The position numbers and the translations under genes are program-made. This document shows, one piece after another, positions 1 to 64,000 of a stretch of DNA of 64,000 nucleotides. The DNA is taken from positions 2,484-66,483 of the forward strand of contig CALXUR010000002.1 in assembly GCA_944391735.1 (NCBI GenBank). The letters are read 5' to 3'. The stretch comes from an uncultured Alphaproteobacteria bacterium (GTDB taxonomy: Bacteria > Pseudomonadota > Alphaproteobacteria > CAAHEQ01 > UBA3637). Under the pieces are notes generated by a model. The model had not been told where the DNA came from. It was given only the letters and a program-made list of their open reading frames with translations, and made no database searches. The stretch's first letter is position 1, and the number at the start of each line of letters is the position of its first letter.

Positions 1-770
1 ATTGTTATAAAAACCCGCAGTCTGTCTTTATTACAGGGGCTTCCAGCGGTATCGGCAAAGCGTTGGCGGAAGCCTATGCCGGGGAGGGTGTCACACTGTT
101 TTTATGCGGCAGAAACCGTGATCGTTTGAATCAAACTGCGGATAAATGTCGCCGGAAACAAGCCGAAGTTTACACATTCGCTTTTGATGTGACGGATGAG
201 GAAGCCTCTGAAAAAGCACTTAAACAAGCCTATGAGATTCGGCCGATTGAGTTGGTCATTGCCAATGCGGGCGTTTCCGGTGGTGTTTTGGGAACGAATG
301 AAAGCGACGCAAACAGCCGGACTATTTTTAAAACAAATATTTTCGGTGTGGTGAATACGGTTCTTCCCGCTGCCGGCCTGATGAAAAAGGGCGGCGGTGG
401 ACAAATCGCCATTATCAGTTCCATGGCCGGTTATCGCGGGATGGCCAGCTGTCCGGCTTATTCTGCCTCCAAAGCTTGTGTGAAGGCCTGGGGCGAAGCG
501 TTAAAGGGGACTTTGAAACCTTATAATATAGCCGTTACTGTTGTTTGTCCGGGATTTATTGAAACACCTTTGACGGATCGAAATGAATTTTATATGCCGT
601 TTTTAATGAAGGCTCCGAAAGCCGCTGAAATTATTCGTAAAAGATTGACTCGAAATCCGGCTGTTTTGGCATTCCCGTGGATTATGGCGTTGGGCGCGTG
701 GCTCGGTAATATTTTACCGACCGCCGTTATTTTGCCGATTTTAGGCAAATTGCCGAAAAAAGAAAAATAA
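1..770 (+). CDS. Short-chain dehydrogenase/reductase (SDR); 5' end lies outside the window
   Basis: Frame is open from base 3. TGASSGIG cofactor motif sits at the window edge; NAG and YSASK catalytic motifs are in the ORF. Confidence 0.8.
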   Translation, partial: CYKNPQSVFITGASSGIGKALAEAYAGEGVTLFLCGRNRDRLNQTADKCRRKQAEVYTFAFDVTDEEASEKALKQAYEIRPIELVIANAGVSGGVLGTNESDANSRTIFKTNIFGVVNTVLPAAGLMKKGGGGQIAIISSMAGYRGMASCPAYSASKACVKAWGEALKGTLKPYNIAVTVVCPGFIETPLTDRNEFYMPFLMKAPKAAEIIRKRLTRNPAVLAFPWIMALGAWLGNILPTAVILPILGKLPKKEK

Positions 771-837
771 AACGTTGCGCATTGATTGCTTTTTTGCTAT
801 AAGACAAGCATCTGTTATATAAAAAGGGAAATAAGGC

Positions 838-1548
838 ATGACAAAAGAAAAGAAAAAAGATCAAGGATGTTCCTGTGTGGATGAAGCTTGTAAAATTCAA
901 CAGCGGATTTTTGAACGTGAGGTGGATGAAGAGCTGCAACAGGAAAAGTTGATTCATTTTTGGCAAAAATATCGCTTTGTTATTATCGGCGGTATCGTTG
1001 CCGTGTTGCTGGCCACTATCGGATATGAATTGCATCGTTCGTGGTGGCAAAAGATCCGTTTGCAAGAATCGGATCAATATGAAAATGCTTTGTTTGCGGC
1101 TTATACGGGAAAACCGGAAGAAGCCGTTTCACGGTTGAAAGCATTATCGGAAGACGGCCGAACAGGGTATCGGTACCTGGCTCAAATGGAGGCTGCCGGT
1201 ATTTTGCTGTCATCAAATCAAACGGATGAAGGGATGACCCTTTTGTCGGCGTTGGCAAATGATGATAAAGCACCGGTTCAGCTACGCAATGCGGCAGCTT
1301 TGGCTTTTGTGGGGCATCGCTTGGAAAACGGGGATGCGACTGCGTTGCAGGGACTGTTAAAGCCGATGCTGAATTCGTCCGAAGGCGCGTTTGCCGCGTC
1401 GGCCGCCGAATTGTCGGCCTTGTTGTATGTTCGGGAGAATCAAACGGACAAAGCTGTTCAGGTTTTGGAAAGTGCTTTAAAAAACGGTGAGATGTCGCCG
1501 CAGGCGCAACAACGGTTGAACGGCTTGCTCATGGAGATTAAGCCGTAA
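838..1548 (+). CDS. YfgM-like membrane-anchored TPR-like protein
   Basis: N-terminal TM helix (FVIIGGIVAVLLATIGY) followed by a helical Ala/Leu-rich domain. Sits directly upstream of bamB-der, as yfgM does in proteobacteria. Confidence 0.5.
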   Translation: MTKEKKKDQGCSCVDEACKIQQRIFEREVDEELQQEKLIHFWQKYRFVIIGGIVAVLLATIGYELHRSWWQKIRLQESDQYENALFAAYTGKPEEAVSRLKALSEDGRTGYRYLAQMEAAGILLSSNQTDEGMTLLSALANDDKAPVQLRNAAALAFVGHRLENGDATALQGLLKPMLNSSEGAFAASAAELSALLYVRENQTDKAVQVLESALKNGEMSPQAQQRLNGLLMEIKP

Positions 1549-2816
1549 TGAAACACGTGGCAACAATTGTTTGTCTGGCACTTTTTTTATCCGCCTGTTC
1601 GAATAAAGGGCCTGCCGCGCCGACAGAAGGACGGCAAAGCATTGCTTTCGTTCGGACGGCTTCTCCCGTTAAAGCGGCGACTCATATGAATTTAGGGGAA
1701 GCTTCGGATCAAAAAGTGTGGCCGATGGCTTTTGGCAACGCCGCTAATTATCGTGCCGCGGTGCGGTTGTCCCCGGATTTAAAGTTAGTCCGAACCGTTT
1801 CGTTGGGGGAGGGAGTTGATTCGGATGCCGTTACAATCGCTTCTCCGGTGATCAGTAACGGGTTGGTCTACACACTGGACAGCTCTTTTGTTCTACAGAT
1901 AACCGATTTGGTTTCAGGGCGTTTGGTGCGTCGGGTAAAACTGCCTAAAGTATTGGGAACAACGGCTGAAAGTATTGGTTTGGCGGTAGATGGGAACCGT
2001 TTATATGCTGTTGCCGGAAATGGTTTGATTGTCGCTGTTTCAATTCCTGATGGGACGGTTGTTTGGCAAAAAGAATTAAATGCGCCGTTGCGTTCTTCAC
2101 CGGTTGTGCGGAACGGACGACTGTTTGTTTCATCCGTCAATAATGATTTGTTTGCTTTAAAAACATCGGATGGAGACGAGTTGTGGCGATATGAAGGTGA
2201 ACCGACGGTAACGAATTTTTTCGGTATGGGAACGCCCGCTGTCGACGGTTCTGTCGTCGTGATGCCGACAACAACCGGTCGGGTTAACGCGTTTGATGTT
2301 GAAACGGGTATTTTAATTTGGACGGAAACAATGTGGACGGCGCGCACGTTTAATCCCTTTTGGGACTTGACGCATGTGACGGCCTCGCCGGTTATCGAAA
2401 ACGGAGTGGTCTATGTCGTGGGTAACGCCGGGAAAACGGGTGCCTATCGTTTGGCGAACGGCCGTTCCGTTTTTGATGTCGAAATCGGTGGCCGGGAAAC
2501 GCCGGTTTTATCGGGAGATGTCCTGTTTATGATTTCCAATCAAAATGAATTGACGGCTTTGGATAAAAAATCGGGTCGCGTTTATTGGAAAACGCTTCTG
2601 TCCGGCACTGATAAAAACGCGATATGGAAAGGGCCTTTGCTGGTTAATGATTTGGCCGTGGTCGTTTCATCGGTCGGCGAGGTGGTGTTCTTTGATTTAA
2701 AGTCGGGGCAAGAGGTTCGGCGCGATAAACAAGATGCTCTTTTCGGAGTTCCTGTTGCCGCGGGTGGTTTTATGGTTTTAACAACAAATGACGGCGATAT
2801 GCTGTTTTATCAATAG
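1548..2816 (+). CDS. bamB: Outer membrane protein assembly factor BamB (PQQ-like beta-propeller lipoprotein)
   Basis: Lipobox LSAC after the signal peptide. Repeated beta-propeller blades (e.g. LYAVAGNGLIVAVSIPDGTVVWQ). Conserved position before der. Confidence 0.8.
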   Translation: MKHVATIVCLALFLSACSNKGPAAPTEGRQSIAFVRTASPVKAATHMNLGEASDQKVWPMAFGNAANYRAAVRLSPDLKLVRTVSLGEGVDSDAVTIASPVISNGLVYTLDSSFVLQITDLVSGRLVRRVKLPKVLGTTAESIGLAVDGNRLYAVAGNGLIVAVSIPDGTVVWQKELNAPLRSSPVVRNGRLFVSSVNNDLFALKTSDGDELWRYEGEPTVTNFFGMGTPAVDGSVVVMPTTTGRVNAFDVETGILIWTETMWTARTFNPFWDLTHVTASPVIENGVVYVVGNAGKTGAYRLANGRSVFDVEIGGRETPVLSGDVLFMISNQNELTALDKKSGRVYWKTLLSGTDKNAIWKGPLLVNDLAVVVSSVGEVVFFDLKSGQEVRRDKQDALFGVPVAAGGFMVLTTNDGDMLFYQ

Positions 2817-2825
2817 GGTGAAAAA

Positions 2826-4220
2826 ATGAAAACAGTTGCGATTGTCGGACGGACGAATGTCGGAAAATCAACTTTGTTTAATCGGCTGTGCGGTCGTCGT
2901 CTGGCTATTGTGCATGACCGTCCCGGCGTGACGCGCGATCGAAAAGAAGCGGACGCTTCTTTGATGGATTTGTCCTTTCGGTTGATTGATACGGCCGGTT
3001 TGGAGGAAACAACTTCTTTGGCCGAGGCGATGTGGCGTCAAACGGAAGTGGCTATAGAAGAGGCAGATATTGTCTTAATGGTTGTGGATGCACGCGGGGA
3101 GTTGACGCGTTTGGATGAACGTTTGGCCAATCAATTGCGCCGATTGAACAAGCCTGTTTTCCTGTTGGCAAATAAATGTGAAGGCAAAATGCAGATGCAC
3201 ATGCTGGCCGATTTTTATCGGCTGGGATTAGGGGATCCGTTGCCCGTTTCCGCCGAACACGGCCTTGGGATGAAAGAGTTGTATGGTCTTTTAAAACCTT
3301 TATTTCCGAAGCCGGAGAGGGGTGATTCGGAAGAGCAAGCGGAGGAGGTTGTTGAAGAATCACCTCAAGACAGACCTTTGAAACTGGCTATTGTGGGGCG
3401 TCCCAATGTGGGAAAATCGACTTTAATCAACCGATTATTGGGACATGAGCGGCTACTGACAGGGCCTGAGGCGGGTGTAACCCGTGATGCGATTACGATT
3501 CCATGGGAATGGAAGGGAAATAAAATCCTATTGACCGATACGGCAGGTTTGCGTAAGTATGGTAAGGTCGAGGATGATTTGGAAAAAATTTCTGCGGCGG
3601 ATACACGCAATACAATTGATTTTGCCGAGGTTGTGGTGTTGGTTTTGGATGCGAATCAACCGATGGAACGGCAGGATTTAATGATAGCCTCCAAAGTATT
3701 GAATGAAGGTCGGGGATTGATCATCGCCTTGAATAAGTGGGATTCGGTTGAAAATCAACGTCGTGTTTTGGCAGATTTAAAGGAAAAAATGGAAACCTCC
3801 TTGCAACAGGTCAAAGGCCTGCCGATTGTGACGATTTCAGCCAAAACCGGGTATGGGGTGGAACCGATGATGACCACGGTCTTTCATATTTACAAGTTGT
3901 GGAATAAACGGGTGCCGACCCATAAAATGAATGATTTTTTGAAACGGATGACCGAGGCTCATCCGACACCGGTCGCCCGAAACGGTCGACGGATTCCGAT
4001 GAAATATATGACGCAGGTTCATACGCGTCCGCCGACGTTTGTTATTTTTTCAAGTAATCCGGATCAATTGCCCGAATCGTATTTACGGTATTTGTCCAAC
4101 GGTATTCGGGAACAATTTGGCTTGGTCGGCGTCCCTATTCGTATTCATATGCGTAAGCGTGACAATCCGTATGCCGACAAGCCCCGGACACCTAAATGGC
4201 AAAAGAAAAACAAGAAATAA
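2826..4220 (+). CDS. der: Ribosome-associated GTPase Der/EngA
   Basis: Two tandem G domains: P-loops GRTNVGKST and GRPNVGKST, DTAG twice, NKCE/NKWD. Basic KH-like C-terminus. Confidence 0.95.
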   Translation: MKTVAIVGRTNVGKSTLFNRLCGRRLAIVHDRPGVTRDRKEADASLMDLSFRLIDTAGLEETTSLAEAMWRQTEVAIEEADIVLMVVDARGELTRLDERLANQLRRLNKPVFLLANKCEGKMQMHMLADFYRLGLGDPLPVSAEHGLGMKELYGLLKPLFPKPERGDSEEQAEEVVEESPQDRPLKLAIVGRPNVGKSTLINRLLGHERLLTGPEAGVTRDAITIPWEWKGNKILLTDTAGLRKYGKVEDDLEKISAADTRNTIDFAEVVVLVLDANQPMERQDLMIASKVLNEGRGLIIALNKWDSVENQRRVLADLKEKMETSLQQVKGLPIVTISAKTGYGVEPMMTTVFHIYKLWNKRVPTHKMNDFLKRMTEAHPTPVARNGRRIPMKYMTQVHTRPPTFVIFSSNPDQLPESYLRYLSNGIREQFGLVGVPIRIHMRKRDNPYADKPRTPKWQKKNKK

Positions 4221-4349
4221 AGCTTTTAATGTATTTCATTTGATGTGAGATACTTTAAACAGTGTCGGATTAATATGCGAAAACACTTGTTTTGTGCTTG
4301 CACTTTATTATGAAATGTATTATCCTGACCTCAATCAGAAAGGAGACAC

Positions 4350-4796
4350 ATGAAAAAGACATTTGTTTTTGCTTTAGGTTTGATTTTGTTCGGGGTATGC
4401 GGCGCATGCTCATCTTCTCATGATCGTGCCGATTTTTCAGATACCTATCTGTCCAATCAGAATTTGAATGCTCCCAATTATGCGCAATTGCGTGAAATTC
4501 CCGTTCCTGAAAAAGCTGTTATGGATTCGAAAAAAACACTCTTGTTCGGTAGTGATCCGTTGATCGGCCGTCTTGTTTTTTCGGCACCGTATGCTCAAAC
4601 CGGGTTGTTTGATTTTTATTTACAGGAAATGCCCAAAACCGGTTGGCGTGAAATGACCGCTGTTCGCTCGGATAACAGCTTTCTTACTTTTTTAAAGGAT
4701 AACCGAATCGCGACTATTCGGCTGACTTCTGAAACGGAAACAACAACCGCTATTTTAATTGACATTTCTATGTCTCGAACCATTAAAGGGAACTGA
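4350..4796 (+). CDS. Hypothetical lipoprotein
   Basis: Signal peptide ends in a Cys-containing lipobox-like sequence (LFGVCGACSS). GGAG RBS upstream. No recognisable domain. Confidence 0.5.
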   Translation: MKKTFVFALGLILFGVCGACSSSHDRADFSDTYLSNQNLNAPNYAQLREIPVPEKAVMDSKKTLLFGSDPLIGRLVFSAPYAQTGLFDFYLQEMPKTGWREMTAVRSDNSFLTFLKDNRIATIRLTSETETTTAILIDISMSRTIKGN

Positions 4797-4797
4797 A

Positions 4798-5652
4798 ATG
4801 GCTGCCTCTCGGGAATCGGTTGACTCTTTATTGTCACAGATAGATGAAATAGACGCATCTATTCTAAAGGCATTGGATCATCGTTTTCAAATCAGTGAAA
4901 AATTATATACCGCCCGTCGGTTGCCGAAAGGGACTTTGTCATATGCTCCGGATCGCGAAGCCTTAAGTTTAAGGCGATTGTTGCGCCAGAAACAAAAGTT
5001 TATCCGTTCGCAGGCGTTGGTTCGGATTTGGCGTGAAATTATTTCGGCGGGTGCTCGGATGTATCGGCCTTTTAATATTGCCGTATATACAAAAGAGCGC
5101 GGGCATGATATGATGGATCTTGCCAAAAATTATTTTGGCTCGGATGGTTGTTATCTGTCTTGTATTTCAACCAGTCAGGCTATTCAAAAGATCAGTTCTA
5201 AAGGTGCCGGTGTTGCCGTGTTGCCTTTGTTTGAACAATCCGAAGACTCTTGGTGGACGGCGTTGTCGTCACCGGAACATAAACACTTGGCAATTGTGGC
5301 GCGCTTACCTTTTGGCAAAACGAAGAACTATTTGCACAGTAACGAGGCTTTCGTCGTCGGAACGGTTCCATCCGAACCGACCGGTCTGGATAAATCTTTG
5401 TTTGCTGTTGAAATGTCTTGTCAGACAAGTATGGCCTCTTTAAAAAAACTGTTGGAGGATGTCGGTTTCACGGTGGATGGTGTATGGCCGGCGTATAATT
5501 TGTCCCGGATTTATTTGTTCGCCATAGAGTTGAACGGATATGTGACAATGGACGACGACCGTATGGTTTTATTTCAGGCGCGGCATAAAAATAATATTCA
5601 AATGATGCGCCGAATCGGTGGTTATGCGGTTCAGGAAGAACTTGAAGATTAA
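4798..5652 (+). CDS. Chorismate mutase (AroQ) / prephenate dehydratase-like protein (P-protein-like, divergent)
   Basis: N-terminal CM_2-like helix pattern (LLSQIDEIDASILKALDHRFQISEKL...DREALSLRRL). C-terminal part resembles PDT plus an ACT-like region. Start set to the ATG at 4798, just after the upstream stop. Confidence 0.5.
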   Translation: MAASRESVDSLLSQIDEIDASILKALDHRFQISEKLYTARRLPKGTLSYAPDREALSLRRLLRQKQKFIRSQALVRIWREIISAGARMYRPFNIAVYTKERGHDMMDLAKNYFGSDGCYLSCISTSQAIQKISSKGAGVAVLPLFEQSEDSWWTALSSPEHKHLAIVARLPFGKTKNYLHSNEAFVVGTVPSEPTGLDKSLFAVEMSCQTSMASLKKLLEDVGFTVDGVWPAYNLSRIYLFAIELNGYVTMDDDRMVLFQARHKNNIQMMRRIGGYAVQEELED

Positions 5653-5663
5653 ACGGGGGAGCC

Positions 5664-6482
5664 ATGTTTTTTAAGAGAAAAAAAATAGATAACTTGGAAA
5701 AAACGGATGTGTTGGAAGCCTATCCCGAACGAATTCAGATTTCGGCTATCCCGGAACGTCGGTATTTAAGAACCTCCCGCATTTTAGCTATTGTTACTTT
5801 TTTGAACATGGGTGTTATGATTGCTTTGTCCGGCGTGTTTGTCTATTTGGCATCCCGGTTGGATATTTCCGTTGCCAACCCTCAAGTTGTTAATTTATAT
5901 GCTATGGATCCGGAGCATAAGGTTATTCAAGCCTCTGAACATGATCACCTGTCCGTTCCCGCGTTGCAGCTGATGATGGAGGCTGCCCTTCGGGATTATG
6001 TGGTAAATCGGCACGGTGTGGTATGGGATCAAGAGGCTCAGGAAGCCCGCTGGGGCATAGGGGGACCTGTTGCGTTATATTCATCCCAGAATGTGTATAA
6101 GCAGTTTTCTTTGGAATCCATGAATGCCCTTAATGAATCTCGTTCTAAAAAGTTGGTTAAAGATGTCCATCTGTATGATTTAAAACAAACGCCGAGCGGT
6201 ATGTGGGAGGGGTTGTTTGATGTGTTTGATATGCCGATACCCGATATGTTTAATCCGGTGTGTCATTGTTCCGAAAATACACGGGAATGTTTGGCATGTA
6301 AGGAGAAGAATGCTTTAAATCGGCGACGTTATAAGGTCTTTATCCGATCAGGTTTCAATGGTACCGCATCGTTAAGGAATCCTTTGGGAATTATGATACG
6401 GCAGTATAATTTGTTGTATCAACCGATTGATTCGGAAGAAAAAATGTGGAATTTACCACCAATCCTCCGCCCTCAATTATGA
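5664..6482 (+). CDS. VirB8-like type IV secretion component (orphan)
   Basis: Short cytoplasmic N-terminus, one TM helix (ILAIVTFLNMGVMIALSGVFVYL) and a periplasmic domain ending in the VirB8-type NPLG motif (RNPLGIMIRQY). Confidence 0.5.
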   Translation: MFFKRKKIDNLEKTDVLEAYPERIQISAIPERRYLRTSRILAIVTFLNMGVMIALSGVFVYLASRLDISVANPQVVNLYAMDPEHKVIQASEHDHLSVPALQLMMEAALRDYVVNRHGVVWDQEAQEARWGIGGPVALYSSQNVYKQFSLESMNALNESRSKKLVKDVHLYDLKQTPSGMWEGLFDVFDMPIPDMFNPVCHCSENTRECLACKEKNALNRRRYKVFIRSGFNGTASLRNPLGIMIRQYNLLYQPIDSEEKMWNLPPILRPQL

Positions 6483-6597
6483 TAAAAATGGCGGGTTTAT
6501 AAAATACCCGCTATGAAAATAGATGGGCATTTTATGTGAAAAGATGCCTTACGCGCTATCGGCTATTTTGTATTTTATCGTTGTTCGCAGGTATTCT

Positions 6598-6978
6598 TCA
6601 CTCTTGTTTTTGAGGAAAGGTGCGGCCGTATTGATCTTCAAAACGAACGATGTCATTTTCATCTAATGTATTACCTGTTTGAATTTCAATAAAAATAACA
6701 GGTTGTTCCGTTTTATTGGCAATACGGTGTTTTTGACCCGCTTTAATAAAAACAGGCGTGTTTTCGGATGCATCAAATTGTTTTTCCCCTAACGTGATCG
6801 TCGCTTGACCGGATGTGATAATCCAATGTTCGTCGCGATGATGATGCATTTGCAGTGAAAGCGTTTGCCCGGGATTGACACATATTTTTTTAACAATGTA
6901 ATTTTCGCCGACGTCAACGACTTCCCATGTGCCCCAAGGGCGGTTGTCTTTGTCTCCGGCTTTATATGAAACAGTCAT
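6598..6978 (-). CDS. Cupin-domain protein (mannose-6-phosphate isomerase type II C-terminal-like)
   Basis: Cupin motifs PGQTLSLQMHHHRDEHW...GQKHRI. Start moved to the ATG at 6978, which has an AAAGGA RBS. The longer ORF would overlap the ferredoxin gene on the other strand. Confidence 0.75.
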   Translation of the reverse strand: MTVSYKAGDKDNRPWGTWEVVDVGENYIVKKICVNPGQTLSLQMHHHRDEHWIITSGQATITLGEKQFDASENTPVFIKAGQKHRIANKTEQPVIFIEIQTGNTLDENDIVRFEDQYGRTFPQKQE

Positions 6979-7109
6979 TTTTATCCTTTCTTTATTATGT
7001 GTTATCATACTAGAAAATGTTGTGAGGAATGTCAAATAAAAAAATACTTGCTTTTTGTTTGAAAAACGAGTAAGAACAAAACGTAGTTTTTTTATAAAAG
7101 GAGAAAAAA

Positions 7110-7343
7110 ATGCCATCAGTAGTAAATGATTCATGTGTTTTGTGTAAATCCTGCGTGGAAGTTTGTCCGGTCGGTGCGTTTCGCGAGGGTCCGACACAGG
7201 TCGTGGTTGACCCGAACGTTTGTATTGATTGCGGTGTCTGTATTTCGGAATGTCCTCAAGGTGCGATTTCTTCATCTGACGAGGCTGATGAAAAATGGGT
7301 TAAATTTAATGCGGAAAAAGCTACGGAATGGCCGGAGGCCTAA
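7110..7343 (+). CDS. 2x[4Fe-4S] ferredoxin
   Basis: Two CxxCxxCxxxCP clusters (CVLCKSCVEVCP, CIDCGVCISECP). AAGGAG RBS. Confidence 0.9.
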   Translation: MPSVVNDSCVLCKSCVEVCPVGAFREGPTQVVVDPNVCIDCGVCISECPQGAISSSDEADEKWVKFNAEKATEWPEA

Positions 7344-7361
7344 CGTTTTTGATTAAAATGT

Positions 7362-7400
7362 AACCGGCTCCTGTTTCGGGGTCGGTTTTTGTTTTTTTCT
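7362..7400 (+). terminator. Rho-independent terminator after the ferredoxin gene
   Basis: GC-rich hairpin AACCGGCTCC...GGGGTCGGTT followed by a T-run. Confidence 0.6.
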
Positions 7401-7453
7401 CTTTACTTTTTAATCCGGATACAGTAAAAGAGAAAAAATAAAAGGATGATGTC

Positions 7454-8404
7454 GTGAAACAAAAATTGATTTCGGTTGTGATACCCGCTTTTAATGAACA
7501 GGATAATTTACCCGTTCTGGTGTCCGAGTTGACTTCCGTTTTAAAAAAAATCGGTTTGTATGAAATCTTGATCGTTAATGACGGCAGTACGGATAAAACA
7601 GAATCTGTTATAGAGGAATTGCATCGTTCGGATAAATGTGTGCATTTGATTTCCTTTACTCGAAACTTTGGTCATCAATATGCTTTGAAAGCCGGTTTGG
7701 ACAGAGCTTGCGGCGATTGTGTTATTTCAATGGATGCGGATTTGCAACATCCGGTTTCATTAATACCGACGATGATTCGGGAATGGCAAGACGGAAACGA
7801 TATTGTGTATACCGTTCGACGTGAAACAAACAATGAATCATGGTTTAAAAAGATGTCATCTCGCCTGTTTTATCGTTTTTTTAATTTTTTAACGGATTTA
7901 CGATTGCCCCGGGGGGCTGCCGATTTCCGGTTGCTGGATAGAAAAGTTGTCGACCAGATTAAGAGTTTGCCCGAACGAATGCTTTTTTTGCGTGGTATGA
8001 TTTCCTGGATCGGATTTACACAAAAGGGAATTGCCTATACCCCGGCGCGGCGTTTGAATGGTTCCAGCAGTTATACCTTACGTAAAATGGTTGCTTTGGC
8101 CGCAACGGGTGCCGTTTCATTCAGTTTGAAACCATTGCGTGTGGCGATTTATTTGGGATTGTTTGTTGCGTTTATGGGATGTTTGTTTACGGCGTATGTT
8201 CTTTATATGCGCTTGTTTAACGGTTCGGTTATTTCCGGATGGGCCTCTTTGATGAGTGTGACACTGATTTTGGGGGGGGCTCAATTATTTATGATGGGTA
8301 TTATCGGTGAATATATCGGTATGATTTTTATGGAAACAAAACACAGACCACAGTATATTATATCAAAAACAACACTAACATCAAAGGATAATCATGAAAA
8401 ATAA
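7454..8404 (+). CDS. Family 2 glycosyltransferase, polyprenyl-phosphate sugar synthase type (GtrB/ArnC-like)
   Basis: GT-A motifs VVIPAFNE, DGSTD and DADLQHP. Two C-terminal TM helices. GTG start with an AAGGA RBS. Confidence 0.8.
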   Translation: MKQKLISVVIPAFNEQDNLPVLVSELTSVLKKIGLYEILIVNDGSTDKTESVIEELHRSDKCVHLISFTRNFGHQYALKAGLDRACGDCVISMDADLQHPVSLIPTMIREWQDGNDIVYTVRRETNNESWFKKMSSRLFYRFFNFLTDLRLPRGAADFRLLDRKVVDQIKSLPERMLFLRGMISWIGFTQKGIAYTPARRLNGSSSYTLRKMVALAATGAVSFSLKPLRVAIYLGLFVAFMGCLFTAYVLYMRLFNGSVISGWASLMSVTLILGGAQLFMMGIIGEYIGMIFMETKHRPQYIISKTTLTSKDNHEK

Positions 8405-10367
8405 ATCACTTTTCCTCTTTGACGCTATACGGAATCAGCTTGGCCGGTTACCATCACCGTTGTTGAAAGCTTTGTCGGGCATGTTCCGTTACTTGAAACG
8501 TAATTGGGATATTGCTTTGACAGTTACCCTGACATTGATCGCTTTTTTCTGGCTTTTCGGATTAAGTGTTCTGGATATTTATAATATCGGCCTTGTGTCC
8601 AAAGGGGGGGATTTTTCTGTTTCTTATATGGGGAGCGTCCTGTATCGTATTGACGAATGGCGTTGGCCGATTTTTACACATATGAATCTGGCCTATCCTT
8701 ATGGTATTTCTGTTCACGGAACGGATGGCGGTCCGTTGTTGTCCGTGATCTTTAAATTACTTCATACCGTTTTCGGACTCAGCCCCGAAGTGCAGTTTGT
8801 CGGTATCTGGATGTTGATTTCTTATGTGTTGCAGGCCTATGTATCCGTTTTGATTTTTCGACACGCTTTCAAAAATAAATGGTTGATAACAATAGGTGCT
8901 TTGTTTTTTGTCTCGGCACCGATTATGATGATGCGCGTGTTTGTTCATATCAATCTGATGCCTCATTTTATTCTGTTGTTTGCTATTTTGATGTGGATGA
9001 ATAATCGCTTGGGGGCGAAAGAATGGTTTTATATGGCGGTTTTGATTTCTCTCGGAATTTTGACATGCCCGTATTTTTTGCCGATGCAGGCCGGTTTCTT
9101 TGCTTTGTTATTTTATCAAAAGGTGTGGGTTGAAAAAGCCGTTTCCTGGAAAACCTTGTTGAAAGGAATTGTGATGCTGGCGGCCGTTTTTCTGGGGTGG
9201 TTTTATCTGTTGGGCATGATGACGACCGAACAGGAAATTGCCAGCGGCGGATGGCGTGGTTTGGCGTTGAATCTGACGGCACTGTTTAATCCGATTTGGA
9301 GCCGATCTCAGGTGTTTAATACATTGACTCCTAAAGTCGATTTTGATGCCGATAATTATTTTGGTTTCGGTTTGTTACTGTTATTGTTGTTTTTGTTTCC
9401 CAATGTTAAAGATTTGTTCCGGCGGGAAAATTTAAAAAAACATTGGCCGCTGGCTCTTTTGCTTCTCGGGTTTACGCTTTTTGCCTTGTCGTCTCAGGTC
9501 AAGTGGGGCAAAACAGTCGTTCTGGACTATAAACCCGGTGCTTACATTGATTGGTTGGGGAGTGTTTTCCGCTATTCCGGTCGCTTTTTCTGGCCTGTCT
9601 GGTATTTGTTGGCGTTTTATTTAATTAAGACGCTCGGAACGAAGTTCCCTAAAAAAGCATGGCTGATTTTACCGGCGTTGTTGGCTGTTCAAATTTGGGA
9701 TTTATATCCGACTTATAAAATGAAACAGAGCTTTGTTTTGAACACAAAACCCTATGTCTATCCCTTAAAATCGCCGGAATGGGATCGTTTGACGCGTCAA
9801 TACGACAACGCGTTTATTTTCGCCCATAATAAGAATTATGCCGGCATTTGGCGTTGGGCTATTAAAAATCATAAAAACGTTAATTATGGTTTTTTAAATC
9901 GTCCGTCACGTAAAACGCATGAATTGGTGAATACGGTTCGGGAACAGATTTTATCCGGCTATCTGTCCAAGCGCTTCAATAATTATTTCTTTGTTATTGA
10001 TGAGGATTTGATGAAACGGATTGATCGTGCCGCCCAAAAAAATCCGGCGGTGGCGAAATTAAAATCTCATATCCGGCGGATTGATCAATATGATATTTTG
10101 GAGTATCATCCCGATTTGGAACAAAATATAAGCTATAAAACAAGCTTCATTCCGGTATCTCATCGTTATTGGACGGCTGATTTAATTCAAATAAGTCCGT
10201 ATCGTGTCTATCGATTGGTGGATAATCGAAAGGATTTTGCGACAATCGTTCGTTATGATGATAAAATGCTGGTTTTAGATTGGGATAAATATGATACCGA
10301 AGAGTTTAAAAAAGGAAAAGACAATCGGTATCATCAAGTAGTAAAGCCGGATAAAGATGATAAATAA
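8394..10367 (+). CDS. Large polytopic membrane protein, possible GT-C-type glycosyltransferase partner of the upstream GT2
   Basis: More than 10 predicted TM helices in the first ~430 aa, then a soluble ~200-aa C-terminal domain. Overlaps the GT2 stop by 11 nt, suggesting translational coupling. Confidence 0.4.
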   Translation: MKNKSLFLFDAIRNQLGRLPSPLLKALSGMFRYLKRNWDIALTVTLTLIAFFWLFGLSVLDIYNIGLVSKGGDFSVSYMGSVLYRIDEWRWPIFTHMNLAYPYGISVHGTDGGPLLSVIFKLLHTVFGLSPEVQFVGIWMLISYVLQAYVSVLIFRHAFKNKWLITIGALFFVSAPIMMMRVFVHINLMPHFILLFAILMWMNNRLGAKEWFYMAVLISLGILTCPYFLPMQAGFFALLFYQKVWVEKAVSWKTLLKGIVMLAAVFLGWFYLLGMMTTEQEIASGGWRGLALNLTALFNPIWSRSQVFNTLTPKVDFDADNYFGFGLLLLLLFLFPNVKDLFRRENLKKHWPLALLLLGFTLFALSSQVKWGKTVVLDYKPGAYIDWLGSVFRYSGRFFWPVWYLLAFYLIKTLGTKFPKKAWLILPALLAVQIWDLYPTYKMKQSFVLNTKPYVYPLKSPEWDRLTRQYDNAFIFAHNKNYAGIWRWAIKNHKNVNYGFLNRPSRKTHELVNTVREQILSGYLSKRFNNYFFVIDEDLMKRIDRAAQKNPAVAKLKSHIRRIDQYDILEYHPDLEQNISYKTSFIPVSHRYWTADLIQISPYRVYRLVDNRKDFATIVRYDDKMLVLDWDKYDTEEFKKGKDNRYHQVVKPDKDDK

Positions 10368-11310
10368 TCGTATTTTTCCGGCAACACCCGAACATATTGA
10401 AAAAGGTGCTGAACTGATCCGAGCGGGTGGCCTTGTCGTTATGCCGACCGAAACGGTTTACGGGCTGGGGGCTTCGGCCTATGATGCCCAAGCCGTTGCC
10501 CGCATTTTTGAAGCTAAAAACAGACCGACCTTTAACCCGCTGATTTCTCATATTGCCGATTTGGATTTTTTGCCGCAGTATGCCGAAACGGATGAGCGGG
10601 TCATGGCGTTGGCTAAACATTTTTGGCCTGGACCGCTGACCTTCGTTTTACCGCGAAAGGATATGTCTGCCTCTTTGGATTTGGCCTGTGCGGGATTGAC
10701 AACTGTAACTGTCCGAATGCCGAATCATCCGGTTGCTTTAGCGTTGATTCGTGCCGCCGGAGTTCCCGTCGTGGCACCCTCCGCTAACCGATCCCAAACG
10801 ATGAGTCCGACAACGGCATTACATGTTTGGCAAAGCCTGGGGAATCGCGTGGATATGATTTTAGACGGTGGTGCGTGCACCGTCGGGGTTGAATCCACAA
10901 TTATTGACATGACGGGTCAACAGGTGGTTATGTTGCGGCCTGGCGGTATCTCCAAGGAGGATTTGGAATCCTTTTTGAATGAACCGGTTTTGCTTTCTCA
11001 CGGTAATCCGAATTTACCGAGTTCTCCGGGGCAGATGTTAAAGCATTACGCGCCATCACATGTATTGCGTATCAATGTTGTGAATCCGGATCCGGATGAG
11101 TTTTTTATCGGATTCGGCGATATCGGTGCGGATGCTCCTTTAAACCTCAGTCCCTCCGGTGATTTGAAAGAAGCAGCCAGCCGATTGTTTGACTATCTTC
11201 ACCGGGCGGATGAACAGAATGAGTTTTTAAAAATCGCTCTGGCACCCATTCCCGAAACAGGACTCGGTTTGGCTATCAATGACCGTGTCCGCCGGGCGTC
11301 CTATAAGTAA
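10357..11310 (+). CDS. L-threonylcarbamoyladenylate synthase (Sua5/YwlC type)
   Basis: YrdC-domain motifs (PTETVYGLGA, KNRPTFNPLI, SAN) plus a C-terminal Sua5 domain. Confidence 0.85.
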   Translation: MINNRIFPATPEHIEKGAELIRAGGLVVMPTETVYGLGASAYDAQAVARIFEAKNRPTFNPLISHIADLDFLPQYAETDERVMALAKHFWPGPLTFVLPRKDMSASLDLACAGLTTVTVRMPNHPVALALIRAAGVPVVAPSANRSQTMSPTTALHVWQSLGNRVDMILDGGACTVGVESTIIDMTGQQVVMLRPGGISKEDLESFLNEPVLLSHGNPNLPSSPGQMLKHYAPSHVLRINVVNPDPDEFFIGFGDIGADAPLNLSPSGDLKEAASRLFDYLHRADEQNEFLKIALAPIPETGLGLAINDRVRRASYK

Positions 11311-11315
11311 AATAC

Positions 11316-11344
11316 TTGACTTTTTAAATTTTTTATGATATATT
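11316..11344 (+). promoter_or_regulatory. Sigma70-like promoter (TTGACT-17-TATATT)
   Basis: -35 at 11316-11321, 17-nt spacer, -10 at 11339-11344, about 25 nt upstream of the 11369 ATG. Confidence 0.5.
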
Positions 11345-11368
11345 ACATAAATATATTATGGAGGGAAA

Positions 11369-11821
11369 ATGGCACGTTTAACACCCGAATTGCGTACCTA
11401 TATTGAAAAAACAATTAATGAAAGCACTTTATTGACACATTTAAAATTAGGTGAGTTGAAAGATCTTCGCACAACAGATCATCCCGAACTTAAATTTGTT
11501 CAGTTGCAACTGTATGACTGGGCTACTCAAAAAGTGCCTGTTTATCTGCGGGATAACGGCCTGATTTATTCGCGGACTCATGGCGGGCAACAAATTATGA
11601 GTTTGAATACAGATAGGGTTCCGGATCAGATTCATCAAAATTTAATACGTGTCTTTGGCTTTTTGGGTCGGGTTGCGTCTCGATATAACTCTTTGTCTCA
11701 AAAGGAAATTCAATATGATTTGTTGCACCGAAAATATCCGTCTGTTAACTATGTCTTGAAAGAATTGAATCGGAATACGTTCGCCTTTTTGAAAACCCGA
11801 TCGATCAGATCCGCCGGATAG
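11369..11821 (+). CDS. Hypothetical protein
   Basis: Clean ORF with a GGAGGG RBS and its own promoter. No recognisable motif. Confidence 0.5.
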   Translation: MARLTPELRTYIEKTINESTLLTHLKLGELKDLRTTDHPELKFVQLQLYDWATQKVPVYLRDNGLIYSRTHGGQQIMSLNTDRVPDQIHQNLIRVFGFLGRVASRYNSLSQKEIQYDLLHRKYPSVNYVLKELNRNTFAFLKTRSIRSAG

Positions 11822-11886
11822 ATGTTGCTTTTTGAATCCGATTGTTTTAAAATGCCTCCTGTCTGAATAGATAAGGAGGCTTTTTT

Positions 11887-12483
11887 ATGAAAACATTTTA
11901 CATCGTGCTGTTGGGGGGATTGTTAATGGCAACAACCTCTTTTGCGGAAAATATCAAATTACCGAATCCGACCTTGCATGGAGGTAAGCCGTTAATGGAT
12001 GTGATACGAGAACGCCAATCCGGACGCGCCTTTGATACGCGTGTGCCGGATGATCAGGTTCTGTCGGATATTTTATTCGCGGCCTACGGCCTGTCGCATG
12101 ATGGCAAGCATACGATTCCGACCTCTATGAATCGTCAAAATTTGAATGTTTATGTTGTTTTGTCCAAAGGGGTTTTTCTGTATCGTCCCGCCGATCATGA
12201 TTTGGTGCAGGTTTCCCGTTCGGATGTTCGATCGCTGTTTGCGAATCAGGAGTATATGAAAACCGTTCCCGTTATTTTGGTCTATACCGGAAGTGATTCT
12301 GAAAACTCTCCGTTACATGCCGGATCGTCTTACCAAAATGTGGGTTTGTATGCGGCCTCCGCCGGTTTGAACAATGTGGTTCGAATGCCCCGGGAAAAAG
12401 AAAAAATTGCGCAAGCATTGGATTTACCGGCCGAAGAATTTGTTATTGTCTCCCAGGCTGTCGGGTATCCACCTCGGGATTAG
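11887..12483 (+). CDS. Nitroreductase-family protein with N-terminal signal peptide
   Basis: Signal-like N-terminus (LLGGLLMATTSFA). Nitroreductase-like core (VIRERQSGRAF..., QNVGLYAAS). Confidence 0.55.
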   Translation: MKTFYIVLLGGLLMATTSFAENIKLPNPTLHGGKPLMDVIRERQSGRAFDTRVPDDQVLSDILFAAYGLSHDGKHTIPTSMNRQNLNVYVVLSKGVFLYRPADHDLVQVSRSDVRSLFANQEYMKTVPVILVYTGSDSENSPLHAGSSYQNVGLYAASAGLNNVVRMPREKEKIAQALDLPAEEFVIVSQAVGYPPRD

Positions 12484-13637
12484 CCGGCTCCGCTTTTGTC
12501 TTCAATCAATTGAGTCGCTATACTGTCCAACGGTGCGGCTGTCTTAATGTTGCTTTCAACCGAGCGTAATCTGCGATTGACGGCGCGTGTCCGTGTTTCG
12601 GCTTCATCCAGTGTTTTATGCGCTTGTTCGATGTTTTTCTTCACCTTTTCAACCCATAAAGCGTATTTTTCAAACTCTGTTTTGGCTTCATTCAAAACTT
12701 GCCAGACTTCTCCGGATCTTTTTTGAATTGCCAATGTGCGGAACCCCATCTGTAACGAATTTAAAAAGGCACCCAGTGTGCTGGGACCCGCAATGGATAT
12801 CCGGAATTTGTTTTGAATTTCGGCCGCTAATCCGGGACGACGCATAATTTCGGCATATAACCCTTCCGTTGGTAAAAACATAATACCGAAATCCGTTGTT
12901 TTCGGGGGGTAAACATACTTGTCGGCGATTCGTTTGGCTTCCATTTTGATTCGTTTTTCTAATTCTGACGAGGCATGTTCCAACAAAGTGGTGTCGGCTT
13001 GCTCCGACGCTTGAACTAATCGGTCGTAATCTTCAATCGGAAATTTGGAATCAATCGGAATTAAGACATCTCCGTCCGGCAGTTTGACGGCAAATTCAAC
13101 CACTTCGGCTGAATTGTCACGAATGTGTGCATTTTTAACGAATTGTTCCGGAGATAACATTTGTTCTAACAGGTTTCCTAATTGAACTTCTCCCCAGGTT
13201 CCGCGCGTCTTGACATTTGTTAAGACACGCTTTAACCCGCCGACGTCTGTTGCCAACGTTTGCATTTCACCAAGTCCTTGATGCACTTTTTCCAAACGTT
13301 CCGAAACCAAGGCAAATGATTCCCCCAACCTTTTTTCCAGTGTGTTGTGCAGTTTTTCATCAACGGTAGCTCTCATCTGTTCCAGTTTTTCGGTGTTTTC
13401 TGCACGCAACCTGTCCATGCGTTCTTCCACGGTTCGCCGGATGGAATCGTTAAATTGAATCAATGATTGTCCCAACTCTTGCCGTAAGTCCCGGGTGTCG
13501 GCATGCATCATGCGTTCCAATCGTTCCAGGTTTCCGCTGAGGGAAGGTGTCTTTTCCAACAGGCAGATTTTAACAATCATGAATAATACCAAAGCCAGCA
13601 GAATAAATAAAAGGCTTATAATAAAAATCTGTTCCAT
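12480..13637 (-). CDS. rmuC: DNA recombination protein RmuC
   Basis: N-terminal TM helix, long coiled coil and an RmuC nuclease-like core (RGTWGEVQLGNLLE...FLPTEGLY). Start set to the ATG at 13637 with an AAGGGA RBS, because the longer ORF overlaps the divergent gene. Confidence 0.85.
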   Translation of the reverse strand: MEQIFIISLLFILLALVLFMIVKICLLEKTPSLSGNLERLERMMHADTRDLRQELGQSLIQFNDSIRRTVEERMDRLRAENTEKLEQMRATVDEKLHNTLEKRLGESFALVSERLEKVHQGLGEMQTLATDVGGLKRVLTNVKTRGTWGEVQLGNLLEQMLSPEQFVKNAHIRDNSAEVVEFAVKLPDGDVLIPIDSKFPIEDYDRLVQASEQADTTLLEHASSELEKRIKMEAKRIADKYVYPPKTTDFGIMFLPTEGLYAEIMRRPGLAAEIQNKFRISIAGPSTLGAFLNSLQMGFRTLAIQKRSGEVWQVLNEAKTEFEKYALWVEKVKKNIEQAHKTLDEAETRTRAVNRRLRSVESNIKTAAPLDSIATQLIEDKSGAG

Positions 13638-13675
13638 GCGTAAATATCCCTTTCTTTTTTTTCCTTTTTGCGTTA

Positions 13676-14392
13676 GTGTATCAAAAGGAAATGCAAATGA
13701 AAATCTTTTTTTTATGTTTGTGTGCTTTTTTATTTTCTGTTTCCGTTCGCGCCGAAACATTTTATTACCGCGCGTCGGGAGCCGGAATGCATTTAATGGA
13801 TGCGGCGGTTGAATATACGGCAACCTCAAAAGAGTATCAGGTGCGCCTGACAACCAAAACACGCGGATTGTTGTCTTTTTTGGTGGATTCTCAATCTGTT
13901 TTTTTCAGTCGTGGTGTTTGGAATGGGGATGAGCCTGTTGTTGTGGATTCTTATATGGAAACATCAAACGGTGATCGGATTAAACGCCGTGTTTTGGCCT
14001 TTCATGATAAAGAAAAACAATTGGATTATCCTTCTGTTTTTATGCATAGGTTGGTAACGTCTTCACCCGAAGCCCAAACATATACGGTTTTTGACGGAAA
14101 GAGAACGTTGCGTGTGACATTTCGATATGAAGGGGAGATGTCGGGAACGGATATTGATAATCCGACTTATCCGCGGGTGCACCATTATACCGTTACCGTC
14201 GATATTGTGTCCGGTAAAAAGAAGGGATGGTTTTTTAATCGCATGAAAGATAAATCCGCACCGCCCCTGCATTTATATTTTTCCGATCCCGATTCGTTAA
14301 CGGGACGGCAAAAGTTAGTCTATGCCGCGTTTGATACGGCTTTGTTCGGACAAATTACTATTCGGGAAACGGTTGATGCAAAGTTTGATTAA
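13676..14392 (+). CDS. Secreted DUF3108-like protein
   Basis: Signal peptide (FFLCLCAFLFSVSVRA). Beta-rich protein of ~230 aa. True start may be the internal MKIFF. Confidence 0.4.
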   Translation: MYQKEMQMKIFFLCLCAFLFSVSVRAETFYYRASGAGMHLMDAAVEYTATSKEYQVRLTTKTRGLLSFLVDSQSVFFSRGVWNGDEPVVVDSYMETSNGDRIKRRVLAFHDKEKQLDYPSVFMHRLVTSSPEAQTYTVFDGKRTLRVTFRYEGEMSGTDIDNPTYPRVHHYTVTVDIVSGKKKGWFFNRMKDKSAPPLHLYFSDPDSLTGRQKLVYAAFDTALFGQITIRETVDAKFD

Positions 14393-15047
14393 TACATTTT
14401 TAGATATTGTCAAGTGGCCGCTCGCTCTTTTAATGCTGTTGCTTGTTATTCCGGCTTTTAAAACGGATATGTTGATTTTACAGGATGGTGTGAACCGTAT
14501 GGTTCTGACATGGTTTTTCTTGCCGATGTTGGCAATGATTGTTGCGTGGTTTACCGTTCCCGGATTTTACGGTTCTTTCCTTTCCATTTTTGAACACGAG
14601 GCAACACATATGCTGTTTGCCGTTCTGACCTTTCATTCTCCCCGAAACATAGAGATAAATCAGGGCGTCGGCGGCTCCTTTTCGTTTCGCGGACGCGGAA
14701 ATTGGCTGATTGCCTTGGCACCTTATTTTTTTCCGACCTTTGCTGTTTTGGTCATGGCGGCCAGCCTGCTTTACGCTTGGACGGGGGAGCCTCTTCCCAA
14801 TCAATATTGGGCTGTTTTCGGTGTGATGACCGGATATCATATTGCTTCGACATTACTCGAAATTCATCCTAAACAAACAGATTTTAAGGTTGCCGGTTAT
14901 GTGTTTAGTCTGCTTTTCCTTCCCGGTGCTAATTTAATCTCTTACGGCATTTTACTGTCTTTTGCCTGCTATGGTCCGGTCGGTATCGGACGCTTTATTC
15001 GTTCATTAATTGATCAAACATCGCTTTTTATCGGGATTTTTGTTTGA
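14376..15047 (+). CDS. Integral membrane HExxH metalloprotease-like protein
   Basis: Six hydrophobic segments. HEATH motif follows the second TM segment. Confidence 0.45.
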   Translation: MQSLINTFLDIVKWPLALLMLLLVIPAFKTDMLILQDGVNRMVLTWFFLPMLAMIVAWFTVPGFYGSFLSIFEHEATHMLFAVLTFHSPRNIEINQGVGGSFSFRGRGNWLIALAPYFFPTFAVLVMAASLLYAWTGEPLPNQYWAVFGVMTGYHIASTLLEIHPKQTDFKVAGYVFSLLFLPGANLISYGILLSFACYGPVGIGRFIRSLIDQTSLFIGIFV

Positions 15048-15116
15048 ATTCTCTTGCATTTAAAACGGATTTGTCGTATCTTAACTCCCGTTAATTTTTT
15101 TATTAGGAGATTTTTT

Positions 15117-16883
15117 ATGAATCAATATCGCACACATACTTGTGGCGCTCTGCGTGCTTCAAACGCGGGGCAGACTGTTAAATTGTCCGGCTGGGTTCAT
15201 CGGAAACGAGATCACGGCAATCTGTTGTTTGTGGATGTGCGCGATAATTATGGTATTACGCAGTGTGTTTTGGATACGGCCAGTCCGGTTTTTCAGATAC
15301 TTGAAAAAATTCGTCCTGAATCCGTGATTACGATTGAAGGTCAAGTCGTTTTGCGTGATACGAATACGATTAATCCTAAAATGCCGACGGGTGAAATTGA
15401 AGTTTCCGTTGAATCTGTTGTTGTTCAATCTGAGGCTGAAACGCTGCCGTTGCAAGTTGTTGCGGATTCCGATGATTTATCCGAAGAGCAACGTTTGACA
15501 TATCGCTTTTTGGATTTACGCCGGGAAAAACCGCATGCCAATATCTTGTTGCGTAACCGTATGACAAAGTTTGTGCGTGACCGGATGTGGGATATGGGCT
15601 TTTACGAGTTTCAAACACCGATTTTGACGTCATCCAGTCCGGAGGGTGCCCGCGATTATTTGGTTCCTTCCCGTGTGCATAAGGGTGAGTTTTACGCTTT
15701 GCCGCAATCACCGCAACAGTTTAAACAATTGTTGATGGTTGCTGGTTTTGATCGGTATTTTCAGTTGGCACCCTGCTTCCGGGACGAAGATAGCCGCGCC
15801 GATCGCTCTCCCGGGGAGTTTTATCAAATCGACTTTGAGATGTCCTTTGTCACACAGGATGAAATTTTTGAAGTTGGTGAGCGGCTGATGTCTGACTTAT
15901 TTGCTGAATTTGCGCCGAATGCCAACATTTCAAAAGCTCCCTTTATTCATATTCCGTTTGCCGAGTCTATGTTGACTTACGGAACGGATAAGCCGGATCT
16001 GCGCAATCCCTTGGTGATTAAAGATGTGTCTGATGTGTTTGCCGGTTCTTCATTCGGGTTGTTTGCGAATATGGTGGCTCAAGGCGGTTTCGTGCGCGCT
16101 ATTCGAACACCCGGTACGGCCGCTAAACCGCGTAGCTGGTTTGATAAAATGAACGGTTTCGCTGTTGAACAAGGCATGGGTGGCCTGGGGTATATGACTC
16201 TGGCCGAAGAAGGAACAAAAGGTCCGATTGCCAAGAATCTGGATGCAGATCGGATTCAGCAATTGATTGATATCACAGCGGCACAGAAAGGGGACAGTAT
16301 TTTCTTTATTTGCGGTAAAGATGATAAAGCGGTTAAATTTGCCGGTTCTGTGCGTATGTTATTTGGTAAGGAATTGGATTTAATTGAAAAAAATGCTTTC
16401 CGTTTTTGCTGGATTACGGATTTTCCGTTCTATGAGGCGAATGAAGAAACCGGTGCTCCTGAGTTTTCTCATAATCCGTTCTCTATGCCTCAAGGCGAAA
16501 TGGATGCCTTGCTGAACCAAGATCCTTTAACGATTAAAGCGTATCAATTCGATATGGTTTGTAACGGATATGAAATTTTGTCCGGTGCCATTCGTAACCA
16601 TCGGCCGGATGTGATGTTTAAAGCGTTTGAAATTGCCGGCTATGGTCCGGAAGTGGTAAGAGAAAAGTTTGCCGGATTATTGAATGCGTTTCAATACGGT
16701 GCACCGCCGCATGGTGGTGCAGCCTTTGGTTTTGACCGTTTGGTGATGTTAATGACGGATGAAAGCTATATTCGGGAAGTGATTGCGTTTCCGTTTAACC
16801 AACAGGCGCGGGATTTATTGATGCATGCACCGTCACCCGTTACGGAAAAACAATTACGGGAAGTGCATATTAAACTGCGTTAA
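15117..16883 (+). CDS. aspS: Aspartate--tRNA ligase (bacterial type)
   Basis: OB-fold N-terminus, class II motifs ([32 protein letters not shown]) and the bacterial insertion domain. AGGAGA RBS before the ATG at 15117. Confidence 0.95.
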
Positions 16884-16900
16884 ACCGAAATAATAAAAAA

Positions 16901-16931
16901 ACGGGAAATCTGCGGGTTTCCTGTTTTTTTT
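16901..16931 (+). terminator. Rho-independent terminator of aspS
   Basis: Hairpin ACGGGAAA/TTTCCTGT followed by T8. Confidence 0.7.
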
Positions 16932-17080
16932 GTCATTCTTGTTTTTTTGTTTTCTGTCATCCCCGAGCCTTCCTCTACAGTCATCCCCGACCCCTTTTTA
17001 TTTTTCGTTATTCCCGCCCCCATTTCTATTGTCGTTCCCGCTCCTTTTTTGCCATCCCCGTGCCCTGACACGGGAATCCG
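16931..17080. repeat. Tandem array of about six degenerate ~24-bp units (GTCATCCCCGa-type), ending in a full palindromic copy
   Basis: Units start at 16932, 16956, 16980, 17007, 17031 and 17051. The last forms the hairpin CCCCGTG...CACGGGA. Confidence 0.75.
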
Positions 17081-17259
17081 GTAACACATAAGGCACTATT
17101 CCTGAAAAAGTGAAAATCCCAAGCAAAACTGTAACGAAAAAAGGGTCAATAAAATGTTACAGATTTTGTAACATGAGTGAGGATATGAAGTCAAGAAAAA
17201 AGTGAAAATATAAAAAGACTTCCTGTATTTTGAGAGAAAAGAGGGATAGGATGAAAAAA

Positions 17260-17291
17260 TGTAAAAATTAAATGACCATTAAATTTTTACA
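17260..17291. promoter_or_regulatory. 32-bp AT-rich palindrome (TGTAAAAATTAA-ATGACCA-TTAAATTTTTACA), candidate operator
   Basis: Inverted repeat lies 18 nt upstream of the ATG at 17309. It is 28/32 identical to the element at 57723-57754 in front of the paralogous gene. Confidence 0.6.
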
Positions 17292-17308
17292 GGAAAGGGA
17301 AATGGAAA

Positions 17309-18637
17309 ATGAGAGGAAAAAGAGAGGCGGGGATCCGAGAAGAATCGGGACGTATTTCCACTTTGTCATCCTCGGGCTTGACCCAGGGATCCAGAAACAA
17401 GGAATCCAGAAAGGGTGATGAATCGGGACGTTCGATGGTAGAAATGCTGGGCGTTTTAGCTATCATGGGTGTGTTGGCGATTGGTGGAATAGCGGGGTAT
17501 CGATACGCAATAGACAAATACAATGCGAATGAAATTATCAATGACGTCAAAAAGCGGGCGGTTGTTATTTCGCAACAGTTGGCTGTCGGAGGAAGCGTGG
17601 AAACGCCGGAGTTCAAGCCGGAAACGGAACAGGGATATGGTGTGGAACAGGTGTTGTTGGATGACGGCTTTTTTTCGATTATCATGTCGGATGTGCCACA
17701 AGGTGTTTGTGCGCGGATTGTGGAAACGGAATGGGCTTTGCCGGTGGCGATGTATGCGGGTTCGGTCATGGCGCAAGGGGAGGGCAGTATCTGTCAGGAA
17801 AACAATCGGATGCAATTTGAATTTACGGATGATTTAAGGGCAACGAATGAAAAGCCGGAACATTGCACCAAAAAATCGGATTGTTCTTCCAAATGTGATG
17901 ATTGTATCGACGGTGTGTGTTTGGAAAATTGCCCCGCCGGTCAGGCGTGTGTGCGATCATCAACCGGCAATGTTAGTGTCCCGGATTTGTGTTGCCCGCT
18001 GGATCGCATTATGAATGGTACCTGTTGTGCTTCAATTACTTATAATGATCAAGGAGAAAAATTATGCTGTCAAAGATCAAATATGACAAGTTGTTGTCCT
18101 GAAGGAGAGTTTATGTGGAATGGTCAATGTCACAACTGTGATGACCCTACAGATTTGTATGGAATAGTGGTAAATTTTTACCGTTATTCATGTGATATGT
18201 GTCCCAATCGTGTTTCTGCCGGGTGGCAATGCCTGATAAAGTGTAAGGAGGCAGATCAAGTTGTTTGGAGAGGACGATGTTTATGCCCTGATGAACGGCC
18301 TGTTATGGGGCAGGACGGAATATGTCGTCCATGTGGTTCAAATGGTGTCTGGTCAAGTGCCTCATCTGTATCAACAGTTCACGAAATGGATAGTTGCGGT
18401 GTTGCAGCATGGTGTGGAAATATGTATTGCAGCGGAGGATATGTGTGGGCATGTGCCCCAGGTAAAATAAGTGGTGTTAACGCATTAAAGATAGATGGTT
18501 CTGCTGCTGGTGGCGGTGGATGGGCTTGTTTTTACTGCAATGAGTTACAACTTGATAAATTGAAATACAAAGCACAATGCGAATCGTGCGGCGGGACCTG
18601 GAGCGGTGCTTGGAATGACGGGACTTGTTATCCGTAA
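17309..18637 (+). CDS. Prepilin-type N-terminal domain protein with a Cys-rich C-terminal domain (pilin-like adhesin candidate)
   Basis: ESG|RSMVEMLGVLAIMGVLAIGGIAGY has Gly at -1, Glu at +5 and a hydrophobic helix. I count 34 Cys in the last ~255 aa, including four CC doublets. The start codon is uncertain because repeats lie in the leader. Confidence 0.7.
   Translation: MRGKREAGIREESGRISTLSSSGLTQGSRNKESRKGDESGRSMVEMLGVLAIMGVLAIGGIAGYRYAIDKYNANEIINDVKKRAVVISQQLAVGGSVETPEFKPETEQGYGVEQVLLDDGFFSIIMSDVPQGVCARIVETEWALPVAMYAGSVMAQGEGSICQENNRMQFEFTDDLRATNEKPEHCTKKSDCSSKCDDCIDGVCLENCPAGQACVRSSTGNVSVPDLCCPLDRIMNGTCCASITYNDQGEKLCCQRSNMTSCCPEGEFMWNGQCHNCDDPTDLYGIVVNFYRYSCDMCPNRVSAGWQCLIKCKEADQVVWRGRCLCPDERPVMGQDGICRPCGSNGVWSSASSVSTVHEMDSCGVAAWCGNMYCSGGYVWACAPGKISGVNALKIDGSAAGGGGWACFYCNELQLDKLKYKAQCESCGGTWSGAWNDGTCYP
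17342..17431 (+). repeat. In-frame palindromic-element insertion flanked by 12-nt direct repeats (GAATCGGGACGT)
   Basis: Direct repeats at 17342-17353 and 17420-17431 are exactly 78 nt apart. The palindrome GTCATCCTCGGG...CCCAGGGATCCAG lies between them at 17365-17394. Confidence 0.6.
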
Positions 18638-18714
18638 AAAAATACACTTTTTATAAAAAAGTGCTTGCATTTTATTTTGAAATCGTGTAAAAGAAACTTA
18701 CTTTCGATTTCAAA

Positions 18715-18791
18715 GGGTGTGTAGCTCAGGTGGTTAGAGCGTTACGTTGACATCGTAAAGGTCGCAAGTTCGAGTCTTGCCACACCCACCA
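18715..18791 (+). tRNA. tRNA-Val (anticodon GAC)
   Basis: Cloverleaf: acceptor GGGTGTG/CACACCC, anticodon loop TTGACAT, T-arm GCAAGTTCGAGTCTTGC, encoded CCA. Confidence 0.9.
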
Positions 18792-18810
18792 TAGATCTTG
18801 ACTTTCAAAA

Positions 18811-18835
18811 AACGCTTATTAACATAAGCGTTTTT
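18811..18835 (+). terminator. Rho-independent terminator after tRNA-Val
   Basis: Perfect hairpin AACGCTTAT-TAAC-ATAAGCGTT followed by a T-run. Confidence 0.75.
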
Positions 18836-18877
18836 CCATTATAGATATTTGTTTTTTTGGGGCGAATTGAATCCGAT

Positions 18878-19057
18878 TTAGACGCACCCGGCGCGAGGAA
18901 CTAAAATTTCTTTTATTTTTAAATACGTGTCATAATCAACTTTTTTATAGCTGCGATAATGTAATTTTCTTTTCAGTTCATTATGAACTGTGTTCGGGTG
19001 TTTTAATTCACAATCGGAAACGGCCGCAACAAGTTCTTTTATTTCAAGAGCTTTCAA
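18878..19057 (-). CDS. Small hypothetical protein (59 aa, TTG start), below the ORF-track cutoff
   Basis: Translates by hand as MKALEIKELVAAVSDCELKHPNTVHNELKRKLHYRSYKKVDYDTYLKIKEILVPRAGCV. The TTG overlaps the stop of the upstream gene. Confidence 0.3.
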   Translation of the reverse strand: MKALEIKELVAAVSDCELKHPNTVHNELKRKLHYRSYKKVDYDTYLKIKEILVPRAGCV

Positions 19058-19322
19058 TACTTATCGGCTCTGATACGTCTTCTGATACCACGGAGGTGGC
19101 TGTTAATCGTGCCGGAAACGTTCCTCTTTGGGCATGAAGTATTCCGAATATAACGGCTAATCCGATAAGTGCGATTAAACCAAGTAAAAATGTGGAATTA
19201 CCAAAATTACATCGACTGATGATAATATGATTTGTGTTTTTATTTATATTTTTCTCTGAATTTTCGGGCTTGACTTTGGCTTTTGATAAAATGTTTTCGA
19301 TTGAATCTGTATATTGTGCCAT
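19044..19322 (-). CDS. Small single-pass membrane protein (phage-module accessory)
   Basis: One TM helix (FLLGLIALIGLAVIFGIL). GGAGG RBS. Lies downstream of the XRE regulator on the same strand. Confidence 0.45.
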   Translation of the reverse strand: MAQYTDSIENILSKAKVKPENSEKNINKNTNHIIISRCNFGNSTFLLGLIALIGLAVIFGILHAQRGTFPARLTATSVVSEDVSEPISIESS

Positions 19323-19390
19323 TTTTCCTCCTTTATTTTGAAATAATACATACCATTATATGTTTATTTCAGAGAATAAAAAAGAAAAAA

Positions 19391-19795
19391 TCAACTTACT
19401 TTTTTATTTTTGTAAAGTAAACTTGTTAAATCAATAACTTGTGCTGTTCTTTGTTCGGCAGGTAAAGGTGCCAGATAATCATATAATGCGAAAACAAGCT
19501 CGATTTTGTCTGTAACTTCCATTGTAAGTTTATTTTTTTGTAGCCAATTTTCAACTGCAATGAAAAACTCTGTCAATATCTCTTTTTGAAGTGCCGGTTT
19601 TTCCGGTATGTCAAATAAATAGTTGGGTGTGATGTCCAAAAAACGACATAGACGCAAAATCATGTCGTGATCCGGATATCGTTCATCTTTGATATACTGA
19701 TTTAATCGGGGGGCACCTATTCCCAATTCTTTTGCCGCCCGATACTGACTGATACCTTTTTTTTGCAAGGCTTCCAATATTTTTTTTCCGATCAT
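19391..19795 (-). CDS. XRE-family HTH transcriptional regulator (CI-like repressor without a peptidase domain)
   Basis: HTH_3 pattern (ISQYRAAKELGIGAPRLNQYIKDERYP). Divergent from the tail-module operon. Confidence 0.8.
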   Translation of the reverse strand: MIGKKILEALQKKGISQYRAAKELGIGAPRLNQYIKDERYPDHDMILRLCRFLDITPNYLFDIPEKPALQKEILTEFFIAVENWLQKNKLTMEVTDKIELVFALYDYLAPLPAEQRTAQVIDLTSLLYKNKKVS

Positions 19796-19836
19796 ATTAA
19801 AAACATATCATATATCTTATTCAAAAACAAGAAATA

Positions 19837-19863
19837 AAATATTTCACACTTTGTGAAATATTT
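19837..19863. promoter_or_regulatory. Operator-like palindrome AAATATTTCACA-CTT-TGTGAAATATTT in the divergent control region
   Basis: Perfect 12-bp arms. Further TTCACA/TGTGA half-sites lie at about 19877-19900. Confidence 0.6.
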
Positions 19864-19924
19864 TTGTTGGCTTGTAGTTCACAATATGTTAATATGTGAT
19901 TTGTGTTACTCATCAGGAGGGTGT

Positions 19925-20578
19925 ATGAACAGATTGGAAAAAAGAAAAAGTTTTATGATGTATGCCAGCTTTATCGCACCGATTCGTTTATTGACGCAGG
20001 CTCAAAAAGGCGATTTACTGGATGCTGTTTTTACGTATCAGGCAACGGGATGCGAACCGAAAATGGATCCGCAAGTGCATATGTGCTTTATGTTTATGAA
20101 GATTCAATTTGATGCGGATAGTGAAAAGTACCGTCAAAAATGTGAGAAGAATCGTGCTTCAATCAACGCAAGATGGCATGCTTCATCCGTATCCGTCGGT
20201 ATGGGAACGAATACGTCACTTACCGATGATAAATGTGATAATGATGATAAAAAGAGAAAATTTTCAGGTGAAAATTTTAAAGAAAAACCACCGCTTCGTT
20301 TGAAGGATTCCGGTTTGGATTTATCCAAAGTTCCCGATTCATTTTATCACATCGCATCTGAAACAGGTTATACGGGGAATGTTGAATCGGCTTATCACTC
20401 CTTTGTTGTCTATTGGAAATCAAAGACCGGATCGGCTGGTAGGCATTCCGATTGGATGTCTGTTTGGCGGACTTGGCTCCGGCGGCGACTTCAATTTACC
20501 GCAAACAATCCGATTAAACAAATGACACAGCATAATATTGATTTTTTTGTTACAAATGCCGGCGGGGACAGCGTATAA
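19925..20578 (+). CDS. Phage-associated protein with a DUF6291-like N-terminal domain
   Basis: Pattern FMMYASFIAPIRLLTQAQKGDLLDAVFTYQATG...KYRQKCEKNR. AGGAGGG RBS before the ATG at 19925. Confidence 0.4.
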   Translation: MNRLEKRKSFMMYASFIAPIRLLTQAQKGDLLDAVFTYQATGCEPKMDPQVHMCFMFMKIQFDADSEKYRQKCEKNRASINARWHASSVSVGMGTNTSLTDDKCDNDDKKRKFSGENFKEKPPLRLKDSGLDLSKVPDSFYHIASETGYTGNVESAYHSFVVYWKSKTGSAGRHSDWMSVWRTWLRRRLQFTANNPIKQMTQHNIDFFVTNAGGDSV

Positions 20579-20631
20579 AAACAAACGAACAATTTCAAAC
20601 TGCCTTTGATATTTTAACGGCTTATTACGGA

Positions 20632-22077
20632 TTGCCTGCCTGGGAATTAAAGCCGAAAGAAGGGCAAAGCAGAGAGGAAATTATCCGCATTTGGTGTATT
20701 CCCGAATATGCTCAAGTGTGTAAATATTTCGGACGATTGTCCAAAACAGGTTTGGCACCGGATAAAATCGTTGTTGCCCGTTGGTTTAAAGAAGATACAG
20801 CACCCTTTTATAAAGGAAAACGTATCACGGCATCTGTTGCCGAACTCAAAGCAATGGGGGAAGGATCGGTTACGCTCAATATGGGAGGTATTCAATATAA
20901 AGCTTCTTTGAATTTGTCTTCTGTAACCTCTTATTCCGATGTCGCCTCGGCGTTGCAAACGGCTATCCGTTCAAATGTGGAGGGCGGCGAAATGTATGCC
21001 AAGTCAACTGTTGTGTTCAACTCCGTAACGGGCGGACTGATCGTAACGGCGGGTACTTCCGGCAAGGATGCCCTTATCGATGCTGTTGAACAAGCCGATA
21101 CGGGCTTTGATTATGCTGCGCCCTTGGGATTGGTCGAGGCCGAGCTCTCCCAAGGTGTAGATGCCGAAAAATTTTCGGATTTTTGTGATCGCATTTATCA
21201 TGCCAATGTGGCCGGTTTCAGTATCACGACTATGGAAACATTAACGCGGGATGATATCACAGCCGCCGTCAATTGGCTTCAAACGGTTCAGAACGGCCAA
21301 ACGTATAACACGCGCGTTCGTTTGGTCTTTAATGTTAATGATTTATCTGAAGCCAAAGCCATTCAATCGGATCTGTCCGATATGACGGGCTATGTGATGT
21401 GTTATGATCCGTATGGCGAGTTCATCAATGTGTTGGATTGCTCTATTTGTGCCAGTATAGACCATAATGTTGTTAACGGTAGTATTAACTTTAATTTTCA
21501 ACCCGCCGCGGGATATACGCCGGTTACGGATTTGGGAACGGTCACGGATTATCAATCCGGTCAGACAAATGTTGTTTTGTGGGATGATTTGAATACCCAT
21601 AAAATTTCCTGTGTGTATTCGGTCGGTTTTGGTTCGGCGGAAACAACGTATTATGGAAAAGGATTGATGCAGGGGGCTTTCGGAACCGAAGACGTTCAGG
21701 TCAATGAATCCTGGCTGGAAGAAGATATTCAGGTGCGTGTCATGAACGCTTTTAATACACTGAATAAGGTTAAATTACAAGGACAGGATGCTGTTGAATT
21801 GGTCAGCACTCTGATCGCCCCGTCTTTTGAAAAAGGAAAACAAAATGGTTCAATTGCTCGAAATGGCACACTGACGGATAGTGATCGCCTGAGCATTGTT
21901 CAGGCAACCGGTGTCGCGGCTGCTCCGGATGCGGTGGCTAACAACGGTTATTATTTCAAGGTTCAGGAATTGACCGCGGAAGACATCGCCGAACGACGTG
22001 TCCGGATTGTTTCCTGTTACCTGTGCGGCGGTGTTGTCAATGAAATTCGGATTATCAACAATATTTATGGTGCTTAA
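20632..22077 (+). CDS. Phage tail sheath-like structural protein (DUF3383-like)
   Basis: 481 aa, immediately upstream of tube, chaperone and tape-measure genes. Sequence pattern (ARW...GxV/I...[31 protein letters not shown]) resembles my recollection of the DUF3383 family. Only a TTG start is available. Confidence 0.5.
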
Positions 22078-22088
22078 GGAGAATAATA

Positions 22089-22553
22089 ATGGATACAGTT
22101 GCTATTTCATCAAACGGAACCGGTTTTACAACCTGTTCCTATTCTTTAACGGCTCTGCCGGTCGTTTCATATATGAAATTACAAGGCTTTGCCTCGGACG
22201 GCGTGTCGTGGGACGATATTGAACCGGCCGCGATCAGTATCGGTGCCGACGGTTTGGCCTCCGTTAATCAAAAACCCGTTTTATATACGGGCACGTTTAC
22301 ATTAAAAGCCAATTCGAACAGTCGTAATGTGTTGGATATGTTGGTTGATGTCGCAACGCCGGCACATGGAAAACCGGCAACATCCTATGAAATTGTTTTG
22401 ACGGAAAAAAACAGCCTGACCGGTTTTACATATGTTTATACCGGTGGTTTGATTACCTCCGCTTCGGGGGGAAATTCTGCCAATATGGAAGACGGGCAGG
22501 CGGATAAAACATATAAAGTCACGTTTACATCCCGGACAGCGATGCCGATGTAG
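22089..22553 (+). CDS. Phage tail tube-like protein (DUF3277-like)
   Basis: 154 aa, beta-rich, directly after the sheath-like gene and before the chaperone and TMP. Confidence 0.5.
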
Positions 22554-22600
22554 ATTTTTAAGGGGCGGCAACGCCCCTTTTTATAAATGGGGAAATTAAA

Positions 22601-22990
22601 ATGGAAAATACGAAAATCATTGAAATTGATGATATGGGCGATGTGAAAAAGTTCCGTATCCGTTTGTTTGATGTTTTGGAAGGCTTGGATTTTTTGGATG
22701 AGGCTGTCGGCCGGATCAGCGGTAAAGAAAAGGTGACGATTAAGCCGTTTTTGTCAACTTTGGTAAAGCTGGCTGTTCCGTTGGATACATCCGGCACAAT
22801 GCCTTTGTTGGGGGAGGAGCGTTTTCTGACACTTCAGGAAGCCTCTGTCTTGGTTAAGAATCCCTTGACCTTAATTGAGTTGGGATTTCGAATTTTGGAG
22901 TTTCAAAAGGTTTTTATTCAAAGCTCGCCGCACTTCCAAGGCTTGATCCGAACGCTCGAAGAAAAGTTGAATATCAAGATTTCGGATTAA
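22601..22990 (+). CDS. Tail assembly chaperone (G-like short form)
   Basis: 129-aa acidic protein immediately upstream of the tape measure gene. Confidence 0.55.
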   Translation: MENTKIIEIDDMGDVKKFRIRLFDVLEGLDFLDEAVGRISGKEKVTIKPFLSTLVKLAVPLDTSGTMPLLGEERFLTLQEASVLVKNPLTLIELGFRILEFQKVFIQSSPHFQGLIRTLEEKLNIKISD

Positions 22991-23145
22991 ATAATGCGGT
23001 GGGCAATATTTTAACGGGAGAATGCTCCGTTTCGGATTTAAAACAGATGGACTTGCGAGATTTTTGGATGCAACAGGTTGTCGGTTATGTCAATCAGAAA
23101 AATGAAATCGTTTTTTTTAATTTAAGTAAAAAGGTTGGAAAATGA
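22601..23145 (+). CDS. Tail assembly chaperone, -1 frameshift extended form (GT-like)
   Basis: The -1 frame is open from 22879 to the TGA at 23143-23145 and overlaps the TMP ATG as ATGA. It encodes ...NAVGNILTGECSVSDLKQMDLRDFWMQQVVGYVNQKNEIVFFNLSKKVGK. Candidate slip region is AAAAGGTTTTTA at 22905-22916, with no canonical heptamer. Confidence 0.4.
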
Positions 23146-24485
23146 GCGAACAAAATACAAATGGTCTGACTCTTGAAAAACTAAAGGCTTTTCAAAGCGC
23201 GCTTGTGACGTGGCGCGGTAAAATAGCCGCTGCGTTGGACACAATTCAAAAAACGGTGTCTGCCTCCTTTGCCCGTATGACGTTTGTCGGGTTTGAACGT
23301 AAACTGGGGGGGGGTCTGAAAGAAAAGTTACTCTCCTTTGGCACAAAAATATCCGGTATTGGTAAAAGTTTTTTAAATTTTTCCGATATTGTTCGTAACG
23401 TGCTTGTCGGATTGGGCAATCTTGTTTCACCGACGCGCCTGATTTCCGGTTTGTCGGCTCTATACGGTTACGCCCGTCAGACAGCTTATGTGGCCGAACA
23501 AACAGGTTTTTCCATCGGGGAGGTCAGTCGTTTTCAAAATCTGCTTGGCCTGTTCGGCGGCTCTGTCGAAGATACCGCCTCTTCTTTGTTACAGTTGCGG
23601 CGGGTTTTTTCCGAGTTGGAAACAACAAACGTGGTTGATGCCGTTACGACTCTGCGTGTTCGGTTAAAAGGTTTGACGGACACAGAACGAACAAATCAAG
23701 TGTCCGGATTGGGAATTGATAATCCGGCACTGTTGCGACTGTTGCGCATTTCTGATGAAAGGTTTAATCAGCTATCGGTAACGGCCGGTCGTTTTTGGGA
23801 TATGAACGAAAGAGGTGTGCAATCCGTTGAAGTTGTTCAATCTCTGCTCGCGCGGATTAAGTTGTTGTTTTCCGGAATGGGGTATGTTTTGGCGGATGCG
23901 ATTTTACCCTATGTTGAATCCATCAATCATGTCATGGAAAATAACGCCGGTTTGTTAAGTGGTTTGAAAGGTATTATCCACGGTATTGTCGGATTGGTTG
24001 CCGGTGTGGTGCAGATGATATACCAAATCGGATATGTTGTCGGGGCTGTGATAGGAAGTACTGTCGCCGCTGTGGATGGGTTATACCGTCGTATTGTTGC
24101 TCTCGGGCAGAAAATCGGCTCTTTTATCGGGGATGCGGCTTATCATGTTACGGCGTTTGTTCGGTCAATTCCAACTTTGATTCAAAAGGCTTTGTCATAT
24201 ATTTTATCTTTGGTCGGTCAAATGTGGGATGAACTTAAGTCTCTTCCGGGGATAAACTGGTTAATCGGTTCGGATGATAAAAAGTCTCACACGTTACCCA
24301 TGCGCGGTAAAGCCCGGGATATTATTTCAAGTTATTCGGATTCTCAAACAATTCGAAATGAAGGCGTGACAAACAATACGCGTAATACATTTCATATTAC
24401 TGTTCAAGCGTCCGGCGATCCCGATCGGCTCAGTCGTGAATTGGGCGCCGTTATTCGTCAGAATGCAACGGGGGTCAGACCATGA
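23142..24485 (+). CDS. Tail tape measure protein
   Basis: 447 aa, helical N-terminal two thirds, Gly/hydrophobic-rich C-terminal segments (GIIHGIVGLVAGVVQMIYQIGYVVGAVIGSTVAAV). Canonical position after the chaperone pair. Confidence 0.7.
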   Translation: MSEQNTNGLTLEKLKAFQSALVTWRGKIAAALDTIQKTVSASFARMTFVGFERKLGGGLKEKLLSFGTKISGIGKSFLNFSDIVRNVLVGLGNLVSPTRLISGLSALYGYARQTAYVAEQTGFSIGEVSRFQNLLGLFGGSVEDTASSLLQLRRVFSELETTNVVDAVTTLRVRLKGLTDTERTNQVSGLGIDNPALLRLLRISDERFNQLSVTAGRFWDMNERGVQSVEVVQSLLARIKLLFSGMGYVLADAILPYVESINHVMENNAGLLSGLKGIIHGIVGLVAGVVQMIYQIGYVVGAVIGSTVAAVDGLYRRIVALGQKIGSFIGDAAYHVTAFVRSIPTLIQKALSYILSLVGQMWDELKSLPGINWLIGSDDKKSHTLPMRGKARDIISSYSDSQTIRNEGVTNNTRNTFHITVQASGDPDRLSRELGAVIRQNATGVRP

Positions 24486-25030
24486 TATCTGTGCAATACT
24501 TATCTGAATTGTTTAATAAAAAACCTGTCTATGCAGTTTGGCATATCAGTGACGCCCATCCGACCGGAGAGTTGATTATGTCTTTTGACAGTATTCAACG
24601 TGTCGATTTTAAAGCGTCATCGACCTTGACGAATTATCCGATTGAACAGGGAACCGCTGTAACTGATTATAAATACAATAACCCGGATACTCTTTCTTTG
24701 ACGGGAATCGTTTCCAGAACGGGATTATATCATGGTGTCGGATTGGGCGTCGTTGATTCGGATACGGCAATTGATAAAATCAGACAGAGTTTGGATACGT
24801 ATCTGAAAGGTATTTATCGTTTAAAGATACAGACAAAAAACGGTGTGTATGATTGGTTTACGCTTCAATCGTATGATATTTCCGAAAATTATGAGAATTA
24901 CGGCTTGTTTGAAGTTGATATGTCGTTTCAACAAATTATGCGCCCGCCCTCTGTTCAAAATCCGGCTCAGGCCGCTTATGCTGATACCTTATCCGTGGGC
25001 GTTGTTTTGAAAAAACTTTTTTCCGAATAG
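24482..25030 (+). CDS. Tail tip/baseplate adaptor-like protein
   Basis: ATGA overlap with the TMP stop. Motif NYPIEQGTAVTDYKYNNPDTLSLTGIVS resembles tube-fold distal-tail/hub N-domains. Confidence 0.4.
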   Translation: MISVQYLSELFNKKPVYAVWHISDAHPTGELIMSFDSIQRVDFKASSTLTNYPIEQGTAVTDYKYNNPDTLSLTGIVSRTGLYHGVGLGVVDSDTAIDKIRQSLDTYLKGIYRLKIQTKNGVYDWFTLQSYDISENYENYGLFEVDMSFQQIMRPPSVQNPAQAAYADTLSVGVVLKKLFSE

Positions 25031-25038
25031 GTGTCTCT

Positions 25039-25341
25039 ATGACTAAATATGCAATTGAGTTAAACCAAACACCAAACCAATCTTTTTCTTTTGATGCCGG
25101 AAATAATGTCATTGATATGCATCTGCGCACAACAACGGAAGGAGTTCTGTATGCGGATGTTTCCGTTGATGGTGTTCCTGTCTTTTTCGGAAGAACGTGT
25201 TGTCATAAAATGCCGTTGTTTTTGACACAGAGAATTCGCGGTAATCTCTATTTTGAAGATCGTTATGGTAACGATGATCCGGATTACCGCGATTTTAATG
25301 ACCGTTTTATGTTAATTTATGATGATGGGTATGTATTATGA
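25039..25341 (+). CDS. Small tail/baseplate protein (hypothetical)
   Basis: 100-aa ORF tightly packed in the tail operon. Its stop overlaps the next start. Confidence 0.4.
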   Translation: MTKYAIELNQTPNQSFSFDAGNNVIDMHLRTTTEGVLYADVSVDGVPVFFGRTCCHKMPLFLTQRIRGNLYFEDRYGNDDPDYRDFNDRFMLIYDDGYVL

Positions 25342-25730
25342 CTCCGACTTGGTCTGTTCCTAAAAGATATTTGCGTTTAAACCTGTATGACGGCCGGCTT
25401 TCAGAACAGGAACGCCGTTTGCTTGTGGCGGTTGATGCCTGTTTTAAAGTTTCGTTTTCGGCACGCGCCTCTATTTCCGGATCGGTTCAAAGCGCGGATA
25501 TCACGTTGTCGGGTCTCCGTCGGGACATTATTTCCTATCTGGTGACGGCCTATACGACTTTTTCCGAACGTCAACTTAAAAATAAGATTGAAATAACGGC
25601 CGGATTTGATAATCGCCACGGTATGGTTTTCTCCGGAACCGTCGCCGAAGCCTCTCCCTTGTTTGACACGGCGGATTATGGTGTGAAGCGGATGCGGATT
25701 CAGGTGCTTATGTCGGATTTGGAGATTTAA
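25338..25730 (+). CDS. Baseplate hub-like protein (short)
   Basis: 130 aa. Pattern ADITLSGLRRDIISYL...IEITAGFDNRHGMVFSGTVAEA is reminiscent of hub/gpD-like N-terminal domains. Confidence 0.35.
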   Translation: MTPTWSVPKRYLRLNLYDGRLSEQERRLLVAVDACFKVSFSARASISGSVQSADITLSGLRRDIISYLVTAYTTFSERQLKNKIEITAGFDNRHGMVFSGTVAEASPLFDTADYGVKRMRIQVLMSDLEI

Positions 25731-25747
25731 CCGTTTCCGGATGTTAT

Positions 25748-26251
25748 GTGTATACGGGGGACGATGAAACCTATAACAGTGCCGTCATTCGGTGGTCTGT
25801 TCAAGGTTATGTTGATACCTCCGCCTTACAAGATGAGTTTGATTACGAGTATTATTTCATCGGAAACACCGTTCAGAATCAATTCGCTTTGGATATCTCT
25901 GCCGTCACGGAAAATCTGAATGAAAAATTGGATTGTAATCTAAACAATGCCACGGATGTCGGTCGATCAAATATCACACATTTATGTGTTCCGGATTATA
26001 GCCGGTTGGAATCCAAAACGGATGGTATCGATTATACAGCGGAACAAGACGGCTTCATTGTTTGGCAGGGTAAAATTGTTCACAGTTATAATACATATGC
26101 TTTAAAGATTAACGATGTAGAAATCGGATGGGCCTCTAATGAGGATTGGACAAGTTGTTGCTGCCGATGCGTTTACCCGATTGCCAAAGGAGATAAATAT
26201 CATTCAACCGGTAGTAATTATTTTGCGTTTTGTCCTGTGCGAGGGGCTTAA
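25748..26251 (+). CDS. Short tail fibre: N-terminal anchor plus knob module (paralog 1 of 4)
   Basis: GTG start. The C-terminal ~110 aa shares LNxKxDxxLNN...(C/W)(V/G)(I/L)PDYS...DG(F/Y) and terminal F.P..G motifs with the three downstream genes. Confidence 0.5.
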   Translation: MYTGDDETYNSAVIRWSVQGYVDTSALQDEFDYEYYFIGNTVQNQFALDISAVTENLNEKLDCNLNNATDVGRSNITHLCVPDYSRLESKTDGIDYTAEQDGFIVWQGKIVHSYNTYALKINDVEIGWASNEDWTSCCCRCVYPIAKGDKYHSTGSNYFAFCPVRGA

Positions 26252-26301
26252 CCGTTCATGAACGTCGATATAACGGTTTATTCATATAAAGGAGAAATAT
26301 A

Positions 26302-26607
26302 ATGAAAAAATATGCAAAGATAGTCAATGATAAAACAAAGGCCTGTGAAGTCGGGATTGGAACGAATAAAACATTTTATAAATCTATCGGAATGACAGAA
26401 CTGGATGTCGAACAAGCCTTCGATGGAAACTGGTATCTGACGGGATATGCACCCTCTGCGCCGGAACACGGTTACGCGGAAAAGCGATCTGCCGCGTATC
26501 CGTCAATTGCCGAACAATTGGATATGTTATATTGGGATAAAGTAAACGGCACCTCTGTTTGGATTGATACAATCGATGGAATTAAGTCGAAATTTCCAAA
26601 GGAGTAA
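26302..26607 (+). CDS. Small phage protein, possible fibre assembly/chaperone-like
   Basis: 101 aa with an AAGGAG RBS. Motif AAYPSIAEQLDMLYWD. Located between fibre-module genes. Confidence 0.35.
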   Translation: MKKYAKIVNDKTKACEVGIGTNKTFYKSIGMTELDVEQAFDGNWYLTGYAPSAPEHGYAEKRSAAYPSIAEQLDMLYWDKVNGTSVWIDTIDGIKSKFPKE

Positions 26608-26609
26608 AA

Positions 26610-26993
26610 ATGAGTAAAGATATCGATTATGGTTCTATTTTGGAATCACTGAATGGAAAAATAGATCTGGATATGAACAATACCGGCTCTTCCGGAAAAT
26701 CAACTGCAGTTGGTTGGGGTATACCTATGTATTCAACAGCCGTATCCAAGTCTTGTAATACGGAATATATATCCGATTTAAATGGATATGTATGTTGTTA
26801 TACAAATTATAGTTCAGCTTCTCATAATCAAAGTTTGTATATTGGTGGTGTGTTAATTCAACATGTTGGGACAGATATTGTATACGGGGCGACTTCAGTG
26901 TTTGCACCGGTAAAAATAGGGCAAACATATAAGATTGAAACTTCAGGAAATAAAGTTTTTACCATGTTGTTTATTCCTTGTTCAGATAGTTAA
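26610..26993 (+). CDS. Fibre knob module protein (paralog 2)
   Basis: ILESLNGKIDLDMNN...GWGIPMYSTAVS...LNGYVCC...FIPCSDS. Own AAGGAG RBS. Confidence 0.5.
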   Translation: MSKDIDYGSILESLNGKIDLDMNNTGSSGKSTAVGWGIPMYSTAVSKSCNTEYISDLNGYVCCYTNYSSASHNQSLYIGGVLIQHVGTDIVYGATSVFAPVKIGQTYKIETSGNKVFTMLFIPCSDS

Positions 26994-27093
26994 CTTAAAA
27001 ATATTCGTCGACTATCTTTGTGATGTGAAGTATCACGATGGTGACGAAAGATAGGAATAGTTGTGTTATACTGAAATTTTAAAGGAGCTCTAG

Positions 27094-27471
27094 ATGTCAA
27101 ATATTAATACAGATGATAATATTCTTTTAGAAGTCTTAAATAATAAAGTGGATCGTGATTTTAATAATATGAATCCCTCCGATACGGCACGAGAGGAAAT
27201 AATGCGCTGGGGAATACCTGATTATAGTCGCGGTGTTTCCATACAAACACCTTATACAATGCCGTATGACGGCTATGTTCTGATTGTTCGTGGGGGTGGT
27301 AAAAGCTTGGTTTCTCTGTATGTGGATGGTGTTTTGGTCGGTTCCAATAACTCTAATACAAGTAATGAAGGCGGTTCCATCACTTGTTTCGCGGCAAAAG
27401 AAAGTGTTGTGACGTGGGGTGATAACGGTAATGTAACAAACCGCATTGTTTTCCCGCTTCGTGGTTCTTGA
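27094..27471 (+). CDS. Fibre knob module protein (paralog 3)
   Basis: LLEVLNNKVDRDFNNMNPSDT...RWGIPDYSRGVS...YDGYVLI...VFPLRGS. Own AAGGAG RBS. Confidence 0.5.
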   Translation: MSNINTDDNILLEVLNNKVDRDFNNMNPSDTAREEIMRWGIPDYSRGVSIQTPYTMPYDGYVLIVRGGGKSLVSLYVDGVLVGSNNSNTSNEGGSITCFAAKESVVTWGDNGNVTNRIVFPLRGS

Positions 27472-27499
27472 TAAATTCGTTGGTGTTTGGGGGCGTGCC

Positions 27500-27883
27500 A
27501 TGGTTATGCAAGTGGATGAAAATATAATTTTAGAGGTTTTGAATGATAAGGCTGATCTTGATTTAAATAATATAAATCCATCTGATACGATAAAAAATCT
27601 GCTTATCAGATGGGGGCTCCCGGACTATACCGCCGGTATCGTTTATCAGGCTGGGACGCATAAAGCACCGGCGAGCGGCTTTATTTATGCTATGAAATGG
27701 GGAAATTACGGTGCAAGTGGGAAGGTATCTGTGAATGGTGCCGAAGTTCTTTGTTTTCAATGGGGGATTTATAACGGTAAGGATGGTGCGGGTGTCGGTA
27801 TCATGGCTCCTGTGGTTGAAAATGACGATATTGTCGCAACCGGAACGGGCTTTACATTTTATCCATGTCAAGGTGTTGTCTGA
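27500..27883 (+). CDS. Fibre knob module protein (paralog 4)
   Basis: ILEVLNDKADLDLNNINPSDT...RWGLPDYTAGIV...ASGFIYA...FYPCQGVV. Start set to the ATG at 27500, after the upstream stop at 27471. Confidence 0.5.
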   Translation: MVMQVDENIILEVLNDKADLDLNNINPSDTIKNLLIRWGLPDYTAGIVYQAGTHKAPASGFIYAMKWGNYGASGKVSVNGAEVLCFQWGIYNGKDGAGVGIMAPVVENDDIVATGTGFTFYPCQGVV

Positions 27884-27897
27884 AAATGTGTGTGTAT

Positions 27898-28218
27898 ATG
27901 AAAGTGAAAAATGCTATGCCTGAAAAAACACCCGAGTTTTTATTGTTTGCAATCGGTGCCGTGATGGGGCTTATCGGCTTAATCGTTCGTGGTATATCGT
28001 CCGCTCGGACGGCATTGACGGAATGGATTATTTCCGTTTTTGTCGCGGTTATAACCGGTTGGGCTGTTCGTGATTATATCGTCAGTGATGGTTTGTATAA
28101 CGCATGTGTCGCAACCGGATCGTTCTTCGGTGTCTATATCGTTCGCGGCATTGAAAATATCATGAAACACTTTTCGGCCGATCCGTTGGGAACTGTTGAA
28201 CGACTTCGTCAAAAATAA
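27898..28218 (+). CDS. Holin-like small membrane protein (three TM segments)
   Basis: TM segments FLLFAIGAVMGLIGLIV, WIISVFVAVITGWAV and ACVATGSFFGVYIV. Charged C-terminus. Precedes the endolysin. Start ambiguous (27865, 27898 or 27916). Confidence 0.45.
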   Translation: MKVKNAMPEKTPEFLLFAIGAVMGLIGLIVRGISSARTALTEWIISVFVAVITGWAVRDYIVSDGLYNACVATGSFFGVYIVRGIENIMKHFSADPLGTVERLRQK

Positions 28219-28219
28219 C

Positions 28220-28248
28220 TTGACTTTTTATTCAAAATATGCTATAAT
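28220..28248 (+). promoter_or_regulatory. Near-consensus sigma70 promoter TTGACT-17-TATAAT
   Basis: -35 at 28220-28225, -10 at 28243-28248. Begins 2 nt after the holin-like stop. Confidence 0.65.
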
Positions 28249-28260
28249 CCAATTTAGTTA

Positions 28261-28289
28261 AAAGCCGGAAATGTATCCGGCTTTTTTTT
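28261..28289 (+). terminator. Intrinsic terminator 1 (AAAGCCGGA-loop-TCCGGCTTT plus T-run)
   Basis: Perfect 9-bp stem, 6-nt loop and T8, only ~10 nt downstream of the predicted start site of the promoter above. Confidence 0.7.
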
Positions 28290-28291
28290 AT

Positions 28292-28316
28292 CCTCGGCAG
28301 ATAGCCGGGTTTTTTT
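28292..28316 (+). terminator. Intrinsic terminator 2 (CCTCGGC-AGATA-GCCGGG plus T7)
   Basis: 6-bp stem (one G-U pair) followed by T7. Ends at the first ATG of the endolysin ORF. Confidence 0.55.
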
Positions 28317-28331
28317 ATGAAAGGAAAGCTC

Positions 28332-28727
28332 ATGACGGAATTGGAAGTTCTGACAAAAACAATTTACGGCGAAGCCCGCGGTGAACGTCAACCCGGAATG
28401 GAAGCCGTTGCCAATGTTATTATCAATCGAGCCAAAAATCCCGGATGGTGGGGCAGGGATGTTGTTTCTGTTTGTTTAAAACCCAAACAGTTCAGCTGTT
28501 GGAACGAAGATGATCCTAATCGCCGGGTTTTGGAACACAACTTATCCGGTGATATTGTCTATCGGTTATGTGAACAAATCGCCCGTCGGGCATTGGCCGG
28601 ACAGTTGCCGGATCACACAAACGGAGCCACGCATTATCATACAAAATCGGTTCAACCAAGGTGGGCTGAACATTTGGTGCCTTGTGCCGATATCGGTCAT
28701 CATTTGTTTTATAAGGAGGTTGTATGA
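28332..28727 (+). CDS. Cell wall hydrolase, SleB/CwlJ (Hydrolase_2) family endolysin
   Basis: LTKTIYGEARGE...AVANVIINR...PKQFSCWN...ATHYH pattern. AAGGA RBS favours the ATG at 28332 over 28317. Confidence 0.8.
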   Translation: MTELEVLTKTIYGEARGERQPGMEAVANVIINRAKNPGWWGRDVVSVCLKPKQFSCWNEDDPNRRVLEHNLSGDIVYRLCEQIARRALAGQLPDHTNGATHYHTKSVQPRWAEHLVPCADIGHHLFYKEVV

Positions 28728-29080
28728 AACGGTGTCTTATCTGTGTCACTCTCTTATTCTTAACCGGGTGTGCGGCGAAGGAGGCGAGTCAAACAATTGC
28801 CGCGTCGACCTTGCGGGACGTGTCGGCGGTGCAGGAAACGGTAAAGAAGATAGAAGTTCAAACGCCTATCGAATGTAAAACAGAAGTGTTTATGGCACAT
28901 TTGGAGTCCATCAACCGGCAAGTGTCCGGTATCGGCGGGCAGATTGAAAGTATCTCGGCCGCATGTCAAACGGAAAAGCAGGTCTTGGAGGAACGGATTA
29001 CGGCACGTAACGGTGTTATTTTCGGGCTGGGCGTTTTGATACTGGTGTTGGGGTGGTTCGTGATCAGGAAAGGGAGATAA
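28724..29080 (+). CDS. Unimolecular spanin-like protein (N-terminal lipoprotein signal plus C-terminal TM anchor)
   Basis: Lipobox LLFLTGC at the N-terminus, TM helix VIFGLGVLILVLGWFVI at the C-terminus. ATGA overlap with the endolysin stop. Confidence 0.5.
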   Translation: MKRCLICVTLLFLTGCAAKEASQTIAASTLRDVSAVQETVKKIEVQTPIECKTEVFMAHLESINRQVSGIGGQIESISAACQTEKQVLEERITARNGVIFGLGVLILVLGWFVIRKGR

Positions 29081-29081
29081 G

Positions 29082-29624
29082 ATGATACAACTGAATTATG
29101 CGATTTTTATGGCTGTTTGGCGGCGATGGTTCGGAGGCGGGTTTGACAGGTTAGGAGATAACCGTTTTTTGCAACATCTTATAGGTGGCGGAGTGGCATG
29201 CTTTGTTTTGTGGTATAACGGGTATCATTGGATACAGGTTGTTTTGGCGGCATTAGTTCTGCAAGGATTGTTCTGGGCGCGCTCTCACGGATGTTGCTTT
29301 GATTACGGGCACGGGAAAGTGGATGAAAGCCGATACAATCAACTCTGGTATTGGAAGTATCTTAAAAAGATGATGCCGGAGTCTTTATGGTATACGTTTT
29401 ACGGAGATTTTTTCCTGATGTTGATTCGGTATAGTCTGCCGGCGTTTGTATTAGCGATTATCTTGGTGTCGTCCCTTTGTTTGATGATGGGGATATGTGT
29501 TGCTTCTGTGTATGCTTTGTGCTGGATTGGGTATGATTTCGGGTGGACAAAACGCCCGACCGAGATAGCCGAATATCTGGCCGGGTTTATGGCGGCGCTA
29601 TTGCTGGGGGCAGCCTTAATTTGA
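29082..29624 (+). CDS. Hypothetical multi-pass membrane protein at the end of the tail/lysis cluster
   Basis: Starts 1 nt after the previous stop. Four to five hydrophobic segments, Trp/Tyr-rich. Confidence 0.45.
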   Translation: MIQLNYAIFMAVWRRWFGGGFDRLGDNRFLQHLIGGGVACFVLWYNGYHWIQVVLAALVLQGLFWARSHGCCFDYGHGKVDESRYNQLWYWKYLKKMMPESLWYTFYGDFFLMLIRYSLPAFVLAIILVSSLCLMMGICVASVYALCWIGYDFGWTKRPTEIAEYLAGFMAALLLGAALI

Positions 29625-30374
29625 CGACAGAGGGCGAATAAGGTCTGTGATGACACCATGAAGTGTCTTAATTTCCGCTTCCGTCAGACCGGATCTCGTA
29701 AATATATTACGTAAATTACGTTGCATTCGGTCGCGTTTATCGGGGAATCGAAAATAACCGCGTTTTTCAAGTTCTGTTTCCAAGTGATTGAACAGAGCCG
29801 ATAACTCTTGTTTTGTAGCCGGCTTGGCCCCTCCCATTTCGAAATGGGTATTGTCATGGTCATGCGTTTGTTTGAACCATTCATATCCTAATAATAGAAC
29901 CGCTTGTGACAAATTCAGTGAACTGTGCCGCGGATTTAAAGGAATTTCAATGATACCGTCTGCCATAACAAGTTCCTCATTTTCCAGACCGGTTCGTTCG
30001 GCACCGAACAATAAAGCGGTTTTTAATTGCCGGTTGACTTGACCGTGTAATAATGAAACCGCTTTTCCCGGATGATAAACAGGTTTCGTCATTTCACGAG
30101 GACGGGCTGTTGTCGCTAATGTAAAGTGAATATCGGCCAAAGCATCTGGAAGTGATTGATAAACAATGGCTTTCTCTAAAATAACCTGCGCCCCCGATGA
30201 TGCTGACACGGCTTTTTCCGACAAGTGATCTTCTCGCGGACAAACCAACCGCAGTTCGGATAACATACAATTCATCATTGCGCGGGCAACCATACCGATA
30301 TTTTCGGCCATTTGTGGTCGAACAAGAACAATAACCGGTCCCTCTGCTTGTTGAAAAGAAACTTTTTTACTCAT
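29616..30374 (-). CDS. SpoU/TrmH-family RNA 2'-O-methyltransferase (TrmJ-like)
   Basis: SPOUT motifs (VLVRPQMAENIGMVARAM, LLFGAERTGL, IEIPLNP...SLNLSQAV) with a C-terminal extension as in TrmJ. Confidence 0.8.
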   Translation of the reverse strand: MSKKVSFQQAEGPVIVLVRPQMAENIGMVARAMMNCMLSELRLVCPREDHLSEKAVSASSGAQVILEKAIVYQSLPDALADIHFTLATTARPREMTKPVYHPGKAVSLLHGQVNRQLKTALLFGAERTGLENEELVMADGIIEIPLNPRHSSLNLSQAVLLLGYEWFKQTHDHDNTHFEMGGAKPATKQELSALFNHLETELEKRGYFRFPDKRDRMQRNLRNIFTRSGLTEAEIKTLHGVITDLIRPLSSN

Positions 30375-30377
30375 GCC

Positions 30378-30878
30378 TTAAAACGCACTTATGTCAATCG
30401 GGTAACTTGTTTGACCCGGTGTTTTTTTTGCTTCATCAATAGCTTGTTTTTCGACTTGATCCCGCAGGTGTGTCAAAGCGTTTAAGTCCTCTTCCGAAAC
30501 ATTAAAGCGGATACTCTCGGCAAGTTGATTAATCGCCTTTTCGGGGTCGGATTGAATGTTTTTTCCGGCTTCTCCGATATCTTTTCCTTTCATGCCATAG
30601 GACATTTTTTGCATGACAGGCAATGCCTCTTTTAATACCTGAACGGACGTCTTATCAATTATTCCGTCCCGTTGCATTTTTTCAATTTGAATCAAATAAG
30701 ATAAATCGGGCTGATTATCTGCTTCCCAGGCATCCCGATACATTATTTTGGCGATAAGCGGACTTTGTAAAATTTCAATCCCTGAAACAGGCGTCGAAAC
30801 ATTTGAATTCGTTTCCTGTGCGTAAACAGGTTGCGTCATTAAACAGCCCAAAATAACAAATCCGAAAACAAATCGCAT
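30378..30878 (-). CDS. Secreted hypothetical protein
   Basis: Signal peptide (FVILGCLMTQPVYA). No recognisable domain. Confidence 0.45.
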   Translation of the reverse strand: MRFVFGFVILGCLMTQPVYAQETNSNVSTPVSGIEILQSPLIAKIMYRDAWEADNQPDLSYLIQIEKMQRDGIIDKTSVQVLKEALPVMQKMSYGMKGKDIGEAGKNIQSDPEKAINQLAESIRFNVSEEDLNALTHLRDQVEKQAIDEAKKTPGQTSYPIDISAF

Positions 30879-30886
30879 ACGGCCTC

Positions 30887-31393
30887 CTATCTGCGTGAGT
30901 CAATAATACGCAAAGAATTTTCAATCAAGTTCTCAATGGATAACCCTGTGTATTTTTCAAAAATTTCGGCGTAAGCGTTGCTGGCCGTTGCGACAGGATG
31001 GTTTGATTGTTTTAAATAAATCATAGAGGCCATGATTTGACGCCTTAATTTTTCGGGTGCCGTGTTGATCAGATTGTCAATACCGTCCGGAATTTGGTAT
31101 CCCATGTTTCTTAAATGTTGTGTCATTAACAACATATTAGTGATATTGACGTCCGGAGCAATCATTTTTTGTCCCATGGCCGTGTTCCACGTTGAATTCG
31201 AACCAACGAAATCAGGTAATTCCGTTTCCAATGTGTTGGGTGTGTTTTTCGCGTCAGACATAACGACCTTTGTCGGAATCTGTTTGTCGGCAACCGGCGA
31301 TTTGTTTGCCCACGGATTTCCTGGTAATTGCGCCGCCCCCGATAACGGCATCCCCATGATTAAAGCGATTGTGACATATCTGAAATAATTCAT
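30887..31393 (-). CDS. Secreted hypothetical protein
   Basis: Signal peptide (ALIMGMPLSGAA). Overlaps the pssA stop by 4 nt. Confidence 0.45.
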   Translation of the reverse strand: MNYFRYVTIALIMGMPLSGAAQLPGNPWANKSPVADKQIPTKVVMSDAKNTPNTLETELPDFVGSNSTWNTAMGQKMIAPDVNITNMLLMTQHLRNMGYQIPDGIDNLINTAPEKLRRQIMASMIYLKQSNHPVATASNAYAEIFEKYTGLSIENLIENSLRIIDSRR

Positions 31394-32181
31394 TCTATAC
31401 CCCCTTTTCGTTTAAATTTTAAAAAGTAGTAAATACAAACAGGAATTGATATAATATATCCGATACCAAGCAGGCTGAGCGTCAACCAAGGATTTGCAAA
31501 CAGTCCCGCTAAAAACAACAAAGCCGCAACCCCTAAAATCGTTACATATTTTTTAGGAATGTGTAAGTGCTTTAAACTGAGTGTCGGGATTTTGCTGGCC
31601 ATCATAATGCCGCTGAAAACCAAAAAGAATCCGACAAAAACAGGGGATCTGAAAAAATCTACCTGTTTATCGGTTGCCAACCATAAGACAAGCGGGAAGA
31701 TAGCCAGTCCGGCTCCCGATGGTGCGGGAACCCCCATAAAAAAATGAGTCCAATATGACGGTTGTTTTTCATCCAACATAGTGTTGAAACGAGCCAATCG
31801 TGTTGCGCAACACATGGCCAGAAAAAGGGCGACCGCCCAATAAATGCCGATGGCGTTGGAACGTGTCGCTTCATTTTTCAGAACTTCTATTCGAATATCC
31901 GCATTCATTGTCCATAAATACATTAAAACACCGGGAGCCACACCGAAACTGACAAAATCCGATAAAGAATCGAGTTCGGCACCGAAACGGGAGGAAACGC
32001 CCAACATGCGAGCGATTTTTCCGTCCAACAGATCAAAAATTGCGGCCAACATAATAAATAAAACGGCTAATTGCCAGTGTCCCCAGAAAGCCATGTTTAA
32101 AGAAGACACACCAAAAGCCAAGGCCGTCATGGTAACGGCATTCGGAAATAACGGTCGAAGACTGATTTCTTTTTTTGCCAT
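31390..32181 (-). CDS. pssA: CDP-diacylglycerol--serine O-phosphatidyltransferase
   Basis: CDP-alcohol phosphatidyltransferase motif DLLDGKIARMLGVSSRFGAELDSLSD. Multi-TM. Adjacent to psd. Confidence 0.9.
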   Translation of the reverse strand: MAKKEISLRPLFPNAVTMTALAFGVSSLNMAFWGHWQLAVLFIMLAAIFDLLDGKIARMLGVSSRFGAELDSLSDFVSFGVAPGVLMYLWTMNADIRIEVLKNEATRSNAIGIYWAVALFLAMCCATRLARFNTMLDEKQPSYWTHFFMGVPAPSGAGLAIFPLVLWLATDKQVDFFRSPVFVGFFLVFSGIMMASKIPTLSLKHLHIPKKYVTILGVAALLFLAGLFANPWLTLSLLGIGYIISIPVCIYYFLKFKRKGGIE

Positions 32182-32183
32182 GG

Positions 32184-32951
32184 TTATTCTCCTTTTTTGT
32201 TCGTTTTAATATCGGTCATATCCGCCAAAACCGTTTCTCCCGCAACGGCAACCTGTCCCAATAAAACTTTCGGGTAAACCCCTTCGGGTAAATAAACATC
32301 CAATCTGCTACCGAAACGAATCATGCCGAAAACTTGTCCGGCTTTTAAATTTTCTCCTTCTTTCAATGGGCAAAAAATCCGGCGCGCTACTAATCCGGCA
32401 ATTTGAATAACACCGATTTTTTGACCGTTCTCTGCAATCATTGAAATTTCCTGACGTTCATTATCCTCACTATCCTTATCCGCAACACTGACAAATTTCC
32501 CGGGGCGGTATTTTAACCGGTGAACCGTTCCTGTAACGGGCGCGCGGTTGACGTGGACGCTGAATACACTCATAAAAATACTGATGCGTGTCATGGGTTT
32601 ATCCCCCAGATCCAACTCTGCCGGTGGGACGACGGGTTTGATGTTACTGACAATACCGTCCGCCGGTGCGATAATCAGATTTTTATCCGTCGGTGTGACA
32701 CGCGTCGGATTCCGGAAAAAGTAAAAAGAAAATATCCAGACGGGCACCCCGATCCACCAAAAAGAAGGAATACAAATATTAAAAACGACGTTCATTAATT
32801 GGATTAACAGATCAATACACAGGAAAATACCGACTTCCCATAACAAAATCTTGACTCCTTCCGGATGAATGGCCGGTAACAGGTACCGCCGCCAATTTAA
32901 TTTAACCTGATCCAAATCCGCCTGTGTCGGAAAAGAGTATGTTTTTGTCAT
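32184..32951 (-). CDS. psd: Phosphatidylserine decarboxylase proenzyme
   Basis: Membrane-anchored N-terminus. Self-cleavage-type FGSR motif (MIRFGSRLDVYLP). GAGGAG RBS before the ATG at 32951. Confidence 0.85.
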   Translation of the reverse strand: MTKTYSFPTQADLDQVKLNWRRYLLPAIHPEGVKILLWEVGIFLCIDLLIQLMNVVFNICIPSFWWIGVPVWIFSFYFFRNPTRVTPTDKNLIIAPADGIVSNIKPVVPPAELDLGDKPMTRISIFMSVFSVHVNRAPVTGTVHRLKYRPGKFVSVADKDSEDNERQEISMIAENGQKIGVIQIAGLVARRIFCPLKEGENLKAGQVFGMIRFGSRLDVYLPEGVYPKVLLGQVAVAGETVLADMTDIKTNKKGE

Positions 32952-33047
32952 TGTGTATCTCCTCAAATATTTAAATACCTTTTATCACTCTAAATCATTT
33001 TTGCACAAAATTAAAGAAATTTTTCTTGTTTTTTCCAAAAAAATATC

Positions 33048-33076
33048 TTGACAAGGTTGAAAAAGTCGGCTATAGA
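33048..33076 (+). promoter_or_regulatory. Sigma70-like promoter for tRNA-Leu (TTGACA-17-TATAGA)
   Basis: -35 at 33048-33053, -10 at 33071-33076, about 10 nt before the tRNA 5' end. Confidence 0.6.
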
Positions 33077-33086
33077 TTTAACCGCT

Positions 33087-33173
33087 GCCCAGATGGCGAA
33101 ATTGGTAGACGCGCTAGTTTCAGGTGCTAGTCCTGTCAAAGGGGTGGAAGTTCGAGTCTTCTTCTGGGCACCA
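33087..33173 (+). tRNA. tRNA-Leu (anticodon CAG), long variable arm
   Basis: Acceptor GCCCAGA/TCTGGGC, anticodon loop TTCAGGT, variable arm, T-arm GGAAGTTCGAGTCTTCT, encoded CCA. Confidence 0.9.
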
Positions 33174-33181
33174 AATATAAA

Positions 33182-33207
33182 ACCTCCGGTTCGGAGGTGT
33201 TTTTTTT
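33182..33207 (+). terminator. Rho-independent terminator after tRNA-Leu
   Basis: ACCTCCG-GTT-CGGAGGT hairpin followed by T-run. Confidence 0.8.
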
Positions 33208-33277
33208 ATCTTTTTCTTGATTTTTATTCGGGACTGCTATATAAAGAGGCATTATGTCATGAACAGAAAGGGTTTTT

Positions 33278-33889
33278 ATGCCTCATATTCAAGTTTTTCA
33301 AGGCGATTTGCCTGATCATATTGCGTTCGACGGTGCCGTTGCCGTTGATACCGAAACAATGGGTTTGAATCTGCATCGGGATCGCCTTTGCCTGGTGCAA
33401 CTGGGGGACGGAAAGGGAAATGCCTGGCTTGTCCGAATTCAAAAAGGCGTGGATTGCCCCAATTTAAAGAAGTTACTGACGAATCCTGATATTTTAAAAA
33501 TTTTTCATTTTGCCCGATTTGATGTGGCTAAAATTAAACAGGATCTGGGGATAACTGTGTTCCCCGTTTATTGCACGAAAATAGCGTCTAAACTCTGCAG
33601 AACGTCTTCTCCGTCTCATGGTCTGAAAGCACTTTGTTCGGATTTGTTGGGCGTTGAATTATGTAAAGAGCAACAAACGTCGGACTGGGGTGCCGAAACA
33701 TTGACGCCGGAGCAACGTCAATATGCCGCAAACGACGTGTTGTATTTGCATGCTTTGAAAGATAAGCTGGATGCTTTGTTGGTCAGGGAAGGGCGCGCTG
33801 ATTTGGCTGAAAAATGTTTTTCTTTCCTGCCGACGCGTGCCGATTTGGATTTATTGGATTTTAATTCACCTGATATTTTTGAACATTAA
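33278..33889 (+). CDS. rnd: Ribonuclease D-like 3'-5' exonuclease (short form)
   Basis: DEDDy motifs: AVDTETMGL (ExoI), FHFARFDV (ExoII), YAANDVLYLH (ExoIII). Confidence 0.8.
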   Translation: MPHIQVFQGDLPDHIAFDGAVAVDTETMGLNLHRDRLCLVQLGDGKGNAWLVRIQKGVDCPNLKKLLTNPDILKIFHFARFDVAKIKQDLGITVFPVYCTKIASKLCRTSSPSHGLKALCSDLLGVELCKEQQTSDWGAETLTPEQRQYAANDVLYLHALKDKLDALLVREGRADLAEKCFSFLPTRADLDLLDFNSPDIFEH

Positions 33890-33900
33890 AGGAATGTAAG

Positions 33901-34872
33901 ATGACCCCCACGGAAATAATAAGTGCCGCTCAACGCGTTTTGGATATGGAAAGTAATGCCTTGCTTTTGATGAAAAAGACAATCGGGGACGCTTTTGTTC
34001 AAGCGGCAACCCTGATGCTGAACGTCAAAGGGCGTGTGGTCGTGTCCGGTATGGGCAAAAGCGGACATATCGGTCGGAAAATAGCGGCGACGCTGGCTTC
34101 CACCGGAACGCCGGCTTTTTTTGTTCATCCCGGGGAGGCCAGTCACGGCGACTTGGGAATGCTGACGCCGAATGATGTCTTGTTGACGATTTCCAATTCG
34201 GGGGAAAGTCGGGAAATGGGTGATATTATCTCTTTCTCCCGTCGATTCGGAATCCCGATGATTGCTATTACCGGGGGTGCGGATAGCTCAATGGCGCGCG
34301 CGGCGGATATCGTGTTGCTGATTCCGAATAAAAACGAAGCGCCGGAGGCCTGTCCCTTGGGATTAGCACCGACAACTTCTACCACGACGACATTGGCGAT
34401 GGGGGATGCTTTGGCGGTTGCCTTGATTGAAATGCGTGGTTTTTCCGCACAAGAATTTCATGATCGCCATCCCGGCGGAAAATTGGGCAATGTTTTACTC
34501 AAGGTTTCCGATGTTATGGCCAAAGGCGATGATATGCCGCTGGCTGACGCAGATATGAAAATGTCTGACGCTTTGCTTGTTATGACGGCCAAAAGCTTGG
34601 GGTGTCTTGGTGTAACGGATACGACCGGTGCTTTAATCGGCATTATCACGGACGGTGATTTGCGCCGGCATATGTCATCGGATATGATTGATAAAAAAGT
34701 TTCTGAAATTATGACAAAAAAACCAAAAACAATACCGCCGGGCATGTTGGGAGCCGAAGCTGTCGGCTTGATGAATGCCGCCAAAATTACTAATATTTTT
34801 GTAGTGGATGCGGATGATCGCCCCGTCGGGTTGTTGCATTTGCATCACTTGCTACAAGCCGGTGTTGTTTGA
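33901..34872 (+). CDS. kdsD: Arabinose-5-phosphate isomerase (KpsF/KdsD)
   Basis: SIS domain (VVSGMGKSGHIGRKIAATL, ISNSGES) plus two C-terminal CBS domains. Confidence 0.9.
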   Translation: MTPTEIISAAQRVLDMESNALLLMKKTIGDAFVQAATLMLNVKGRVVVSGMGKSGHIGRKIAATLASTGTPAFFVHPGEASHGDLGMLTPNDVLLTISNSGESREMGDIISFSRRFGIPMIAITGGADSSMARAADIVLLIPNKNEAPEACPLGLAPTTSTTTTLAMGDALAVALIEMRGFSAQEFHDRHPGGKLGNVLLKVSDVMAKGDDMPLADADMKMSDALLVMTAKSLGCLGVTDTTGALIGIITDGDLRRHMSSDMIDKKVSEIMTKKPKTIPPGMLGAEAVGLMNAAKITNIFVVDADDRPVGLLHLHHLLQAGVV

Positions 34873-34886
34873 AATAAAGGAGTCCG

Positions 34887-35939
34887 ATGTTTACGCCTCG
34901 CCTGTTTAAAATAAAAATGCATACCCGCCGCGTTCTGATTTTTAAACGCAGTCTGCCGGTGTTTGCGTTCTTGTTGGCCAGTTTGATGTTCGCCTGGCCG
35001 ACCCTGATTGCGACAAAGGATCAGTTTTCTTTGGCAGTTAAATCCGATGAGAGAACAATTGGTTCCGATGTTGATATGGAAAGAGTCCGCTTTTTTTCAC
35101 AGGATAATAAACGTCAGCCTTTAACCGTAACGGCTCCGAAAGTTTTGGAAACGGATTCGGCGCGACAGATCGTAACTCTTTATGAACCGGTCGCAACATA
35201 TAAAATGGAATCAGGTGTCGTCCTGACTTCTAAAACCCCTTACGGTTTCGCTTTTCAAAAAGAAGAATATCTGTATTTTGAGGACGAGGTGGTTACAACG
35301 ACTGACACGGGATACAAAGCTGTGTCCAGTCGTGTTATCTGCGATCATAAGGAAGGAACGTTAGACAGTGAAAGCCCCGTTACAATTACGGGGCCCAGCG
35401 GAAAGTTGAAGGCCGAGGGTTTTTTGATTTACAATAAAGGCGACAATATTGATTTTCGCGGAAAAACCGATACAACCGTTTTTTCGGTCGAAGGGGATAT
35501 TCGGATCCGGTCTCAAAACGGGTTGCTGATTAATCAGGTGCCTCAGACAATTACGGCGTTACAGGATGTGATTATTACACAAAATGATAAAGTGATTACG
35601 GCGGATAAGGTCGTTTTGGTGTATAATACGGCTTCTCAAAATATAGATAATCGAATTGCTAAAATCGAGGCTTTTGGTCATGTGACGGTTCAATCTCCCA
35701 CGCAAAAAATAACGGGGGATCACGGTTTATATGATCCACGCTCAACGATGGTTGAAATGACGGGAAACGTTGTTTTACATCAGGGGCGGAATTATTTGGA
35801 GGGGGATCGGGCAACCCTGGATATGACAACGGGGGAAAGCACGCTGGTTCCTAAAAAGTCGCAGATGCTGGGCGGATCCGAAACATCGGGACGTGTTCGG
35901 GGACAGCTGCTTCCCGCTGATTTGAATGAGGAGAAATAA
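34887..35939 (+). CDS. LptC-LptA fusion-like LPS transport protein
   Basis: N-terminal TM anchor, an LptC-like beta-jellyroll (about residues 60-190), then an OstA/LptA-like domain (ITADKVVLVYN...IEAFGHVTVQSPTQKITGDHGLYD...MTGNVVLHQGRNYLEGDRATLDMTTGES). Sits between kdsD and lptB. Confidence 0.65.
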   Translation: MFTPRLFKIKMHTRRVLIFKRSLPVFAFLLASLMFAWPTLIATKDQFSLAVKSDERTIGSDVDMERVRFFSQDNKRQPLTVTAPKVLETDSARQIVTLYEPVATYKMESGVVLTSKTPYGFAFQKEEYLYFEDEVVTTTDTGYKAVSSRVICDHKEGTLDSESPVTITGPSGKLKAEGFLIYNKGDNIDFRGKTDTTVFSVEGDIRIRSQNGLLINQVPQTITALQDVIITQNDKVITADKVVLVYNTASQNIDNRIAKIEAFGHVTVQSPTQKITGDHGLYDPRSTMVEMTGNVVLHQGRNYLEGDRATLDMTTGESTLVPKKSQMLGGSETSGRVRGQLLPADLNEEK

Positions 35940-35940
35940 A

Positions 35941-36678
35941 ATGACGATTACACCGCAAAAAGGGCTTGTTATTTCACATATCAGTAAAAGTTATAAGAAA
36001 AGGACAGTATTGCGTGATGTATCCATGCATGTTCAATTGGGAGAGGCGGTTGGTTTGTTGGGGCCGAACGGAGCCGGTAAAACAACCTCTTTTTATTGTG
36101 TGACCGGTTTGATTTCACCGAATGCAGGACAAATTTTGTTGAACGGTATTGATATTACGCATTTTCCGGTGTATCGCAGGGCACGCCTCGGTATCGGTTA
36201 TTTGCCTCAGGAGGCCTCTATTTTTCGCGGATTGAATGTTGAAGATAATATTCGATCGGTTTTGGAGGTTGTCGAGAAAAATCATGAAAAACGAGAGCAG
36301 GAGCTGGATTCTTTATTAAAAGAGTTTTCTATCGAGCATTTACGTTTCTCTCCCTCACGGGCTTTGTCCGGCGGAGAGCGTCGCCGTTTGGAAATTGCGC
36401 GTGCTTTGGCATCACGCCCGTCGTTTATTTTACTGGATGAGCCGTTGGCCGGTATTGACCCGATTGCCGTCGGTGAAATTAAAGAATTGGTTGGTCAGCT
36501 GAAAAATCGCGGTTTGGGCGTTTTGATTACGGATCACAATGTTCGTGAAACATTAAGTATTATTGATCGCGCTTATATTTTACACGATGGTGTTGTTTTG
36601 AAACAAGGAACCCCCGAAGAAATCATTGCTGATGAAAGCGTTCGAAAAACGTATTTGGGAAAAAATTTCTCATTGTAG
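35941..36678 (+). CDS. lptB: LPS export ABC transporter ATPase LptB
   Basis: Walker A GPNGAGKTT, signature LSGGERRR, Walker B ILLDEP. GAGGAG RBS before the ATG at 35941. Confidence 0.9.
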   Translation: MTITPQKGLVISHISKSYKKRTVLRDVSMHVQLGEAVGLLGPNGAGKTTSFYCVTGLISPNAGQILLNGIDITHFPVYRRARLGIGYLPQEASIFRGLNVEDNIRSVLEVVEKNHEKREQELDSLLKEFSIEHLRFSPSRALSGGERRRLEIARALASRPSFILLDEPLAGIDPIAVGEIKELVGQLKNRGLGVLITDHNVRETLSIIDRAYILHDGVVLKQGTPEEIIADESVRKTYLGKNFSL

Positions 36679-36752
36679 TTATTTTTTTCTGGTAAAACGA
36701 AGAAAAAAGGATATAATCTTCCCATTATTTATTTTTTAGAAAGGATTTTATT

Positions 36753-37847
36753 ATGACACAGGATATTAAAAAAATCGGCGTGTTGACCAGTGGCGGGGAT
36801 TGTTCCGGTTTGAATACGGCTATTCGTGCCGTGACGTTCAGTGCTTTGACAAAGGGCTGGGAGGTGTATGGTATTCACAATGCGACGGATGGTTTGTTCG
36901 TTCGGCCAATGTGGTACCAAAAATTAACAATGGCCGATTTTGAATTCCCGTATGCGACTCTCGGCGGAACGATGTTGGGGACGAATAACTCCGGTAATCC
37001 GCATGTGTTAACCCGTGAGGATGGCTCGGTTGAAGAATTAACCGATGATGAGTTGGTTCAACGTTTCACGGATGGTGTTCATGAATTGGGGTTGTCAGCT
37101 TTGGTTGTTATCGGCGGAGACGGTTCTATGGCTATTGTCAGTAAATATTGCAAAGCGGCCGGTATTTCAATGATTGGTATTCCGAAAACTATAGATAACG
37201 ATGCCCCCGGGACGGACACGGCCATCGGTTTTGCAACGGCGCGTGAAGTTGTCATGGATGCTTTGGATAAGCTGGATACAACGGCTACAAGCCATCATCG
37301 GGTCATGATTGCCGAGGTTATGGGACGCAGTGCCGGTCATCTCGCGCTTCAATCCGCTATCGCCGGTTTTGCCGATGTGGCGTTAATTCCCGAAATCGAA
37401 TATACATATGAAGGTATTGTCGAACGGTTAAAGCAATCATTTGCGGCTGGTCGAAAGCATGCTTTGATGGTTATTGCCGAAGGCATTAAAAATCCGGAAG
37501 GTAAGCATGCTTTTTCCGTGAACGGGCGAACATTCGGCGGTGTATCCTCTTATTTCGCAGAGCGTTTGGGGCAGGATGGTTTTAATGTTCGGGCAAATGT
37601 TCTCGGTCATATTCAACGTGCCGGAACGCCGATTGCGGAAGATCGCTTGTTGGCGTCCCAATTTGCGGTTCGGGCAATTGAATTGCTGGATAAAGGTCAA
37701 AACAATCGTGTTGTGATTCATAAAGACGGTCGGGTTCAGGATGAAGATTTGGATTATATTTTAAAACTGGCCAATACACCGGTTGATCCCAACAGTGATT
37801 TGGTCAATACCGCGCGCAGCCTCGGAATTTACGTTGGTGAAAAATAA
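36753..37847 (+). CDS. 6-phosphofructokinase (PfkA family; phosphoryl donor not assignable)
   Basis: Motifs SGGDCSGLN, IGGDGS, PKTIDND, MGRSAGHLAL. Confidence 0.85.
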   Translation: MTQDIKKIGVLTSGGDCSGLNTAIRAVTFSALTKGWEVYGIHNATDGLFVRPMWYQKLTMADFEFPYATLGGTMLGTNNSGNPHVLTREDGSVEELTDDELVQRFTDGVHELGLSALVVIGGDGSMAIVSKYCKAAGISMIGIPKTIDNDAPGTDTAIGFATAREVVMDALDKLDTTATSHHRVMIAEVMGRSAGHLALQSAIAGFADVALIPEIEYTYEGIVERLKQSFAAGRKHALMVIAEGIKNPEGKHAFSVNGRTFGGVSSYFAERLGQDGFNVRANVLGHIQRAGTPIAEDRLLASQFAVRAIELLDKGQNNRVVIHKDGRVQDEDLDYILKLANTPVDPNSDLVNTARSLGIYVGEK

Positions 37848-37900
37848 GGCTTGCTTTTATTAAAATTGACACTATATTATGTTATGTAAAGGAGAAAAGA

Positions 37901-38080
37901 ATGACTGAAAAATTACAAAAACATTTAACGGCTTTAAAGCAACGCCATGCCGAATTGGATGCAAAAATTGAAGAAGAAATGGCTCGCCCGATGCCGGATG
38001 ATATGAAAATTCAGGAATATAAAAAACAAAAGCTGATGACAAAACAGGAAATTGAAGAAACCGAAAAACAATTAGCTTAA
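37901..38080 (+). CDS. DUF465 (YdcH-like) small coiled-coil protein, 59 aa, below the ORF-track cutoff
   Basis: Hand translation MTEKLQKHLTALKQRHAELDAKIEEEMARPMPDDMKIQEYKKQKLMTKQEIEETEKQLA. AAGGAG RBS, with a terminator downstream. Confidence 0.65.
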   Translation: MTEKLQKHLTALKQRHAELDAKIEEEMARPMPDDMKIQEYKKQKLMTKQEIEETEKQLA

Positions 38081-38100
38081 TATTTGTGAATAATCAACGA

Positions 38101-38129
38101 AAAACCTCTCTGTATCGGGGAGGTTTTTT
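38101..38129 (+). terminator. Rho-independent terminator
   Basis: AAAACCTC...GAGGTTTT hairpin followed by T-run. Confidence 0.7.
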
Positions 38130-38212
38130 ATATTTAAGGCGGAAAATCAAACTTGACATTTGTTAAAACTTCTTTTAAACTACCCTCTTATATTTGAGGG
38201 GGTGTAATACGG

Positions 38213-39466
38213 ATGCATGCTTTAAAAATATTTAATTGGTCTACCTTTCTTCAGACACAAATATTTATGTTGCCGGTTCTGCTTTTGTTTTATCAGCAAA
38301 ACGGTTTAAGTGTCGGGGATTATTTTTTATTTCAAGGCATCTTTTCAATCACCGCTTTATTGTTTGAAGTTCCTGCCGGTTACATAGGCGATATTTTTCC
38401 TCGTAAAAATATTTTGATTTTGTCTTATGGTTTATTTTTGTGTCGTTTGGTTTTATGGTTCTTTTTTGCACATTACGGATATTGGATTATTTTGGCGGGG
38501 GAAATTTTGTATTCGGCTTCAAAATCATTTTACTCTGGTGTCGCAGACGGATATGTTTATGATTATTTGAAAGCGGGCGGAAAAAGCTCTGAAATGTTGA
38601 AACAATATGGTCGTTTAAATTGTTTTATGGCTTCCGGAGCGGCTATTTCAGCTTTGTTGGGTGCTTATTTTTATCAACATTTATCCGCCTGGTCCATGGC
38701 TTCTTGCGGTAAAGATTACGGTTTTCTGATCCTGATTTTAATCGAAATTGTTTATAATACGGCCGCTATAGCCCTTTTGTTTTTCTTACCAAAGGTTCCT
38801 TCTGCCAAAAAGAAAATCAAATCCGTGTTCGAAAAGTATAAAGATTTGTTTCGTATTACAAAAAACGCTTTGACAAATCCGGATATTAAATACCATATGT
38901 TTTATTCGGGCTTACTTGCCGGAACGACAATGGTTTTTGTTTGGAGTTTTCAACCCTTAATGAAGTCCGCGTTGGTGCCGGTGGGGTTGTTCGGTGTCAT
39001 TTATTTTATCAATCATTTGTTTCGAGCATTGGCTTCCTATTTCTTACCTGAAACAATGAAGTATTTTTCGTTACCGCTTTTCGGAAGCTTGACATTTGTA
39101 ATGTTTATTATTTCTTTTTTGATAGCAATGGAGCTGGCGCATCTGGAAAATCCGCCTTTGTGGCTCAGTCTGACATTGTTGACATTTATTTGCCTGACAA
39201 TCGGGTTTCAATTGACTGTTACACTTGCCAGCGTTTCCCGCCTTCATATGTTGGTCGGGTCGGATATTCGGTCGACGGTTGCTTCCGTCAATAATATGAT
39301 CGGTCGTTTTATCGCCGGTCTGTTTTTGATTTTATTTAAATTCCTTTTGGACGGTGTTTCCATTCAGACGTCATTTCTGATCTACCTTTGTGTTTTTATG
39401 CTGGGTCTTTATCCGCTTCTGAAAGTTATTAAGACGGATACAATACCCGTTCTTCCGAATAAGTAA
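38213..39466 (+). CDS. MFS-type transporter
   Basis: About 12 TM helices in a 6+6 layout with a central basic loop (PSAKKKIKSVFEKYK). Confidence 0.6.
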   Translation: MHALKIFNWSTFLQTQIFMLPVLLLFYQQNGLSVGDYFLFQGIFSITALLFEVPAGYIGDIFPRKNILILSYGLFLCRLVLWFFFAHYGYWIILAGEILYSASKSFYSGVADGYVYDYLKAGGKSSEMLKQYGRLNCFMASGAAISALLGAYFYQHLSAWSMASCGKDYGFLILILIEIVYNTAAIALLFFLPKVPSAKKKIKSVFEKYKDLFRITKNALTNPDIKYHMFYSGLLAGTTMVFVWSFQPLMKSALVPVGLFGVIYFINHLFRALASYFLPETMKYFSLPLFGSLTFVMFIISFLIAMELAHLENPPLWLSLTLLTFICLTIGFQLTVTLASVSRLHMLVGSDIRSTVASVNNMIGRFIAGLFLILFKFLLDGVSIQTSFLIYLCVFMLGLYPLLKVIKTDTIPVLPNK

Positions 39467-39513
39467 TCTTTTTTTGTTTGAATTCGTTTTGATAATTTGA
39501 TATACTTCATCTT

Positions 39514-40815
39514 ATGAATACATTGTTTGAACAACTGTCCGATAAGCCGTTGGCAGATCGGATGCGCCCTCAAAGTTTATCCGATGTTGTCGGGCAAGAC
39601 CATCTTCTCGGAGAAAAAGGTCCGCTCCGTCGTATGATTAACGCCGGTCGGATCAGTTCTTTTATTTTATGGGGACCGCCGGGGTGCGGTAAAACAACGA
39701 TTGCCCGTATTTTGGCGCAGGAAACAAACTTGTATTTTGAATCCTTGTCTGCCGTTTTTTCCGGTGTCGCCGATTTACGAAAAGTATTTCAAGAGGCGCA
39801 AAACCGCCGTCATTTGGGAAAAGGAACATTGCTGTTTGTTGATGAAATTCATCGCTTTAATCGGTCTCAACAAGATGGTTTTTTGCCCTATGTTGAAGAC
39901 GGAACCGTTGTTTTGGTCGGTGCTACGACGGAAAATCCTTCATTTGAGCTAAACGGAGCCTTGTTAAGCCGTTCAAAAGTTTTTGTGTTGAATCGGTTGG
40001 ATGACGATTCTTTGGATAAAATTCTTCATAAAGCGGAAACTTTAATCGGTCATCCGATTCCGTTGGATGATGTCGGTAAGAATTATTTAAAGGCTTTGGC
40101 CGACGGGGACGGTCGTTATTTTATTAACTTGATTGAAAGTGTTTTTCAATACGCTTCTCCCGATGAGATTTTGGATAAAGACGCGTTGGAACAGTTACTT
40201 CAAAAACGATTGCCGAATTATGACAAAGATCGGGAAGGGCATTATAATTTGATTTCCGCATTGCACAAATCATTGCGCGGTTCGGATCCGGATGCCGGTT
40301 TGTATTGGTTCGCCCGTATGGTGGATGCCGGTGAGGATATGAAATATATTTTGAGGCGTTTAATGCGCTTTGCCAGTGAGGATGTCGGTTTGGCCGATCC
40401 GGGTGCGTTGGTGCAGGCGCATTCCGCTTGGGATTCTTATGAGCGTCTCGGATCACCGGAGGGGGATTTGGCGGTGGCCGGACTGGTTGTTTATTTGGCG
40501 ACAGCGCCTAAATCAAATAGTGTTGAAGTTGCTTGGAATGAGGTTCGCCGTGTTGCCAAAAATACGGCCACTTTAATGCCGCCTAAACATATTTTGAATG
40601 CGCCGACAAAATTAATGGCGGATTTGGGATATCATCAAGGGTATTTGTATGATCATGATACAAAAGACGGTTTTTCCGGTCAGAATTATTTTCCGGATGG
40701 GATGGCGCGCCAGACTTTTTATCGGCCGGTTGAACGTGGTTATGAGCGCGAATTGAAAAGGCGGGTTGACTATTGGGCCGATTTACGTAAAAAACTACAG
40801 AAATCTTCAAAATAA
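39514..40815 (+). CDS. rarA: Replication-associated recombination protein A (RarA/MgsA AAA+ ATPase)
   Basis: Walker A GPPGCGKTT, Walker B LFVDEIHRFN, MgsA C-terminal helical domain (HYNLISALHKSLRGSDPDA). Confidence 0.9.
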   Translation: MNTLFEQLSDKPLADRMRPQSLSDVVGQDHLLGEKGPLRRMINAGRISSFILWGPPGCGKTTIARILAQETNLYFESLSAVFSGVADLRKVFQEAQNRRHLGKGTLLFVDEIHRFNRSQQDGFLPYVEDGTVVLVGATTENPSFELNGALLSRSKVFVLNRLDDDSLDKILHKAETLIGHPIPLDDVGKNYLKALADGDGRYFINLIESVFQYASPDEILDKDALEQLLQKRLPNYDKDREGHYNLISALHKSLRGSDPDAGLYWFARMVDAGEDMKYILRRLMRFASEDVGLADPGALVQAHSAWDSYERLGSPEGDLAVAGLVVYLATAPKSNSVEVAWNEVRRVAKNTATLMPPKHILNAPTKLMADLGYHQGYLYDHDTKDGFSGQNYFPDGMARQTFYRPVERGYERELKRRVDYWADLRKKLQKSSK

Positions 40816-40868
40816 GGCTTGATTTTTTACTCTGAATATGGGAAAACAAAAAAAGAGAAGGGGGTAAA

Positions 40869-41855
40869 ATGACCGTTCAATTTGTAACCGTAAAACCGCA
40901 GGATGACGATATTCGTTTGGATCGTTGGTTTTCAAGGCATTACCCGGGTTTAAAAAATGGCCAACTTCAACGCTTGTTGCGTGGTAAAAATATCAAAGTC
41001 AACGGGGAAAAAACAACCGCTTCTCATCGTTTATCCGTGGGGGATGAAATTCGTATTCCTCCCTTGGATGTTTCCGAAAAATCAAATTTGCCGCGGGACT
41101 TGTCCAAGGCGGATATGGACTTTATGCGCTCTTTGGTTTTGTATCGTGACGCGGATGTGATTGTGTTGAATAAACCCGCGGGAATCGCTGTTCAGGGCGG
41201 AACTAAAACAGAACGTCATATTGATGGTATGCTGGATGCTTTGCGCTTTGATTATGATGAAAAACCGCGGCTGGTGCATCGTTTGGATAAAGATACCTCC
41301 GGTGTCTTGGTTCTCGGTCGCTCGGCTCATGCCGCCGCACGGTTGGCGGAAGCTTTTAAAACGCGTGAGGCTCATAAAATTTATTGGGCGGTTGTTGTCG
41401 GAAAACCGAAATTGTTGTCCGGCAAGATAGACGCGCCCCTTTCTAAACTGTCCGGAATCGGTGGCGGTGAACAAATGAAAATTGATTTTGATAACGGTCA
41501 ACGTGCCCAAACTCTGTATCGGGTGCTTGATTCTCTGGGACAAAAAGCCGCTTGGCTGGAAATGAGTCCTTTAACAGGGCGGACACATCAATTGCGGGTT
41601 CATGCCGCTCAAGCCTTAAATACGCCGATAGTCGGCGATGGAAAATATGGCGGGGATCGTTCGTTTTCATTAGGGTTGGCAGGCAACAGTAAAATGCACC
41701 TGCACGCTCGCGCGATTCGGATGCCTCATCCGGTTAAAGGTGTTCTGGAAGTGACGGCACCTTTGCCTCCCCATATGCAAGACAGTTTTTCTTTTTTAGG
41801 ATTTAATGAAAAAGACAGTATTCATCCGTTTGATTATTTTACAAAGGAGTCATAA
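40869..41855 (+). CDS. RluA-family 23S rRNA pseudouridine synthase (RluC/RluD-like)
   Basis: S4-like N-terminus. Catalytic HRLDKDTSG motif. TGRTHQLR motif. Confidence 0.85.
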   Translation: MTVQFVTVKPQDDDIRLDRWFSRHYPGLKNGQLQRLLRGKNIKVNGEKTTASHRLSVGDEIRIPPLDVSEKSNLPRDLSKADMDFMRSLVLYRDADVIVLNKPAGIAVQGGTKTERHIDGMLDALRFDYDEKPRLVHRLDKDTSGVLVLGRSAHAAARLAEAFKTREAHKIYWAVVVGKPKLLSGKIDAPLSKLSGIGGGEQMKIDFDNGQRAQTLYRVLDSLGQKAAWLEMSPLTGRTHQLRVHAAQALNTPIVGDGKYGGDRSFSLGLAGNSKMHLHARAIRMPHPVKGVLEVTAPLPPHMQDSFSFLGFNEKDSIHPFDYFTKES

Positions 41856-44180
41856 ATGAAAATATTTCTGAAAATCTTTCTCGCACTGGTCGTACTGTTG
41901 ATTCTCGGCATCGCGATTTTCTTTCTGACTTTTGATTTGAACAGTTATAAAGGTATGATTGCCGACGCCGCTTCCAAAGCTTTGGGACGATCGGTGACAA
42001 TTACCTCCATGGAAATGAAATTGTCATTGATTCCGACAATTAAAGTTAACGGTGTGCAGATCGAAAATCCCGAAGGATTGAATACGGGTAAACCGTTTGT
42101 AACTGTCGATACGATTGAGGCAACATTGTCGGTTGTTCCTTTGTTTTCTAAAAAAATAGAAGTTCGGGATTTCGCTTTGGGAACGGTCATACTGAATCTC
42201 GCAGAACAAAACGGTCGTAATAATTGGACATTCGGACAATCGGAAAAAGATAAAAAACGGGTGGAACCTGTTGTTTCGCGTCAGGCAAATACGGCTGATG
42301 AATGGTTGTCTCAAATGCGGATTGATAGTATTTCCGCCAAAGCGTTGGCATTGTCTTTTTCCAAAAATGATGTTACACAAAGTTTTTCTATTACAAATGC
42401 CTCCGTTAAACAATTAAAGGTTTTTTCCTTGACCTTAATTTACGCGGGACAGTCTGTTAAATTATCCGGAACGGTTAATGATATTTTGGATTTTATCAAG
42501 CAAAAACCGGATTATCTGTTTAATGTTGAAGCGTCCGCTCTGAATATGACGGTAAAAATGTCCGGAAGTATCGGGGATACTAAAAACTTTAAGAATGTTT
42601 TGTTGAACGTGACCGCCTCAGGGGCAAATTTAAAACAAACATTGGCGCAGTTGAAGATACAAAACGCGATGATTCCGTCTCAAAGTTTTGAATTAAAGAC
42701 GGTTCTTCAAGGGGATTTGTCAATGATAAAAATCGGAAATACAACATTTTCGATTGGGGGAGATAAATTAAAAACAGATTTGTTGGGTCAGATTTCCGAT
42801 TTGTCGGAGGGGGCACCTAAAATAACCGTAACGGGAGGTCTGACATTAACAGATGCTACGTTTGGTGCCGTTTATGGTGTAAAGCCGTTTTCCTCTCATT
42901 TTGATGTAAAAGTGGCGGATAATCTGATTACTCTGAATAACCTTTCTTTTCTTGCTAATCGTTCTGATGTTCAGGTTAAAGGACGTTTTTCTCTTGAAAC
43001 CCAAAAGCCTGAAGCGGATTTGAATATTAATTCTGAATATTTTGATGTGAAAGATGTTTTGTCCGAAACGGATGTTCAACCGACTTATCAAAGGGTGTCC
43101 GGACAACCCGTCGCGGCTTCCTCCGGTATCTTTCCGGATAAAACCGTTGATTTGTCTGTTTTAAATCAGGTAAATGCACGTGTTTCATTTAATCTGCCGC
43201 ATCTGAAGATCAGTGATGATTTTTCGGGGTATGTCGGACTTGTCGGTGAATTGAAACTGACAAACGGTATTTTAGATGTCCGACCGATGAAAATCTCTTT
43301 GCTGAATGGCGATATTAACGGCCGTATTCATGCAGAAGCGGCGCAACAACCGGCACGTATTACGATTCAGTTAAGCGGTACGGGGCTTGATTTAAATCAA
43401 CTGAAACAATTGGAAACGGTTGTGCGTGATGCGACGTTGGATTTCTCTGTTGATTTGTCTTCTCAGGGTAACTCCGTTAAAACCTTCCTTGCCGCTTTAA
43501 ACGGACAAATTGTTTTAGAGATTCCGCAAGGGACAATTGTTAATAAGTGGTTTAATACGTTGCCGGCTAATATGGGGATTTTTAAGAGTAAGACAAGTCC
43601 TGTTTCTTTCTCAACCTCTGATCAGGAAAGCCATATTATTTGCGGTGCCGTGAACTTGCGGGTTCGAAATGGTGAAATTAAAAGCGATAATAACGTAGCC
43701 ATTGAAACGTCTACGGCTAACTTTTTAGTTGGTGGCGATGTGAATTTGAAAACGGAACAGATGAATTTAACAATGATTCCCTCTTTAAATGATGCCAAAG
43801 AATCTGTGAATAAAGCATTGTCCGCAGCTCAATTCGTAAAGATTACGGGAACTTTTTCAAAACCGCAAGCGGCTTTGAATGAAAAAGAAATTATTACAAG
43901 TGTTGCGAAGGTCGGTATTGAAAAACTTATTGAAAAGCAATTGAAAAAGCAGGGTGTTGAAACCACGAAACAACCTCAAACAGAATCTGCTCCTTACTTG
44001 CTGTGCCAAAAGGTTTTGGGACGCCGAACCATCGGTCAAATTAAAGAGGCTCAAAATAAAACGACGCGTGTTGTTCAGCCTGTGTCGCAACCGCAACCGG
44101 TTTCTCAACCGACAAAATTGTCTCCTCAGGAGGAGTTTAAAAAACAATTGATGAAATCATTGTCCGAAGCACTGCAGTAA
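41856..44180 (+). CDS. AsmA-family outer-membrane biogenesis protein
   Basis: N-terminal TM anchor, about 770 aa of repetitive beta-rich sequence. N-terminal and C-terminal regions are AsmA-like. Confidence 0.7.
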   Translation: MKIFLKIFLALVVLLILGIAIFFLTFDLNSYKGMIADAASKALGRSVTITSMEMKLSLIPTIKVNGVQIENPEGLNTGKPFVTVDTIEATLSVVPLFSKKIEVRDFALGTVILNLAEQNGRNNWTFGQSEKDKKRVEPVVSRQANTADEWLSQMRIDSISAKALALSFSKNDVTQSFSITNASVKQLKVFSLTLIYAGQSVKLSGTVNDILDFIKQKPDYLFNVEASALNMTVKMSGSIGDTKNFKNVLLNVTASGANLKQTLAQLKIQNAMIPSQSFELKTVLQGDLSMIKIGNTTFSIGGDKLKTDLLGQISDLSEGAPKITVTGGLTLTDATFGAVYGVKPFSSHFDVKVADNLITLNNLSFLANRSDVQVKGRFSLETQKPEADLNINSEYFDVKDVLSETDVQPTYQRVSGQPVAASSGIFPDKTVDLSVLNQVNARVSFNLPHLKISDDFSGYVGLVGELKLTNGILDVRPMKISLLNGDINGRIHAEAAQQPARITIQLSGTGLDLNQLKQLETVVRDATLDFSVDLSSQGNSVKTFLAALNGQIVLEIPQGTIVNKWFNTLPANMGIFKSKTSPVSFSTSDQESHIICGAVNLRVRNGEIKSDNNVAIETSTANFLVGGDVNLKTEQMNLTMIPSLNDAKESVNKALSAAQFVKITGTFSKPQAALNEKEIITSVAKVGIEKLIEKQLKKQGVETTKQPQTESAPYLLCQKVLGRRTIGQIKEAQNKTTRVVQPVSQPQPVSQPTKLSPQEEFKKQLMKSLSEALQ

Positions 44181-44467
44181 TGTTAATACATATAAAAGTA
44201 TTCGGCCGTGTTCAAGGTGTCGGTTTTCGTGCCTGGACGCGGCGTGAGGCAATGGCACTTGATTTATCCGGATGGGTTCGGAACCGTATCGGCGGAGCAG
44301 TTGAAATTATGGCTGAAGGATCGACGGATCAAATTAATTTATTTTTATCGGCTTGTCGCAAAGGTCCTTCTTACGGTCGTGTTGATCGTGTCGAGGCCGT
44401 TTGCATACCTGATGCTCCCTTACCACCGATAGAGCAGGGGATTTTTACGACACATCCGACCGTATAA
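44180..44467 (+). CDS. acyP: Acylphosphatase
   Basis: Signature VFGRVQGVGFRAW. About 95 aa. Confidence 0.85.
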   Translation: MLIHIKVFGRVQGVGFRAWTRREAMALDLSGWVRNRIGGAVEIMAEGSTDQINLFLSACRKGPSYGRVDRVEAVCIPDAPLPPIEQGIFTTHPTV

Positions 44468-44522
44468 TATTTTTGCACCCGTTTTGTTGGTAAATATAAT
44501 CTCTTTTGTTTAATGAAAACAA

Positions 44523-44552
44523 TGCCTGTCCTCAAAACAGGCAAAAGTTTTT
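44523..44552. terminator. Bidirectional terminator hairpin between convergent genes
   Basis: TGCCTGT-CCTCAAA-ACAGGCA, with T-run downstream on the + strand. Confidence 0.6.
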
Positions 44553-44564
44553 TCAATCTCGCGA

Positions 44565-44891
44565 CTAATTTAAAACCAAAGTTCCGGGAAGGGGAATTTC
44601 TTTTAAGTGTTTAACTTCCGATGTGTATTCCCGGATGATGGATCCGTCCCTGGCTTCCACAACCAAAACACGTGTCGTCCGATTTAAATCTTCACGAATG
44701 GAAGGATGGATAAAGTCTAATACGATGGCATTTTCTCCATTGCGGTATAAAACAGCGTGTTTCCCGCCATTATAGATAATTTGCGGTTGTTCCGCATCAT
44801 CCAACCTCGCCCGAATTAAAATCATCAGGTCACCGGCAGCATTTTTAAGGATATTATAATTTTTTTCCTGTTCAACTGTACTCTGCGTCAT
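44565..44891 (-). CDS. Hypothetical protein
   Basis: 108-aa ORF with a GAGGAG RBS. No recognisable motif. Confidence 0.45.
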   Translation of the reverse strand: MTQSTVEQEKNYNILKNAAGDLMILIRARLDDAEQPQIIYNGGKHAVLYRNGENAIVLDFIHPSIREDLNRTTRVLVVEARDGSIIREYTSEVKHLKEIPLPGTLVLN

Positions 44892-45003
44892 GACTTCTCC
44901 TCACTAATCTTCTTTATTATCAAACAAAAAAAAATAAAAATCAATAAAAATTTTGATCTGACATGATATAAAATGGGATTACTTTTCTTTTTGTATTTTT
45001 TTC

Positions 45004-45032
45004 TTGCAAAAAGCTTGAAAAAAGCTTAATAT
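45004..45032 (+). promoter_or_regulatory. Sigma70-like promoter for infA (TTGCAA-17-TAATAT)
   Basis: -35 at 45004-45009 and -10 at 45027-45032, upstream of the AAGGAG RBS. Confidence 0.55.
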
Positions 45033-45065
45033 AAAAACGCTTTATTTAAAATGTAAGGAGTTTTT

Positions 45066-45287
45066 ATGGCGAAAGAAGAAGTATTGCAATTTACAGGAAC
45101 GGTCGTTGAAGCACTTCCAAATGCGACTTTTCGTGTCAAACTGGAAAACGGACATGAAATTTTGGCGCATACTTCCGGTAAGATGAGGAAGTTCCGTATT
45201 CGCGTCATGGTCGGGGATAAAGTTGAAATTGAAATGACCCCGTATGATTTGACAAAAGGCCGTATTGCGTTCAGACATAAAGCCTAG
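45066..45287 (+). CDS. infA: Translation initiation factor IF-1
   Basis: Highly conserved S1-like sequence ([57 protein letters not shown]). Confidence 0.97.
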
Positions 45288-45316
45288 TTCACCGGGCTTG
45301 TTTCACGGAGGACAAA

Positions 45317-46420
45317 ATGAGTCTTGTTTCTTTGTTGCTTTTGGCTGTTTGTATTTTTGCCGTATCAACGGGTGCGATGACTTTTATAACCCGTTTTTAT
45401 TTGAAGAGGCGTCCTGACTTTTGTCCGGTTGAACAGGTTTCGGCTTTTGTGCTGGCACTTGTTTGTTTTTTTTCGGCGATGTATTATGCTGATCTTCAGA
45501 ATGTTGTGATTTCTGCCGGCGTCCTTTTCCTGTTGATGATTGCTTTTATTTATATTGATATTCGCTTGTCCGGATGGGCTAATCATCTCTCTTCTTTTCT
45601 GGTTTGTTTGGCGGCCGTTTTGTTGTTACCCGCGTCTCTGCCCTTGTTCTCACTTGTGCCGGCTGTTATCTTGTATCCCGGTCTCGGTCTGTGCATGTTG
45701 TTGATTATTCGTCTTTTTACCTTTTTGGATAAAGCACCTTGGATGTCCCTTTTAAGTATTTTTAGTCAGGGCTTTTTACTTGTTTTGGCGGCACTCTTTG
45801 GTGTGTTGCCGCCGGAGATCAGCTTTTCCATCTTTGCTGTCATTGTTGCTGCCGTAGCTGCCGTTTGTGTGATGCGGCATTGGATCGGACAGCCTGTCTT
45901 GGGATCTTGCGGTGCACTTGTTATCGGATTTGTTCTTGGCTTTGCCTGGACTTATTTTGTTGCCTTTGGTTTAGGAGCCGTTCCTGTAATTGTGTTCAGT
46001 GCCGGTATTCTTCAGGTTGTCTGGGCGTCTGTGGCTACTTTTATTTTATATCGGCACTTTGTTCCGATTCAGACGCCGCTTTTGTTTGAACAGGCGTTGA
46101 TGACCGGTGTGAAAAAAAGGCAACTTCTGTATTATATGATGTTCGCATTGACTATTTTGTCTTTGCTGGCGTTTATTGTCATGGCGGGACGTTTTCAAAC
46201 GGGGATCAGTGCTCTGGTTATCACGGCTTTTATTTTGCTGGATATGGTTGTTCGTTTAAGGAAATGGGGTGCACCGTCTCCGTCTTTTCGCGATGTTGCC
46301 TCTGATTTAAAAACCGGTCTCGGTGTGTTTGTCCAAGAAATGAAACATATTCCCCTGAAATCGGATAAAAAACGTTTTTCCTCGCATACTGAAAGAACAA
46401 GGAAAATACGGAAAAAATGA
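45317..46420 (+). CDS. Hypothetical polytopic membrane protein
   Basis: About 10 hydrophobic segments and a basic C-terminal tail. Overlaps the uvrB start by 4 nt. Confidence 0.5.
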
Positions 46421-48471
46421 TTCCTTTATATCAAAAACCCGAATTATGGGGTGACGCCGATTTTAAACTTCATTCAGAGTATCAACCGGCCGGTGATCAG
46501 CCTCAGGCTATTGCCGAATTGGTTGGCGGTTTAAGACATGAGGCCAAAAATCAGGTTCTTTTGGGTATTACCGGTTCGGGTAAGACTTTTACAATGGCTC
46601 AAATTATTAATGAGTTAAAAAGACCGGCTCTGATTTTGGCGCATAATAAAACATTGGCGGCACAGCTGTATGCGGAAATGAAAGCTTTTTTTCCGGAAAA
46701 TGCTGTTGAATATTTTGTGTCTTATTATGATTATTATCAACCCGAGGCCTATATTCCTAAAACAGATACGTATATTGAAAAAGATTCGGCCATCAACGAA
46801 CAAATAGACCGCCTTCGCCATTCCGCGACACGTCATATTTTAGAGCGGCGGGATGTTATCATTGTTTCTTCGGTTTCATGTATTTACGGTTTGGGTGATG
46901 CCGAAAGTTACTCCTCAATGGCGTTTACCCTTCGTAAAGGTGATTCGGTCGATGTTCGGGAACTGGGGCGCAAGTTGGTTGAGTTACAGTATCAACGCAA
47001 TGATATTGCTTTTGATCGCGGTATGTTTCGGATAAATGGTGACGTTGTAGACATTTTTCCCTCTCATTATGAGGATTTGGCATGGCGCTTGTCCTTTTTC
47101 GGTGATGAGATTGAAAGCATTTGTGAATTTGATCCGTTGACGGGACAAAAAAAAATTGCCTTGAACGATATTACTGTTTTCCCCGCCAGCCATTATGTGA
47201 CCCCACGACCGGCGTTGTCTCAGGCGATTCGCACGATTAAAGCCGAATTAAAAGACCGTTTGGCTTATTATGAAGCAAATAATCAACTTCTGGAGGCCCA
47301 GAGGTTGGCCTCTCGGACGCGATATGATTTGGAAATGATGGAAGCAACCGGTTCCTGTAAAGGAATTGAAAATTATTCCCGTCATTTAACGGGACGCCGT
47401 CCGGGAGAGGCACCGCCGACATTATTTGAATATTTGCCGAAAGATGCCCTTTTGTTTGTGGATGAAAGTCACGTAACCGTGCCGCAACTGGGGGCTATGT
47501 ATCGGGGGGATCGTTCCCGTAAAACAACATTGTCCGAGTATGGTTTTCGGCTACCCAGCTGTATGGATAACAGACCTTTGAAGTTTGAAGAATGGGATGC
47601 GATGCGACCCAAGACAATCTTTGTTTCCGCAACGCCCGGTCCATGGGAAATGGAACAGGCAAAAGGTGTTTATACAGAACAGATTATTCGTCCGACAGGC
47701 TTGTTGGATCCTGAATGCATTATCCGTCCGATTGCGCGTCAGGTCGAAGATTTGATGGCGGAATGTCAGGATATTGCCGCGCGTCGGGGCAGGGTTTTGG
47801 TGACGACACTGACGAAAAAAATGGCGGAAGATTTGACGGAGTATTTGAATGAAAATGGTGTAAAAGCCCGCTATATGCATTCCGATATTGATACGTTGGA
47901 GCGTATTCAAATTATCCGTGATTTACGCCTCGGCACGTTTGATGTGTTGGTCGGGATTAATCTTTTGCGTGAAGGACTGGATATTCCGGAGGTGGAGCTG
48001 GTCGCAATCCTGGATGCGGATAAAGAGGGGTTCTTGCGTTCGACAACTTCTCTGATTCAAACGATCGGCCGTGCCGCCCGGAATGTTAACGGACGCGTGA
48101 TTTTATATGCCGACAAGATGACCGGATCTTTGTCCGCCGCTGTCGGAGAAACAAAACGCCGCCGTGAAAAACAGATGGCTTTCAATGTGGCGCATGGAAT
48201 AACCCCTAAAGGTATTCAAAAGGAAATTCCTGATTTGTTGAAAGAATTCGGCGAATATGATGCGGATAAAACATCGAAAGAACGTTCTGTTGAAATTGTG
48301 GAAAACGTGGCAGACATCATTGTTCGTTTGCGTAAACAAATGTTAAAGGAGGCCGAAGCCCTTAATTTTGAGGAAGCTGGTCGCCTTCGGGATAAAATTA
48401 AAGAGTTGGAGCAGTTGGAGCTGGCCTCTGATACGGCACCGCTTTTATCAAAAAAGAAAGGAAAAGGATAA
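46417..48471 (+). CDS. uvrB: Excinuclease ABC subunit B
   Basis: Walker [14 protein letters not shown] box, helicase motifs, C-terminal UVR domain ([17 protein letters not shown]). Confidence 0.97.
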
Positions 48472-48662
48472 TGACAGATAAAGAATTAACTCAAACACCG
48501 GCTTATTGGAATCCGGACTACTTTCAAAGTAATCCGTTCGGTAATAATTTTAATGATCGGGAACATACTCAATCCGATCATCCTTCCCGAATTGCAACGC
48601 ATCCGGTCAATGATCATACGCGTTTACTCGGGGGTGTTGTGGCTCAAAAAGAACGCGTTTAA
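48471..48662 (+). CDS. Small hypothetical protein (possibly spurious)
   Basis: 63-aa ORF whose ATG overlaps the uvrB stop (TAATG). Low-complexity composition. Confidence 0.25.
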   Translation: MTDKELTQTPAYWNPDYFQSNPFGNNFNDREHTQSDHPSRIATHPVNDHTRLLGGVVAQKERV

Positions 48663-48893
48663 ACAAGAAATGCATTTTTGTGTGCTGTAGACACTGTTGT
48701 CAGTGTTGTGGCGTGCTATAAAACAAATGCGTCTTTTGAAATTGTTCCCGTTTTGTTCACATCCTTTTGATATTTCTTTTTAATTTATCGGAAATAAATT
48801 TGTTTTTTTTCATCTTTTGGGTGAAAAAGATATTGTGTTTGGACGGGAAGTGTTGTATGAATAAAAAAAGATTTTAAACTTATTTTATTTTGA

Positions 48894-49967
<1,074 letters not shown>

Positions 49968-49989
49968 AATTTCCTGAAAGCAGAAGTGT

Positions 49990-50853
49990 ATGGAAAGCCG
50001 TCAGTTTCGCCTTAAAAGACTGAAAACACAAATTCGGTTATTTCTGCCTCTTTTGCTTTTAATGATTGCCCTTGTTTTTGTGGGGTTCAGCACAACCGAA
50101 AATCCCTATTTGAAACAATTTCAAACCGCTTTGACACAGGTGGTGACACCTGTTGTTTCCGTTGTATCTGCACCGTTGCGGTGGGGAGAAGCGGCGGTGC
50201 GGGAAATGACATTTTTTGTAAGGACATATCGTGAAAATAAGCGGTTGCGTTCTGAGAATGAGTCTCTTCAAAATTGGCGTAATATCGCTCTTCAACTGGG
50301 GATTGAACAACAGGAATTAAAACATTTGTTGAATTACGTCCCACCTCAAAAGTCGACATCCGTTACGGCTCGGGTTTTGGCTGATAATGGCGGCCGTTTT
50401 TCACAATCGCTGGTCGTATCCGCGGGAACGGATCAAGGTGTTTCCAAAGGAGATGTTGCGATGACGCCGCGCGGTGTTTTGGGACGTGTTGTAGAAACCG
50501 GCTCCTCTTTCAGCCGTTTGATGCTTCTGACGGACTATATGTCTCGTGTTCCCGTTATGGTTGGTAATGATCGGGTTATGTGTATTTTAAGCGGAGATAA
50601 TACCGCTACACCCAAATTGGTGTCTTTGCCGGAAAATGCCGTTATTCAGCCGGGAGACGTTGTTTTAACTTCGGGACATGTCGGGGTTTATCCGGCAGGT
50701 CTTGGCATTGGGGTCGTGTCGGAAGTTATTGACGGGGAAATAAGCGTCTCCTTGTTTGAGTCGGATTTTTCCCCCGGTTTTGTTCGGTTGGTTGATTTTG
50801 GGTTGAATCATGTCTTGTTGCATGAGGTTTGTTCGGAAAGGGATGGGGCATGA
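49990..50853 (+). CDS. mreC: Rod shape-determining protein MreC
   Basis: N-terminal TM helix, coiled coil (ENKRLRSENESLQNW) and beta-barrel domains. Position after mreB. Confidence 0.9.
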   Translation: MESRQFRLKRLKTQIRLFLPLLLLMIALVFVGFSTTENPYLKQFQTALTQVVTPVVSVVSAPLRWGEAAVREMTFFVRTYRENKRLRSENESLQNWRNIALQLGIEQQELKHLLNYVPPQKSTSVTARVLADNGGRFSQSLVVSAGTDQGVSKGDVAMTPRGVLGRVVETGSSFSRLMLLTDYMSRVPVMVGNDRVMCILSGDNTATPKLVSLPENAVIQPGDVVLTSGHVGVYPAGLGIGVVSEVIDGEISVSLFESDFSPGFVRLVDFGLNHVLLHEVCSERDGA

Positions 50854-51344
50854 CGTTATCCCGATCGCTTATTCATTTGAAAAAAGGCATACCGTTCCTG
50901 ATCTGCCTTTTTTTGATTTTGTTGGCACAAACACCTGCTTTTTTCATAACGTCGGTTCCGTTTTTATTTATTCCGATTTTTTATTTTGCTATTTTCAGGC
51001 CCGGCCTGTTGAATGATTATGCGGTTTTTGTATTGGGATTATTTGCGGATTTAATAGGCAGAACACCGGTGGGATTATGGGCTTTCATTTTTGTGCTTTT
51101 GTTTTTTGTGGCACGTTTGAACAGGTTATTCCTTGGTGGGTTAAGGTTTGATAAATTGTGGTTGGTTTTTGCTGTTTTCAGTGCGGTCGCTCTGATGCTT
51201 CGGTTGCTTTTGTTCTTTTTATGTGCCGGTACGGTGGTTCCCGGCGGCTTTTTAGTGGGGCAGTATGTTGTTTTGAATCTCCTTTACCCGCTGGGCGTTA
51301 TGCTTTGCGGTCGTTTGGATAATTGGATAGAGGTTGATTCATGA
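50850..51344 (+). CDS. mreD: Rod shape-determining protein MreD
   Basis: Small five-TM protein. ATGA overlap with the mreC stop. Confidence 0.8.
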   Translation: MTLSRSLIHLKKGIPFLICLFLILLAQTPAFFITSVPFLFIPIFYFAIFRPGLLNDYAVFVLGLFADLIGRTPVGLWAFIFVLLFFVARLNRLFLGGLRFDKLWLVFAVFSAVALMLRLLLFFLCAGTVVPGGFLVGQYVVLNLLYPLGVMLCGRLDNWIEVDS

Positions 51345-53173
51345 GTGTTTGGAAGTATGAAAAAACACGCGTGATGACCCAACGGATGATAGGACTTGCC
51401 GTTATATTCGTTCTAATGGGATGTATTATTATCGGAAGACTTTTTTATCTTCAGGTTCTTCAAGGGGAGAAATATCTTCTTTTGGCGGAAAAAAACAGGA
51501 TTTCGGTTCGTTTGACCATGCCCTCCCGCGGAACGATTTATGATCGGAACGGTGTTAAGTTGGCGGAAAATGCCAAAACATTTCAAGCGGTTTTAATTAA
51601 AGAAGAGGCGCGTGATTATCGCCAAACCTTGGATCGTTTCTTAAAATTAATTCCGTTGGATGAGGATGAAGTTTCGCGTATTCAAAAAGAATTGCGTTGG
51701 AAAAGGGCTTTTATGCCGGTTCGCATTAAAGATAACCTCTCTTTTGATGAAATGACATTGTTACAGTTAAATGCGCCTGATTTACCGGGGATTCAAATTG
51801 AAGAGGGAATGATGCGTTTTTATCCTGCAGGCACGGGAAATACACATGTTGTTGGTTATGTGTCCTTGTTAACCGAAAAGGATGTTGCTGGCAATACGTC
51901 GGATCCGCTTTTGGATTTGCCCGGATACCGTATCGGAAGAACGGGGATTGAATCCTCTATGGAAGCTGTTTTAAAGGGAAAACCGGGCGTGCGTAAATCG
52001 GAAATCAACGCCATGGGACGGACGGTTCGTGTTTTGGAGGAAACGCCTCCTGAATCCGGACAAGATGTCTTTTTAACCATTGATAGTCGACTTCAAAATT
52101 ATGCAACGCGTTTGATGGCTCGCTATGCCGCCTCCGCTGTCGTGATTAATGTGCGGACAGGTGAGATTTTGGCACTGGTTTCAACACCTTCTTTTGATGC
52201 TAATTTATTCACGGTGCCTATCTCGGTTAAAAATTGGAACAAACTGTTACATCATAAATACAGACCTCTTCAGAATAAGGTTTTAAGCGGCTTGTATTCT
52301 CCCGGTTCCATTTTTAAATTGGTCGTCGGTTTAGCCGGGTTGGAATCCGGTGTGATTACGGCATCATCAAAAGTTGATTGTCAGGGAAAAACAAAGTTGG
52401 GCAACCATCTCTTCCATTGTTGGAAGAAAAACGGCCACGGCTCAATGACATTGGAACAAGCTCTTATGCATTCCTGTGATGTGTATTTTTATGAAATGGC
52501 TCAGAAAATCGGTGCCGATAAAATTATTGAAACAGCTCGTAAACTGGGCTTTGGGGAAGCACTTAATGTCGGGTTGAATAGTGAAAGTTCCGGGCTTTTA
52601 CCGACATCGGATTGGAAACTGCGCCGCTTTAATGATGCTTGGCGTATGGGGGATACTTTGAATCTCAGTATCGGACAGGGCTTTTTAAATGCGACACCTC
52701 TTCAAATCGCAACGGCGGTTGCCCGGATTGCCGGGGGTCGGAATTTGCATCCGACATTGTTAAAGTCAAATGTTGAATCATCCATTGAAAAAATTGATTT
52801 TAAAGAATATTATTTAAAACTGATTCGTTCCGGTATGTATGATGTCGTTAATCGTGTCGGGGGAACCGCATATGCGGTGCGCATCAATGTGGACGGACAA
52901 AAAATGGCTGGAAAAACCGCCACGACACAGGTTCGGCGAATTAGTTTAAAGGAGCGTGAAGAAGGGGTTAAATCGCAGGATGATCTGCCTGAAAAATATC
53001 GTGATCATGCGATTTTTGCGGCATTCGCCCCGACGGATAAACCGAAATATGCGGCTGTTGTGTTGGTTGAGCACGGCGGTGGTGGTTCAAGGACAGCCGC
53101 GCCTTTGATGAAACAGTTAATGCAATATGTTTTAGAGTTGGATAAGTCCGATAAAAAGGAATTGAAAAAATGA
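51341..53173 (+). CDS. mrdA: Penicillin-binding protein 2 (elongasome transpeptidase)
   Basis: N-terminal anchor, PBP dimerisation domain, transpeptidase motifs SIFK (SxxK), SCD and GKTAT. Confidence 0.92.
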   Translation: MSVWKYEKTRVMTQRMIGLAVIFVLMGCIIIGRLFYLQVLQGEKYLLLAEKNRISVRLTMPSRGTIYDRNGVKLAENAKTFQAVLIKEEARDYRQTLDRFLKLIPLDEDEVSRIQKELRWKRAFMPVRIKDNLSFDEMTLLQLNAPDLPGIQIEEGMMRFYPAGTGNTHVVGYVSLLTEKDVAGNTSDPLLDLPGYRIGRTGIESSMEAVLKGKPGVRKSEINAMGRTVRVLEETPPESGQDVFLTIDSRLQNYATRLMARYAASAVVINVRTGEILALVSTPSFDANLFTVPISVKNWNKLLHHKYRPLQNKVLSGLYSPGSIFKLVVGLAGLESGVITASSKVDCQGKTKLGNHLFHCWKKNGHGSMTLEQALMHSCDVYFYEMAQKIGADKIIETARKLGFGEALNVGLNSESSGLLPTSDWKLRRFNDAWRMGDTLNLSIGQGFLNATPLQIATAVARIAGGRNLHPTLLKSNVESSIEKIDFKEYYLKLIRSGMYDVVNRVGGTAYAVRINVDGQKMAGKTATTQVRRISLKEREEGVKSQDDLPEKYRDHAIFAAFAPTDKPKYAAVVLVEHGGGGSRTAAPLMKQLMQYVLELDKSDKKELKK

Positions 53174-54333
53174 GTTTTTTTAAGGATCGTAACTGTTATT
53201 TGAAAGATTATAATTTATCCCTGACAGATAAAGTTTTAGGATTTAATTATCTGTATTTGTTGTTTATCTGTCTGGTTGTAGTCATGGGAATCGGTGTTCT
53301 TTACTCTGTCGGTGGCGGTCATTTTAATCCCTGGGCAAGCAAACAACTGTTTCGTTTTATAGTCAGTCTGGGTGTTTTGTATGTTATAGCCCTTTCCAAT
53401 CTCCGCTTTTGGATGAAGTATGCATATGTTATTTATGCCATCGGCCTTATCTTGCTGGTTGCCGTATCCGTGGTCGGTCATGTCGGTATGGGGGCTCAAC
53501 GTTGGTTGAATCTCGGCTTTTTTAATTTACAACCTTCTGAAATTATGAAGATAGCCCTTGTTTTGGCTCTGGCTCGTTATTTTCATGGTGCCAGTCTGGA
53601 AGAAGTGCGTTCGCTGAAGTTTATGATACCGCCTGTTTTGATGATGATCATTCCTGTTGCATTTATTCTGGAACAACCTGATTTGGGAACGGCGTTGATG
53701 CTTGTTTTTGCTGCAGGTGGTATTTTTTATTTGATGGGGGTTCAAATTTGGAAGTTTGTCGTTTTGATTTCTGCCGCCGCCCTTTCCATGCCGCTTATTT
53801 GGTCTTTTCTTCATGAGTATCAGAAAAAACGTGTGTTGACCTTTTTAAATCCGGAAAGTGATCCGCTGGGTTCCGGTTATCATATTGCGCAATCTAAAAT
53901 TACTTTGGGATCCGGGGGTGTTTTCGGAAAAGGATTTTTACAAGGGACACAAAGTCGTTTGAATTTTATTCCGGAAAAACAAACTGATTTTATTTTGACG
54001 GTGTTGTCTGAAGAGTTTGGTTTAATAGGAGCTCTTGTGTTATGCCTGTTATATGCCGCTATTATTGCTTATGGCTTCATTATCGCACATCGCTGTAATA
54101 ATTTTTTTGGTAAAATTTTAGCGTTGGGCTTGACAATCAATTTTGCGCTGTATGTTTTTATTAACATGTCCATGGTGATGGGATTGATGCCCGTTGTCGG
54201 TGTTCCTCTGCCTTTGATGTCTTACGGCGGCACGGCAATGTTGACTTTGTTTATCGGTTTCGGTTTGGTCGAATGTGTTTTTATTAATCGGGAAATGGTT
54301 ATCGGAAGACGGGGATCAATTGACGATGAGTAG
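53170..54333 (+). CDS. rodA: SEDS peptidoglycan glycosyltransferase RodA
   Basis: Ten-TM SEDS pattern (QPSEIMKIALVL, EQPDLGTAL, PEKQTDFIL, PLPLMSYGGT). Confidence 0.95.
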   Translation: MSFFKDRNCYLKDYNLSLTDKVLGFNYLYLLFICLVVVMGIGVLYSVGGGHFNPWASKQLFRFIVSLGVLYVIALSNLRFWMKYAYVIYAIGLILLVAVSVVGHVGMGAQRWLNLGFFNLQPSEIMKIALVLALARYFHGASLEEVRSLKFMIPPVLMMIIPVAFILEQPDLGTALMLVFAAGGIFYLMGVQIWKFVVLISAAALSMPLIWSFLHEYQKKRVLTFLNPESDPLGSGYHIAQSKITLGSGGVFGKGFLQGTQSRLNFIPEKQTDFILTVLSEEFGLIGALVLCLLYAAIIAYGFIIAHRCNNFFGKILALGLTINFALYVFINMSMVMGLMPVVGVPLPLMSYGGTAMLTLFIGFGLVECVFINREMVIGRRGSIDDE

Positions 54334-56104
54334 TTTGGAAACATTGTTGGATGCTGCTTTTGATGCTTATAATCAAGGGGAGTTTGAACACGCCGAAACA
54401 TTGGCGCGTGATGTTTTAAACGCCGAACCCGCCCATGGGGATGCCCTGTATTTGTTGGGACTTATTGCATATCGGGCGGGGGCCTTGGATCCTGCCGCCG
54501 ATTTATTGTATCAAGCTGTTAAACTTTATCCGGATACACCTTCTTATCAGTTGACCTTGGCTTCTGTTTTGCAAAAGCAAGGACGATTGGATGAGGCTTT
54601 ATCCTATTATGACCGTTTTCCGGATCATCCGATGGGACGGGCACAGGCGGGTTTCATTTATTTATTGAAAAATCAGATCTCTTTCGCCGAAAGTGCTTTT
54701 CAAAAAGCATTGTCTTTACAGCCCGATCTGCCGGAGGCGGAGTTGGGGTTGGCGCAATGTGATATTCAGGTGGGAGGTTTTTCTGATGCCGTTGCCCGTT
54801 TGGAAAAACTGACAGATGAAACACCGTTGCCGGATGCGTTGGTTTGTCTGGCCTCTTTATACCGTCGTTTGAATCGAACGGAGGAGGCCTTATCCGCTGT
54901 GAATAGGGGGCTTGCTATAACCGACAATGCCTCTTTTGAAGTTGAAAAAGGTTTGATTTTAGAACAATCCGGACAACCGGAGGAGGCTTTAAAGGCTTAT
55001 CGGCGCGCGGTTGACTTGGATCCGTATCGTTCCGATGTTTGGGCAAATTTAGGAAATGTCTATCACAAGTTAAATGATGTCGCCAAGGCCGAGGATGCTT
55101 ATAAACGCGCTTTGCAACAAGATTTGAATTATCCGGAGGCACATCATAATCTGGCCGTCCTTCTTTATGAACAATCTCGTATGACAGAGGCACTGGAACA
55201 TTATCGGGCTGTTTTGTCACGGCATCCGGATTATTTGCCCTCACTCTATAATTTGGCCGTGATACAAGAAGAAAACGGGGATGAGGTTGAAGCGTTGGGA
55301 TTGTATTTTAATGTCCTTTCACGAAAAGGAATGTTTCCCGATTTGGATTGGCGGATTGCCAATACCTTGACCACACTGTTTCGCAAGGGGCGGAAAGAAA
55401 AAAAACAGGCCTTGGATTTTGCAAAAGGATGGGTTAAGAATTTTCCCGATAATCCGGTCGCTGTCCATACTTATGCGGCATTGTCCGGGAAAAAAGAAAA
55501 AGCGTCCCCCTTGGCATATACAAGGCGTTTATACGAAAATTTTGCCCCGACTTATGATAACCTGATGAAACAATTGGATGCCAAAGCGTTATCCGGTTTG
55601 ATTGATCTGATGCCGGACGGAACCTATCGAAGTGTTCTGGATTTGGGCTGCGGGACAGGAGCTTTCGGGCGCGCGTTTCAGGCTGCGGGTCGCCATATTA
55701 AGGGCGTTGATTTTTCACCTGAAATGTTGGCCTTTGCGGATAAAACGGGGGCGTATGACGCGTTGGTGGAAGGGGAAATAAGCGCTTTCCTGCAATCGGA
55801 TACGAATACCTATGATTTAATTGTTGCCGTTGAATTATTGGGGTATTTGCCGGATATTCAATCATTTTTCTCTTTAGTTTCGAATCGGTTGAATAAGGGG
55901 GGAGTCTTTGCGTTTTCCGTTGAAACAACGGACAAACAACATGCTGTTTTATCCGAAAGCGGCCGTTATTTGTATCCTCTTTCTCTTGTGGAAAACTGCT
56001 TGGCAGAGGCGGGATTGTCGATGTCTGATAATCGCTCTGTTGACTTGCGCCGCGAAGGACAAGGGTTTGCCAAAGGACAATTAATCGTTGCCCGTTGGCA
56101 ATAA
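54326..56104 (+). CDS. TPR-repeat protein fused to a class I SAM-dependent methyltransferase domain
   Basis: About 10 TPR units in the N-terminal ~400 aa. C-terminal VLDLGCGTG motif I. The ATG overlaps the rodA stop by 8 nt. Confidence 0.7.
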   Translation: MSSLETLLDAAFDAYNQGEFEHAETLARDVLNAEPAHGDALYLLGLIAYRAGALDPAADLLYQAVKLYPDTPSYQLTLASVLQKQGRLDEALSYYDRFPDHPMGRAQAGFIYLLKNQISFAESAFQKALSLQPDLPEAELGLAQCDIQVGGFSDAVARLEKLTDETPLPDALVCLASLYRRLNRTEEALSAVNRGLAITDNASFEVEKGLILEQSGQPEEALKAYRRAVDLDPYRSDVWANLGNVYHKLNDVAKAEDAYKRALQQDLNYPEAHHNLAVLLYEQSRMTEALEHYRAVLSRHPDYLPSLYNLAVIQEENGDEVEALGLYFNVLSRKGMFPDLDWRIANTLTTLFRKGRKEKKQALDFAKGWVKNFPDNPVAVHTYAALSGKKEKASPLAYTRRLYENFAPTYDNLMKQLDAKALSGLIDLMPDGTYRSVLDLGCGTGAFGRAFQAAGRHIKGVDFSPEMLAFADKTGAYDALVEGEISAFLQSDTNTYDLIVAVELLGYLPDIQSFFSLVSNRLNKGGVFAFSVETTDKQHAVLSESGRYLYPLSLVENCLAEAGLSMSDNRSVDLRREGQGFAKGQLIVARWQ

Positions 56105-56113
56105 TATGGATTG

Positions 56114-57715
56114 TTATTTTTTACATACGGCACCAATCCGATCCGACCAACTGGCTCCTTGATTATAACTGGCTTGATAAAAAGGAGCGTACCAACACCC
56201 AAAAGATTGACCAGTCCAGTCGTATCCATTGAGCCATGTACAACGCAGTGCACCGGTAGATGTTGCATTGTTTGTCAGCATTAGAATAGCTGCTCGCATA
56301 TTTACATTTTCTATTGTTTGGATAACACCTCCAATGTCTGCAGATGTTGGGGTTTGATATCCTTGTGCTTCACACCAACTAAGGGCATTGATCCAACAAA
56401 AACTACCATTGGATGGACGAGATATAACATATCCGTTTAATAATTCTTTTAATTTTTTTCTAATGTCAGCTGCTGTAACGGTTTTGGGATCTCCGGCAAA
56501 ATAAACAGCCTTTAAAACCGATTCTTCATCCCAGTTTTCAGGAAAATATTCTGTAGATAATGCTTTGTATCGTTTTAATAATTCCTCGTCCGACAAAGAT
56601 GTGTTGCCGTCTTCATCTGCTTCGATTCTTCGACAGCTTCCGTCTCCTGTTTCAAATTTGCTAACTCCGTCGGGAACACATTCTTTGTAACTATGGAAAT
56701 ATCCTTTATCACATTTGACCTCGGAACATTTCTTTAATAAATTGGGGTTACGAAAAACGTCTTGAGCCGTTTTTCCTTGGATACAATGTTCACACTCTGT
56801 CCCGTTCCAAAAGAAACCGTTTGCTTCGTTACACAAACAAGTCGTAGCATTGGGACCGATAGAGCCAAGAGATTCCTCTGGGCAAGGTGTGCAAACGCCA
56901 TTATTGATATAAAACCCATCGGGACAAACACATGCTCCCGTATTTAAATCGAATACATTCGGTTCGTTACATTCACAAGCGGTTGCGTTTGTTGTCGTTG
57001 TCGTCATATTTTCGGGACAAGGCAAGCACTCCTTGGTTTCCTCATCAATGAAGTGATTTAACGGACAGTCGCATGATCCGGAAGAACAAACTTCATTGCC
57101 CATACACATACGTTCACATTGTTGATAAACACAGATTTCACAATTTTCTACAGGACAATCTTCATCCGAAACACATCCTCGTTTACTGGGATTAAACGGG
57201 ATAGACCGTCCATGTAACTCATCATCAAAAACAAAAGAGAGTAAAGCATCACCTTCAGGGCATTGGGGATGTGGATAACTATCTGTATCTTGAACTAAAT
57301 TCCAATAAATTTTAACAGGAAGATCCCACTCTAGCTTTAAAATATGGCTACAAACATCTTGGGGAACTTGATCAACATTCACGACAAAAAATCCAGAAGC
57401 ATGAGGATGAAGTTCTTGAGTTGTCGGAAAAACACCTTGAATTGTCGGCAAAAATTCGCTTTCATTCAATTCATCATCTTTTCTGTCTGTTGCCATTCTT
57501 TGAGCCGAAATAAGCAGTGCCCTTTGTTTAACCTCGTTGACAATATCATTAGCCATTCTTTTATTAACTAAATATCGATACCAAGTAATACCGCTCAGGC
57601 TTAATATACCGATAATCACCAGAACACCCAGCATTTCCACCATCGAACGACCCGATTCGTTTTTTAACATCCGTGTATCTTTCTTAAGTCCTTGTTTTTC
57701 TGTCATTTTTATCAT
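56114..57715 (-). CDS. Prepilin-type N-terminal domain protein with Cys-rich repeats and a lectin-like C-terminal region (paralog of 17309..18637)
   Basis: NESG|RSMVEMLGVLVIIGILSLSGITWY. Shares the pilin head region (VPQDVC...LEWDLPV). About 25 Cys in a ~190-aa stretch with a repeated C.CNE.N.F...G.C..C unit. The start may be the ATG at 57706. Confidence 0.7.
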   Translation of the reverse strand: MIKMTEKQGLKKDTRMLKNESGRSMVEMLGVLVIIGILSLSGITWYRYLVNKRMANDIVNEVKQRALLISAQRMATDRKDDELNESEFLPTIQGVFPTTQELHPHASGFFVVNVDQVPQDVCSHILKLEWDLPVKIYWNLVQDTDSYPHPQCPEGDALLSFVFDDELHGRSIPFNPSKRGCVSDEDCPVENCEICVYQQCERMCMGNEVCSSGSCDCPLNHFIDEETKECLPCPENMTTTTTNATACECNEPNVFDLNTGACVCPDGFYINNGVCTPCPEESLGSIGPNATTCLCNEANGFFWNGTECEHCIQGKTAQDVFRNPNLLKKCSEVKCDKGYFHSYKECVPDGVSKFETGDGSCRRIEADEDGNTSLSDEELLKRYKALSTEYFPENWDEESVLKAVYFAGDPKTVTAADIRKKLKELLNGYVISRPSNGSFCWINALSWCEAQGYQTPTSADIGGVIQTIENVNMRAAILMLTNNATSTGALRCTWLNGYDWTGQSFGCWYAPFYQASYNQGASWSDRIGAVCKK

Positions 57716-57722
57716 ATTTCCC

Positions 57723-57754
57723 CATAAAAATTTAATGACCCTTAAATTTTTACA
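57723..57754. promoter_or_regulatory. 32-bp AT-rich palindrome, second copy of the element at 17260-17291
   Basis: CATAAAAATTTAATGACCCTTAAATTTTTACA is 28/32 identical on the + strand to the first copy. Lies 8-17 nt upstream of the candidate start codons. Confidence 0.6.
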
Positions 57755-57896
57755 AAAATCAGTTTTCAGGTTATTTTATTCCTTGTGATGAAAAACACTG
57801 TTTTATTTGTTTTTTTCTTGATTTTAAAATCAATTATATGTTATAAAAAACTATAATAAAAAAAGGGTCATTATTTTTTTATATAATAAATTAAAT

Positions 57897-57922
57897 CTCC
57901 CCGTGTCGTCAGAAACGGGGAG
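57897..57922. terminator. Terminator hairpin downstream of the dehydrogenase gene
   Basis: CTCCCCGT-10 nt-ACGGGGAG, a perfect 8-bp stem flanked by A/T runs on both sides. Confidence 0.55.
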
Positions 57923-57946
57923 TTGTTTTTTAGTTGTTTTATTTTA

Positions 57947-58960
57947 TTATTTGATAACGTTATTTGTTATTTTTCCATTAATAAAATTGGAAATATTGTC
58001 AAATGTTGTTGCGTTGATCCGATTAATGGCATCGATTGAATTAAACGCAATATGGGGTGTGGCAATCACATTTCTGAATTGCAATAATTTTAAATTCATG
58101 GCTGAATCCAACAGGAAATCGGTGTCACTCATACGGGGCGATATAGATACTTCATCATGCAGTAAGAAGTCTTCATTTTCTAAAACATCAAGTCCCGCAC
58201 CGGCGACAATTCCTTTTCTCAATGCAAAATAAAGAGCTTGTGTGTCGATTAAGTCTCCGCGCGCTGTGTTGATGATAATAACGCCTCTTTTCATCTGATT
58301 AAAAGCGTCTTCATTAATCATATGATAATTTTCCGGTGTTGAGGGAACATGTAAAGATATAATGTCGCTTTCTCTGTAAATTGTATTTAGATCGGGAACA
58401 TATAACTCTTTTAAGGCCGGATTGGGGAAGGGGTCATAGGCAATCACTTTCATACCAAAACCTTGTGCGATTTGAATCATATGACGTCCGATAGAACCGG
58501 TGCCGATAACGCCTAATGTTTTTCCCATCAGGTCAAATCCCATATAATTGGACGTTTCAATTCTGTTATGTGCCATGTCGTTTTTGGCTTTGATAATTTT
58601 TCGAGCCAAAGCTAATAAGAGTCCAAATGCGAATTCGGCAACCGTTGTCGCACCGTATGACGGCACGTTTTCAACGGCAATTCCCCTCTTTTTACAATAT
58701 TCCAAGTCAATATGGTTGAATCCTGTCGAACGTGTCGCAATCAATTTCAGATTGGGCAGTAAATCCAGTTTCTCATTGGCTAATGTTTCCGAATGAATAA
58801 AACCTGAAATGATCCGCGTATCTAAATACGGTTCCAACATTTTGGGGGACATTTCGTTCAGTCCTTTATCAAAGAAAACCATATTAGTGTTTTCAATCGG
58901 ATGTTTTTCTGCAAAATCACGCAGTTGTTTATCAGTGTCAAAAAATAAAATATTTTCCAT
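57947..58960 (-). CDS. D-isomer-specific 2-hydroxyacid dehydrogenase (LdhA-like)
   Basis: NAD-binding motif GVIGTGSIGRHM. Catalytic-domain pattern (INTARG, ATPHIAF). Start could also be 59002. Confidence 0.8.
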   Translation of the reverse strand: MENILFFDTDKQLRDFAEKHPIENTNMVFFDKGLNEMSPKMLEPYLDTRIISGFIHSETLANEKLDLLPNLKLIATRSTGFNHIDLEYCKKRGIAVENVPSYGATTVAEFAFGLLLALARKIIKAKNDMAHNRIETSNYMGFDLMGKTLGVIGTGSIGRHMIQIAQGFGMKVIAYDPFPNPALKELYVPDLNTIYRESDIISLHVPSTPENYHMINEDAFNQMKRGVIIINTARGDLIDTQALYFALRKGIVAGAGLDVLENEDFLLHDEVSISPRMSDTDFLLDSAMNLKLLQFRNVIATPHIAFNSIDAINRINATTFDNISNFINGKITNNVIK

Positions 58961-59022
58961 TTCAAAACCTACCCTTCTTATATTAAATAGGATACTCTTC
59001 AATTAAAACAAGTTCTCTTTTT

Positions 59023-59868
59023 CTATTTTAATAATAGATCTAAAATTTGAATCAGCTTCTTTCTCAAATCTTTACGCGCAACAACTTGATCAATCATGCC
59101 GTGCTCCAACAGATAGTCCGCCTTTTGAAAATTAGGCGGTAACTTTTGGCGGATTGTTTGCTCAATAACACGAGCCCCCGCAAAACCGATGACCGATCCC
59201 GGCTCGGCTAAAGTCACATCACCCAGCATGGCAAACGAAGCGGTTACCCCTCCGGTCGTCGGATCCGTCAAGATAACAATATACGGTAGCTTTTTTTTCT
59301 TTAACCGCTTAACGGCAACCGTTGTCCGTGCCATTTGCATTAATGACAACATCCCTTCCTGCATACGTGCACCGCCGGATGCTGGAATTAAAATCAAGGC
59401 CGCTTCCTGCAATAATGCCAATTGAGCCGCGGTTACAATTGCTTCACCGACATATGTTCCCATTGAACCACCCATAAATCCGAAATTGAAGACACCGACC
59501 ACTGCCGGTTTGCCTCCTATTTTTCCGTGGGCGACTAAAATGGCATCATCGCTTTTTGTTTTCTTTCTGGCTTCTTTTAAACGATCTGTATATTTTTTTA
59601 AGTCGCTGAAATGCAAAGGATCTTCTTTGACTTTCGGCAGTTGAACCAATGTGTATTCCTGATTGTCGAAAATCATTTCCAATCGACGCAGCGGGGGTAA
59701 TCGAAAGTGGTGATTGCACCGCGGACAAACATAGTCTGTTCGCGTTATCTCTTCATGAAAAAGCATTGCTCCGCATTCGGGGCATCTGTCCCAAAAATTA
59801 TCGGGAATATCGGCATGAATATTGACTTTCTTGACCGTCGGCCGCGTCAGATTGGTGATCCAGTTCAT
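59023..59868 (-). CDS. accD: Acetyl-CoA carboxylase carboxyltransferase beta subunit
   Basis: N-terminal Zn ribbon CPECGAMLF...CPRCNHH. CT-beta core (GGSMG, GGARMQEG). Confidence 0.95.
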   Translation of the reverse strand: MNWITNLTRPTVKKVNIHADIPDNFWDRCPECGAMLFHEEITRTDYVCPRCNHHFRLPPLRRLEMIFDNQEYTLVQLPKVKEDPLHFSDLKKYTDRLKEARKKTKSDDAILVAHGKIGGKPAVVGVFNFGFMGGSMGTYVGEAIVTAAQLALLQEAALILIPASGGARMQEGMLSLMQMARTTVAVKRLKKKKLPYIVILTDPTTGGVTASFAMLGDVTLAEPGSVIGFAGARVIEQTIRQKLPPNFQKADYLLEHGMIDQVVARKDLRKKLIQILDLLLK

Positions 59869-59871
59869 GGC

Positions 59872-60165
59872 TTATGCGCCTTTTTTCGCTTTCTTATTTA
59901 AAGCATCATTGACGGATTTTCCCGCCTTGAAAAACGGAACCCGTTTCCCTTCAACCTGCACTTTGGCACCCGTTTTGGGATTACGGCCGATTCTGGGTTT
60001 GCGCGTCCGAACGGACAAAACGCCAAAGCCGCGCAGTTCAACACGGTTTCCTTTGATTAAAGCGTCTTTAATCGTATCCAAAATCGTTGAAACAACACGT
60101 TCGGCATCAACTTTTGTCAGGTTGTTTTTTTCGGCTACATTGATAACTAATTCTGATTTTATCAT
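59872..60165 (-). CDS. ihfB: Integration host factor beta / HU-family DNA-binding protein
   Basis: RGFGVLSVRTRKPRIGRNPKTGAKVQVEGKRVPFFKAGK arm motif; IHF-beta-like. Confidence 0.7.
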   Translation of the reverse strand: MIKSELVINVAEKNNLTKVDAERVVSTILDTIKDALIKGNRVELRGFGVLSVRTRKPRIGRNPKTGAKVQVEGKRVPFFKAGKSVNDALNKKAKKGA

Positions 60166-60228
60166 CTTTATTTCCTTTCTTATTAATGATAGTTCCGTTT
60201 TATGCTATTTTTTTTCTATTGTCAAGTG

Positions 60229-61134
60229 TTATAAGGATTTATTTTTATTTGGACGTTTTTTTCTCATGCTTTCGGCACCGGATACAATATCGATTAATTC
60301 ATCCGTAATGCTTGTTTGCCGCATCTGTTGATATTCCAAATTCATTGTTTCCAAAGATTCATCAATGTTTTTTTCGGCTTGTTGCATGTTCACCATGCGC
60401 GTGTAATGTTCGGCGGCTAATGACGCTGTTAGAGCGTGTGCCAGGATAACCGTTAAATGTTCGTGGCTTAACGCGGAAAATAAAGCCTCTCTGTTCCCGG
60501 TGATAAATGGCAATGTTTTTCCTTCCCATTTTTCTGTTTTTAAATGCATCATTTCATCAACGGGTAGGGGCATTAATTGCCGGACAACGGGTTTTTGCGG
60601 CTCGCCCGATATTCGATAAGTATAGTAAATTAAAACTTGATCGATGCGTTGTCGGCTGATTATGTCATTGATTTTCATTAAAACCATAGAAGCGATAGAG
60701 GCGATTTCCTTTAAAGAATTCATAATCGCATAAGTCGCCGTTACGGGAATTTTTGCCGATTGTGTCATTAATCCGATTCGTTTCCCGACGCAAATGGCCT
60801 GCGTCGTATCTGAACAAGAACGATCTTTCAGGTTGTTTCGAACAAAAGTCAGGATGTCTCGGTTGAATCGACCGACAAGCCCGTTGTCTGTTCCGATGAT
60901 AACCGCGATTGTTTTGGGATGATCACTTTTGTTTGTCTTGGGGGTGTAAATAAATGAATCATCTTTCAATAATCCTTGAAACGCTTCCCGAACTGTCGCA
61001 CCGTATTCGTTTAAAGAGGCCAGGGCTTTCTCATATTGACCGATACTGACCGATGACAACATTTTCATTGTGCTGACAATATCACGCAGATCCGTCGTCG
61101 TTTTAATCCGTTTGTTCAGAGCTTCCAAAGTCAT
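60229..61134 (-). CDS. atpG: ATP synthase gamma subunit (N-ATPase-type operon)
   Basis: Gamma-like N- and C-terminal helices (ITTTTDLRDIVSTMKMLS...ITDELIDIVSGAE). 4-nt overlap with the alpha gene. Confidence 0.85.
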   Translation of the reverse strand: MTLEALNKRIKTTTDLRDIVSTMKMLSSVSIGQYEKALASLNEYGATVREAFQGLLKDDSFIYTPKTNKSDHPKTIAVIIGTDNGLVGRFNRDILTFVRNNLKDRSCSDTTQAICVGKRIGLMTQSAKIPVTATYAIMNSLKEIASIASMVLMKINDIISRQRIDQVLIYYTYRISGEPQKPVVRQLMPLPVDEMMHLKTEKWEGKTLPFITGNREALFSALSHEHLTVILAHALTASLAAEHYTRMVNMQQAEKNIDESLETMNLEYQQMRQTSITDELIDIVSGAESMRKKRPNKNKSL

Positions 61135-62657
61135 GCGCTCTTAAGTCCTTTCTCGGCGGTTAAAGCTTTTCGGAAAGCATCCAGTAACTTTTGCTTAATT
61201 TCATCTGATAATTTTTCTTTTTTATCGGATATGGCCGTCATGAGCTTGGGGAATTGGGCATGTAAAACATGGATAATGATTTCTTGCGCCCGAGTTACTT
61301 TACTTTCCTCCACATCGTCTAACAGCCCGTCATTTGTTGCCAGAAAAACGGCAATTTGATCCGCGGCTGGCATCGGTGCGTATTGAATCTGTTGCATAAC
61401 CGCGCGGATAGCGCGTCCTCGTTTTAACCGACCCGCCGTTTCGGCATCCATTTGTGTCCCGAATTTTGCAAATGATTCCAGTTCTTCAAATTGAGAAAAG
61501 AATAACTTTAAGGGGCCTACTAAACTTCGATAGGCCGGTAATTGTGCGTCGCCGCCAACCCGGGAAACAGATCGACCTGTGTCGATGGCCGGTAGGATTC
61601 CCTTTTGAAATAAGGAGGTTGACAGGTATATCTGTCCGTCTGTAATCGAAATGATGTTTGTCGGAATATAGGCAGATATGTTACCCGCTTCCGTTGATAC
61701 AATGGGAAGCGAGGTGAGGGAACCGCCGCCGAATTCGGGACGTAAATGCGTCGAACGTTCCAATAAACGTGAGTGGATATAAAAAATGTCTCCGGGAAAA
61801 GCCTCCCGCCCCGGAGGCGTTCTCAACAACAAAGACATTTGGCGATAGGCTCGGGCGTGCGCTGTCAAATCGTCGTAAACAATTAAAACATCTTTTCCTT
61901 TTTCCATAAAATATTCGCCGATGGATGTCGCTGCGTATGGCGCGATGAACTGCATACCCGCTTCATCATCGCCGGATGCCACAACAACAATCGTGTTTTC
62001 CATAACACCGTATTTTTCCAAATCCGCAATAACGCGTGCCGTCCCGGCCGCTCTCTGTCCGATTGCGCAGTAAATACAAATAACACCGGATTCTTTTTGG
62101 TTAATCATTGTGTCAAGCGCAATGGCTGTTTTTCCGGTTTGCCTGTCACCTAAAATTAACTCCCGCTGTCCACGCCCGATCGGCGTAAACGAATCAATGG
62201 CTTTTAATCCTGTTTGTAACGGTGTGTCTACCGGTGCCCGATGCATAATCGGTGGAGACTCCCTTTCAATTGGGAATGTTTCCGTTGTCGGAATGGGACC
62301 TTTGTCATCCAAAGGTTGTCCTAACGGATTAATAACGCGTCCCAATAAAGCGTCTCCGACGGGAACATCCAAAACACGATGTGTGCGTTTTGCTTTATCG
62401 CCAGCCTTTAAATGATCCGAGTTTGTCAGGAAAACAACACCGACCCTGTCGGGCATTAAGGTTTGAACCATGCCGATGGTATTGTCTTTGAATGTTAACA
62501 ACTCGTTCATTTGAGCTTTTGAAAGACCGGATACTTCGGCTGTTCCCGCGGAAATGGATATGATAGAGCTTGTTTCGGATACTTTTAAATCCAACGGCGT
62601 TTTTTCAATCGCTTCTTCAATTGCTTTTTCGGCCGCTTTGGACGCTTTTTTTAACAT
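61131..62657 (-). CDS. atpA: ATP synthase alpha subunit (N-ATPase-type operon)
   Basis: Walker A GDRQTGKT. Alpha-type core (CIYCAIGQR, DDLTAHARAYRQMSLLLRTPPGREAFPGD). Confidence 0.95.
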   Translation of the reverse strand: MLKKASKAAEKAIEEAIEKTPLDLKVSETSSIISISAGTAEVSGLSKAQMNELLTFKDNTIGMVQTLMPDRVGVVFLTNSDHLKAGDKAKRTHRVLDVPVGDALLGRVINPLGQPLDDKGPIPTTETFPIERESPPIMHRAPVDTPLQTGLKAIDSFTPIGRGQRELILGDRQTGKTAIALDTMINQKESGVICIYCAIGQRAAGTARVIADLEKYGVMENTIVVVASGDDEAGMQFIAPYAATSIGEYFMEKGKDVLIVYDDLTAHARAYRQMSLLLRTPPGREAFPGDIFYIHSRLLERSTHLRPEFGGGSLTSLPIVSTEAGNISAYIPTNIISITDGQIYLSTSLFQKGILPAIDTGRSVSRVGGDAQLPAYRSLVGPLKLFFSQFEELESFAKFGTQMDAETAGRLKRGRAIRAVMQQIQYAPMPAADQIAVFLATNDGLLDDVEESKVTRAQEIIIHVLHAQFPKLMTAISDKKEKLSDEIKQKLLDAFRKALTAEKGLKSA

Positions 62658-62669
62658 TTTCGCCTCTCT

Positions 62670-63443
62670 TTACTCCTTAATGATTAATCCTGATAACGCT
62701 GTGTTCAAATTATTCGTAAATGCTTCAAGGTATGATTTAAGGTTCCATTCCACAACCATATCCCCGACGCTCATTTCGGCTCCGAGAATCAAATCCGGAT
62801 TTTTTTCAATACGAATACGGACGGATGGATCCGCTTTAAATGTTTTTCGAATGAAATCCGTTAATTCGTCACTGGCTTTTTTTGTTAAAGTATCAGATAC
62901 ACTTATTGATATAATTTTTTGTTTTGAATAAATATTTTTTATTTTTTCTTTATCTTTTGAATTTAACTTTTCAATCTTTTTCCGAAACAAAAGAACGGCC
63001 TGCTCAACCGGTGATAAACCCGATAAATCAACCAGGACCTTTCGGGATAACTCCAAAAAATGGCGCGCCATTAAATCCCTGATTTCCAATTGTAGAGAAC
63101 TTGTTTCTCTGTTTAAATCAGCTTGCATTTTAACCCGCTTTGATTTTAATTCTTCGCCGATGCGTTCTTCCTGTTCTTTTTTCAGATGTTCGATTTCGCG
63201 AAAAGCTTCATCTAAACGTTTCTGTTTTTCGGCCTCAAAAACAGCGTGTTTTTCTTCCAAAACTCTTTGTTCTTGTTGAGCCGTTTCGGCTGCATGCTCG
63301 GCTTTTTTTACCTTATCTTCAATATAGGCCTGCCGCTTGGCGATTGTATCGACAATGGGGTGGTATAAAAAACGCTTTAACAACCAGACCAACACGAACA
63401 GGTTGACAATTTGGGCAATGAATGTAACCCAGCTGAATCCCAT
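62670..63443 (-). CDS. atpF: ATP synthase b subunit with a delta/OSCP-like C-terminal domain (b-delta fusion)
   Basis: N-terminal TM helix and long coiled coil typical of b. The C-terminal ~90 aa (…DPSVRIRIEKNPDLILGAEMSVGDMVVEWNLKSYL) is delta-like. No separate delta gene lies between b and alpha. Confidence 0.75.
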   Translation of the reverse strand: MGFSWVTFIAQIVNLFVLVWLLKRFLYHPIVDTIAKRQAYIEDKVKKAEHAAETAQQEQRVLEEKHAVFEAEKQKRLDEAFREIEHLKKEQEERIGEELKSKRVKMQADLNRETSSLQLEIRDLMARHFLELSRKVLVDLSGLSPVEQAVLLFRKKIEKLNSKDKEKIKNIYSKQKIISISVSDTLTKKASDELTDFIRKTFKADPSVRIRIEKNPDLILGAEMSVGDMVVEWNLKSYLEAFTNNLNTALSGLIIKE

Positions 63444-63455
63444 GATGGTCTCCTT

Positions 63456-63734
63456 TTATTTGGCGGCCATCTCGACGGCGTAATTCCAAAACGGGTTAAA
63501 ATACAGAATTAAAACAGTCACAACAAACGCATAAATAGCCGTTGATTCCACCATAGCCATCGAAACGAATAACGTTCTGGTGATTGTGCCCGCTTCGTCC
63601 GGTTGTTGGGCAATAGCGCGCAAGGCACTGGCCGCCGCGTTTCCTTCTCCCAATCCCGGTCCGATACCGCCGATTGAAATACATAATCCTGCCGATAAGA
63701 CAGACATGGCTCCGATTAAAGTAATTGCATCCAT
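63456..63734 (-). CDS. atpE: ATP synthase c subunit (ESTxxY ion site, Glu in helix 1)
   Basis: Hairpin of two TM helices: GGIGPGLGEGNAAA in helix 1 and MAMVESTAIYAFVV in helix 2. Confidence 0.9.
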   Translation of the reverse strand: MDAITLIGAMSVLSAGLCISIGGIGPGLGEGNAAASALRAIAQQPDEAGTITRTLFVSMAMVESTAIYAFVVTVLILYFNPFWNYAVEMAAK

Positions 63735-63751
63735 TTTTTTCTCCTTTCTTG

Positions 63752-64000
63752 TTAATATTCTAAATTATCAATAAATGGTTTTTGCGAACCGACCGAAGAG
63801 ACATATACAATCGCTAACAATGCGAAAATATAAGCCTGAATCGTTCCTGTTATCAGCCCCAGTATTTGTAACGGTAACGGAATTAAAAAGGGGGCCAACA
63901 TCATTAAAACAGATGCGATGATGGCACCACTCAACATATTGCCGTATAAACGAAAGGCCAATGAAAACGTTGATGAAAAATCACTAATGATATTCATAGG
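63752..64000 (-). CDS. atpB: ATP synthase a subunit; C-terminal part only, 5' end beyond the window
   Basis: Conserved stator Arg motif SLAFRLYGNMLSGA and the C-terminal helices. Confidence 0.85.
   Translation of the reverse strand, partial: PMNIISDFSSTFSLAFRLYGNMLSGAIIASVLMMLAPFLIPLPLQILGLITGTIQAYIFALLAIVYVSSVGSQKPFIDNLEY

Follow-up and report, generated by a model that had tools for sequence, protein, structure and literature searches.

What kind of protein begins like a prepilin and ends in a domain crowded with cysteines? This question was raised by an open reading frame at 17309..18637 (+) of the window, by which we mean the whole 64-kb stretch of DNA that was analysed (64,000 nt). The reading frame starts with ATG and encodes 442 amino acids, of which 36 are cysteines: C134 and C162 lie in a small head, and the other 34 fall within residues 185–442. 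The Cys density of this 258-aa part is 13.2%, as compared with a mean of 0.8% and a maximum of 3.4% among the 37 other proteins of the window. Its four CC doublets start at residues 228, 239, 253 and 262, and CxxC sites lie at residues 196, 274, 295, 339, 407 and 424. An earlier note on this DNA had given the length of 442 aa, the 34 C-terminal cysteines, the four doublets and the CxxC patterns, and all of these figures held on recounting.

The layout is that of a modular pilin in the sense of Raynaud et al. 2021, who define the class by an N-terminal pilin module joined to an additional C-terminal one that is not peculiar to T4P biology: a pilin module at residues 41–184 is followed by the Cys-rich module at residues 185–442. 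Plain pilins of about 125 aa with the same leader offer a comparison. Our main reading, to which we assign a probability of roughly 0.6, is that the product is a modular (bimodular) type IV pilin-like protein in which a carrier is fused to a disulfide-rich module. The features on which the argument draws are collected in Table 1.

Table 1. Features of the locus and of the second family member in the window. Positions are those of the window; the arrow marks the putative cleavage site.
Feature	Position	Strand	Remarks
Five tandem repeats of ~24 nt	16947..17066	+	core GTCATCCCCG; between the aspS terminator and the gene
Leader peptide, aa 1–40	17309..17428	+	ends E38-S39-G40; putative cleavage after G40, from the sequence
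In-frame segment of 78 nt within the leader	about 17354–17431	+	15-nt direct repeats 17339–17353 and 17417–17431
Pilin module, aa 41–184	17429..17860	+	hydrophobic α1-N RSMVEMLGVLAIMGVLAIGGIAGY with Glu+5, ~50-residue α1, small β-sheet head, C134/C162
First cysteine knot of the C-terminal module, aa 185–214	17861..17951	+	CTKKSDCSSKCDDCIDGVCLENCPAGQAC; conserved; 5′ boundary of the variable core
Hypervariable core, aa 215–417	17952..18559	+	four CC doublets; flanks conserved
C-terminal cap, aa 418–442, and stop codon	18560..18637	+	LKYKAQCESCGGTWSGAWNDGTCYP; conserved; 3′ boundary of the core
Second family member, 533 aa, 32 Cys	56114..57715	-	leader MIKMTEKQGLKKDTRMLKNESG↓RSMVEML

The class III signal and the pilin module

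The N-terminus reads GDESG40↓R41SMVE45MLGVLAIMGVLAIGGIAGY, with Gly at -1 and Glu at +5. A hydrophilic leader, Gly(-1), about 20 hydrophobic residues and Glu +5 make up a class III signal. The motif E(-3)-x-G(-1)↓R-S-M-V-E(+5)-M-L-G was kept in 117 of 120 homologues, 53 of the 120 having ESG before the cleavage site, and it also occurs behind leaders of 6–19 aa (e.g. MREESG↓RSMVEML). The +1 position is held by Arg in all 117 motif-bearing homologues, not by a hydrophobic residue (Phe/Met). In pilins the +1 residue is hydrophobic and commonly N-methylated (Phe or Met). Arg at this position is atypical among pilins and, to our knowledge, no functional pilin carrying it has been reported.

At 40 aa the leader of this protein is unusually long. 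Apart from the 78-nt in-frame segment it is a typical leader of 14 aa, MRGKREAGIREESG, and processing of this allele with its inserted repeat could be impaired. We considered whether the true start is the Met of SMVEML, the long leader then being an ORF-calling artefact. This was rejected because the preceding Gly-Arg-Ser is conserved at the protein level across homologues with independent short leaders.

Pilin signatures were matched below their thresholds. PF07963 (N_methyl) scored 12.7 bits on this protein, at the right location, against a cutoff of 21.2, and TIGR02532 scored 10.5–14 bits on short family members against a cutoff of 16.3; the sub-threshold pilin HMM matches over α1 also included PpdA/PpdD, GspG and GspH. 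In this protein, the second paralogue and nine relatives, searches of Pfam and NCBIfam yielded pilin-signal matches below threshold and no domain covering the Cys-rich part. The conserved cleavage-site motif and the matches over α1 uphold the class III (prepilin) signal that the earlier note had proposed; its own counter-proposal, that the N-terminus might be an ordinary signal anchor, was not borne out, since the prepilin motif is conserved while the leader varies. In the literature we found no paper containing the motif RSMVEML and none linking RF32 Alphaproteobacteria to pili.

The pilin module was modelled with AF2 at a pLDDT of 86.2, giving a helix over mature residues 3–52 followed by strands. 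The model shows a predicted pilin fold of 'lollipop' shape, with an α1 of about 50 residues, an antiparallel β-sheet and a putative C-terminal disulfide. When the PDB was searched with Foldseek, the top 12 matches were all type IVb pilins, including CofA (9iuf), TcpA (8uhf) and PilS (3fhu), at E-values of 0.012–0.6, none of them significant (best CofA 9iuf, 0.012), and with TM-scores of about 0.4 normalised to the target. A family-profile search of PDB sequences returned a sole match, TcpA α1, at E 0.39. Invariant in the family are E5, L7, G8, L10, L16, C94 and C122 in mature numbering, the last two being the Cys pair C134/C162 of the precursor.

The cysteine-rich module and its hypervariable core

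Within the C-terminal module, 17 Cys columns are invariant and 12 further ones are at least 90% conserved, and the Cys count is even in 97 of 119 homologues. This even, conserved pattern implies about 17 disulfides, which would be made in the periplasm; the module is predicted to fold as a stack of small β-hairpins. The core carries one copy of a CxxC...CxxCxNR...CxxxC repeat (aa 274–312), and the family ends in the consensus C.xC..T/W...C.

For the Cys-rich module of this protein, Pfam gave no match at E ≤ 1, and its matches in relatives were only sub-threshold ones to DUF5874, DUF7323 and EGF_Teneurin. The module alone had no phmmer match in the PDB, and Foldseek found nothing significant either in the PDB (best E 0.8, probability at most 0.05) or in BFVD (best E 0.025, probability 0.51). 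With Pfam, the PDB and BFVD blank, the possibility that the module belongs to a characterised bacterial family, which had been raised against its novelty, was not borne out. The best of the non-significant Foldseek matches were the CRDs of DR6, DcR3 and 4-1BB and the ectodomain of EphA4. The likeness to furin-like and EGF-like repeats and to VSPs that had been suggested earlier survives only as a weak, non-significant likeness to cysteine-rich domains of the TNFR/Eph type. The module does resemble TNFR/Eph CRDs, furin-like/EGF repeats and Giardia VSPs in its Cys density, its CxxC motifs and its predicted rod of disulfide-stapled β-hairpins, but there was no significant profile or structure match to EGF, furin-like, TNFR CRD, Giardia VSP or GCC2_GCC3, and the resemblance is one of analogy only.

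Searching 1.84e9 representative proteins with the C-terminal module gave 34 matches, none of them eukaryotic. Twenty-two were read, of which 20 had the pilin leader or module or were fragments with the same repeats and two were spurious; the remaining 12 were short fragments, outside the sequence reading. Homologues of the protein at E ≤ 1e-3 numbered 345, and the GTDB species representatives held at least 557 relatives, the best 80 of which all came from MAGs of gut Alphaproteobacteria. A MAG may carry up to 8 or more copies, and every copy seen was a complete gene with its own leader. Short pilins (120–150 aa) with the same leader are abundant, with 5433 matches. The second paralogue in the window carries another kind of Cys-rich module together with a distinct C-terminal domain, and its sole family-model matches were sub-threshold (N_methyl, E 0.078; PpdA-like NF007800, E 0.014). 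Neither this paralogue nor the multigene family figures in the earlier note. We conclude that the clade-restricted modular pilin family with a hypervariable disulfide-rich display module is new.

The sharp bounds of the variable core emerged from comparison between strains; the earlier note had not mentioned such a core. Strains that are about 98% identical have no common DNA similarity over codons 215–417. Against the orthologous allele in L089 the core gave no blastn similarity, whereas its flanks were 98.9% and 97.7% identical, and the strain-to-strain alignment stops at 17951. In protein identity the core reaches 33–38%, as against 90–97% for the N-terminal module. The first cysteine knot is 93–100% identical among P0001–P0003, the C-terminal cap has 94.7% DNA identity to the gene at a paralogous locus in L088, and core segments are common to different paralogous loci. 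These comparisons showed, at the level of sequence, that the core is a cassette between conserved arms, exchanged among strains and paralogous loci. A genome therefore holds many alternative heads, which populations vary. The variation is consistent with diversifying selection acting on a surface structure, be it ligand-binding or antigenic.

Such an arrangement has precedents. In the R64 PilV shufflon and in Neisseria pilE/pilS, a conserved pilin N-part is joined to recombined C-segments that alter binding specificity or antigenicity. Here too, conserved arms surround a replaced core and segments are common to paralogous loci; unlike in those systems, a recombinase, sfx-like repeats, a G4 element and silent promoterless cassettes were not identified, and exchange was deduced from comparing strains, not seen within a clone.

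The DNA around the gene was also considered. A sixth, diverged copy of the GTCATCCCCG repeat lies within the leader-coding region (17364–17377), and the motif has 4 matches in the window, all at 16955–17377, against 0.19 expected. In the 500 nt upstream of family genes its enrichment is about 12-fold, yet only 11 of 108 genes have it; being local in the window and found at so few family genes, it was rejected as a genome-wide or family-defining element. Linkage to the neighbouring phage-tail cluster was likewise rejected, since other family members lie in unrelated contexts.

Peptidase, machinery and rival readings

An A24 prepilin-peptidase gene was present in all relatives examined, in the fixed context yqeY–A24–rodZ, with 46–100% identity across relatives. 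The enzyme scores 56–63 bits for PF01478 (cutoff 26.5) and lacks PF06750, that is, it consists of the catalytic domain only. PilD-type enzymes have an N-terminal PF06750 domain. The new N-terminus is therefore probably unmethylated, consistent with the invariant Arg at +1. In L088 the A24 gene lies 4.5 kb from the family gene P0003, whose N-terminal module is 96% identical to the one studied here, and in the MAG BRZ_KG bin33 it shares a single 233-kb contig with the family member L019. Neither the 64-kb window nor the 83 kb of its scaffold that were examined contain it, and look-ups by exact sequence identity in the window's own sample, ERZ28613925, did not retrieve it.

The rest of a pilus machinery was sought more widely. 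A type IV filament system comprises an assembly ATPase (PF00437), a platform protein (PF00482) and, in diderms, a secretin (PF00263). None of the three, the ATPase being of PilB/GspE/TadA type, turned up in the window, in a 19-kb extension of its scaffold on both sides, or in 1.56 Mb of clade loci, a sample of less than one genome equivalent that is biased towards pilin neighbourhoods. Regular-expression scans of the window and 101 loci were directed at A24, secretin, Flp/TadE and T2SSE Walker A motifs; they detected no T2SSE-type Walker A or secretin motif in the 1.56 Mb and recovered 13 of 13 A24 genes. Nor was an ATPase or secretin gene seen near about 110 family genes, and where the surroundings of large and short family members were annotated with Pfam, the A24 peptidase was the sole machinery gene found. 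Each family pilin gene, and likewise the peptidase gene, stands alone. In one related MAG a DsbA-like gene adjoins a short family pilin. The earlier note had asked for a search of the genome for a prepilin peptidase, pilus machinery and a periplasmic disulfide system. The peptidase occurs in every relative examined and the DsbA-like gene of one related MAG bears on the last; ATPase, platform protein and secretin were not found in the sampled DNA.

These results bear on a rival reading in which the signal would serve export and anchoring only. After A24 cleavage the α1 helix would hold the protein in the inner membrane, or the protein would form no more than a short periplasmic or pseudopilus-like stub, much as in T2SS pseudopilins or the archaeal 'bindosome' proteins, which have pilin-type signals. 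The place of action of the Cys-rich module, perhaps a receptor or scaffold, would then be the envelope instead of a long pilus. A peptidase in a housekeeping context outside any pilus operon, the solitary family genes, and the lack of ATPase and secretin both near the family genes and across the 1.56 Mb favour this reading. We nevertheless consider it unlikely, because strain-level replacement of the cassette and a wide range of paralogues typify surface structures that are exposed to diversifying selection, and not periplasmic proteins, because the abundant ~125-aa pilins with the same leader resemble filament subunits, and because the machinery search spanned less than one genome equivalent.

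The conserved A24 peptidase also weighs on a second rival, an uncleaved signal anchor or Sec signal on a tethered or secreted Cys-rich protein unrelated to pilins. The scores of PF07963 and TIGR02532 under their curated cutoffs and the atypical Arg at +1 would suit it. It is nonetheless highly improbable, given that Gly -1 and Glu +5, the positions read by a prepilin peptidase, and also Glu -3 show almost no variation in the 117 of 120 homologues while leader length and sequence vary, that the predicted α1 and β head match type IVb pilins first, and that the peptidase is conserved in the clade.

Least credible of all is that the Cys-rich module is an effector (defensin-like, toxin-like or antimicrobial) released by filament-related secretion and not an adhesin: disulfide-rich, hypervariable and paralogous are traits common to some toxin and bacteriocin families, and weak sub-threshold actinodefensin and Ntox6 matches occur in another pilin-like class of related MAGs, but these matches are non-significant and absent from this protein, no adjacent immunity-like gene was seen, and the module is part of one polypeptide with a full pilin module, the junction showing no obvious processing site.

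Relation to known pilins and proposed display of the head

The modular pilins of Streptococcus sanguinis, PilB (vWA module) and PilC (lectin module), belong to a catalogue of more than 1,200 proteins in 264 architectures, from which many more are likely missing where modules have no signature (Raynaud et al. 2021, PMC8179133). Like PilB and PilC, the protein studied here consists of a small N-terminal pilin module that carries a class III signal and a large C-terminal one, which in theirs confers binding. In contrast to them, its 34-Cys module has no database signature and belongs to a multigene family with a hypervariable core, and its leader, with Arg at +1, scores below thresholds of the IPR012902 type.

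Structurally, the best matches, though weak, are the type IVb pilins TcpA (Vibrio cholerae), CofA (ETEC) and PilS (Salmonella Typhi), whose leaders are likewise variable and longer and whose +1 residue is other than Phe. Additional C-terminal domains are present in CofB and TcpB, which occupy the pilus tip (PMC8179133). Compared with type IVb pilins, the head here is smaller (~145 against ~190 aa), the genes lie outside a type IVb operon and the peptidase lacks the PilD-type N-domain; the C-terminal module is unrelated to the β-repeat and lectin domains of CofB.

In its catalytic-domain-only architecture the peptidase resembles the TadV/CpaA enzymes of Alphaproteobacteria. Alphaproteobacterial Flp leaders end in K-D-E-S-G↓A-T-A-I-E-Y, and (D)ESG before the cleavage site also occurs in this family. 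Flp pilins are helices of about 50 aa without a globular head, whereas the protein studied here comprises a globular head plus a module of 258 aa, and its motif is G↓RSMVEM and not the G↓xxxxEY/F of the Flp/Tad (type IVc) class. Pfam gave no Flp_Fap (PF04964) or TadE (PF07811) match, and no Flp/TadE-type ORF, G↓xxxxEY/F gene, tad ATPase or secretin was found in the sampled loci.

Under the modular-pilin reading, the precursor would be inserted in the inner membrane, and the clade's A24 peptidase would cut after Gly40 and remove the 40-aa leader, as the motif and its context suggest. Residues 41–184, to judge from the predicted structure, would serve as a small type IVb-like carrier for the fused 258-aa, 34-Cys module, whose ~17 disulfides would form in the periplasm. 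By analogy with PilB/PilC and CofB/TcpB, the pilin module may dock in a filament or short pseudopilus of ~125-aa pilins with the same leader. Docking would expose the Cys-rich module as a binding head that resists proteases, with a swappable cassette as its core and many alternative heads per genome. This head may act as an adhesin displayed at the tip, conceivably with a eukaryotic target, and the family probably supplies variable surface-binding tips.

A more far-reaching proposal, which we put forward tentatively as possible without calling it likely, is a system of pilin-based surface variation in uncultured gut Alphaproteobacteria: dozens of full-length genes would share one carrier with Arg at +1, processed by a non-methylating core A24 peptidase, and would swap their hypervariable disulfide-rich heads by segmental gene conversion between paralogous loci, serving to switch binding specificity or to evade host IgA or phage. 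Bacteria would thereby possess an equivalent of Neisseria pilE/pilS or of protist VSP-type variation, and the system may help them to attach to a partner such as host epithelium, mucus or a gut protist.

Type IV filaments are known to gain new functions through modular pilins, whose catalogue depends on database signatures (PMC8179133). The leader and module of this family evade all signatures tried, despite hundreds to thousands of genes. Its hosts are widespread uncultured Alphaproteobacteria of the human and ruminant gut, and work on the reduced-genome order Rs-D84 of gut Alphaproteobacteria may offer a context for their lifestyle (PMC12306168). The conserved arms around a hypervariable core make the genes a handy strain-tracking marker for metagenomics. 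If our reading is true, E-x-G↓R-S-M-V-E-M-L is a new variant of the sorting signal, paired with a distinct A24 peptidase, and the module represents a disulfide-rich fold family without detected relatives, whose invariant Cys pattern suits structural study. A recombination-driven, variable surface repertoire could then account for the way in which these bacteria adhere to hosts or partners, or escape their notice.

The pilin-like protein and its family

The ORF at 17309–18637, described in the earlier note as a pilin-like protein with a Cys-rich C-terminal domain, was confirmed to be real, and the interpretation offered there was partly supported. Its product contains 36 Cys, namely C134 and C162 in the N-terminal part and 34 in residues 185–442 (258 aa, 13.2% Cys); the mean is 0.8% in the 37 other window proteins. 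The protein has four CC doublets (at 228, 239, 253, and 262) and six CxxC motifs. Since the upstream aspS ends with a strong terminator-like hairpin (16895–16930), the pilin-like gene is probably transcribed as a unit of its own. The window carries housekeeping genes of ordinary kinds, an N-type ATPase operon, and a phage-tail-like cluster; it belongs to a 184-kb ENA metagenome scaffold.

The N-terminus reads ...GDESG40/R41-S-M-V-E45-M-L-G-V-L-A-I-M-G-V-L-A-I-G-G-I-A-G-Y, in which the slash, as below, marks the predicted cleavage site. Among 5.8 billion proteins searched, 345 homologues were found, none with precomputed Pfam domains. Among the best 120 of these 345, E(-3)-x-G(-1)/R-S-M-V-E(+5)-M-L-G-x-L-A is present in 117, behind leaders of 6–126 aa (median 19). 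The Gly-Arg-Ser ahead of the first Met in 'MVEML' is coding sequence subject to selection, because it is kept in homologues with short independent leaders (MREESG/RSMVEML, MQNKNNETG/RSMVEML, and MTEIKMENG/RSMVEML). This conservation bears out the proposed class III-type N-terminus rather than a plain signal anchor, and an ORF-extension artefact is ruled out on the same ground.

PF07963 scored 12.7 bits on the window protein (cutoff 21.2), and the TIGR02532, PpdA/PpdD, GspG, and GspH models stayed below their own cutoffs in family members, all at the expected residues. AlphaFold2 modeling of the pilin module (aa 41–184; 77-sequence alignment; mean pLDDT 86.2) predicted a helix over mature residues 3–52, counted from R41, followed by beta-strands. 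Foldseek ranked type IVb pilins 1–12 in the PDB, including the ETEC CofA filament 9iuf (E 0.012, probability 1.0), TcpA 8uhf, and S. Typhi PilS 3fhu; as none reaches E 0.001, these matches are suggestive, not significant. By sequence, the family profile matched only TcpA alpha1 in the PDB (E 0.39). Invariant columns include E5, L7, G8, L10, L16, and the Cys pair C94/C122 (mature numbering), which sits where the usual pilin disulfide lies. In these models, the N-terminal 145 residues look pilin-like.

Across GTDB species, each represented by a single genome, the peptide pattern MVEMLG[VT]L occurs at no fewer than 594 sites, 557 of which were confirmed as relatives. All 80 loci listed from these sites come from uncultured 'Alphaproteobacteria bacterium' MAGs, sampled from ruminant or human gut where the record title names a source, with up to at least 8 copies per MAG. 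All pilin-like genes examined are solitary. The second member in the window (leader ...KNESG/RSMVEML), flanked by TPR-methyltransferase and 2-hydroxyacid dehydrogenase genes, has a Cys-rich region different from that of the first and an extra C-terminal domain without a Pfam match. Related MAGs also encode a second class of large pilin-like proteins (540–760 aa; N-terminus ...G/S-I-M-V-E-V-I-A-V-L-G-L-L-G-V-M-G), possibly minor pilins; the L059 gene is preceded by one whose 591-aa product weakly matches a ConA-like lectin. The short pilin of locus L070 is matched by 5433 database proteins, the best 120 of which are almost all 120–150 aa; short pilins of this size are plausible filament subunits.

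Coordinates of features in the window and in related loci (L-numbers)
Feature	Location	Remarks
Pilin-like gene	window 17309–18637 (+)	442 aa
Second family member	window 56114–57715 (-)	533 aa, 32 Cys
Tandem repeats	window 16947–17066	~24 nt x5, core GTCATCCCCG; directly upstream of pilin-like gene
Phage-tail-like cluster	window 19391–29624	directly downstream of pilin-like gene
N-type ATPase operon	window 59822–64000 and L087:6268–13215	AtpR, ATPase_gene1, then a, c, b, alpha, gamma; beta/epsilon further on
A24 peptidase gene	L088:11824–12510	~228 aa, catalytic domain only; 4.5 kb from P0003
A24 gene, clade relatives	L090–L101, mostly at about 10001–10700	between yqeY-dnaG-rpoD and rodZ-prfA-prmC
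Short 'plain' pilin	L070:5382–5780	sheep-rectum MAG RGIG6380; 132 aa, same leader, two Cys
DsbA-like thioredoxin-fold gene	L070:6075–6944	adjoins short pilin; PF01323, E 2.5e-21
Second-class large pilin-like	L054:13715–16000 (-)	weak GspG-model match
Second-class large pilin-like	L059:1140–2768 (-)	weak GspG-model match
Second-class large pilin-like	L066:18164–20248 (+)	weak GspG-model match
VirD4-type gene	L084:16993–19215	
VirD4-type gene	L090:19371–20687	
VirD4-type gene	L098:20040–20696	

The Cys-rich module and its variation

AlphaFold2 predicted many short beta-hairpins in residues 180–442 (53 sequences; pLDDT 84.3). Seventeen Cys columns are invariant and 12 more at least 90% conserved, and the number of Cys is even in 97 of 119 homologues, which argues for a fully disulfide-bonded module. 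The unit CxxC...CxxCxNR...CxxxC occurs once in the window protein (aa 274–312) and in up to at least four copies in larger paralogues. The earlier note found this region more reminiscent of furin-like/EGF-like repeats and protist variant surface proteins than of any bacterial pilin; we found no match to a well-characterised bacterial family. Pfam and PDB sequence searches gave nothing significant, nor did structure comparison with the PDB and BFVD, in which TNFR-type and Eph cysteine-rich domains were the best PDB matches (E at least 0.8). Searched exhaustively with phmmer, 1.84 billion representatives gave 34 matches. Among the 22 inspected at sequence level, 20 either have the pilin leader or module or are partial sequences sharing the repeats, and two are spurious; the remaining 12 are short fragments.

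N- and C-module identities are discordant between relatives: 96% and 40% for the window protein versus P0003 (locus L088), 67% and 80% for P0003 versus P0005, and 49% and 54% for the window protein versus P0004. At the orthologous locus L089, the P0002 gene likewise lies between aspS and an HTH gene with phage-tail genes. At DNA level the flanks are 98.9% and 97.7% identical to the window and the gene's first 640 nt 90.6%, and window 17952–18559 (codons 215–417) shows zero blastn similarity to L089, the match restarting at 18560. Over its 3′ half, the L089 core matches the family gene in the NfeD-rpoD slot of L088, which is a different locus, at 94% identity, and other family genes at 77–83%. 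The orthologous and NfeD-rpoD loci have arms in common (91.5% identical 5′, 94.7% 3′). Because the core is replaced between flanks and its segments are common to several loci, we conclude that it behaves as a cassette swapped between strains and between paralogous loci; the conserved arms could serve as homology for exchange.

Within window 17339–17431, 15-nt direct repeats (GAAGAATCGGGACGT / GATGAATCGGGACGT), spaced by exactly 78 nt, flank an in-frame 26-codon segment of the leader peptide. Minus this segment the leader would be a typical 14 aa (MRGKREAGIREESG), and the same or a longer insert is present in close relatives. Translated repeat-like stretches (GMT..., SSSGLTR...) also occur in leader-coding regions of other members. 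The 14-nt core pattern of the upstream tandem repeats has four window matches, all within 16955–17377, three in the array and one in the leader-coding region. This repeat segment differs between strains otherwise 98% identical (blastn gap 16941–17125). In other MAGs the motif is 12-fold enriched upstream of family genes, yet present at only 11 of 108.

Processing enzyme, machinery, and neighboring genes

The clade-specific A24 prepilin peptidases score 56–63 bits against PF01478 (cutoff 26.5) and lack the PF06750 N-domain. We found 195 homologues at E ≤ 1e-5; in each locus inspected the order yqeY, A24, rodZ-prfA-prmC is constant (46–100% identity). This fixed context in every relative examined makes A24 probably core to the clade. 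Immediately upstream, the NfeD-rpoD slot is repeatedly occupied by either a family pilin gene or a gene lacking Pfam domains. The earlier note's reading implied a prepilin peptidase; one is encoded in all relatives inspected, once on the same contig as a family member (L019, on a 233,048-bp contig of MAG BRZ_KG bin33), and exact-sequence look-ups retrieved none from the window's own sample. In the division between PilD and TadV/CpaA enzymes, a prepilin peptidase with the catalytic domain only is not expected to N-methylate. A non-methylating A24 enzyme would fit the invariant Arg at +1.

The window, a 19-kb scaffold extension, and 1.56 Mb of clade loci yielded no ATPase of the PilB/GspE/TadA type, no secretin, and no gene of the Flp/TadE type; the same scan recovered all 13 A24 genes of those loci. 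As this sample is biased and smaller than one genome equivalent, it establishes neither absence nor presence of a filament machine. Genes for VirD4-type coupling proteins (T4SS-DNA_transf) recur in clade genomes, in one case with a short pilin 6.6 kb upstream; the clade DNA sampled showed no VirB11-type ATPase.

The phage-tail-like cluster encodes an HTH repressor-like protein (-), DUF6291, a sheath resembling E217 gp31, a tube resembling gp32, a tape-measure-like protein of 447 aa, Dit-like and Pam3_gp18-like proteins, and a SleB-type (Hydrolase_2) lysin. Among its ORFs, a minority of which were profile-scanned, none for a capsid, portal, or terminase was apparent; the cluster may be a tailocin or the remnant of a prophage. 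The orthologous locus in L089 has ~1.8 kb of extra genes. An Fe-hydrogenase gene lies near the N-type ATPase operon, and the two fit an anaerobic, fermentative gut alphaproteobacterium.

A probable modular pilin

The best-supported reading of the window protein is a modular pilin, in which a type IVb-like carrier module, processed by a prepilin peptidase, would display a hypervariable, disulfide-stapled head. The principal alternative is that the protein is anchored, or displayed as on a pseudopilus, with no long pilus. S. sanguinis PilB/PilC and CofB/TcpB are established examples of the modular pilin concept, whose authors predicted many undetected architectures of this kind (PMC8179133). New here are the Cys-rich module itself, the atypical signal with Arg at +1 that falls below InterPro-type thresholds, the pairing of this signal with a distinct, clade-wide A24 enzyme, and the multigene, cassette-swapping organization. 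As a modular pilin, the protein may be displayed at a tip and may act in adhesion, perhaps toward a eukaryotic target.

What the first reader, a model, noticed from the sequence alone, without database searches (positions are those of the whole stretch)
18792..29624. Headless, integrase-less phage-tail-like cluster with its own switch and lysis cassette next to tRNA-Val (tailocin / tail-like particle candidate)
Housekeeping genes flank this block: tRNA-Val on the left and trmJ-like on the right. Inside it is a complete-looking tail morphogenesis and lysis programme:
- an XRE repressor with a divergent operator region
- a DUF6291-like protein
- sheath-like (481 aa) and tube-like (154 aa) genes
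- a chaperone with a -1 extension and a tape measure (447 aa)
- three small baseplate-like ORFs and four fibre-knob paralogs
- holin-like, SleB-type endolysin and u-spanin-like genes, plus a terminal membrane protein

I see no capsid, portal, protease, terminase, head-tail connector, integrase, excisionase or replication gene anywhere in the 64 kb. I also could not find a copy of the tRNA 3' end at the right border. This is the signature of a domesticated tail-only element rather than a prophage. The structural part (20632-27883, about 7.3 kb) is much smaller than the classical R-type pyocin or eCIS loci I know. In a genome that otherwise looks like a streamlined alphaproteobacterium, it would be an undescribed lineage of particle.
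Basis: partly seen in the sequence, partly recalled or inferred. Interest (0 to 1): 0.75.

Follow-up and report, generated by a model that had tools for sequence, protein, structure and literature searches.

The report
Broken copy of a headless phage-tail locus
The cluster is a real head-less, integrase-less phage-tail locus, but this copy has lost its baseplate, tail terminator and the start of its sheath gene, so it is a dead allele of a tail-only element that is still intact and under selection in other strains of the same uncultured gut-type alphaproteobacterium.

Summary
No head, packaging or integrase gene occurs in the 64 kb, and there is no second copy of the tRNA end.

The cluster is not "complete-looking". 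Contigs of the same species (about 98% nt identity, same aspS/tRNA-Val/trmJ locus) carry a roughly 17 kb version. The window lacks two blocks of it.
- **D1 (1,823 bp):** removes three small genes, the tail terminator and sheath codons 1-58. It leaves an in-frame chimera with no ATG.
- **D2 (4,327 bp):** removes the hub from codon 117, spike, sheath initiator, Baseplate_J, Wedge1 and fibre codons 1-304.
- **A 2-nt frameshift** splits a third gene.

This explains the "unusually small" 7.3 kb structural part. The tail belongs to the E217/Pam3 minimal-baseplate myophage type.

The locus is an allelic series: intact, D2, D1+D2, a 3.7 kb deletion and a 10.3 kb deletion. All alleles seen are headless. 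Two intact alleles differ by 2.9% with pN/pS 0.13. Degraded alleles show relaxed constraint. Relatives with 50-71% identical sheaths are complete phages. Sister species lack the element after aspS.

Verdict: the window holds a decayed allele. The intact alleles are a credible, untested contractile tailocin candidate.

The parts
18715..18791 (+). tRNA-Val(GAC), the left border and presumed ancestral integration site. No attR copy of its 3' end was found.
18878..19322 (-). Pseudogene. A 148-aa membrane-anchored ORF of the intact alleles is split here into 92-aa and 59-aa ORFs by a 2-nt deletion in an A-run (A5 to A3).
19391..19795 (-). XRE/Cro-CI-type repressor, 134 aa, intact in all alleles.
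19836..19864 (.). Operator-like perfect palindrome (13-nt arms, 3-nt spacer) in the divergent XRE/DUF6291 intergenic region. It is unique in the 64 kb and conserved in all 10 alleles fetched.
19925..20578 (+). DUF6291 protein, 217 aa. It is an early-region gene of this phage family. Its C-terminal part weakly resembles mycobacteriophage replication-initiation proteins.
20575..22077 (+). Chimeric gene remnant. Codons 1-41 of a 128-aa early gene (its ATG mutated to ATA) are fused in frame at 20697|20698 to sheath codons 59-517. This is deletion D1 (1,823 bp). It removed the rest of the 128-aa gene, a 109-aa gene, the DUF6362 gene, the 160-aa tail terminator and the sheath N-terminal arm.
22089..22553 (+). 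Tail tube protein, 154 aa (E217_Gp32 family), intact.
22601..23145 (+). Tail assembly chaperone (129 aa, 22601-22990) with a -1-frame extension ORF (22999-23145, open from at least 22900). Both are conserved in the phage relative L001. No canonical slippery heptamer was identified.
23142..24485 (+). Tape measure protein, 447 aa.
24482..25030 (+). Dit_like distal tail / tube-B-like protein, 182 aa.
25039..25341 (+). Baseplate plug, 100 aa (Pam3_gp18 family).
25338..25730 (+). Truncated baseplate hub. Codons 1-117 of the 287-aa E217_GP41-type hub are followed by 14 out-of-frame codons. The D2 junction is at 25687|25688. D2 (4,327 bp) removed the hub C-terminus, spike, sheath initiator, Baseplate_J, Wedge1 and fibre codons 1-304.
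25688..26251 (+). 3' fragment of the 491-aa tail-fibre gene (codons 305-491, including the C-terminal knob). It is out of frame with the hub fragment and has no native start. The listed 167-aa ORF begins at an internal GTG at 25748.
26302..26607 (+). 101-aa protein of unknown function. It follows the fibre gene in every allele seen with this region, including the 10.3 kb deletion allele. A fibre-chaperone role is a guess.
26610..27883 (+). Three free-standing paralogues of the fibre knob: 26610-26993 (127 aa), 27094-27471 (125 aa) and 27500-27883 (127 aa). They are 25-35% identical to each other and to the fibre C-terminus.
27886..28218 (+). Holin-like small membrane protein, 110 aa. The assignment rests on position and hydrophobic segments only.
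   Evidence: no family hit:
28220..28309 (+). Promoter-like site (11/12 matches, TG extension) followed by two intrinsic-terminator-like hairpins, between the holin-like gene and the endolysin.
28332..28727 (+). Endolysin, 131 aa, Hydrolase_2/SleB family.
28724..29080 (+). u-spanin-like protein, 118 aa. It has an N-terminal lipobox (LTGC) and a C-terminal transmembrane segment, read directly from the sequence.
   Evidence: no family hit:
29082..29624 (+). 180-aa polytopic membrane protein of unknown function, the last variable gene before trmJ. pS against L003 is 0.11, well above the flanks.

Best explanation
**What the locus is.** Window 18.8-29.6 kb is a degraded, almost certainly non-functional allele of a headless prophage-derived contractile-tail locus next to tRNA-Val.

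**Ancestor (inferred).** The ancestor was a temperate E217/Pam3-type myophage. Relatives with 50-71% identical sheaths are complete phages.

**Ancestral head loss (shown).** Before the strains of this species diverged, one deletion removed everything from the small terminase to the collar protein, and the integrase is gone as well. What remained is about 17 kb:
- the repressor and operator;
- four early or regulatory genes;
- the tail terminator, sheath, tube, chaperone, tape measure, Dit, plug, hub, spike, sheath initiator, Baseplate_J and Wedge1;
- the fibre, a 101-aa gene and three spare knob ORFs;
- holin, endolysin, spanin and a membrane protein.

This intact form persists in several strains.

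**Selection (shown) and its meaning (inferred).** The intact form evolves under purifying selection. The inferred function is an SOS- or repressor-controlled R-type tailocin released by lysis. Particle production has not been shown.

**Further losses in the window's lineage (shown).**
- D2 removed the hub C-terminus through the fibre N-terminus. Without these genes no baseplate can form, so tube and sheath polymerisation cannot be nucleated and nothing binds a receptor. That consequence is inferred from established myophage assembly and the E217 structure.
- D1 removed the terminator and sheath residues 1-58. These include the N-terminal arm, which supplies a strand of the inter-subunit beta-sheet that holds the sheath lattice together. 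D1 also left the gene without a proper start codon.
- A 2-nt frameshift split the 148-aa gene.

**What survives.** The intact genes (tube, chaperone, tape measure, Dit, plug, knobs, lysis cassette, repressor) are leftovers that now drift under relaxed constraint. The repressor and lysis genes are kept in every allele. Possibly a repressor-less lysis cassette would be lethal; this is speculation.
For: **Deletions in the window**
- Contigs that are 97-99% identical at the same aspS/tRNA-Val/trmJ locus are collinear with the window except for two gaps: L004 6786-8608 and 13597-17923.
- The junction sequences show at most 1 nt of microhomology.
- D2 has the same junction in independent samples (L003, L005). 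The D1 chimera is found on 3 contigs from ENA, NCBI and Logan.
- The 130-aa ORF aligns only to residues 3-115 of the 291-aa hub of phage L001.
- Pfam DUF3383 matches the window protein from profile position 55 onwards.

**Role of the missing sheath segment**
- The L004 sheath aligns residue for residue with E217 gp31 (PDB 8env).
- The E217 paper assigns arm residues 1-23 to the inter-subunit sheet, and describes the gp29 terminator, gp41 hub, gp43 tip and gp44/45 triplex (PMC10329688).

**Other lesions and alleles**
- The 128-aa gene's ATG is ATA in the window. The 148-aa gene carries a 2-nt frameshift.
- Further alleles: L003/L005 have an A8-to-A7 frameshift in the sheath. L007 has a 3.7 kb deletion. 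L021-L023 have a 10.3 kb deletion from the terminator to the fibre.

**Headless in all alleles, complete phages further out**
- No allele carries head genes.
- The relatives L001, L012, L013 and L016 carry TerS/TerL, portal, MuF, scaffold/protease, cement, MCP, collar and terminator directly upstream of the sheath.

**Selection**
- Intact L004 against intact L024: 97.1% nt identity over 15.3 kb, no stops or gaps. Tail pN/pS is 0.13 (229 synonymous, 97 non-synonymous, p=9e-73). Genes flanking the head-deletion junction give 0.07-0.15, and 0.15 for L004 against L003.
- Private changes: degraded alleles 21 non-synonymous to 21 synonymous; intact alleles 33 to 85 (Fisher p=0.013).
Against: - No experiment or read-level data are available. 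All alleles come from metagenome assemblies, and some ENA and Logan contigs may derive from the same reads.
- Purifying selection in the intact alleles could partly be imported by recombination with head-bearing phages. pS is very uneven (sheath 0.03-0.06, tube 0.13, chaperone 0.27, fibre 0.25) and exceeds that of the flanks (0.02-0.04).
- Differences between the window and L003, which both carry D2, still give pN/pS 0.20. Either the variation predates D2 or some constraint persists.
- Loss alleles are at least as common as intact ones: about 11 contigs with the 99-aa terminator stub against about 9 with the full 160-aa terminator. This argues that any benefit is weak or conditional.
- Only 64 kb of the genome was inspected, so trans-complementation by another prophage cannot be excluded.
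Confidence: 0.85

Rival explanations
1. One reading: the window cluster is a complete, unusually compact tail-like particle or tailocin, with sheath, tube, tape measure, three small baseplate proteins and four knob fibres.
For: - All listed ORFs are open, and several have tail-family hits.
- A lysis cassette and a repressor are present.
- No head genes occur in the 64 kb.
Against: - Conspecific alleles show that the "small baseplate ORFs" are a hub stub and a fibre stub.
- The spike, sheath initiator, both wedge proteins and the terminator are deleted.
- The sheath lacks its N-terminal arm and a real start codon.
- Every complete relative, and the E217 structure, needs these parts.
Confidence: 0.03
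2. The locus was never domesticated. Even the "intact" headless alleles are only a less-decayed defective prophage with no selected function. The low pN/pS reflects variation imported by homologous recombination from active phages or very recent inactivation.
For: - At least four independent large deletions and two frameshifts segregate in one species.
- Loss alleles are as frequent as intact ones.
- The element is absent after aspS in sister species with 92% and 89% identical AspS, so it is young.
- pS is patchy and higher than in the flanks, which indicates recombination with outside alleles.
Against: - The head deletion is shared by all alleles, yet the genes on both sides of that junction and the whole 10.6 kb tail module stay open across 2.9% divergence, with pN/pS 0.10-0.15.
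- Degraded alleles show a significantly higher N:S ratio than intact ones, which is expected only if the intact ones are constrained.
- What was kept is exactly terminator to fibre plus lysis plus regulator.
- No closely related head-bearing donor phage was found. The nearest sheath is 71% identical, and IMG/VR holds none.
Confidence: 0.3
3. The retained right-hand genes of the window allele (101-aa protein, free knob ORFs, holin, endolysin, spanin) still serve the host under XRE control, independently of any tail. Possible roles are regulated autolysis or vesicle and public-goods release, or secreted knob proteins.
For: - These genes, the repressor and the operator are intact in every allele, including the 10.3 kb deletion allele.
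- The knobs and the 101-aa gene give pN/pS 0.11 between intact alleles.
Against: - Their retention is equally explained by their position at the ends of the element.
- Losing the repressor while the lysis genes remain may be lethal.
- The numbers are small: 11 substitutions.
- No family or structural assignment exists for the knobs (the AF2 model has pLDDT 52).
- A terminator pair separates the holin-like gene from the endolysin.
Confidence: 0.1
4. The deletions are metagenome assembly artefacts, such as collapsed repeats or strain chimeras, and the real genome carries the intact locus.
For: All data are short-read assemblies. L008 and L009 show unexplained joins next to the tube gene.
Against: - The junctions carry no repeat longer than 1 nt.
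- D2 is identical in three samples and two assemblers.
- The D1 chimera protein occurs on 3 contigs from ENA, NCBI and Logan.
- The 10.3 kb deletion occurs in at least 3 samples.
- The window allele carries its own private substitutions.
Confidence: 0.03

Closest known systems
Tails of Pseudomonas phages E217 and Pa193 (PB1-like Pbunavirus) and of cyanophage Pam3 (minimal-baseplate myophages)
   Same: - The protein families and gene order match: DUF3383/E217_gp31 sheath, E217_Gp32 tube, Dit_like, Pam3_gp18 plug, E217_GP41 hub, Gp138_N-type spike, sheath initiator, Baseplate_J plus Wedge1 triplex, and a terminator of the PF23961 ("gateway") type.
- The sheath aligns residue for residue with PDB 8env and 9b42.
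   Different: - Sequence identity is only about 25%.
- Those are complete virions with heads. This locus has no head, neck adaptor or collar genes.
- In the window the hub is cut at residue 117, and the spike, initiator, wedges, terminator and sheath arm are missing.
R-type pyocins and other contractile tailocins (P2-like R-pyocin, Mu-like syringacin, carotovoricin, diffocin)
   Same: - The concept matches for the intact alleles: a chromosomal, headless, integrase-less contractile-tail cluster with its own repressor and lysis cassette.
- Fibre alleles are strongly diverged by recombination (fibre pS 0.25).
- Spare receptor-binding cassettes are present.
   Different: - The phage ancestry differs (E217/Pam3-type rather than P2- or Mu-type). 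No paper in the library links DUF3383 with tailocins.
- The host is an uncultured alphaproteobacterium.
- No particle or killing data exist.
- The window allele fails the completeness criterion.
Rhizoviticin (Allorhizobium vitis), reported as the first alphaproteobacterial tailocin
   Same: - The producer is an alphaproteobacterium.
- The locus is prophage-derived and was described as an early evolutionary intermediate between a prophage and a tailocin region (PMC10811719).
   Different: - Rhizoviticin is F-type (non-contractile, siphovirus-like) and experimentally shown to kill.
- The present locus is contractile-type, unrelated in sequence family, and untested.
Cryptic or defective prophage remnants at tRNA genes (for example E. 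coli K-12 cryptic prophages; stated from general knowledge)
   Same: - It sits next to a tRNA.
- The integrase and att site are lost.
- It carries internal deletions with truncated and chimeric genes and frameshifts in homopolymer runs.
- It is polymorphic between strains.
   Different: - Here the ancestral headless form kept a full, ordered tail-plus-lysis-plus-regulator set under measurable purifying selection.
- Ordinary remnants usually do not show this.
Extracellular contractile injection systems (Afp, PVC, MAC, AlgoCIS)
   Same: A headless contractile sheath-and-tube machine encoded in a chromosome.
   Different: - No AAA+ ATPase, no Afp/PVC-type baseplate set and no toxin cargo genes are present.
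- A phage-type tape measure, chaperone frameshift pair and holin/endolysin/spanin cassette are present.

Membership tests
R-type tailocin (contractile phage tail-like bacteriocin) | A complete contractile-tail gene set: terminator, sheath, tube, chaperone, tape measure, hub, spike, sheath initiator, wedges and fibre. | tested here: not met
   In the window the terminator, spike, initiator, Baseplate_J and Wedge1 are deleted. The hub, fibre and sheath are truncated. The criterion is met by the conspecific alleles L004, L006 and L024.
R-type tailocin (contractile phage tail-like bacteriocin) | Absence of capsid, packaging, integration and excision genes in the cluster. | tested here: met
   No such gene occurs in the cluster or anywhere in the 64 kb. 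The same holds for all alleles. The rest of the genome was not available.
R-type tailocin (contractile phage tail-like bacteriocin) | Its own regulator and lysis cassette for release. | tested here: met
   An XRE repressor with a conserved palindrome and a Hydrolase_2 endolysin are present. The holin and u-spanin are inferred from sequence features only.
R-type tailocin (contractile phage tail-like bacteriocin) | Production of tail particles that kill related strains. | not testable with these tools
   This needs induction, EM and killing assays on cultured or enriched strains.
R-type tailocin (contractile phage tail-like bacteriocin) | Maintenance by selection after loss of the head. | tested here: inconclusive
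   Intact alleles give pN/pS 0.13 in the tail and 0.07-0.15 in the junction-flanking genes. Degraded alleles are relaxed. Patchy pS shows recombination that could import selected variation.
E217/Pam3-type myophage tail module | DUF3383 sheath, E217_Gp32 tube, Dit_like, Pam3_gp18 plug and E217_GP41 hub, in that order. | tested here: met
   Pfam hits are 1.6e-46, 1.4e-9, 1.3e-15 and 1.2e-14. The hub is recognised only through its 43% identity to the L001 hub (PF22759). The order is the same as in L012 and L016.
Defective or cryptic prophage remnant | Phage-derived genes with truncated or chimeric ORFs, missing essential modules, no integrase or att site, and polymorphic between strains. | tested here: met
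   Deletions D1 and D2, the frameshift and the start-codon loss are shown. There is no attR. The allelic series is shown.
Extracellular contractile injection system (eCIS) | An AAA+ ATPase, an Afp/PVC-type baseplate and cargo toxin genes. | tested here: not met
   No such Pfam or PHROG hits were found in any ORF of the cluster.

The most novel reading that the evidence does not exclude
The intact conspecific alleles (L004, L006, L024) may encode a working contractile tailocin derived from an E217/Pam3-type minimal-baseplate myophage. It would be the first R-type tailocin lineage in Alphaproteobacteria and the first from this phage family. It would carry three free-standing alternative knob cassettes behind the fibre gene. 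Natural knock-out alleles, including the window's, would segregate in gut populations. That pattern would indicate a costly weapon under balancing or fluctuating selection.
Probability: 0.45. Interest if true: 0.6.

Novelty: new member of a known kind. Interest (0 to 1): 0.4.

Why it matters
- **For the window.** It corrects an attractive misreading. The "ultra-compact tail particle" is a deletion derivative, so it should not be reported as a new minimal machine.
- **For the species.** The locus offers a natural allelic series within one uncultured gut-type alphaproteobacterium: intact, baseplate-less, terminator-less and fully tail-less alleles. It also carries a measurable signature of selection after head loss.
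- **For tailocin biology.** Such a series is a useful system for asking how a prophage becomes a tailocin and how quickly such weapons are lost. It would extend contractile tailocins to a new phage lineage (E217/Pam3 type) and a new bacterial class, if particle production is confirmed.

Tried and rejected
- **tRNA and att repeats.** I searched for an attR copy of the tRNA-Val 3' end and for flanking direct repeats. None were found.
- **Knob structure.** The AlphaFold2 model of the 125-aa knob, built from a 4-sequence alignment, reached only pLDDT 52. I did not run a fold search on it.
- **Small early genes.** PHROG and Pfam scans of the 128-aa, 109-aa, 148-aa, 101-aa and 180-aa proteins, the knobs, the spike and the fibre gave nothing useful.
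- **IMG/VR.** A scan with the full-length sheath found no close relative.
- **INPHARED.** Only sheath matches of 27% identity or less were found. The DUF6362 protein gave one unannotated faecal phage fragment.
- **Sample origin.** A literature search for the sample names (ONAT22, BRZ_DV, BRZ_SL) found nothing. The habitat is inferred only from co-occurring MAG names such as Oscillospiraceae and Methanobrevibacter.
- **Frameshift site.** No canonical X_XXY_YYZ slippery site could be identified for the chaperone -1 frameshift.
- **eCIS and GTA readings.** I considered both and rejected them. There is no AAA+ ATPase or cargo gene, and no head genes.
- **Assembly artefact.** I considered this as the cause of the deletions and rejected it. 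The junctions recur in independent samples and assemblers and lack repeats.
- **Sister species.** Synteny downstream of aspS is not conserved in the sister species. No "empty site" could therefore be defined, and the trmJ side was not examined.

Full report
**1. What is in the window**

ARAGORN finds tRNA-Val(GAC) at 18715-18791. A co-directional gene block follows it, and a SpoU/TrmJ-like methylase lies on the opposite strand at 29616-30374.

- XRE repressor (HTH_3, 3e-10);
- DUF6291 protein (7e-22);
- a 481-aa DUF3383 / PHROG "tail sheath" protein (1.6e-46);
- a 154-aa E217_Gp32 tube protein;
- a 447-aa protein with weak tape-measure hits;
- a Dit_like protein and a Pam3_gp18 baseplate plug;
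- a Hydrolase_2 (SleB-type) endolysin.

The tail therefore belongs to the E217/Pa193/Pam3 "minimal baseplate" myophage family. Identity to any sequenced phage is about 25%.

The XRE/DUF6291 intergenic region holds a perfect palindrome with 13-nt arms at 19836-19864. It is unique in the 64 kb and conserved in all alleles.

The rest of the window encodes housekeeping genes only: aspS, rmuC, lptC/A/B, pfk, uvrB, mreBCD, pbp2, rodA, the ATP synthase operon and others. There is no head, packaging or integrase gene, and no second copy of the tRNA 3' end. GC content is unremarkable apart from the AT-rich regulatory region.

**2. The window copy is not complete**

The only hit in the species-representative genome collection was L001, an alphaproteobacterial MAG with a 71% identical sheath. 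It is a full phage. Its gene order is terminase, portal, MuF-like, protease/scaffold, cement, major capsid, neck terminator (PF23961), sheath (517 aa), tube, chaperone, tape measure, Dit, plug, E217_GP41 hub (291 aa), spike, initiator, Baseplate_J, Wedge1 and fibre.

BLAST of its proteins against the window shows two things:
- homology starts only at window sheath residue 23;
- the window's 130-aa "baseplate" ORF equals residues 3-115 of the hub.

Nothing matches the terminator, spike, initiator, Baseplate_J or Wedge1. Pfam likewise matches the window sheath only from profile position 55.

**3. Conspecific alleles pinpoint the lesions**

I looked up the exact tube protein in public assemblies. 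This returned the window's own contig (ENA ERZ28613925, scaffold_63; 100% identical). It also returned contigs that are 97-99% identical over the same aspS/tRNA-Val/trmJ locus.

L004, L006 and L024 carry the following genes in order: XRE, DUF6291, a 128-aa gene, a 109-aa gene, a 133-aa DUF6362 gene, a 160-aa terminator, sheath (517 aa), tube, chaperone, tape measure, Dit, plug, hub (287 aa), spike (247 aa), Sheath_initiator (111 aa), Baseplate_J (393 aa), Wedge1 (210 aa), fibre (491 aa), a 101-aa gene, three knob ORFs and the holin-like gene. The 160-aa protein is 44% identical to the PF23961 terminators of L001, L012 and L013.

Against L004 the window lacks two blocks.
- **D1 (L004 6786-8608, 1,823 bp).** The junction reads ...ATTTGGTGT|ATTCCCGAATATG... 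It fuses codon 41 of the 128-aa gene in frame to sheath codon 59. That gene's ATG is ATA in the window, so the ORF only opens at a TTG.
- **D2 (L004 13597-17923, 4,327 bp).** It joins hub codon 117 out of frame to fibre codon 305. The 167-aa "knob" ORF is the fibre's 3' stub.

Neither junction has more than 1 nt of microhomology.

The 92-aa and 59-aa ORFs next to the tRNA are a single 148-aa gene broken by a 2-nt deletion in an A-run.

Adding D1 and D2 back turns the 10.8 kb of the window into the roughly 17 kb of the intact allele. This explains the "unusually small" structural part.

**4. Why these lesions are disabling**

The L004 sheath aligns residue for residue with E217 gp31 (PDB 8env) and Pa193 gp32 (9b42).

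The E217 structure paper (PMC10329688) reports the following:
- The sheath N-terminal arm (residues 1-23) supplies a strand of the four-stranded inter-subunit sheet that knits the sheath lattice.
- gp29, the lambda gpU-like "gateway", caps the tube and recruits the last sheath ring.
- The gp41 hub anchors the gp43 tip.
- Six gp44/gp45 triplexes form the baseplate nut that carries the fibres.

The window lacks the counterpart of every one of these. It is my inference that no tail can be nucleated, terminated or targeted. The inference rests on well-established myophage assembly.

**5. An allelic series, all headless**

Further alleles of the same locus:
- L003 and L005 carry D2 with the identical junction, an A8-to-A7 frameshift at sheath codon 24, loss of one knob ORF, and a YoeB/Phd toxin-antitoxin insertion.
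- L007 carries a 3.7 kb deletion from the tape-measure gene to Baseplate_J.
- L021, L022 and L023 carry a 10.3 kb deletion from terminator codon 87 to the fibre stop codon. This allele was seen on at least 8 contigs from at least 3 samples.

In the protein clusters, full 160-aa terminators occur on about 9 contigs and 99-aa stubs on about 11. The 287-aa hub occurs on about 6 contigs and the 130-aa stub on about 4. Some ENA and Logan contigs may come from the same reads.

Every allele has the same DUF6362-to-terminator junction and no head genes. The head deletion therefore predates strain divergence.

**6. Selection**

I computed Nei-Gojobori counts with my own script.

| Comparison | Region | Synonymous | Non-synonymous | pN/pS |
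|---|---|---|---|---|
| L004 vs L024 (both intact) | tail module | 229 | 97 | 0.13 (p=9e-73 vs neutrality) |
| L004 vs L024 | baseplate genes | 41 | 14 | 0.10 |
| L004 vs L024 | left-hand regulators | 44 | 21 | 0.13 |
| L004 vs L003 | genes flanking the head-deletion junction | 24.5 | 13.5 | 0.15 |
| window vs L004 or L003 | housekeeping flanks | 23 and 29 | 4 and 8 | 0.05-0.08 (pS 0.02-0.04) |

L004 and L024 are collinear over 15.3 kb at 97.1% identity, with no stop codons.

Changes private to one allele split as follows:

| Allele | Status | Synonymous | Non-synonymous |
|---|---|---|---|
| window | degraded | 9 | 11 |
| L003 | degraded | 12 | 10 |
| L004 | intact | 61 | 25 |
| L024 | intact | 24 | 8 |

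The difference between degraded and intact alleles gives Fisher p=0.013. Constraint on intact alleles and relaxation on broken ones is what a functional tail-only element with recent loss alleles predicts.

The caveat is that pS is patchy (tube 0.13, chaperone 0.27, fibre 0.25) and exceeds that of the flanks. Recombination with outside alleles is therefore evident and could import pre-selected variation.

**7. Distribution**

- Sheath homologues fall at 97% identity or above (this species), then drop to 71% or below.
- The 70% and 50% relatives that I inspected are complete phages or prophages.
- IMG/VR has no close relative.
- AspS places the host among unnamed "Alphaproteobacteria bacterium" MAGs at 76-79% identity.
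- Sister species with 92% and 89% identical AspS have no element after aspS and different downstream genes.

The element is thus species-restricted and young.

**8. Interpretation**

The window holds a dead allele of a headless tail locus (confidence about 0.85). Whether the intact alleles make a tailocin is open; I put it near 0.45-0.55.

In favour:
- the exact tail, lysis and regulator gene content;
- constraint after head loss;
- fibre diversification and spare knob cassettes.

Against:
- the abundance of loss alleles;
- the youth of the element;
- the possibility of imported variation;
- no phenotype data.

No paper in the library links DUF3383 with tailocins. The only alphaproteobacterial tailocin it holds, rhizoviticin, is F-type. 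A confirmed particle would therefore be a new member of the tailocin class rather than a new kind of system.

**9. Scores**

The finding as written, a complete compact particle, is not supported. The corrected picture is of moderate interest (0.4) as a natural series from prophage to tailocin to remnant.

Noticed in passing
window 17309-18637 (+); L004 3445-4722; L021 5431-6792; L003 4395-4721: Between aspS and tRNA-Val lies a 442-aa cysteine-rich protein. Its N-terminus looks like a type IV prepilin signal (GRS|MVEMLGVLAIMGVLAIGG, with E at +5). It is hypervariable between strains that are otherwise about 99% identical: 425 aa at about 90% nt identity in L004, 453 aa at about 88% in L021, and replaced by a 108-aa ORF in L003. 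It has no Pfam hit.
   Followed up: partly
window 26610-27883; L004 18846-20119; L003 14552-15341: Three free-standing ORFs of about 125 aa are paralogues of the fibre's C-terminal knob. They share the motifs ILEvLNxKxDxDxNN, PDYS and P-x-[RQ]-G. All lie in the same orientation, and there is no invertase. L003 lacks one of them. They may be alternative receptor-binding cassettes. The AF2 model was too poor to classify (pLDDT 52).
   Followed up: partly
window 28220-28309: A near-consensus sigma-70-like promoter (11/12 matches, TG extension) is followed at once by two strong intrinsic-terminator hairpins. They sit between the holin-like gene and the endolysin, which is an odd place to stop and restart transcription inside a lysis cassette.
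   Followed up: no
L003 16534-17032: In one allele a YoeB/ParE-type toxin and a Phd/YefM antitoxin pair is inserted between the spanin-like gene and the 180-aa membrane gene.
   Followed up: no
L008 1634-2204; L009 620-1565: In two short contigs the same tube gene (97-99.8% identity) is joined to unrelated DNA. One has a Phage_Mu_Gp27-like gene on the opposite strand after a truncated tape-measure gene. The other has a DHFR gene right after the tube gene. The foreign parts match nothing in the 64 kb window. They could be further rearranged alleles or chimeric scaffolds.
   Followed up: partly
L001 12001-13152 and 16077-16601; L012 8254-9027; L013 9404-12313: In the complete phage relatives, the gap between the tube and chaperone genes is a hotspot for inserted accessory genes: Bro-N, SocA_Panacea, HSDR_N and pRha. 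PBECR1 nuclease-domain genes sit after the plug and near the neck. The headless alleles have none of these.
   Followed up: no
window 19925-20578: Residues 152-187 of the DUF6291 protein match annotated replication-initiation proteins of several mycobacteriophages (44% identity, E=4e-4). Its N-terminal domain matches a gene of Vibrio phage BT-1011, which has the same sheath family. It may be a leftover replication or early gene.
   Followed up: partly
window 22089-22990 versus L004 10001-10902; fibre L004 17012-18487 versus L024: Synonymous divergence is very uneven along the locus: sheath 0.03-0.06, tube 0.13, chaperone 0.27-0.28 and fibre 0.25. The window and L003 are identical in the tube gene and differ only by two non-synonymous changes in the chaperone gene. 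This mosaic pattern points to gene-sized recombination between alleles.
   Followed up: partly

Follow-up and report, generated by a model that had tools for sequence, protein, structure and literature searches.

The gene studied here lies on the minus strand at positions 56114-57715 of the window, that is, of the whole stretch of 64,000 nucleotides that was analysed, which comes from an uncultured alphaproteobacterium of the chicken gut. The assembly to which it belongs (G000, the own assembly below) spans 1.0 Mb and is 75% complete, for a full genome of ~1.3 Mb. We confirmed the open reading frame as the preliminary description had given it (533 aa). An allele that is 94% identical (P0001) has ATA where the first ATG stands, and for this reason the second ATG (57706) is probably the true start. 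On the downstream side, a TPR-methyltransferase gene ends 9 nt from the gene. The coding sequence and the parts of its product are the following:

56114..57715, minus strand: coding sequence of a modular prepilin-like protein of 533 aa, stop codon included
57650..57715, minus strand: basic prepilin leader, aa 1-22 (MIKMTEKQGLKKDTRMLKNESG), from sequence and weak N_methyl matches
57191..57649, minus strand: pilin head, aa 23-175, with a long N-terminal helix and a 4-stranded sheet (AlphaFold2, Foldseek)
56660..57190, minus strand: disulfide-rich stalk, aa 176-352, with 24-26 Cys (sequence and weak Pfam matches)
56432..56659, minus strand: helical linker, aa 353-428, three predicted helices (structure model)
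56117..56431, minus strand: C-terminal domain, aa 429-533, a divergent compact CTLD-like candidate (profiles and Cys positions)

Read from the N-terminus, the protein consists of a prepilin leader and a pilin head, a Cys-rich stalk, a helical linker and a rare C-terminal domain. The four peptides quoted in the preliminary description are all present. Two of them are the C.CNE.N.F...G.C..C units of the stalk, ACECNEPNVFDLNTGACVCPDGFYINNGVCTPCP (aa 246-279) and TCLCNEANGFFWNGTECEHC (aa 292-311), and a third, CWINALSWCEAQGYQTPTSADIG (aa 440-462), falls within the C-terminal domain. The fourth, the Thr run TTTTTNAT (aa 238-245), had been taken for a linker preceding the last domain, whereas it sits inside the Cys-rich region; stalk and last domain are instead held apart by a helical segment of ~75 aa (aa 353-428). 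This is followed, at the start of the C-terminal domain, by the motif IRKKLKELLNGY (aa 436-447), which the few relatives of the same subtype also have. Searches of Pfam and NCBIfam with the entire protein and with three parts of it returned sub-threshold matches alone (N_methyl, DUF5874 and Ephrin_rec_like). The two that concern the stalk, DUF5874 (E 5e-4) and Ephrin_rec_like (E 7e-3), are both under the curated Pfam cut-offs, and the name 'Cys-knot' previously given to this region is not established. The sole EPN tripeptide of the protein is found in the stalk, at aa 251-253.

Paralog family and mosaic structure

The gene had been presented as one of two paralogs, the other being at position 17309 of the window. 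Indeed, BLASTP aligns both proteins over 324 aa with 31% identity (E 2e-32), a similarity that runs from the leader through the head into the Cys-rich region, part of which it covers. Each leader DNA string was found a single time, one at 57627-57658 (minus strand) and the other at 17420-17451 (plus strand), with zero matches expected by chance (100 shuffles). The strings differ at three third-codon positions and nowhere else, which bears out the synonymous differences reported before. The number of two, on the other hand, did not hold. The own assembly contains 34 tblastn matches to the family and 26 open reading frames with the leader motif (27 regular-expression matches, from which one non-member was removed), so that ~30 copies of the gene are present in 1.0 Mb. 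The broader proposal, that these are modular surface proteins in which a constant end for secretion and assembly is joined to diversified distal ends, is hence upheld and extended to ~30 paralogs.

Comparison with these paralogs delimited three stretches of distinct affinity in the gene and its upstream region:

57624..57876, minus strand: recombination block with the switch and the first 31 codons, 96% identical to the 5' region of G000:C3:82564-83961
56831..57662, minus strand: recombination block with codons 18-295, 92% DNA identity to G000:C7:18850-20427
56114..56203, minus strand: last 90 nt of the gene, resembling a relic at G000:C3:82275-82367

The block in common with the paralog on C7 includes a stretch of 240 nt at 100% identity, and beyond the block similarity is at random level on both sides. 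The relic resembles the gene end at 73% DNA identity (65% over 31 aa); it is a decayed piece of 49 codons just 3' of the stop codon of the C3 paralog, and the C-terminus of the 56114 gene is otherwise unique among the paralogs. By sequence comparison, the gene is a recombination mosaic in which promoter and leader, codons 18-295 and C-terminus come from separate sources. The comparison with allele P0001 also divides the gene in two. dS is 0.13-0.21 in head and stalk vs 0.03-0.04 in the C-terminal part, and dN/dS is 0.11-0.17 vs 0.66-1.45, respectively (Fisher P = 0.006, on small counts).

The invertible segment upstream of the gene

Immediately upstream of the gene lies a switch made of a short segment between two inverted repeats:

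57733..57743, no strand: gene-proximal inverted repeat, AAGGGTCATTA on the gene strand (sequence and inversion joints)
57744..57862, no strand: invertible segment of 119 bp (flipped metagenome contigs)
57863..57873, no strand: gene-distal inverted repeat, AAGGGTCATTA on the plus strand (sequence and inversion joints)
57818..57847, plus strand: candidate sigma-70 promoter, TTGATT, 15 nt and an extended -10 TGTTATAAA (conservation in cassettes)
57897..57922, no strand: GC-rich hairpin CTCCCCGT...ACGGGGAG, in the interval that separates the switch from the upstream dehydrogenase gene (sequence)

The repeats are of 11 bp, and 18 bp separate the proximal one from the start codon. This proximal repeat is the core of a near-palindromic site of ~30 bp (57723-57754). 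The segment occurs in both orientations at the 56114 locus. A contig of 1381 nt from run X1 reads 57300-57743 on the minus strand, 57744-57862 on the plus strand and 57863-58300 on the minus strand again, with 0 mismatches. Run X10 yielded two flipped joints, the distal one running on into the unique flank 57863-58100. Both runs come from independent chicken-gut metagenome studies and concern exactly the same locus, and the window orientation was seen in runs X2, X5, X6 and X8. When placed on the window, the inversion joints share a stretch of 11 nt. As this repeat is shorter than the word length of the assembler, which we take to be 31 for Logan contigs, the flipped contigs are unlikely to be an assembly artefact. 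They also led us to reject the idea that the recurring 30-nt upstream element is a simple operator palindrome, since they show it to be the end of an invertible segment.

The structure is repeated across the own genome, in which at least 19 paired-site cassettes of ~130 bp were found; some of the copies adjoin non-pilin genes (C18, C4 and C2:150401). The motif TTGAyT-N15-TGnTAyAA is kept in 15 cassettes despite diverged spacers, and this consensus and its conservation suggest a promoter function for 57818-57847. A generic promoter scan did not list this site and proposed a second plus-strand candidate in the same direction (57749-57777). In the window copy the candidate promoter points away from the gene (the putative OFF orientation). 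The same is true for 12 of the 13 cassettes compared, the sole exception being C7, where the segment lies the other way round with respect to the gene and the candidate promoter is aimed at it. The hairpin at 57897-57922, which a terminator scan did not call, is probably the terminator of the dehydrogenase gene and a stop for transcripts issued in the OFF orientation. As for transcription of the gene itself, one contig of 536 nt from a chicken-gut metatranscriptome is 98.3% identical to the head region, weak evidence that it takes place. No metatranscriptome contig covered the switch or the C-terminus, and a single contig is too little for an ON or OFF call.

The own genome encodes two serine invertases of the Mpi family (NCBIfam NF009949), one at G000:C12:12831-13529 (293 bits, above the cut-off of 272) and the other at G000:C2:114213-114845 (258 bits for the same cut-off). 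One of these two is most likely the enzyme that flips the segment. The core of the repeat, TAATGACCCTT, has no obvious resemblance to what we take to be the Mpi repeat of Bacteroides fragilis. Four tyrosine recombinases were also found, one XerC-like and three integrase-like, the latter elsewhere. The gene of the XerC-like protein ends right at the switch of C7, the sole paralog in the putative ON orientation. We consider it less likely as a dedicated invertase: its NCBIfam score as XerC is sub-cut-off (317 bits vs a cut-off of 335), and being scored XerC-like it is more likely a housekeeping enzyme. A shufflon of the R64 type at the 56114 gene was rejected too, there being no repeats or alternative 3' segments downstream and no neighbouring Rci.

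The pilin-like end and the C-terminal domain

The N-terminus has the features of a class III signal peptide (MIKMTEKQGLKKDTRMLKNESG/RSMVEMLGVLVIIGILSLSG, the slash marking the predicted cleavage): a basic leader, Gly at -1, Glu at +5 and a run of ~20 hydrophobic residues. Cleavage is predicted after Gly22 (ESG/RSMVEML), giving a mature N-terminus RSMVEMLGVL, and with its 19-22 aa the leader is as long as those of type IVb pilins. In an alignment of 44 sequences, Glu5 and Gly8 (mature numbering) show no variation, the -1 Gly almost none, and Cys122 and Cys152 of the head are invariant too. The Pfam N_methyl match to the leader is sub-threshold. An Arg at position +1 is atypical for a mature pilin. 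The head was modelled by AlphaFold2 with a pLDDT of 84 and a pTM of 0.75, as a helix (residues 2-53) and four strands. Its top Foldseek matches are the type IVb pilins TcpA (8uhf) and CofA (9iuf, 3s0t), with a probability of ~0.9 and TM scores of 0.47-0.57, at E values (0.05-0.2) that are not significant. The model supports a type IVb-like pilin fold for the head.

Regarding the machinery, the own assembly has one Peptidase_A24 gene (G000:C2:144890-145597), which stands alone among housekeeping genes, and neither a T2SSE ATPase nor a secretin was found in it. Given that this assembly is only 75% complete, their absence is weak evidence against a pilus. Among the 9 genomes of the same genus, 8 have a full-length T2SSE ATPase (matches in the ninth, G003, are only partial), as have 15/15 other genomes of the same family. 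In G001 the ATPase gene is found in an operon with genes for TcpQ-like, secretin, PAP_PilO and T2SSF proteins, which is the layout of the R64 thin pilus.

The C-terminus had been described as C-type-lectin/DUF1566-like, a reading that our analysis supports only partly. What speaks for kinship with CTLDs comes by way of the sister paralogs. Over its first ~40 residues, the domain shows homology to the CTLD-like domains that these paralogs carry (hhalign probability of 96.5% between the subtype profile and the WWSAKNWC-type sister domains). The domain could be aligned with 17 paralog domains, and 34 of the 36 PDB matches of a pooled profile that includes the 56114 gene are CTLD or Link domains; the best is the CTLD of PLA2R (E 2e-4), and all are weak. 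The sister domains alone matched CTLDs in 25/25 cases (E 0.007-0.8). The domain itself carries a W..A..WC.AQG motif. The DUF1566 part of the earlier reading was not borne out. We rejected DUF1566/Lcl (PF07603) because the isolated C-terminal 182 aa have no Pfam match to it, nor to Lectin_C, even at E <= 10.

These data leave room for a second interpretation, in which the domain would be a lineage-specific, disulfide-bonded domain of non-lectin fold (serving, for example, in protein binding, as a decoy or as an antigenic cap) that has one helix motif in common with the CTLD-like paralogs. We regard it as a serious possibility, although one that falls short of even odds. It draws support from the length of the homology to the sister domains, 39 columns only, and from the PDB profile search with the subtype of the 56114 gene alone, which returned no CTLD match, just as the domain had none in Pfam. 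The model of aa 330-533, obtained from an alignment of 18 rows, is too poor to judge the fold by (pLDDT 60, and below 50 for the last ~45 residues, model residues 155-196); it found no Foldseek match in the PDB at E <= 0.001, which for a model of this quality says nothing. The sequence is rare as well. An exhaustive phmmer search with the C-terminal 182 aa retrieved three distant matches among 1.84 billion representative proteins, two true relatives (P0047 and P0048) and one spurious repeat protein, and a word-indexed search of 5.8 billion proteins with aa 340-533 retrieved allele P0001 only. In the nine other genomes of the genus tblastn gave one weak match, and hence no orthologue. Finally, the EPN/QPD and WND Ca2+/sugar motifs are absent from aa 429-533. 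These motifs, however, define the true C-type lectins and not the wider CTLD fold, and many CTLDs that are not lectins dispense with them. Against a non-lectin fold, moreover, the stretch that aligns comprises a strand and helix 1 with W..A...C...G, the signature region of CTLDs, the domain ends in ..CKK, and the positions of Cys448/Cys531 and Cys492/Cys507 fit the two canonical CTLD disulfides. Poor as it is, the model places a strand, two helices and a final strand in the order expected for a CTLD.

Proposed mechanism and related systems

Taking these elements together, our preferred interpretation, to which we assign a probability of roughly 0.7, is that the 56114 gene encodes a phase-variable, modular adhesin related to type IVb pilins. 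The A24 prepilin peptidase of the genome would probably remove the leader after Gly22, and the hydrophobic N-terminal helix together with the small head (aa 23-175) would allow entry into a pilus of the R64/TCP type (type IVb). In the assembled filament, the rigid Cys-rich stalk, the linker and the fast-evolving CTLD-like domain would point outward and form the end that binds a putative ligand. In view of the size of the protein, the role of a minor or tip pilin adhesin is the most likely one, rather than that of a bulk subunit. Paralogs keep the assembly end and swap blocks by homologous recombination, and a site-specific recombinase would flip the 119-bp segment so that its outward-reading promoter is turned toward the gene (ON) or away from it (OFF). 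The window copy would be OFF, and ON in other samples. As the switch is found in both orientations, the bacterium probably turns surface adhesins of this family of ~30 paralogs on and off by flipping DNA.

Two other explanations depart from this scheme. The pilin-like leader might serve only to anchor the protein in the membrane or to direct its export, the protein being pseudopilin-like, or tethered to the inner membrane as a periplasmic or surface protein, processed by the lone A24 peptidase and unpolymerised. The stand-alone peptidase of an assembly without ATPase or secretin, the unusual Arg at +1 and a cargo of 510 aa, very bulky for a filament subunit, are compatible with this. We nevertheless find it unlikely, because T2SSE is present in 9/9 genomes of the genus (8 full-length) and in all the others of the family, a complete R64-type operon surrounds the ATPase in G001, and the head model resembles pilins that form filaments. 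The invariant Glu at +5 tells against it as well, this residue of pilins being needed for filament packing. As to bulk, large modular and tip pilins are known (PMC8179133, PMC9934059). Less likely still, in our estimation, is that the segment is a MITE-like mobile or recombinogenic palindromic repeat, or a pair of operators, whose inversion has no regulatory purpose while a fixed promoter lies elsewhere. Near-palindromic sites could bind a dimeric regulator, copies do stand beside non-pilin genes, and no transcript start was observed. Yet the -35 and the extended -10 have been kept while the spacers diverged, the orientation is strongly biased (12/13), and the genome encodes invertases of the Mpi family. 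There is, furthermore, little room for another promoter, with 18 bp up to the start codon on the proximal side and the terminator hairpin on the distal one.

The phase-variable pilin adhesin that we favour has counterparts in several known systems. In Streptococcus sanguinis, PilB (with a vWA module) and PilC (with a lectin module) are modular type IV pilins (PMC8179133, PMC9934059). As in these proteins, the 56114 product combines a pilin moiety bearing a class III signal peptide with a grafted C-terminal binding module, and we propose that it would likewise act as a minor pilin in direct adhesion. PilB and PilC, however, are type IVa-like proteins of a monoderm, each with a single module and encoded in single copy, while the 56114 protein joins a type IVb-like head to a long Cys-rich stalk and a helical linker, has ~30 paralogs and is putatively controlled by DNA inversion. 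A second group is formed by the large minor or tip pilins of type IVb pili: PilV of the R64 thin pilus (with its shufflon), CofB of ETEC and TcpB of V. cholerae. With the R64, TcpA and CofA systems it shares the R64-type operon of sister genomes, the long leader and a head model nearest to TcpA and CofA, and with PilV, CofB and TcpB a large variable distal part for which we propose the role of adhesin. In R64, Rci shuffles 3' segments within pilV, whereas here many complete genes are dispersed, each with its own putative invertible promoter; homologous exchange occurs between genes, there is no shufflon of the Rci type, and the mature N-terminus is Arg.

Regarding the switch, Mpi of B. fragilis is summarised as a master invertase with invertible promoters (Coyne et al. 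2003 via PMC4747536; PMC10403206). Both cases involve an Mpi-family invertase, short dispersed promoter segments within inverted repeats (with candidate promoters in our case), genes for surface structures, putative ones here, and a majority of copies OFF, or in the putative OFF orientation, in the population consensus. They differ in that ours is found in Alphaproteobacteria and in front of pilin-like genes instead of polysaccharide loci, with a candidate promoter of the sigma-70 type and not of the -7/-33 Bacteroides type. The link between enzyme and sites is a presumed one in our case. Phase or antigenic variation of fimbriae and pilins is otherwise known from the inversion of fimS by FimB/FimE in E. 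coli, from the Piv pilin inversion of Moraxella, and from gene conversion between pilE and pilS in Neisseria. As in that group, DNA rearrangement would switch or vary the expression of a filament subunit, and a conserved 5' end is combined with a variable 3' end exchanged between copies. fimS, on the contrary, is a single switch served by tyrosine recombinases, while here the copies are all entire genes, each served by a switch of its own. Piv inverts coding segments and Neisseria relies on silent promoterless cassettes with one expression locus, neither of which is the case here.

A literature search turned up no account of invertons in front of alphaproteobacterial type IV pilin genes, which is no proof of novelty. 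Uncultured gut Alphaproteobacteria of small genome are common in birds and mammals, and how they attach to their niche is almost unstudied. If our interpretation holds, one such genome would devote ~4% of its length to a repertoire of pilus-borne, disulfide-rich adhesins, of which at least the 56114 copy has its upstream segment flipped by DNA inversion in natural populations. Surface variation in the style of the Bacteroides master invertase would then reach beyond that phylum and include type IV pilins, and the family would provide, in compact form, a natural collection of binding domains built on one scaffold.

A more speculative extension, which we think doubtful, starts from the near-palindromic sites of ~30 bp that precede at least 19 genes, most of them pilin paralogs, and takes them to act as a single recombination network spanning the genome instead of as independent switches. 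The invertase acting on the 119-bp promoters would also recombine sites of different loci, moving promoters and flanks between pilin genes and inverting large blocks of the chromosome. Combined with block exchange, this would give a 'one (or few) ON at a time' form of antigenic variation in a genome of such small size, comparable to Neisseria pilE/pilS and to the expression sites of trypanosome VSG, with Bacteroides-type invertons as its parts. Were the sites to mediate exchange between loci in this way, they would be a new case of programmed plasticity in a reduced genome.

A modular pilin-like protein and its family

The gene at 56114-57715 (-) is an ORF with a product of 533 aa, proposed in the preliminary description to be a modular surface adhesin sharing leader and pilin head with the 17309 gene, the other pilin-like paralog of the window. 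That observation is real and the interpretation right in outline. All peptides quoted then were found in the protein: the two C.CNE.N.F...G.C..C units lie at aa 246-279 and aa 292-311, and CWINALSWCEAQGYQTPTSADIG at aa 440-462. The leader DNA strings, which occur once each (57627-57658 (-) and 17420-17451 (+)), differ only at three third-codon positions, the chance expectation being none, and the two proteins are 31% identical over 324 aa (BLASTP, E 2e-32). The start codon is likely the second ATG (57706), because P0001, a 94%-identical allele of the studied protein, has ATA where the first ATG would stand.

Counting the paralogs took the family far beyond two genes. We obtained 34 matches to the studied protein (tblastn) and 26 ORFs with a G[RK][ST]M.E.. 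leader in the source genome (1.0 Mb in 20 contigs, 43.8% G+C, 75% complete; the window is part of its contig C2), which has about 30 paralogs of 180-680 aa. Many are located at contig ends, suggesting that the paralog repeats break the assembly. The stretch is present in public runs, which are gut metagenomes of chicken or bird origin, and the named database relatives, none of which bears an informative family name, belong to "Alphaproteobacteria bacterium" MAGs.

The predicted mature N-terminus is RSMVEMLGVL..., with Glu at +5. In an alignment of 44 family sequences Glu5, Gly8, Cys122 and Cys152 are invariant and Gly at -1 nearly so. In the AlphaFold2 model of aa 23-180 (pLDDT 84) an N-terminal helix of 52 residues lies on a sheet of four strands. 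In the PDB the model comes closest to the V. cholerae TCP and ETEC CFA/III filaments and to crystals of TcpA and CofA (probability about 0.9, TM 0.47-0.57), though with E of only 0.05-0.2. The genome encodes one A24 prepilin peptidase, solitary amid housekeeping genes; neither a T2SSE ATPase nor a secretin was found in the 75%-complete assembly. A full-length ATPase is present in 8 of 9 same-genus genomes (G003 has partial matches only) and in all 15 other same-family genomes. In the related genome G001 the operon with the ATPase runs TcpQ-like, secretin, PAP_PilO, unknown, ATPase, T2SSF, an arrangement known from the R64 thin (type IVb) pilus; it contains no pilin genes, these being dispersed.

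Downstream of the studied gene, only 9 nt (56105-56113) separate it from a convergent TPR-methyltransferase gene, the end of an mreBCD-mrdA-rodA string, leaving no space for a terminator.

The invertible switch at the studied locus

The 231-nt region from the upstream dehydrogenase gene to the start codon contains, in this order:

57897-57922, GC-rich hairpin, first element after the dehydrogenase gene
TAATGACCCTT, distal repeat, between the hairpin and the invertible segment
57744-57862, invertible segment of 119 nt
AAGGGTCATTA, proximal repeat, followed by 18 nt to the ATG

A paralog on contig C7 carries the same segment exactly inverted, with the same repeats on either side. Both orientations exist in public data at the studied locus itself. 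In run X1, a 1381-nt contig spans 57300-58300 with zero mismatches, but 57744-57862 is reversed in it. Both flipped joints also occur in run X10, which belongs to another study, and there the distal joint runs on into the unique flank. Runs X2, X5, X6 and X8 show the window orientation at the distal joint. Assembly artefacts are an unlikely source of the flipped joints, since the repeat is only 11 nt long and the word length of the Logan assembler is 31. These contigs are direct evidence of flipping at the studied locus.

At least 19 such cassettes occur in the source genome; their paired sites are spaced by about 130 nt and lie in near-palindromes of ~30 bp. Most cassettes immediately precede a family gene, as at the 17309 gene, whose own ~130-bp cassette (17141-17283) belongs to a second sequence class, with distal site GTAACGAAAAAAGGGTCAAT, proximal site TTAAATGACCATTAAA and a promoter motif directed away from the gene. 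Within cassettes TTGAyT-N15-TGnTAyAA is conserved and the spacer diverged, as would be expected for a sigma-70 promoter with extended -10. In 12 of the 13 cassettes adjoining family genes, the studied one among them, the motif reads away from the gene; only at the C7 paralog does it read toward it. Given this direction of the motif, OFF is the most likely state of the window copy, and ON that of the forms in X1 and X10. Weak evidence for in vivo transcription of the studied gene, or of a close allele, comes from X24, a chicken-gut metatranscriptome, in which a 536-nt contig matches the head- and stalk-coding part (56981-57516) at 98.3% identity and is closer to the studied gene than to the C7 paralog.

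The protein is like the modular pilins PilB and PilC of S. sanguinis (PMC8179133, PMC9934059) and recalls the large, variable pilins that act as adhesins in type IVb pili (R64 PilV, CofB, TcpB), and the control of its gene parallels that of the Bacteroides promoters inverted by Mpi (PMC4747536, PMC10403206). Unusual is the joint occurrence, in a very small alphaproteobacterial genome, of dozens of modular type IVb pilin genes that are complete, recombine and are under inverton control; no description of this was found in the literature searched.

Distal domains and mosaic structure

Beyond the head, the protein comprises:

aa 176-352, stalk, with 24 of the 32 Cys of the protein
aa 353-428, linker, predicted helical
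aa 429-533, last domain, rare and divergent

The Cys-knot proposed for the stalk is no more than a candidate; the only matches of the stalk, to DUF5874 and an ephrin-receptor-like Cys repeat, are weak and sub-threshold. The Thr run is present (aa 238-245), but within the Cys-rich part and not C-terminal of it.

Among 1.84 billion representative proteins the last domain had three matches, two of them real (the distant relatives P0047 and P0048, in which stalk, linker and domain follow one another in the same way); a word-indexed search with this region matched only P0001, and no orthologue was found within the genus genomes. Seventeen other C-termini of the source genome align to it at W..A..WC.AQG and a terminal ..C(K/E), and profile-profile comparison with the WWSAKNWC-type domains gave 96.5% probability, limited to 39 columns. 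As to the lectin-like character proposed for the C-terminus, nearly all PDB matches of the sister domains and of the pooled profile are C-type lectin domains (CTLDs), all weak (best E 2e-4); the profile of the studied subtype alone matches none. Because, in addition, the structure model is of too low quality for fold comparison and the EPN/QPD and WND motifs are absent, we consider the last domain a divergent, compact CTLD-like candidate and not a demonstrated lectin. A 135-aa stand-alone ORF on contig C7 (C7:23099-23503) has an ordinary signal-peptide-like N-terminus and an WWSAFAWCDAIG CTLD-like domain, which therefore occurs also without a pilin carrier.

Comparison with other loci shows that the gene is a mosaic. 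Over codons 18-295 its DNA is 92% identical to that of paralog C7:18850-20427, including a perfect run of 240 nt, and identity falls to random level on both sides. A stretch of 253 nt, -161 to +92, matches the 5' region of another paralog, C3:82564-83961, at 96% identity. Against P0001, dS is 0.13-0.21 in head and stalk and 0.03-0.04 in linker and last domain, while dN/dS rises from 0.11-0.17 to 0.66-1.45 (Fisher P = 0.006, with just 19 distal changes). This pattern fits block exchange together with relaxed or diversifying selection at the tip; the counts are too few for a firm claim of positive selection. In the related genome G004 the dehydrogenase and TPR-methyltransferase genes are adjacent, with no pilin gene between.

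About 200 nt past the stop of the C3 paralog, which shares switch and leader with the studied gene, lies a decayed 49-codon relic of the studied C-terminal end (C3:82275-82367; 73% DNA and 65% protein identity). The C3 locus therefore formerly had this kind of 3' end, since displaced, and the relic resembles the displaced 3' cassettes of polymorphic toxin loci.

Candidate recombinases and possible exchange between loci

Two small serine recombinases of the source genome score 293 and 258 bits against the NCBIfam "master DNA invertase Mpi family" (cut-off 272). The gene of one of them (C2:114213-114845) lies next to, and is divergent from, the pilin paralog C2:112214-113920, which has no paired-site cassette. 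A tyrosine recombinase gene (C7:17720-18673) ends a few bases short of the distal repeat of the C7 cassette; it scores as XerC-like and is probably housekeeping XerC.

Two cases, each a single observation, suggest that cassette sites also recombine between loci. In the Logan contig carrying P0001 (L057:1990-2030), the flank upstream of paralog C5:40517 runs into the studied gene exactly at the AAGGGTCA core, with the segment absent; the fused flank is 99.3% identical to C5:38380-40401, and the junction is a candidate product of site-specific recombination between loci. In the second case, C18:1938-2208 is a double cassette with three sites that lies between rlmE and a DnaJ-like gene; C20:4402-4614, at a pilin paralog, has an 80-nt flank in common with it, the cassette being inverted and the far side different, and a simple flip does not account for this.

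In the related genome G007 (C1:174700-179700) the genes for AspRS and the dehydrogenase are neighbours; in the window (15054-16883 and 57947-59002) they flank the two pilin/switch units at opposite ends of a ~40-kb block that includes core genes, which suggests a large switch-bounded rearrangement.
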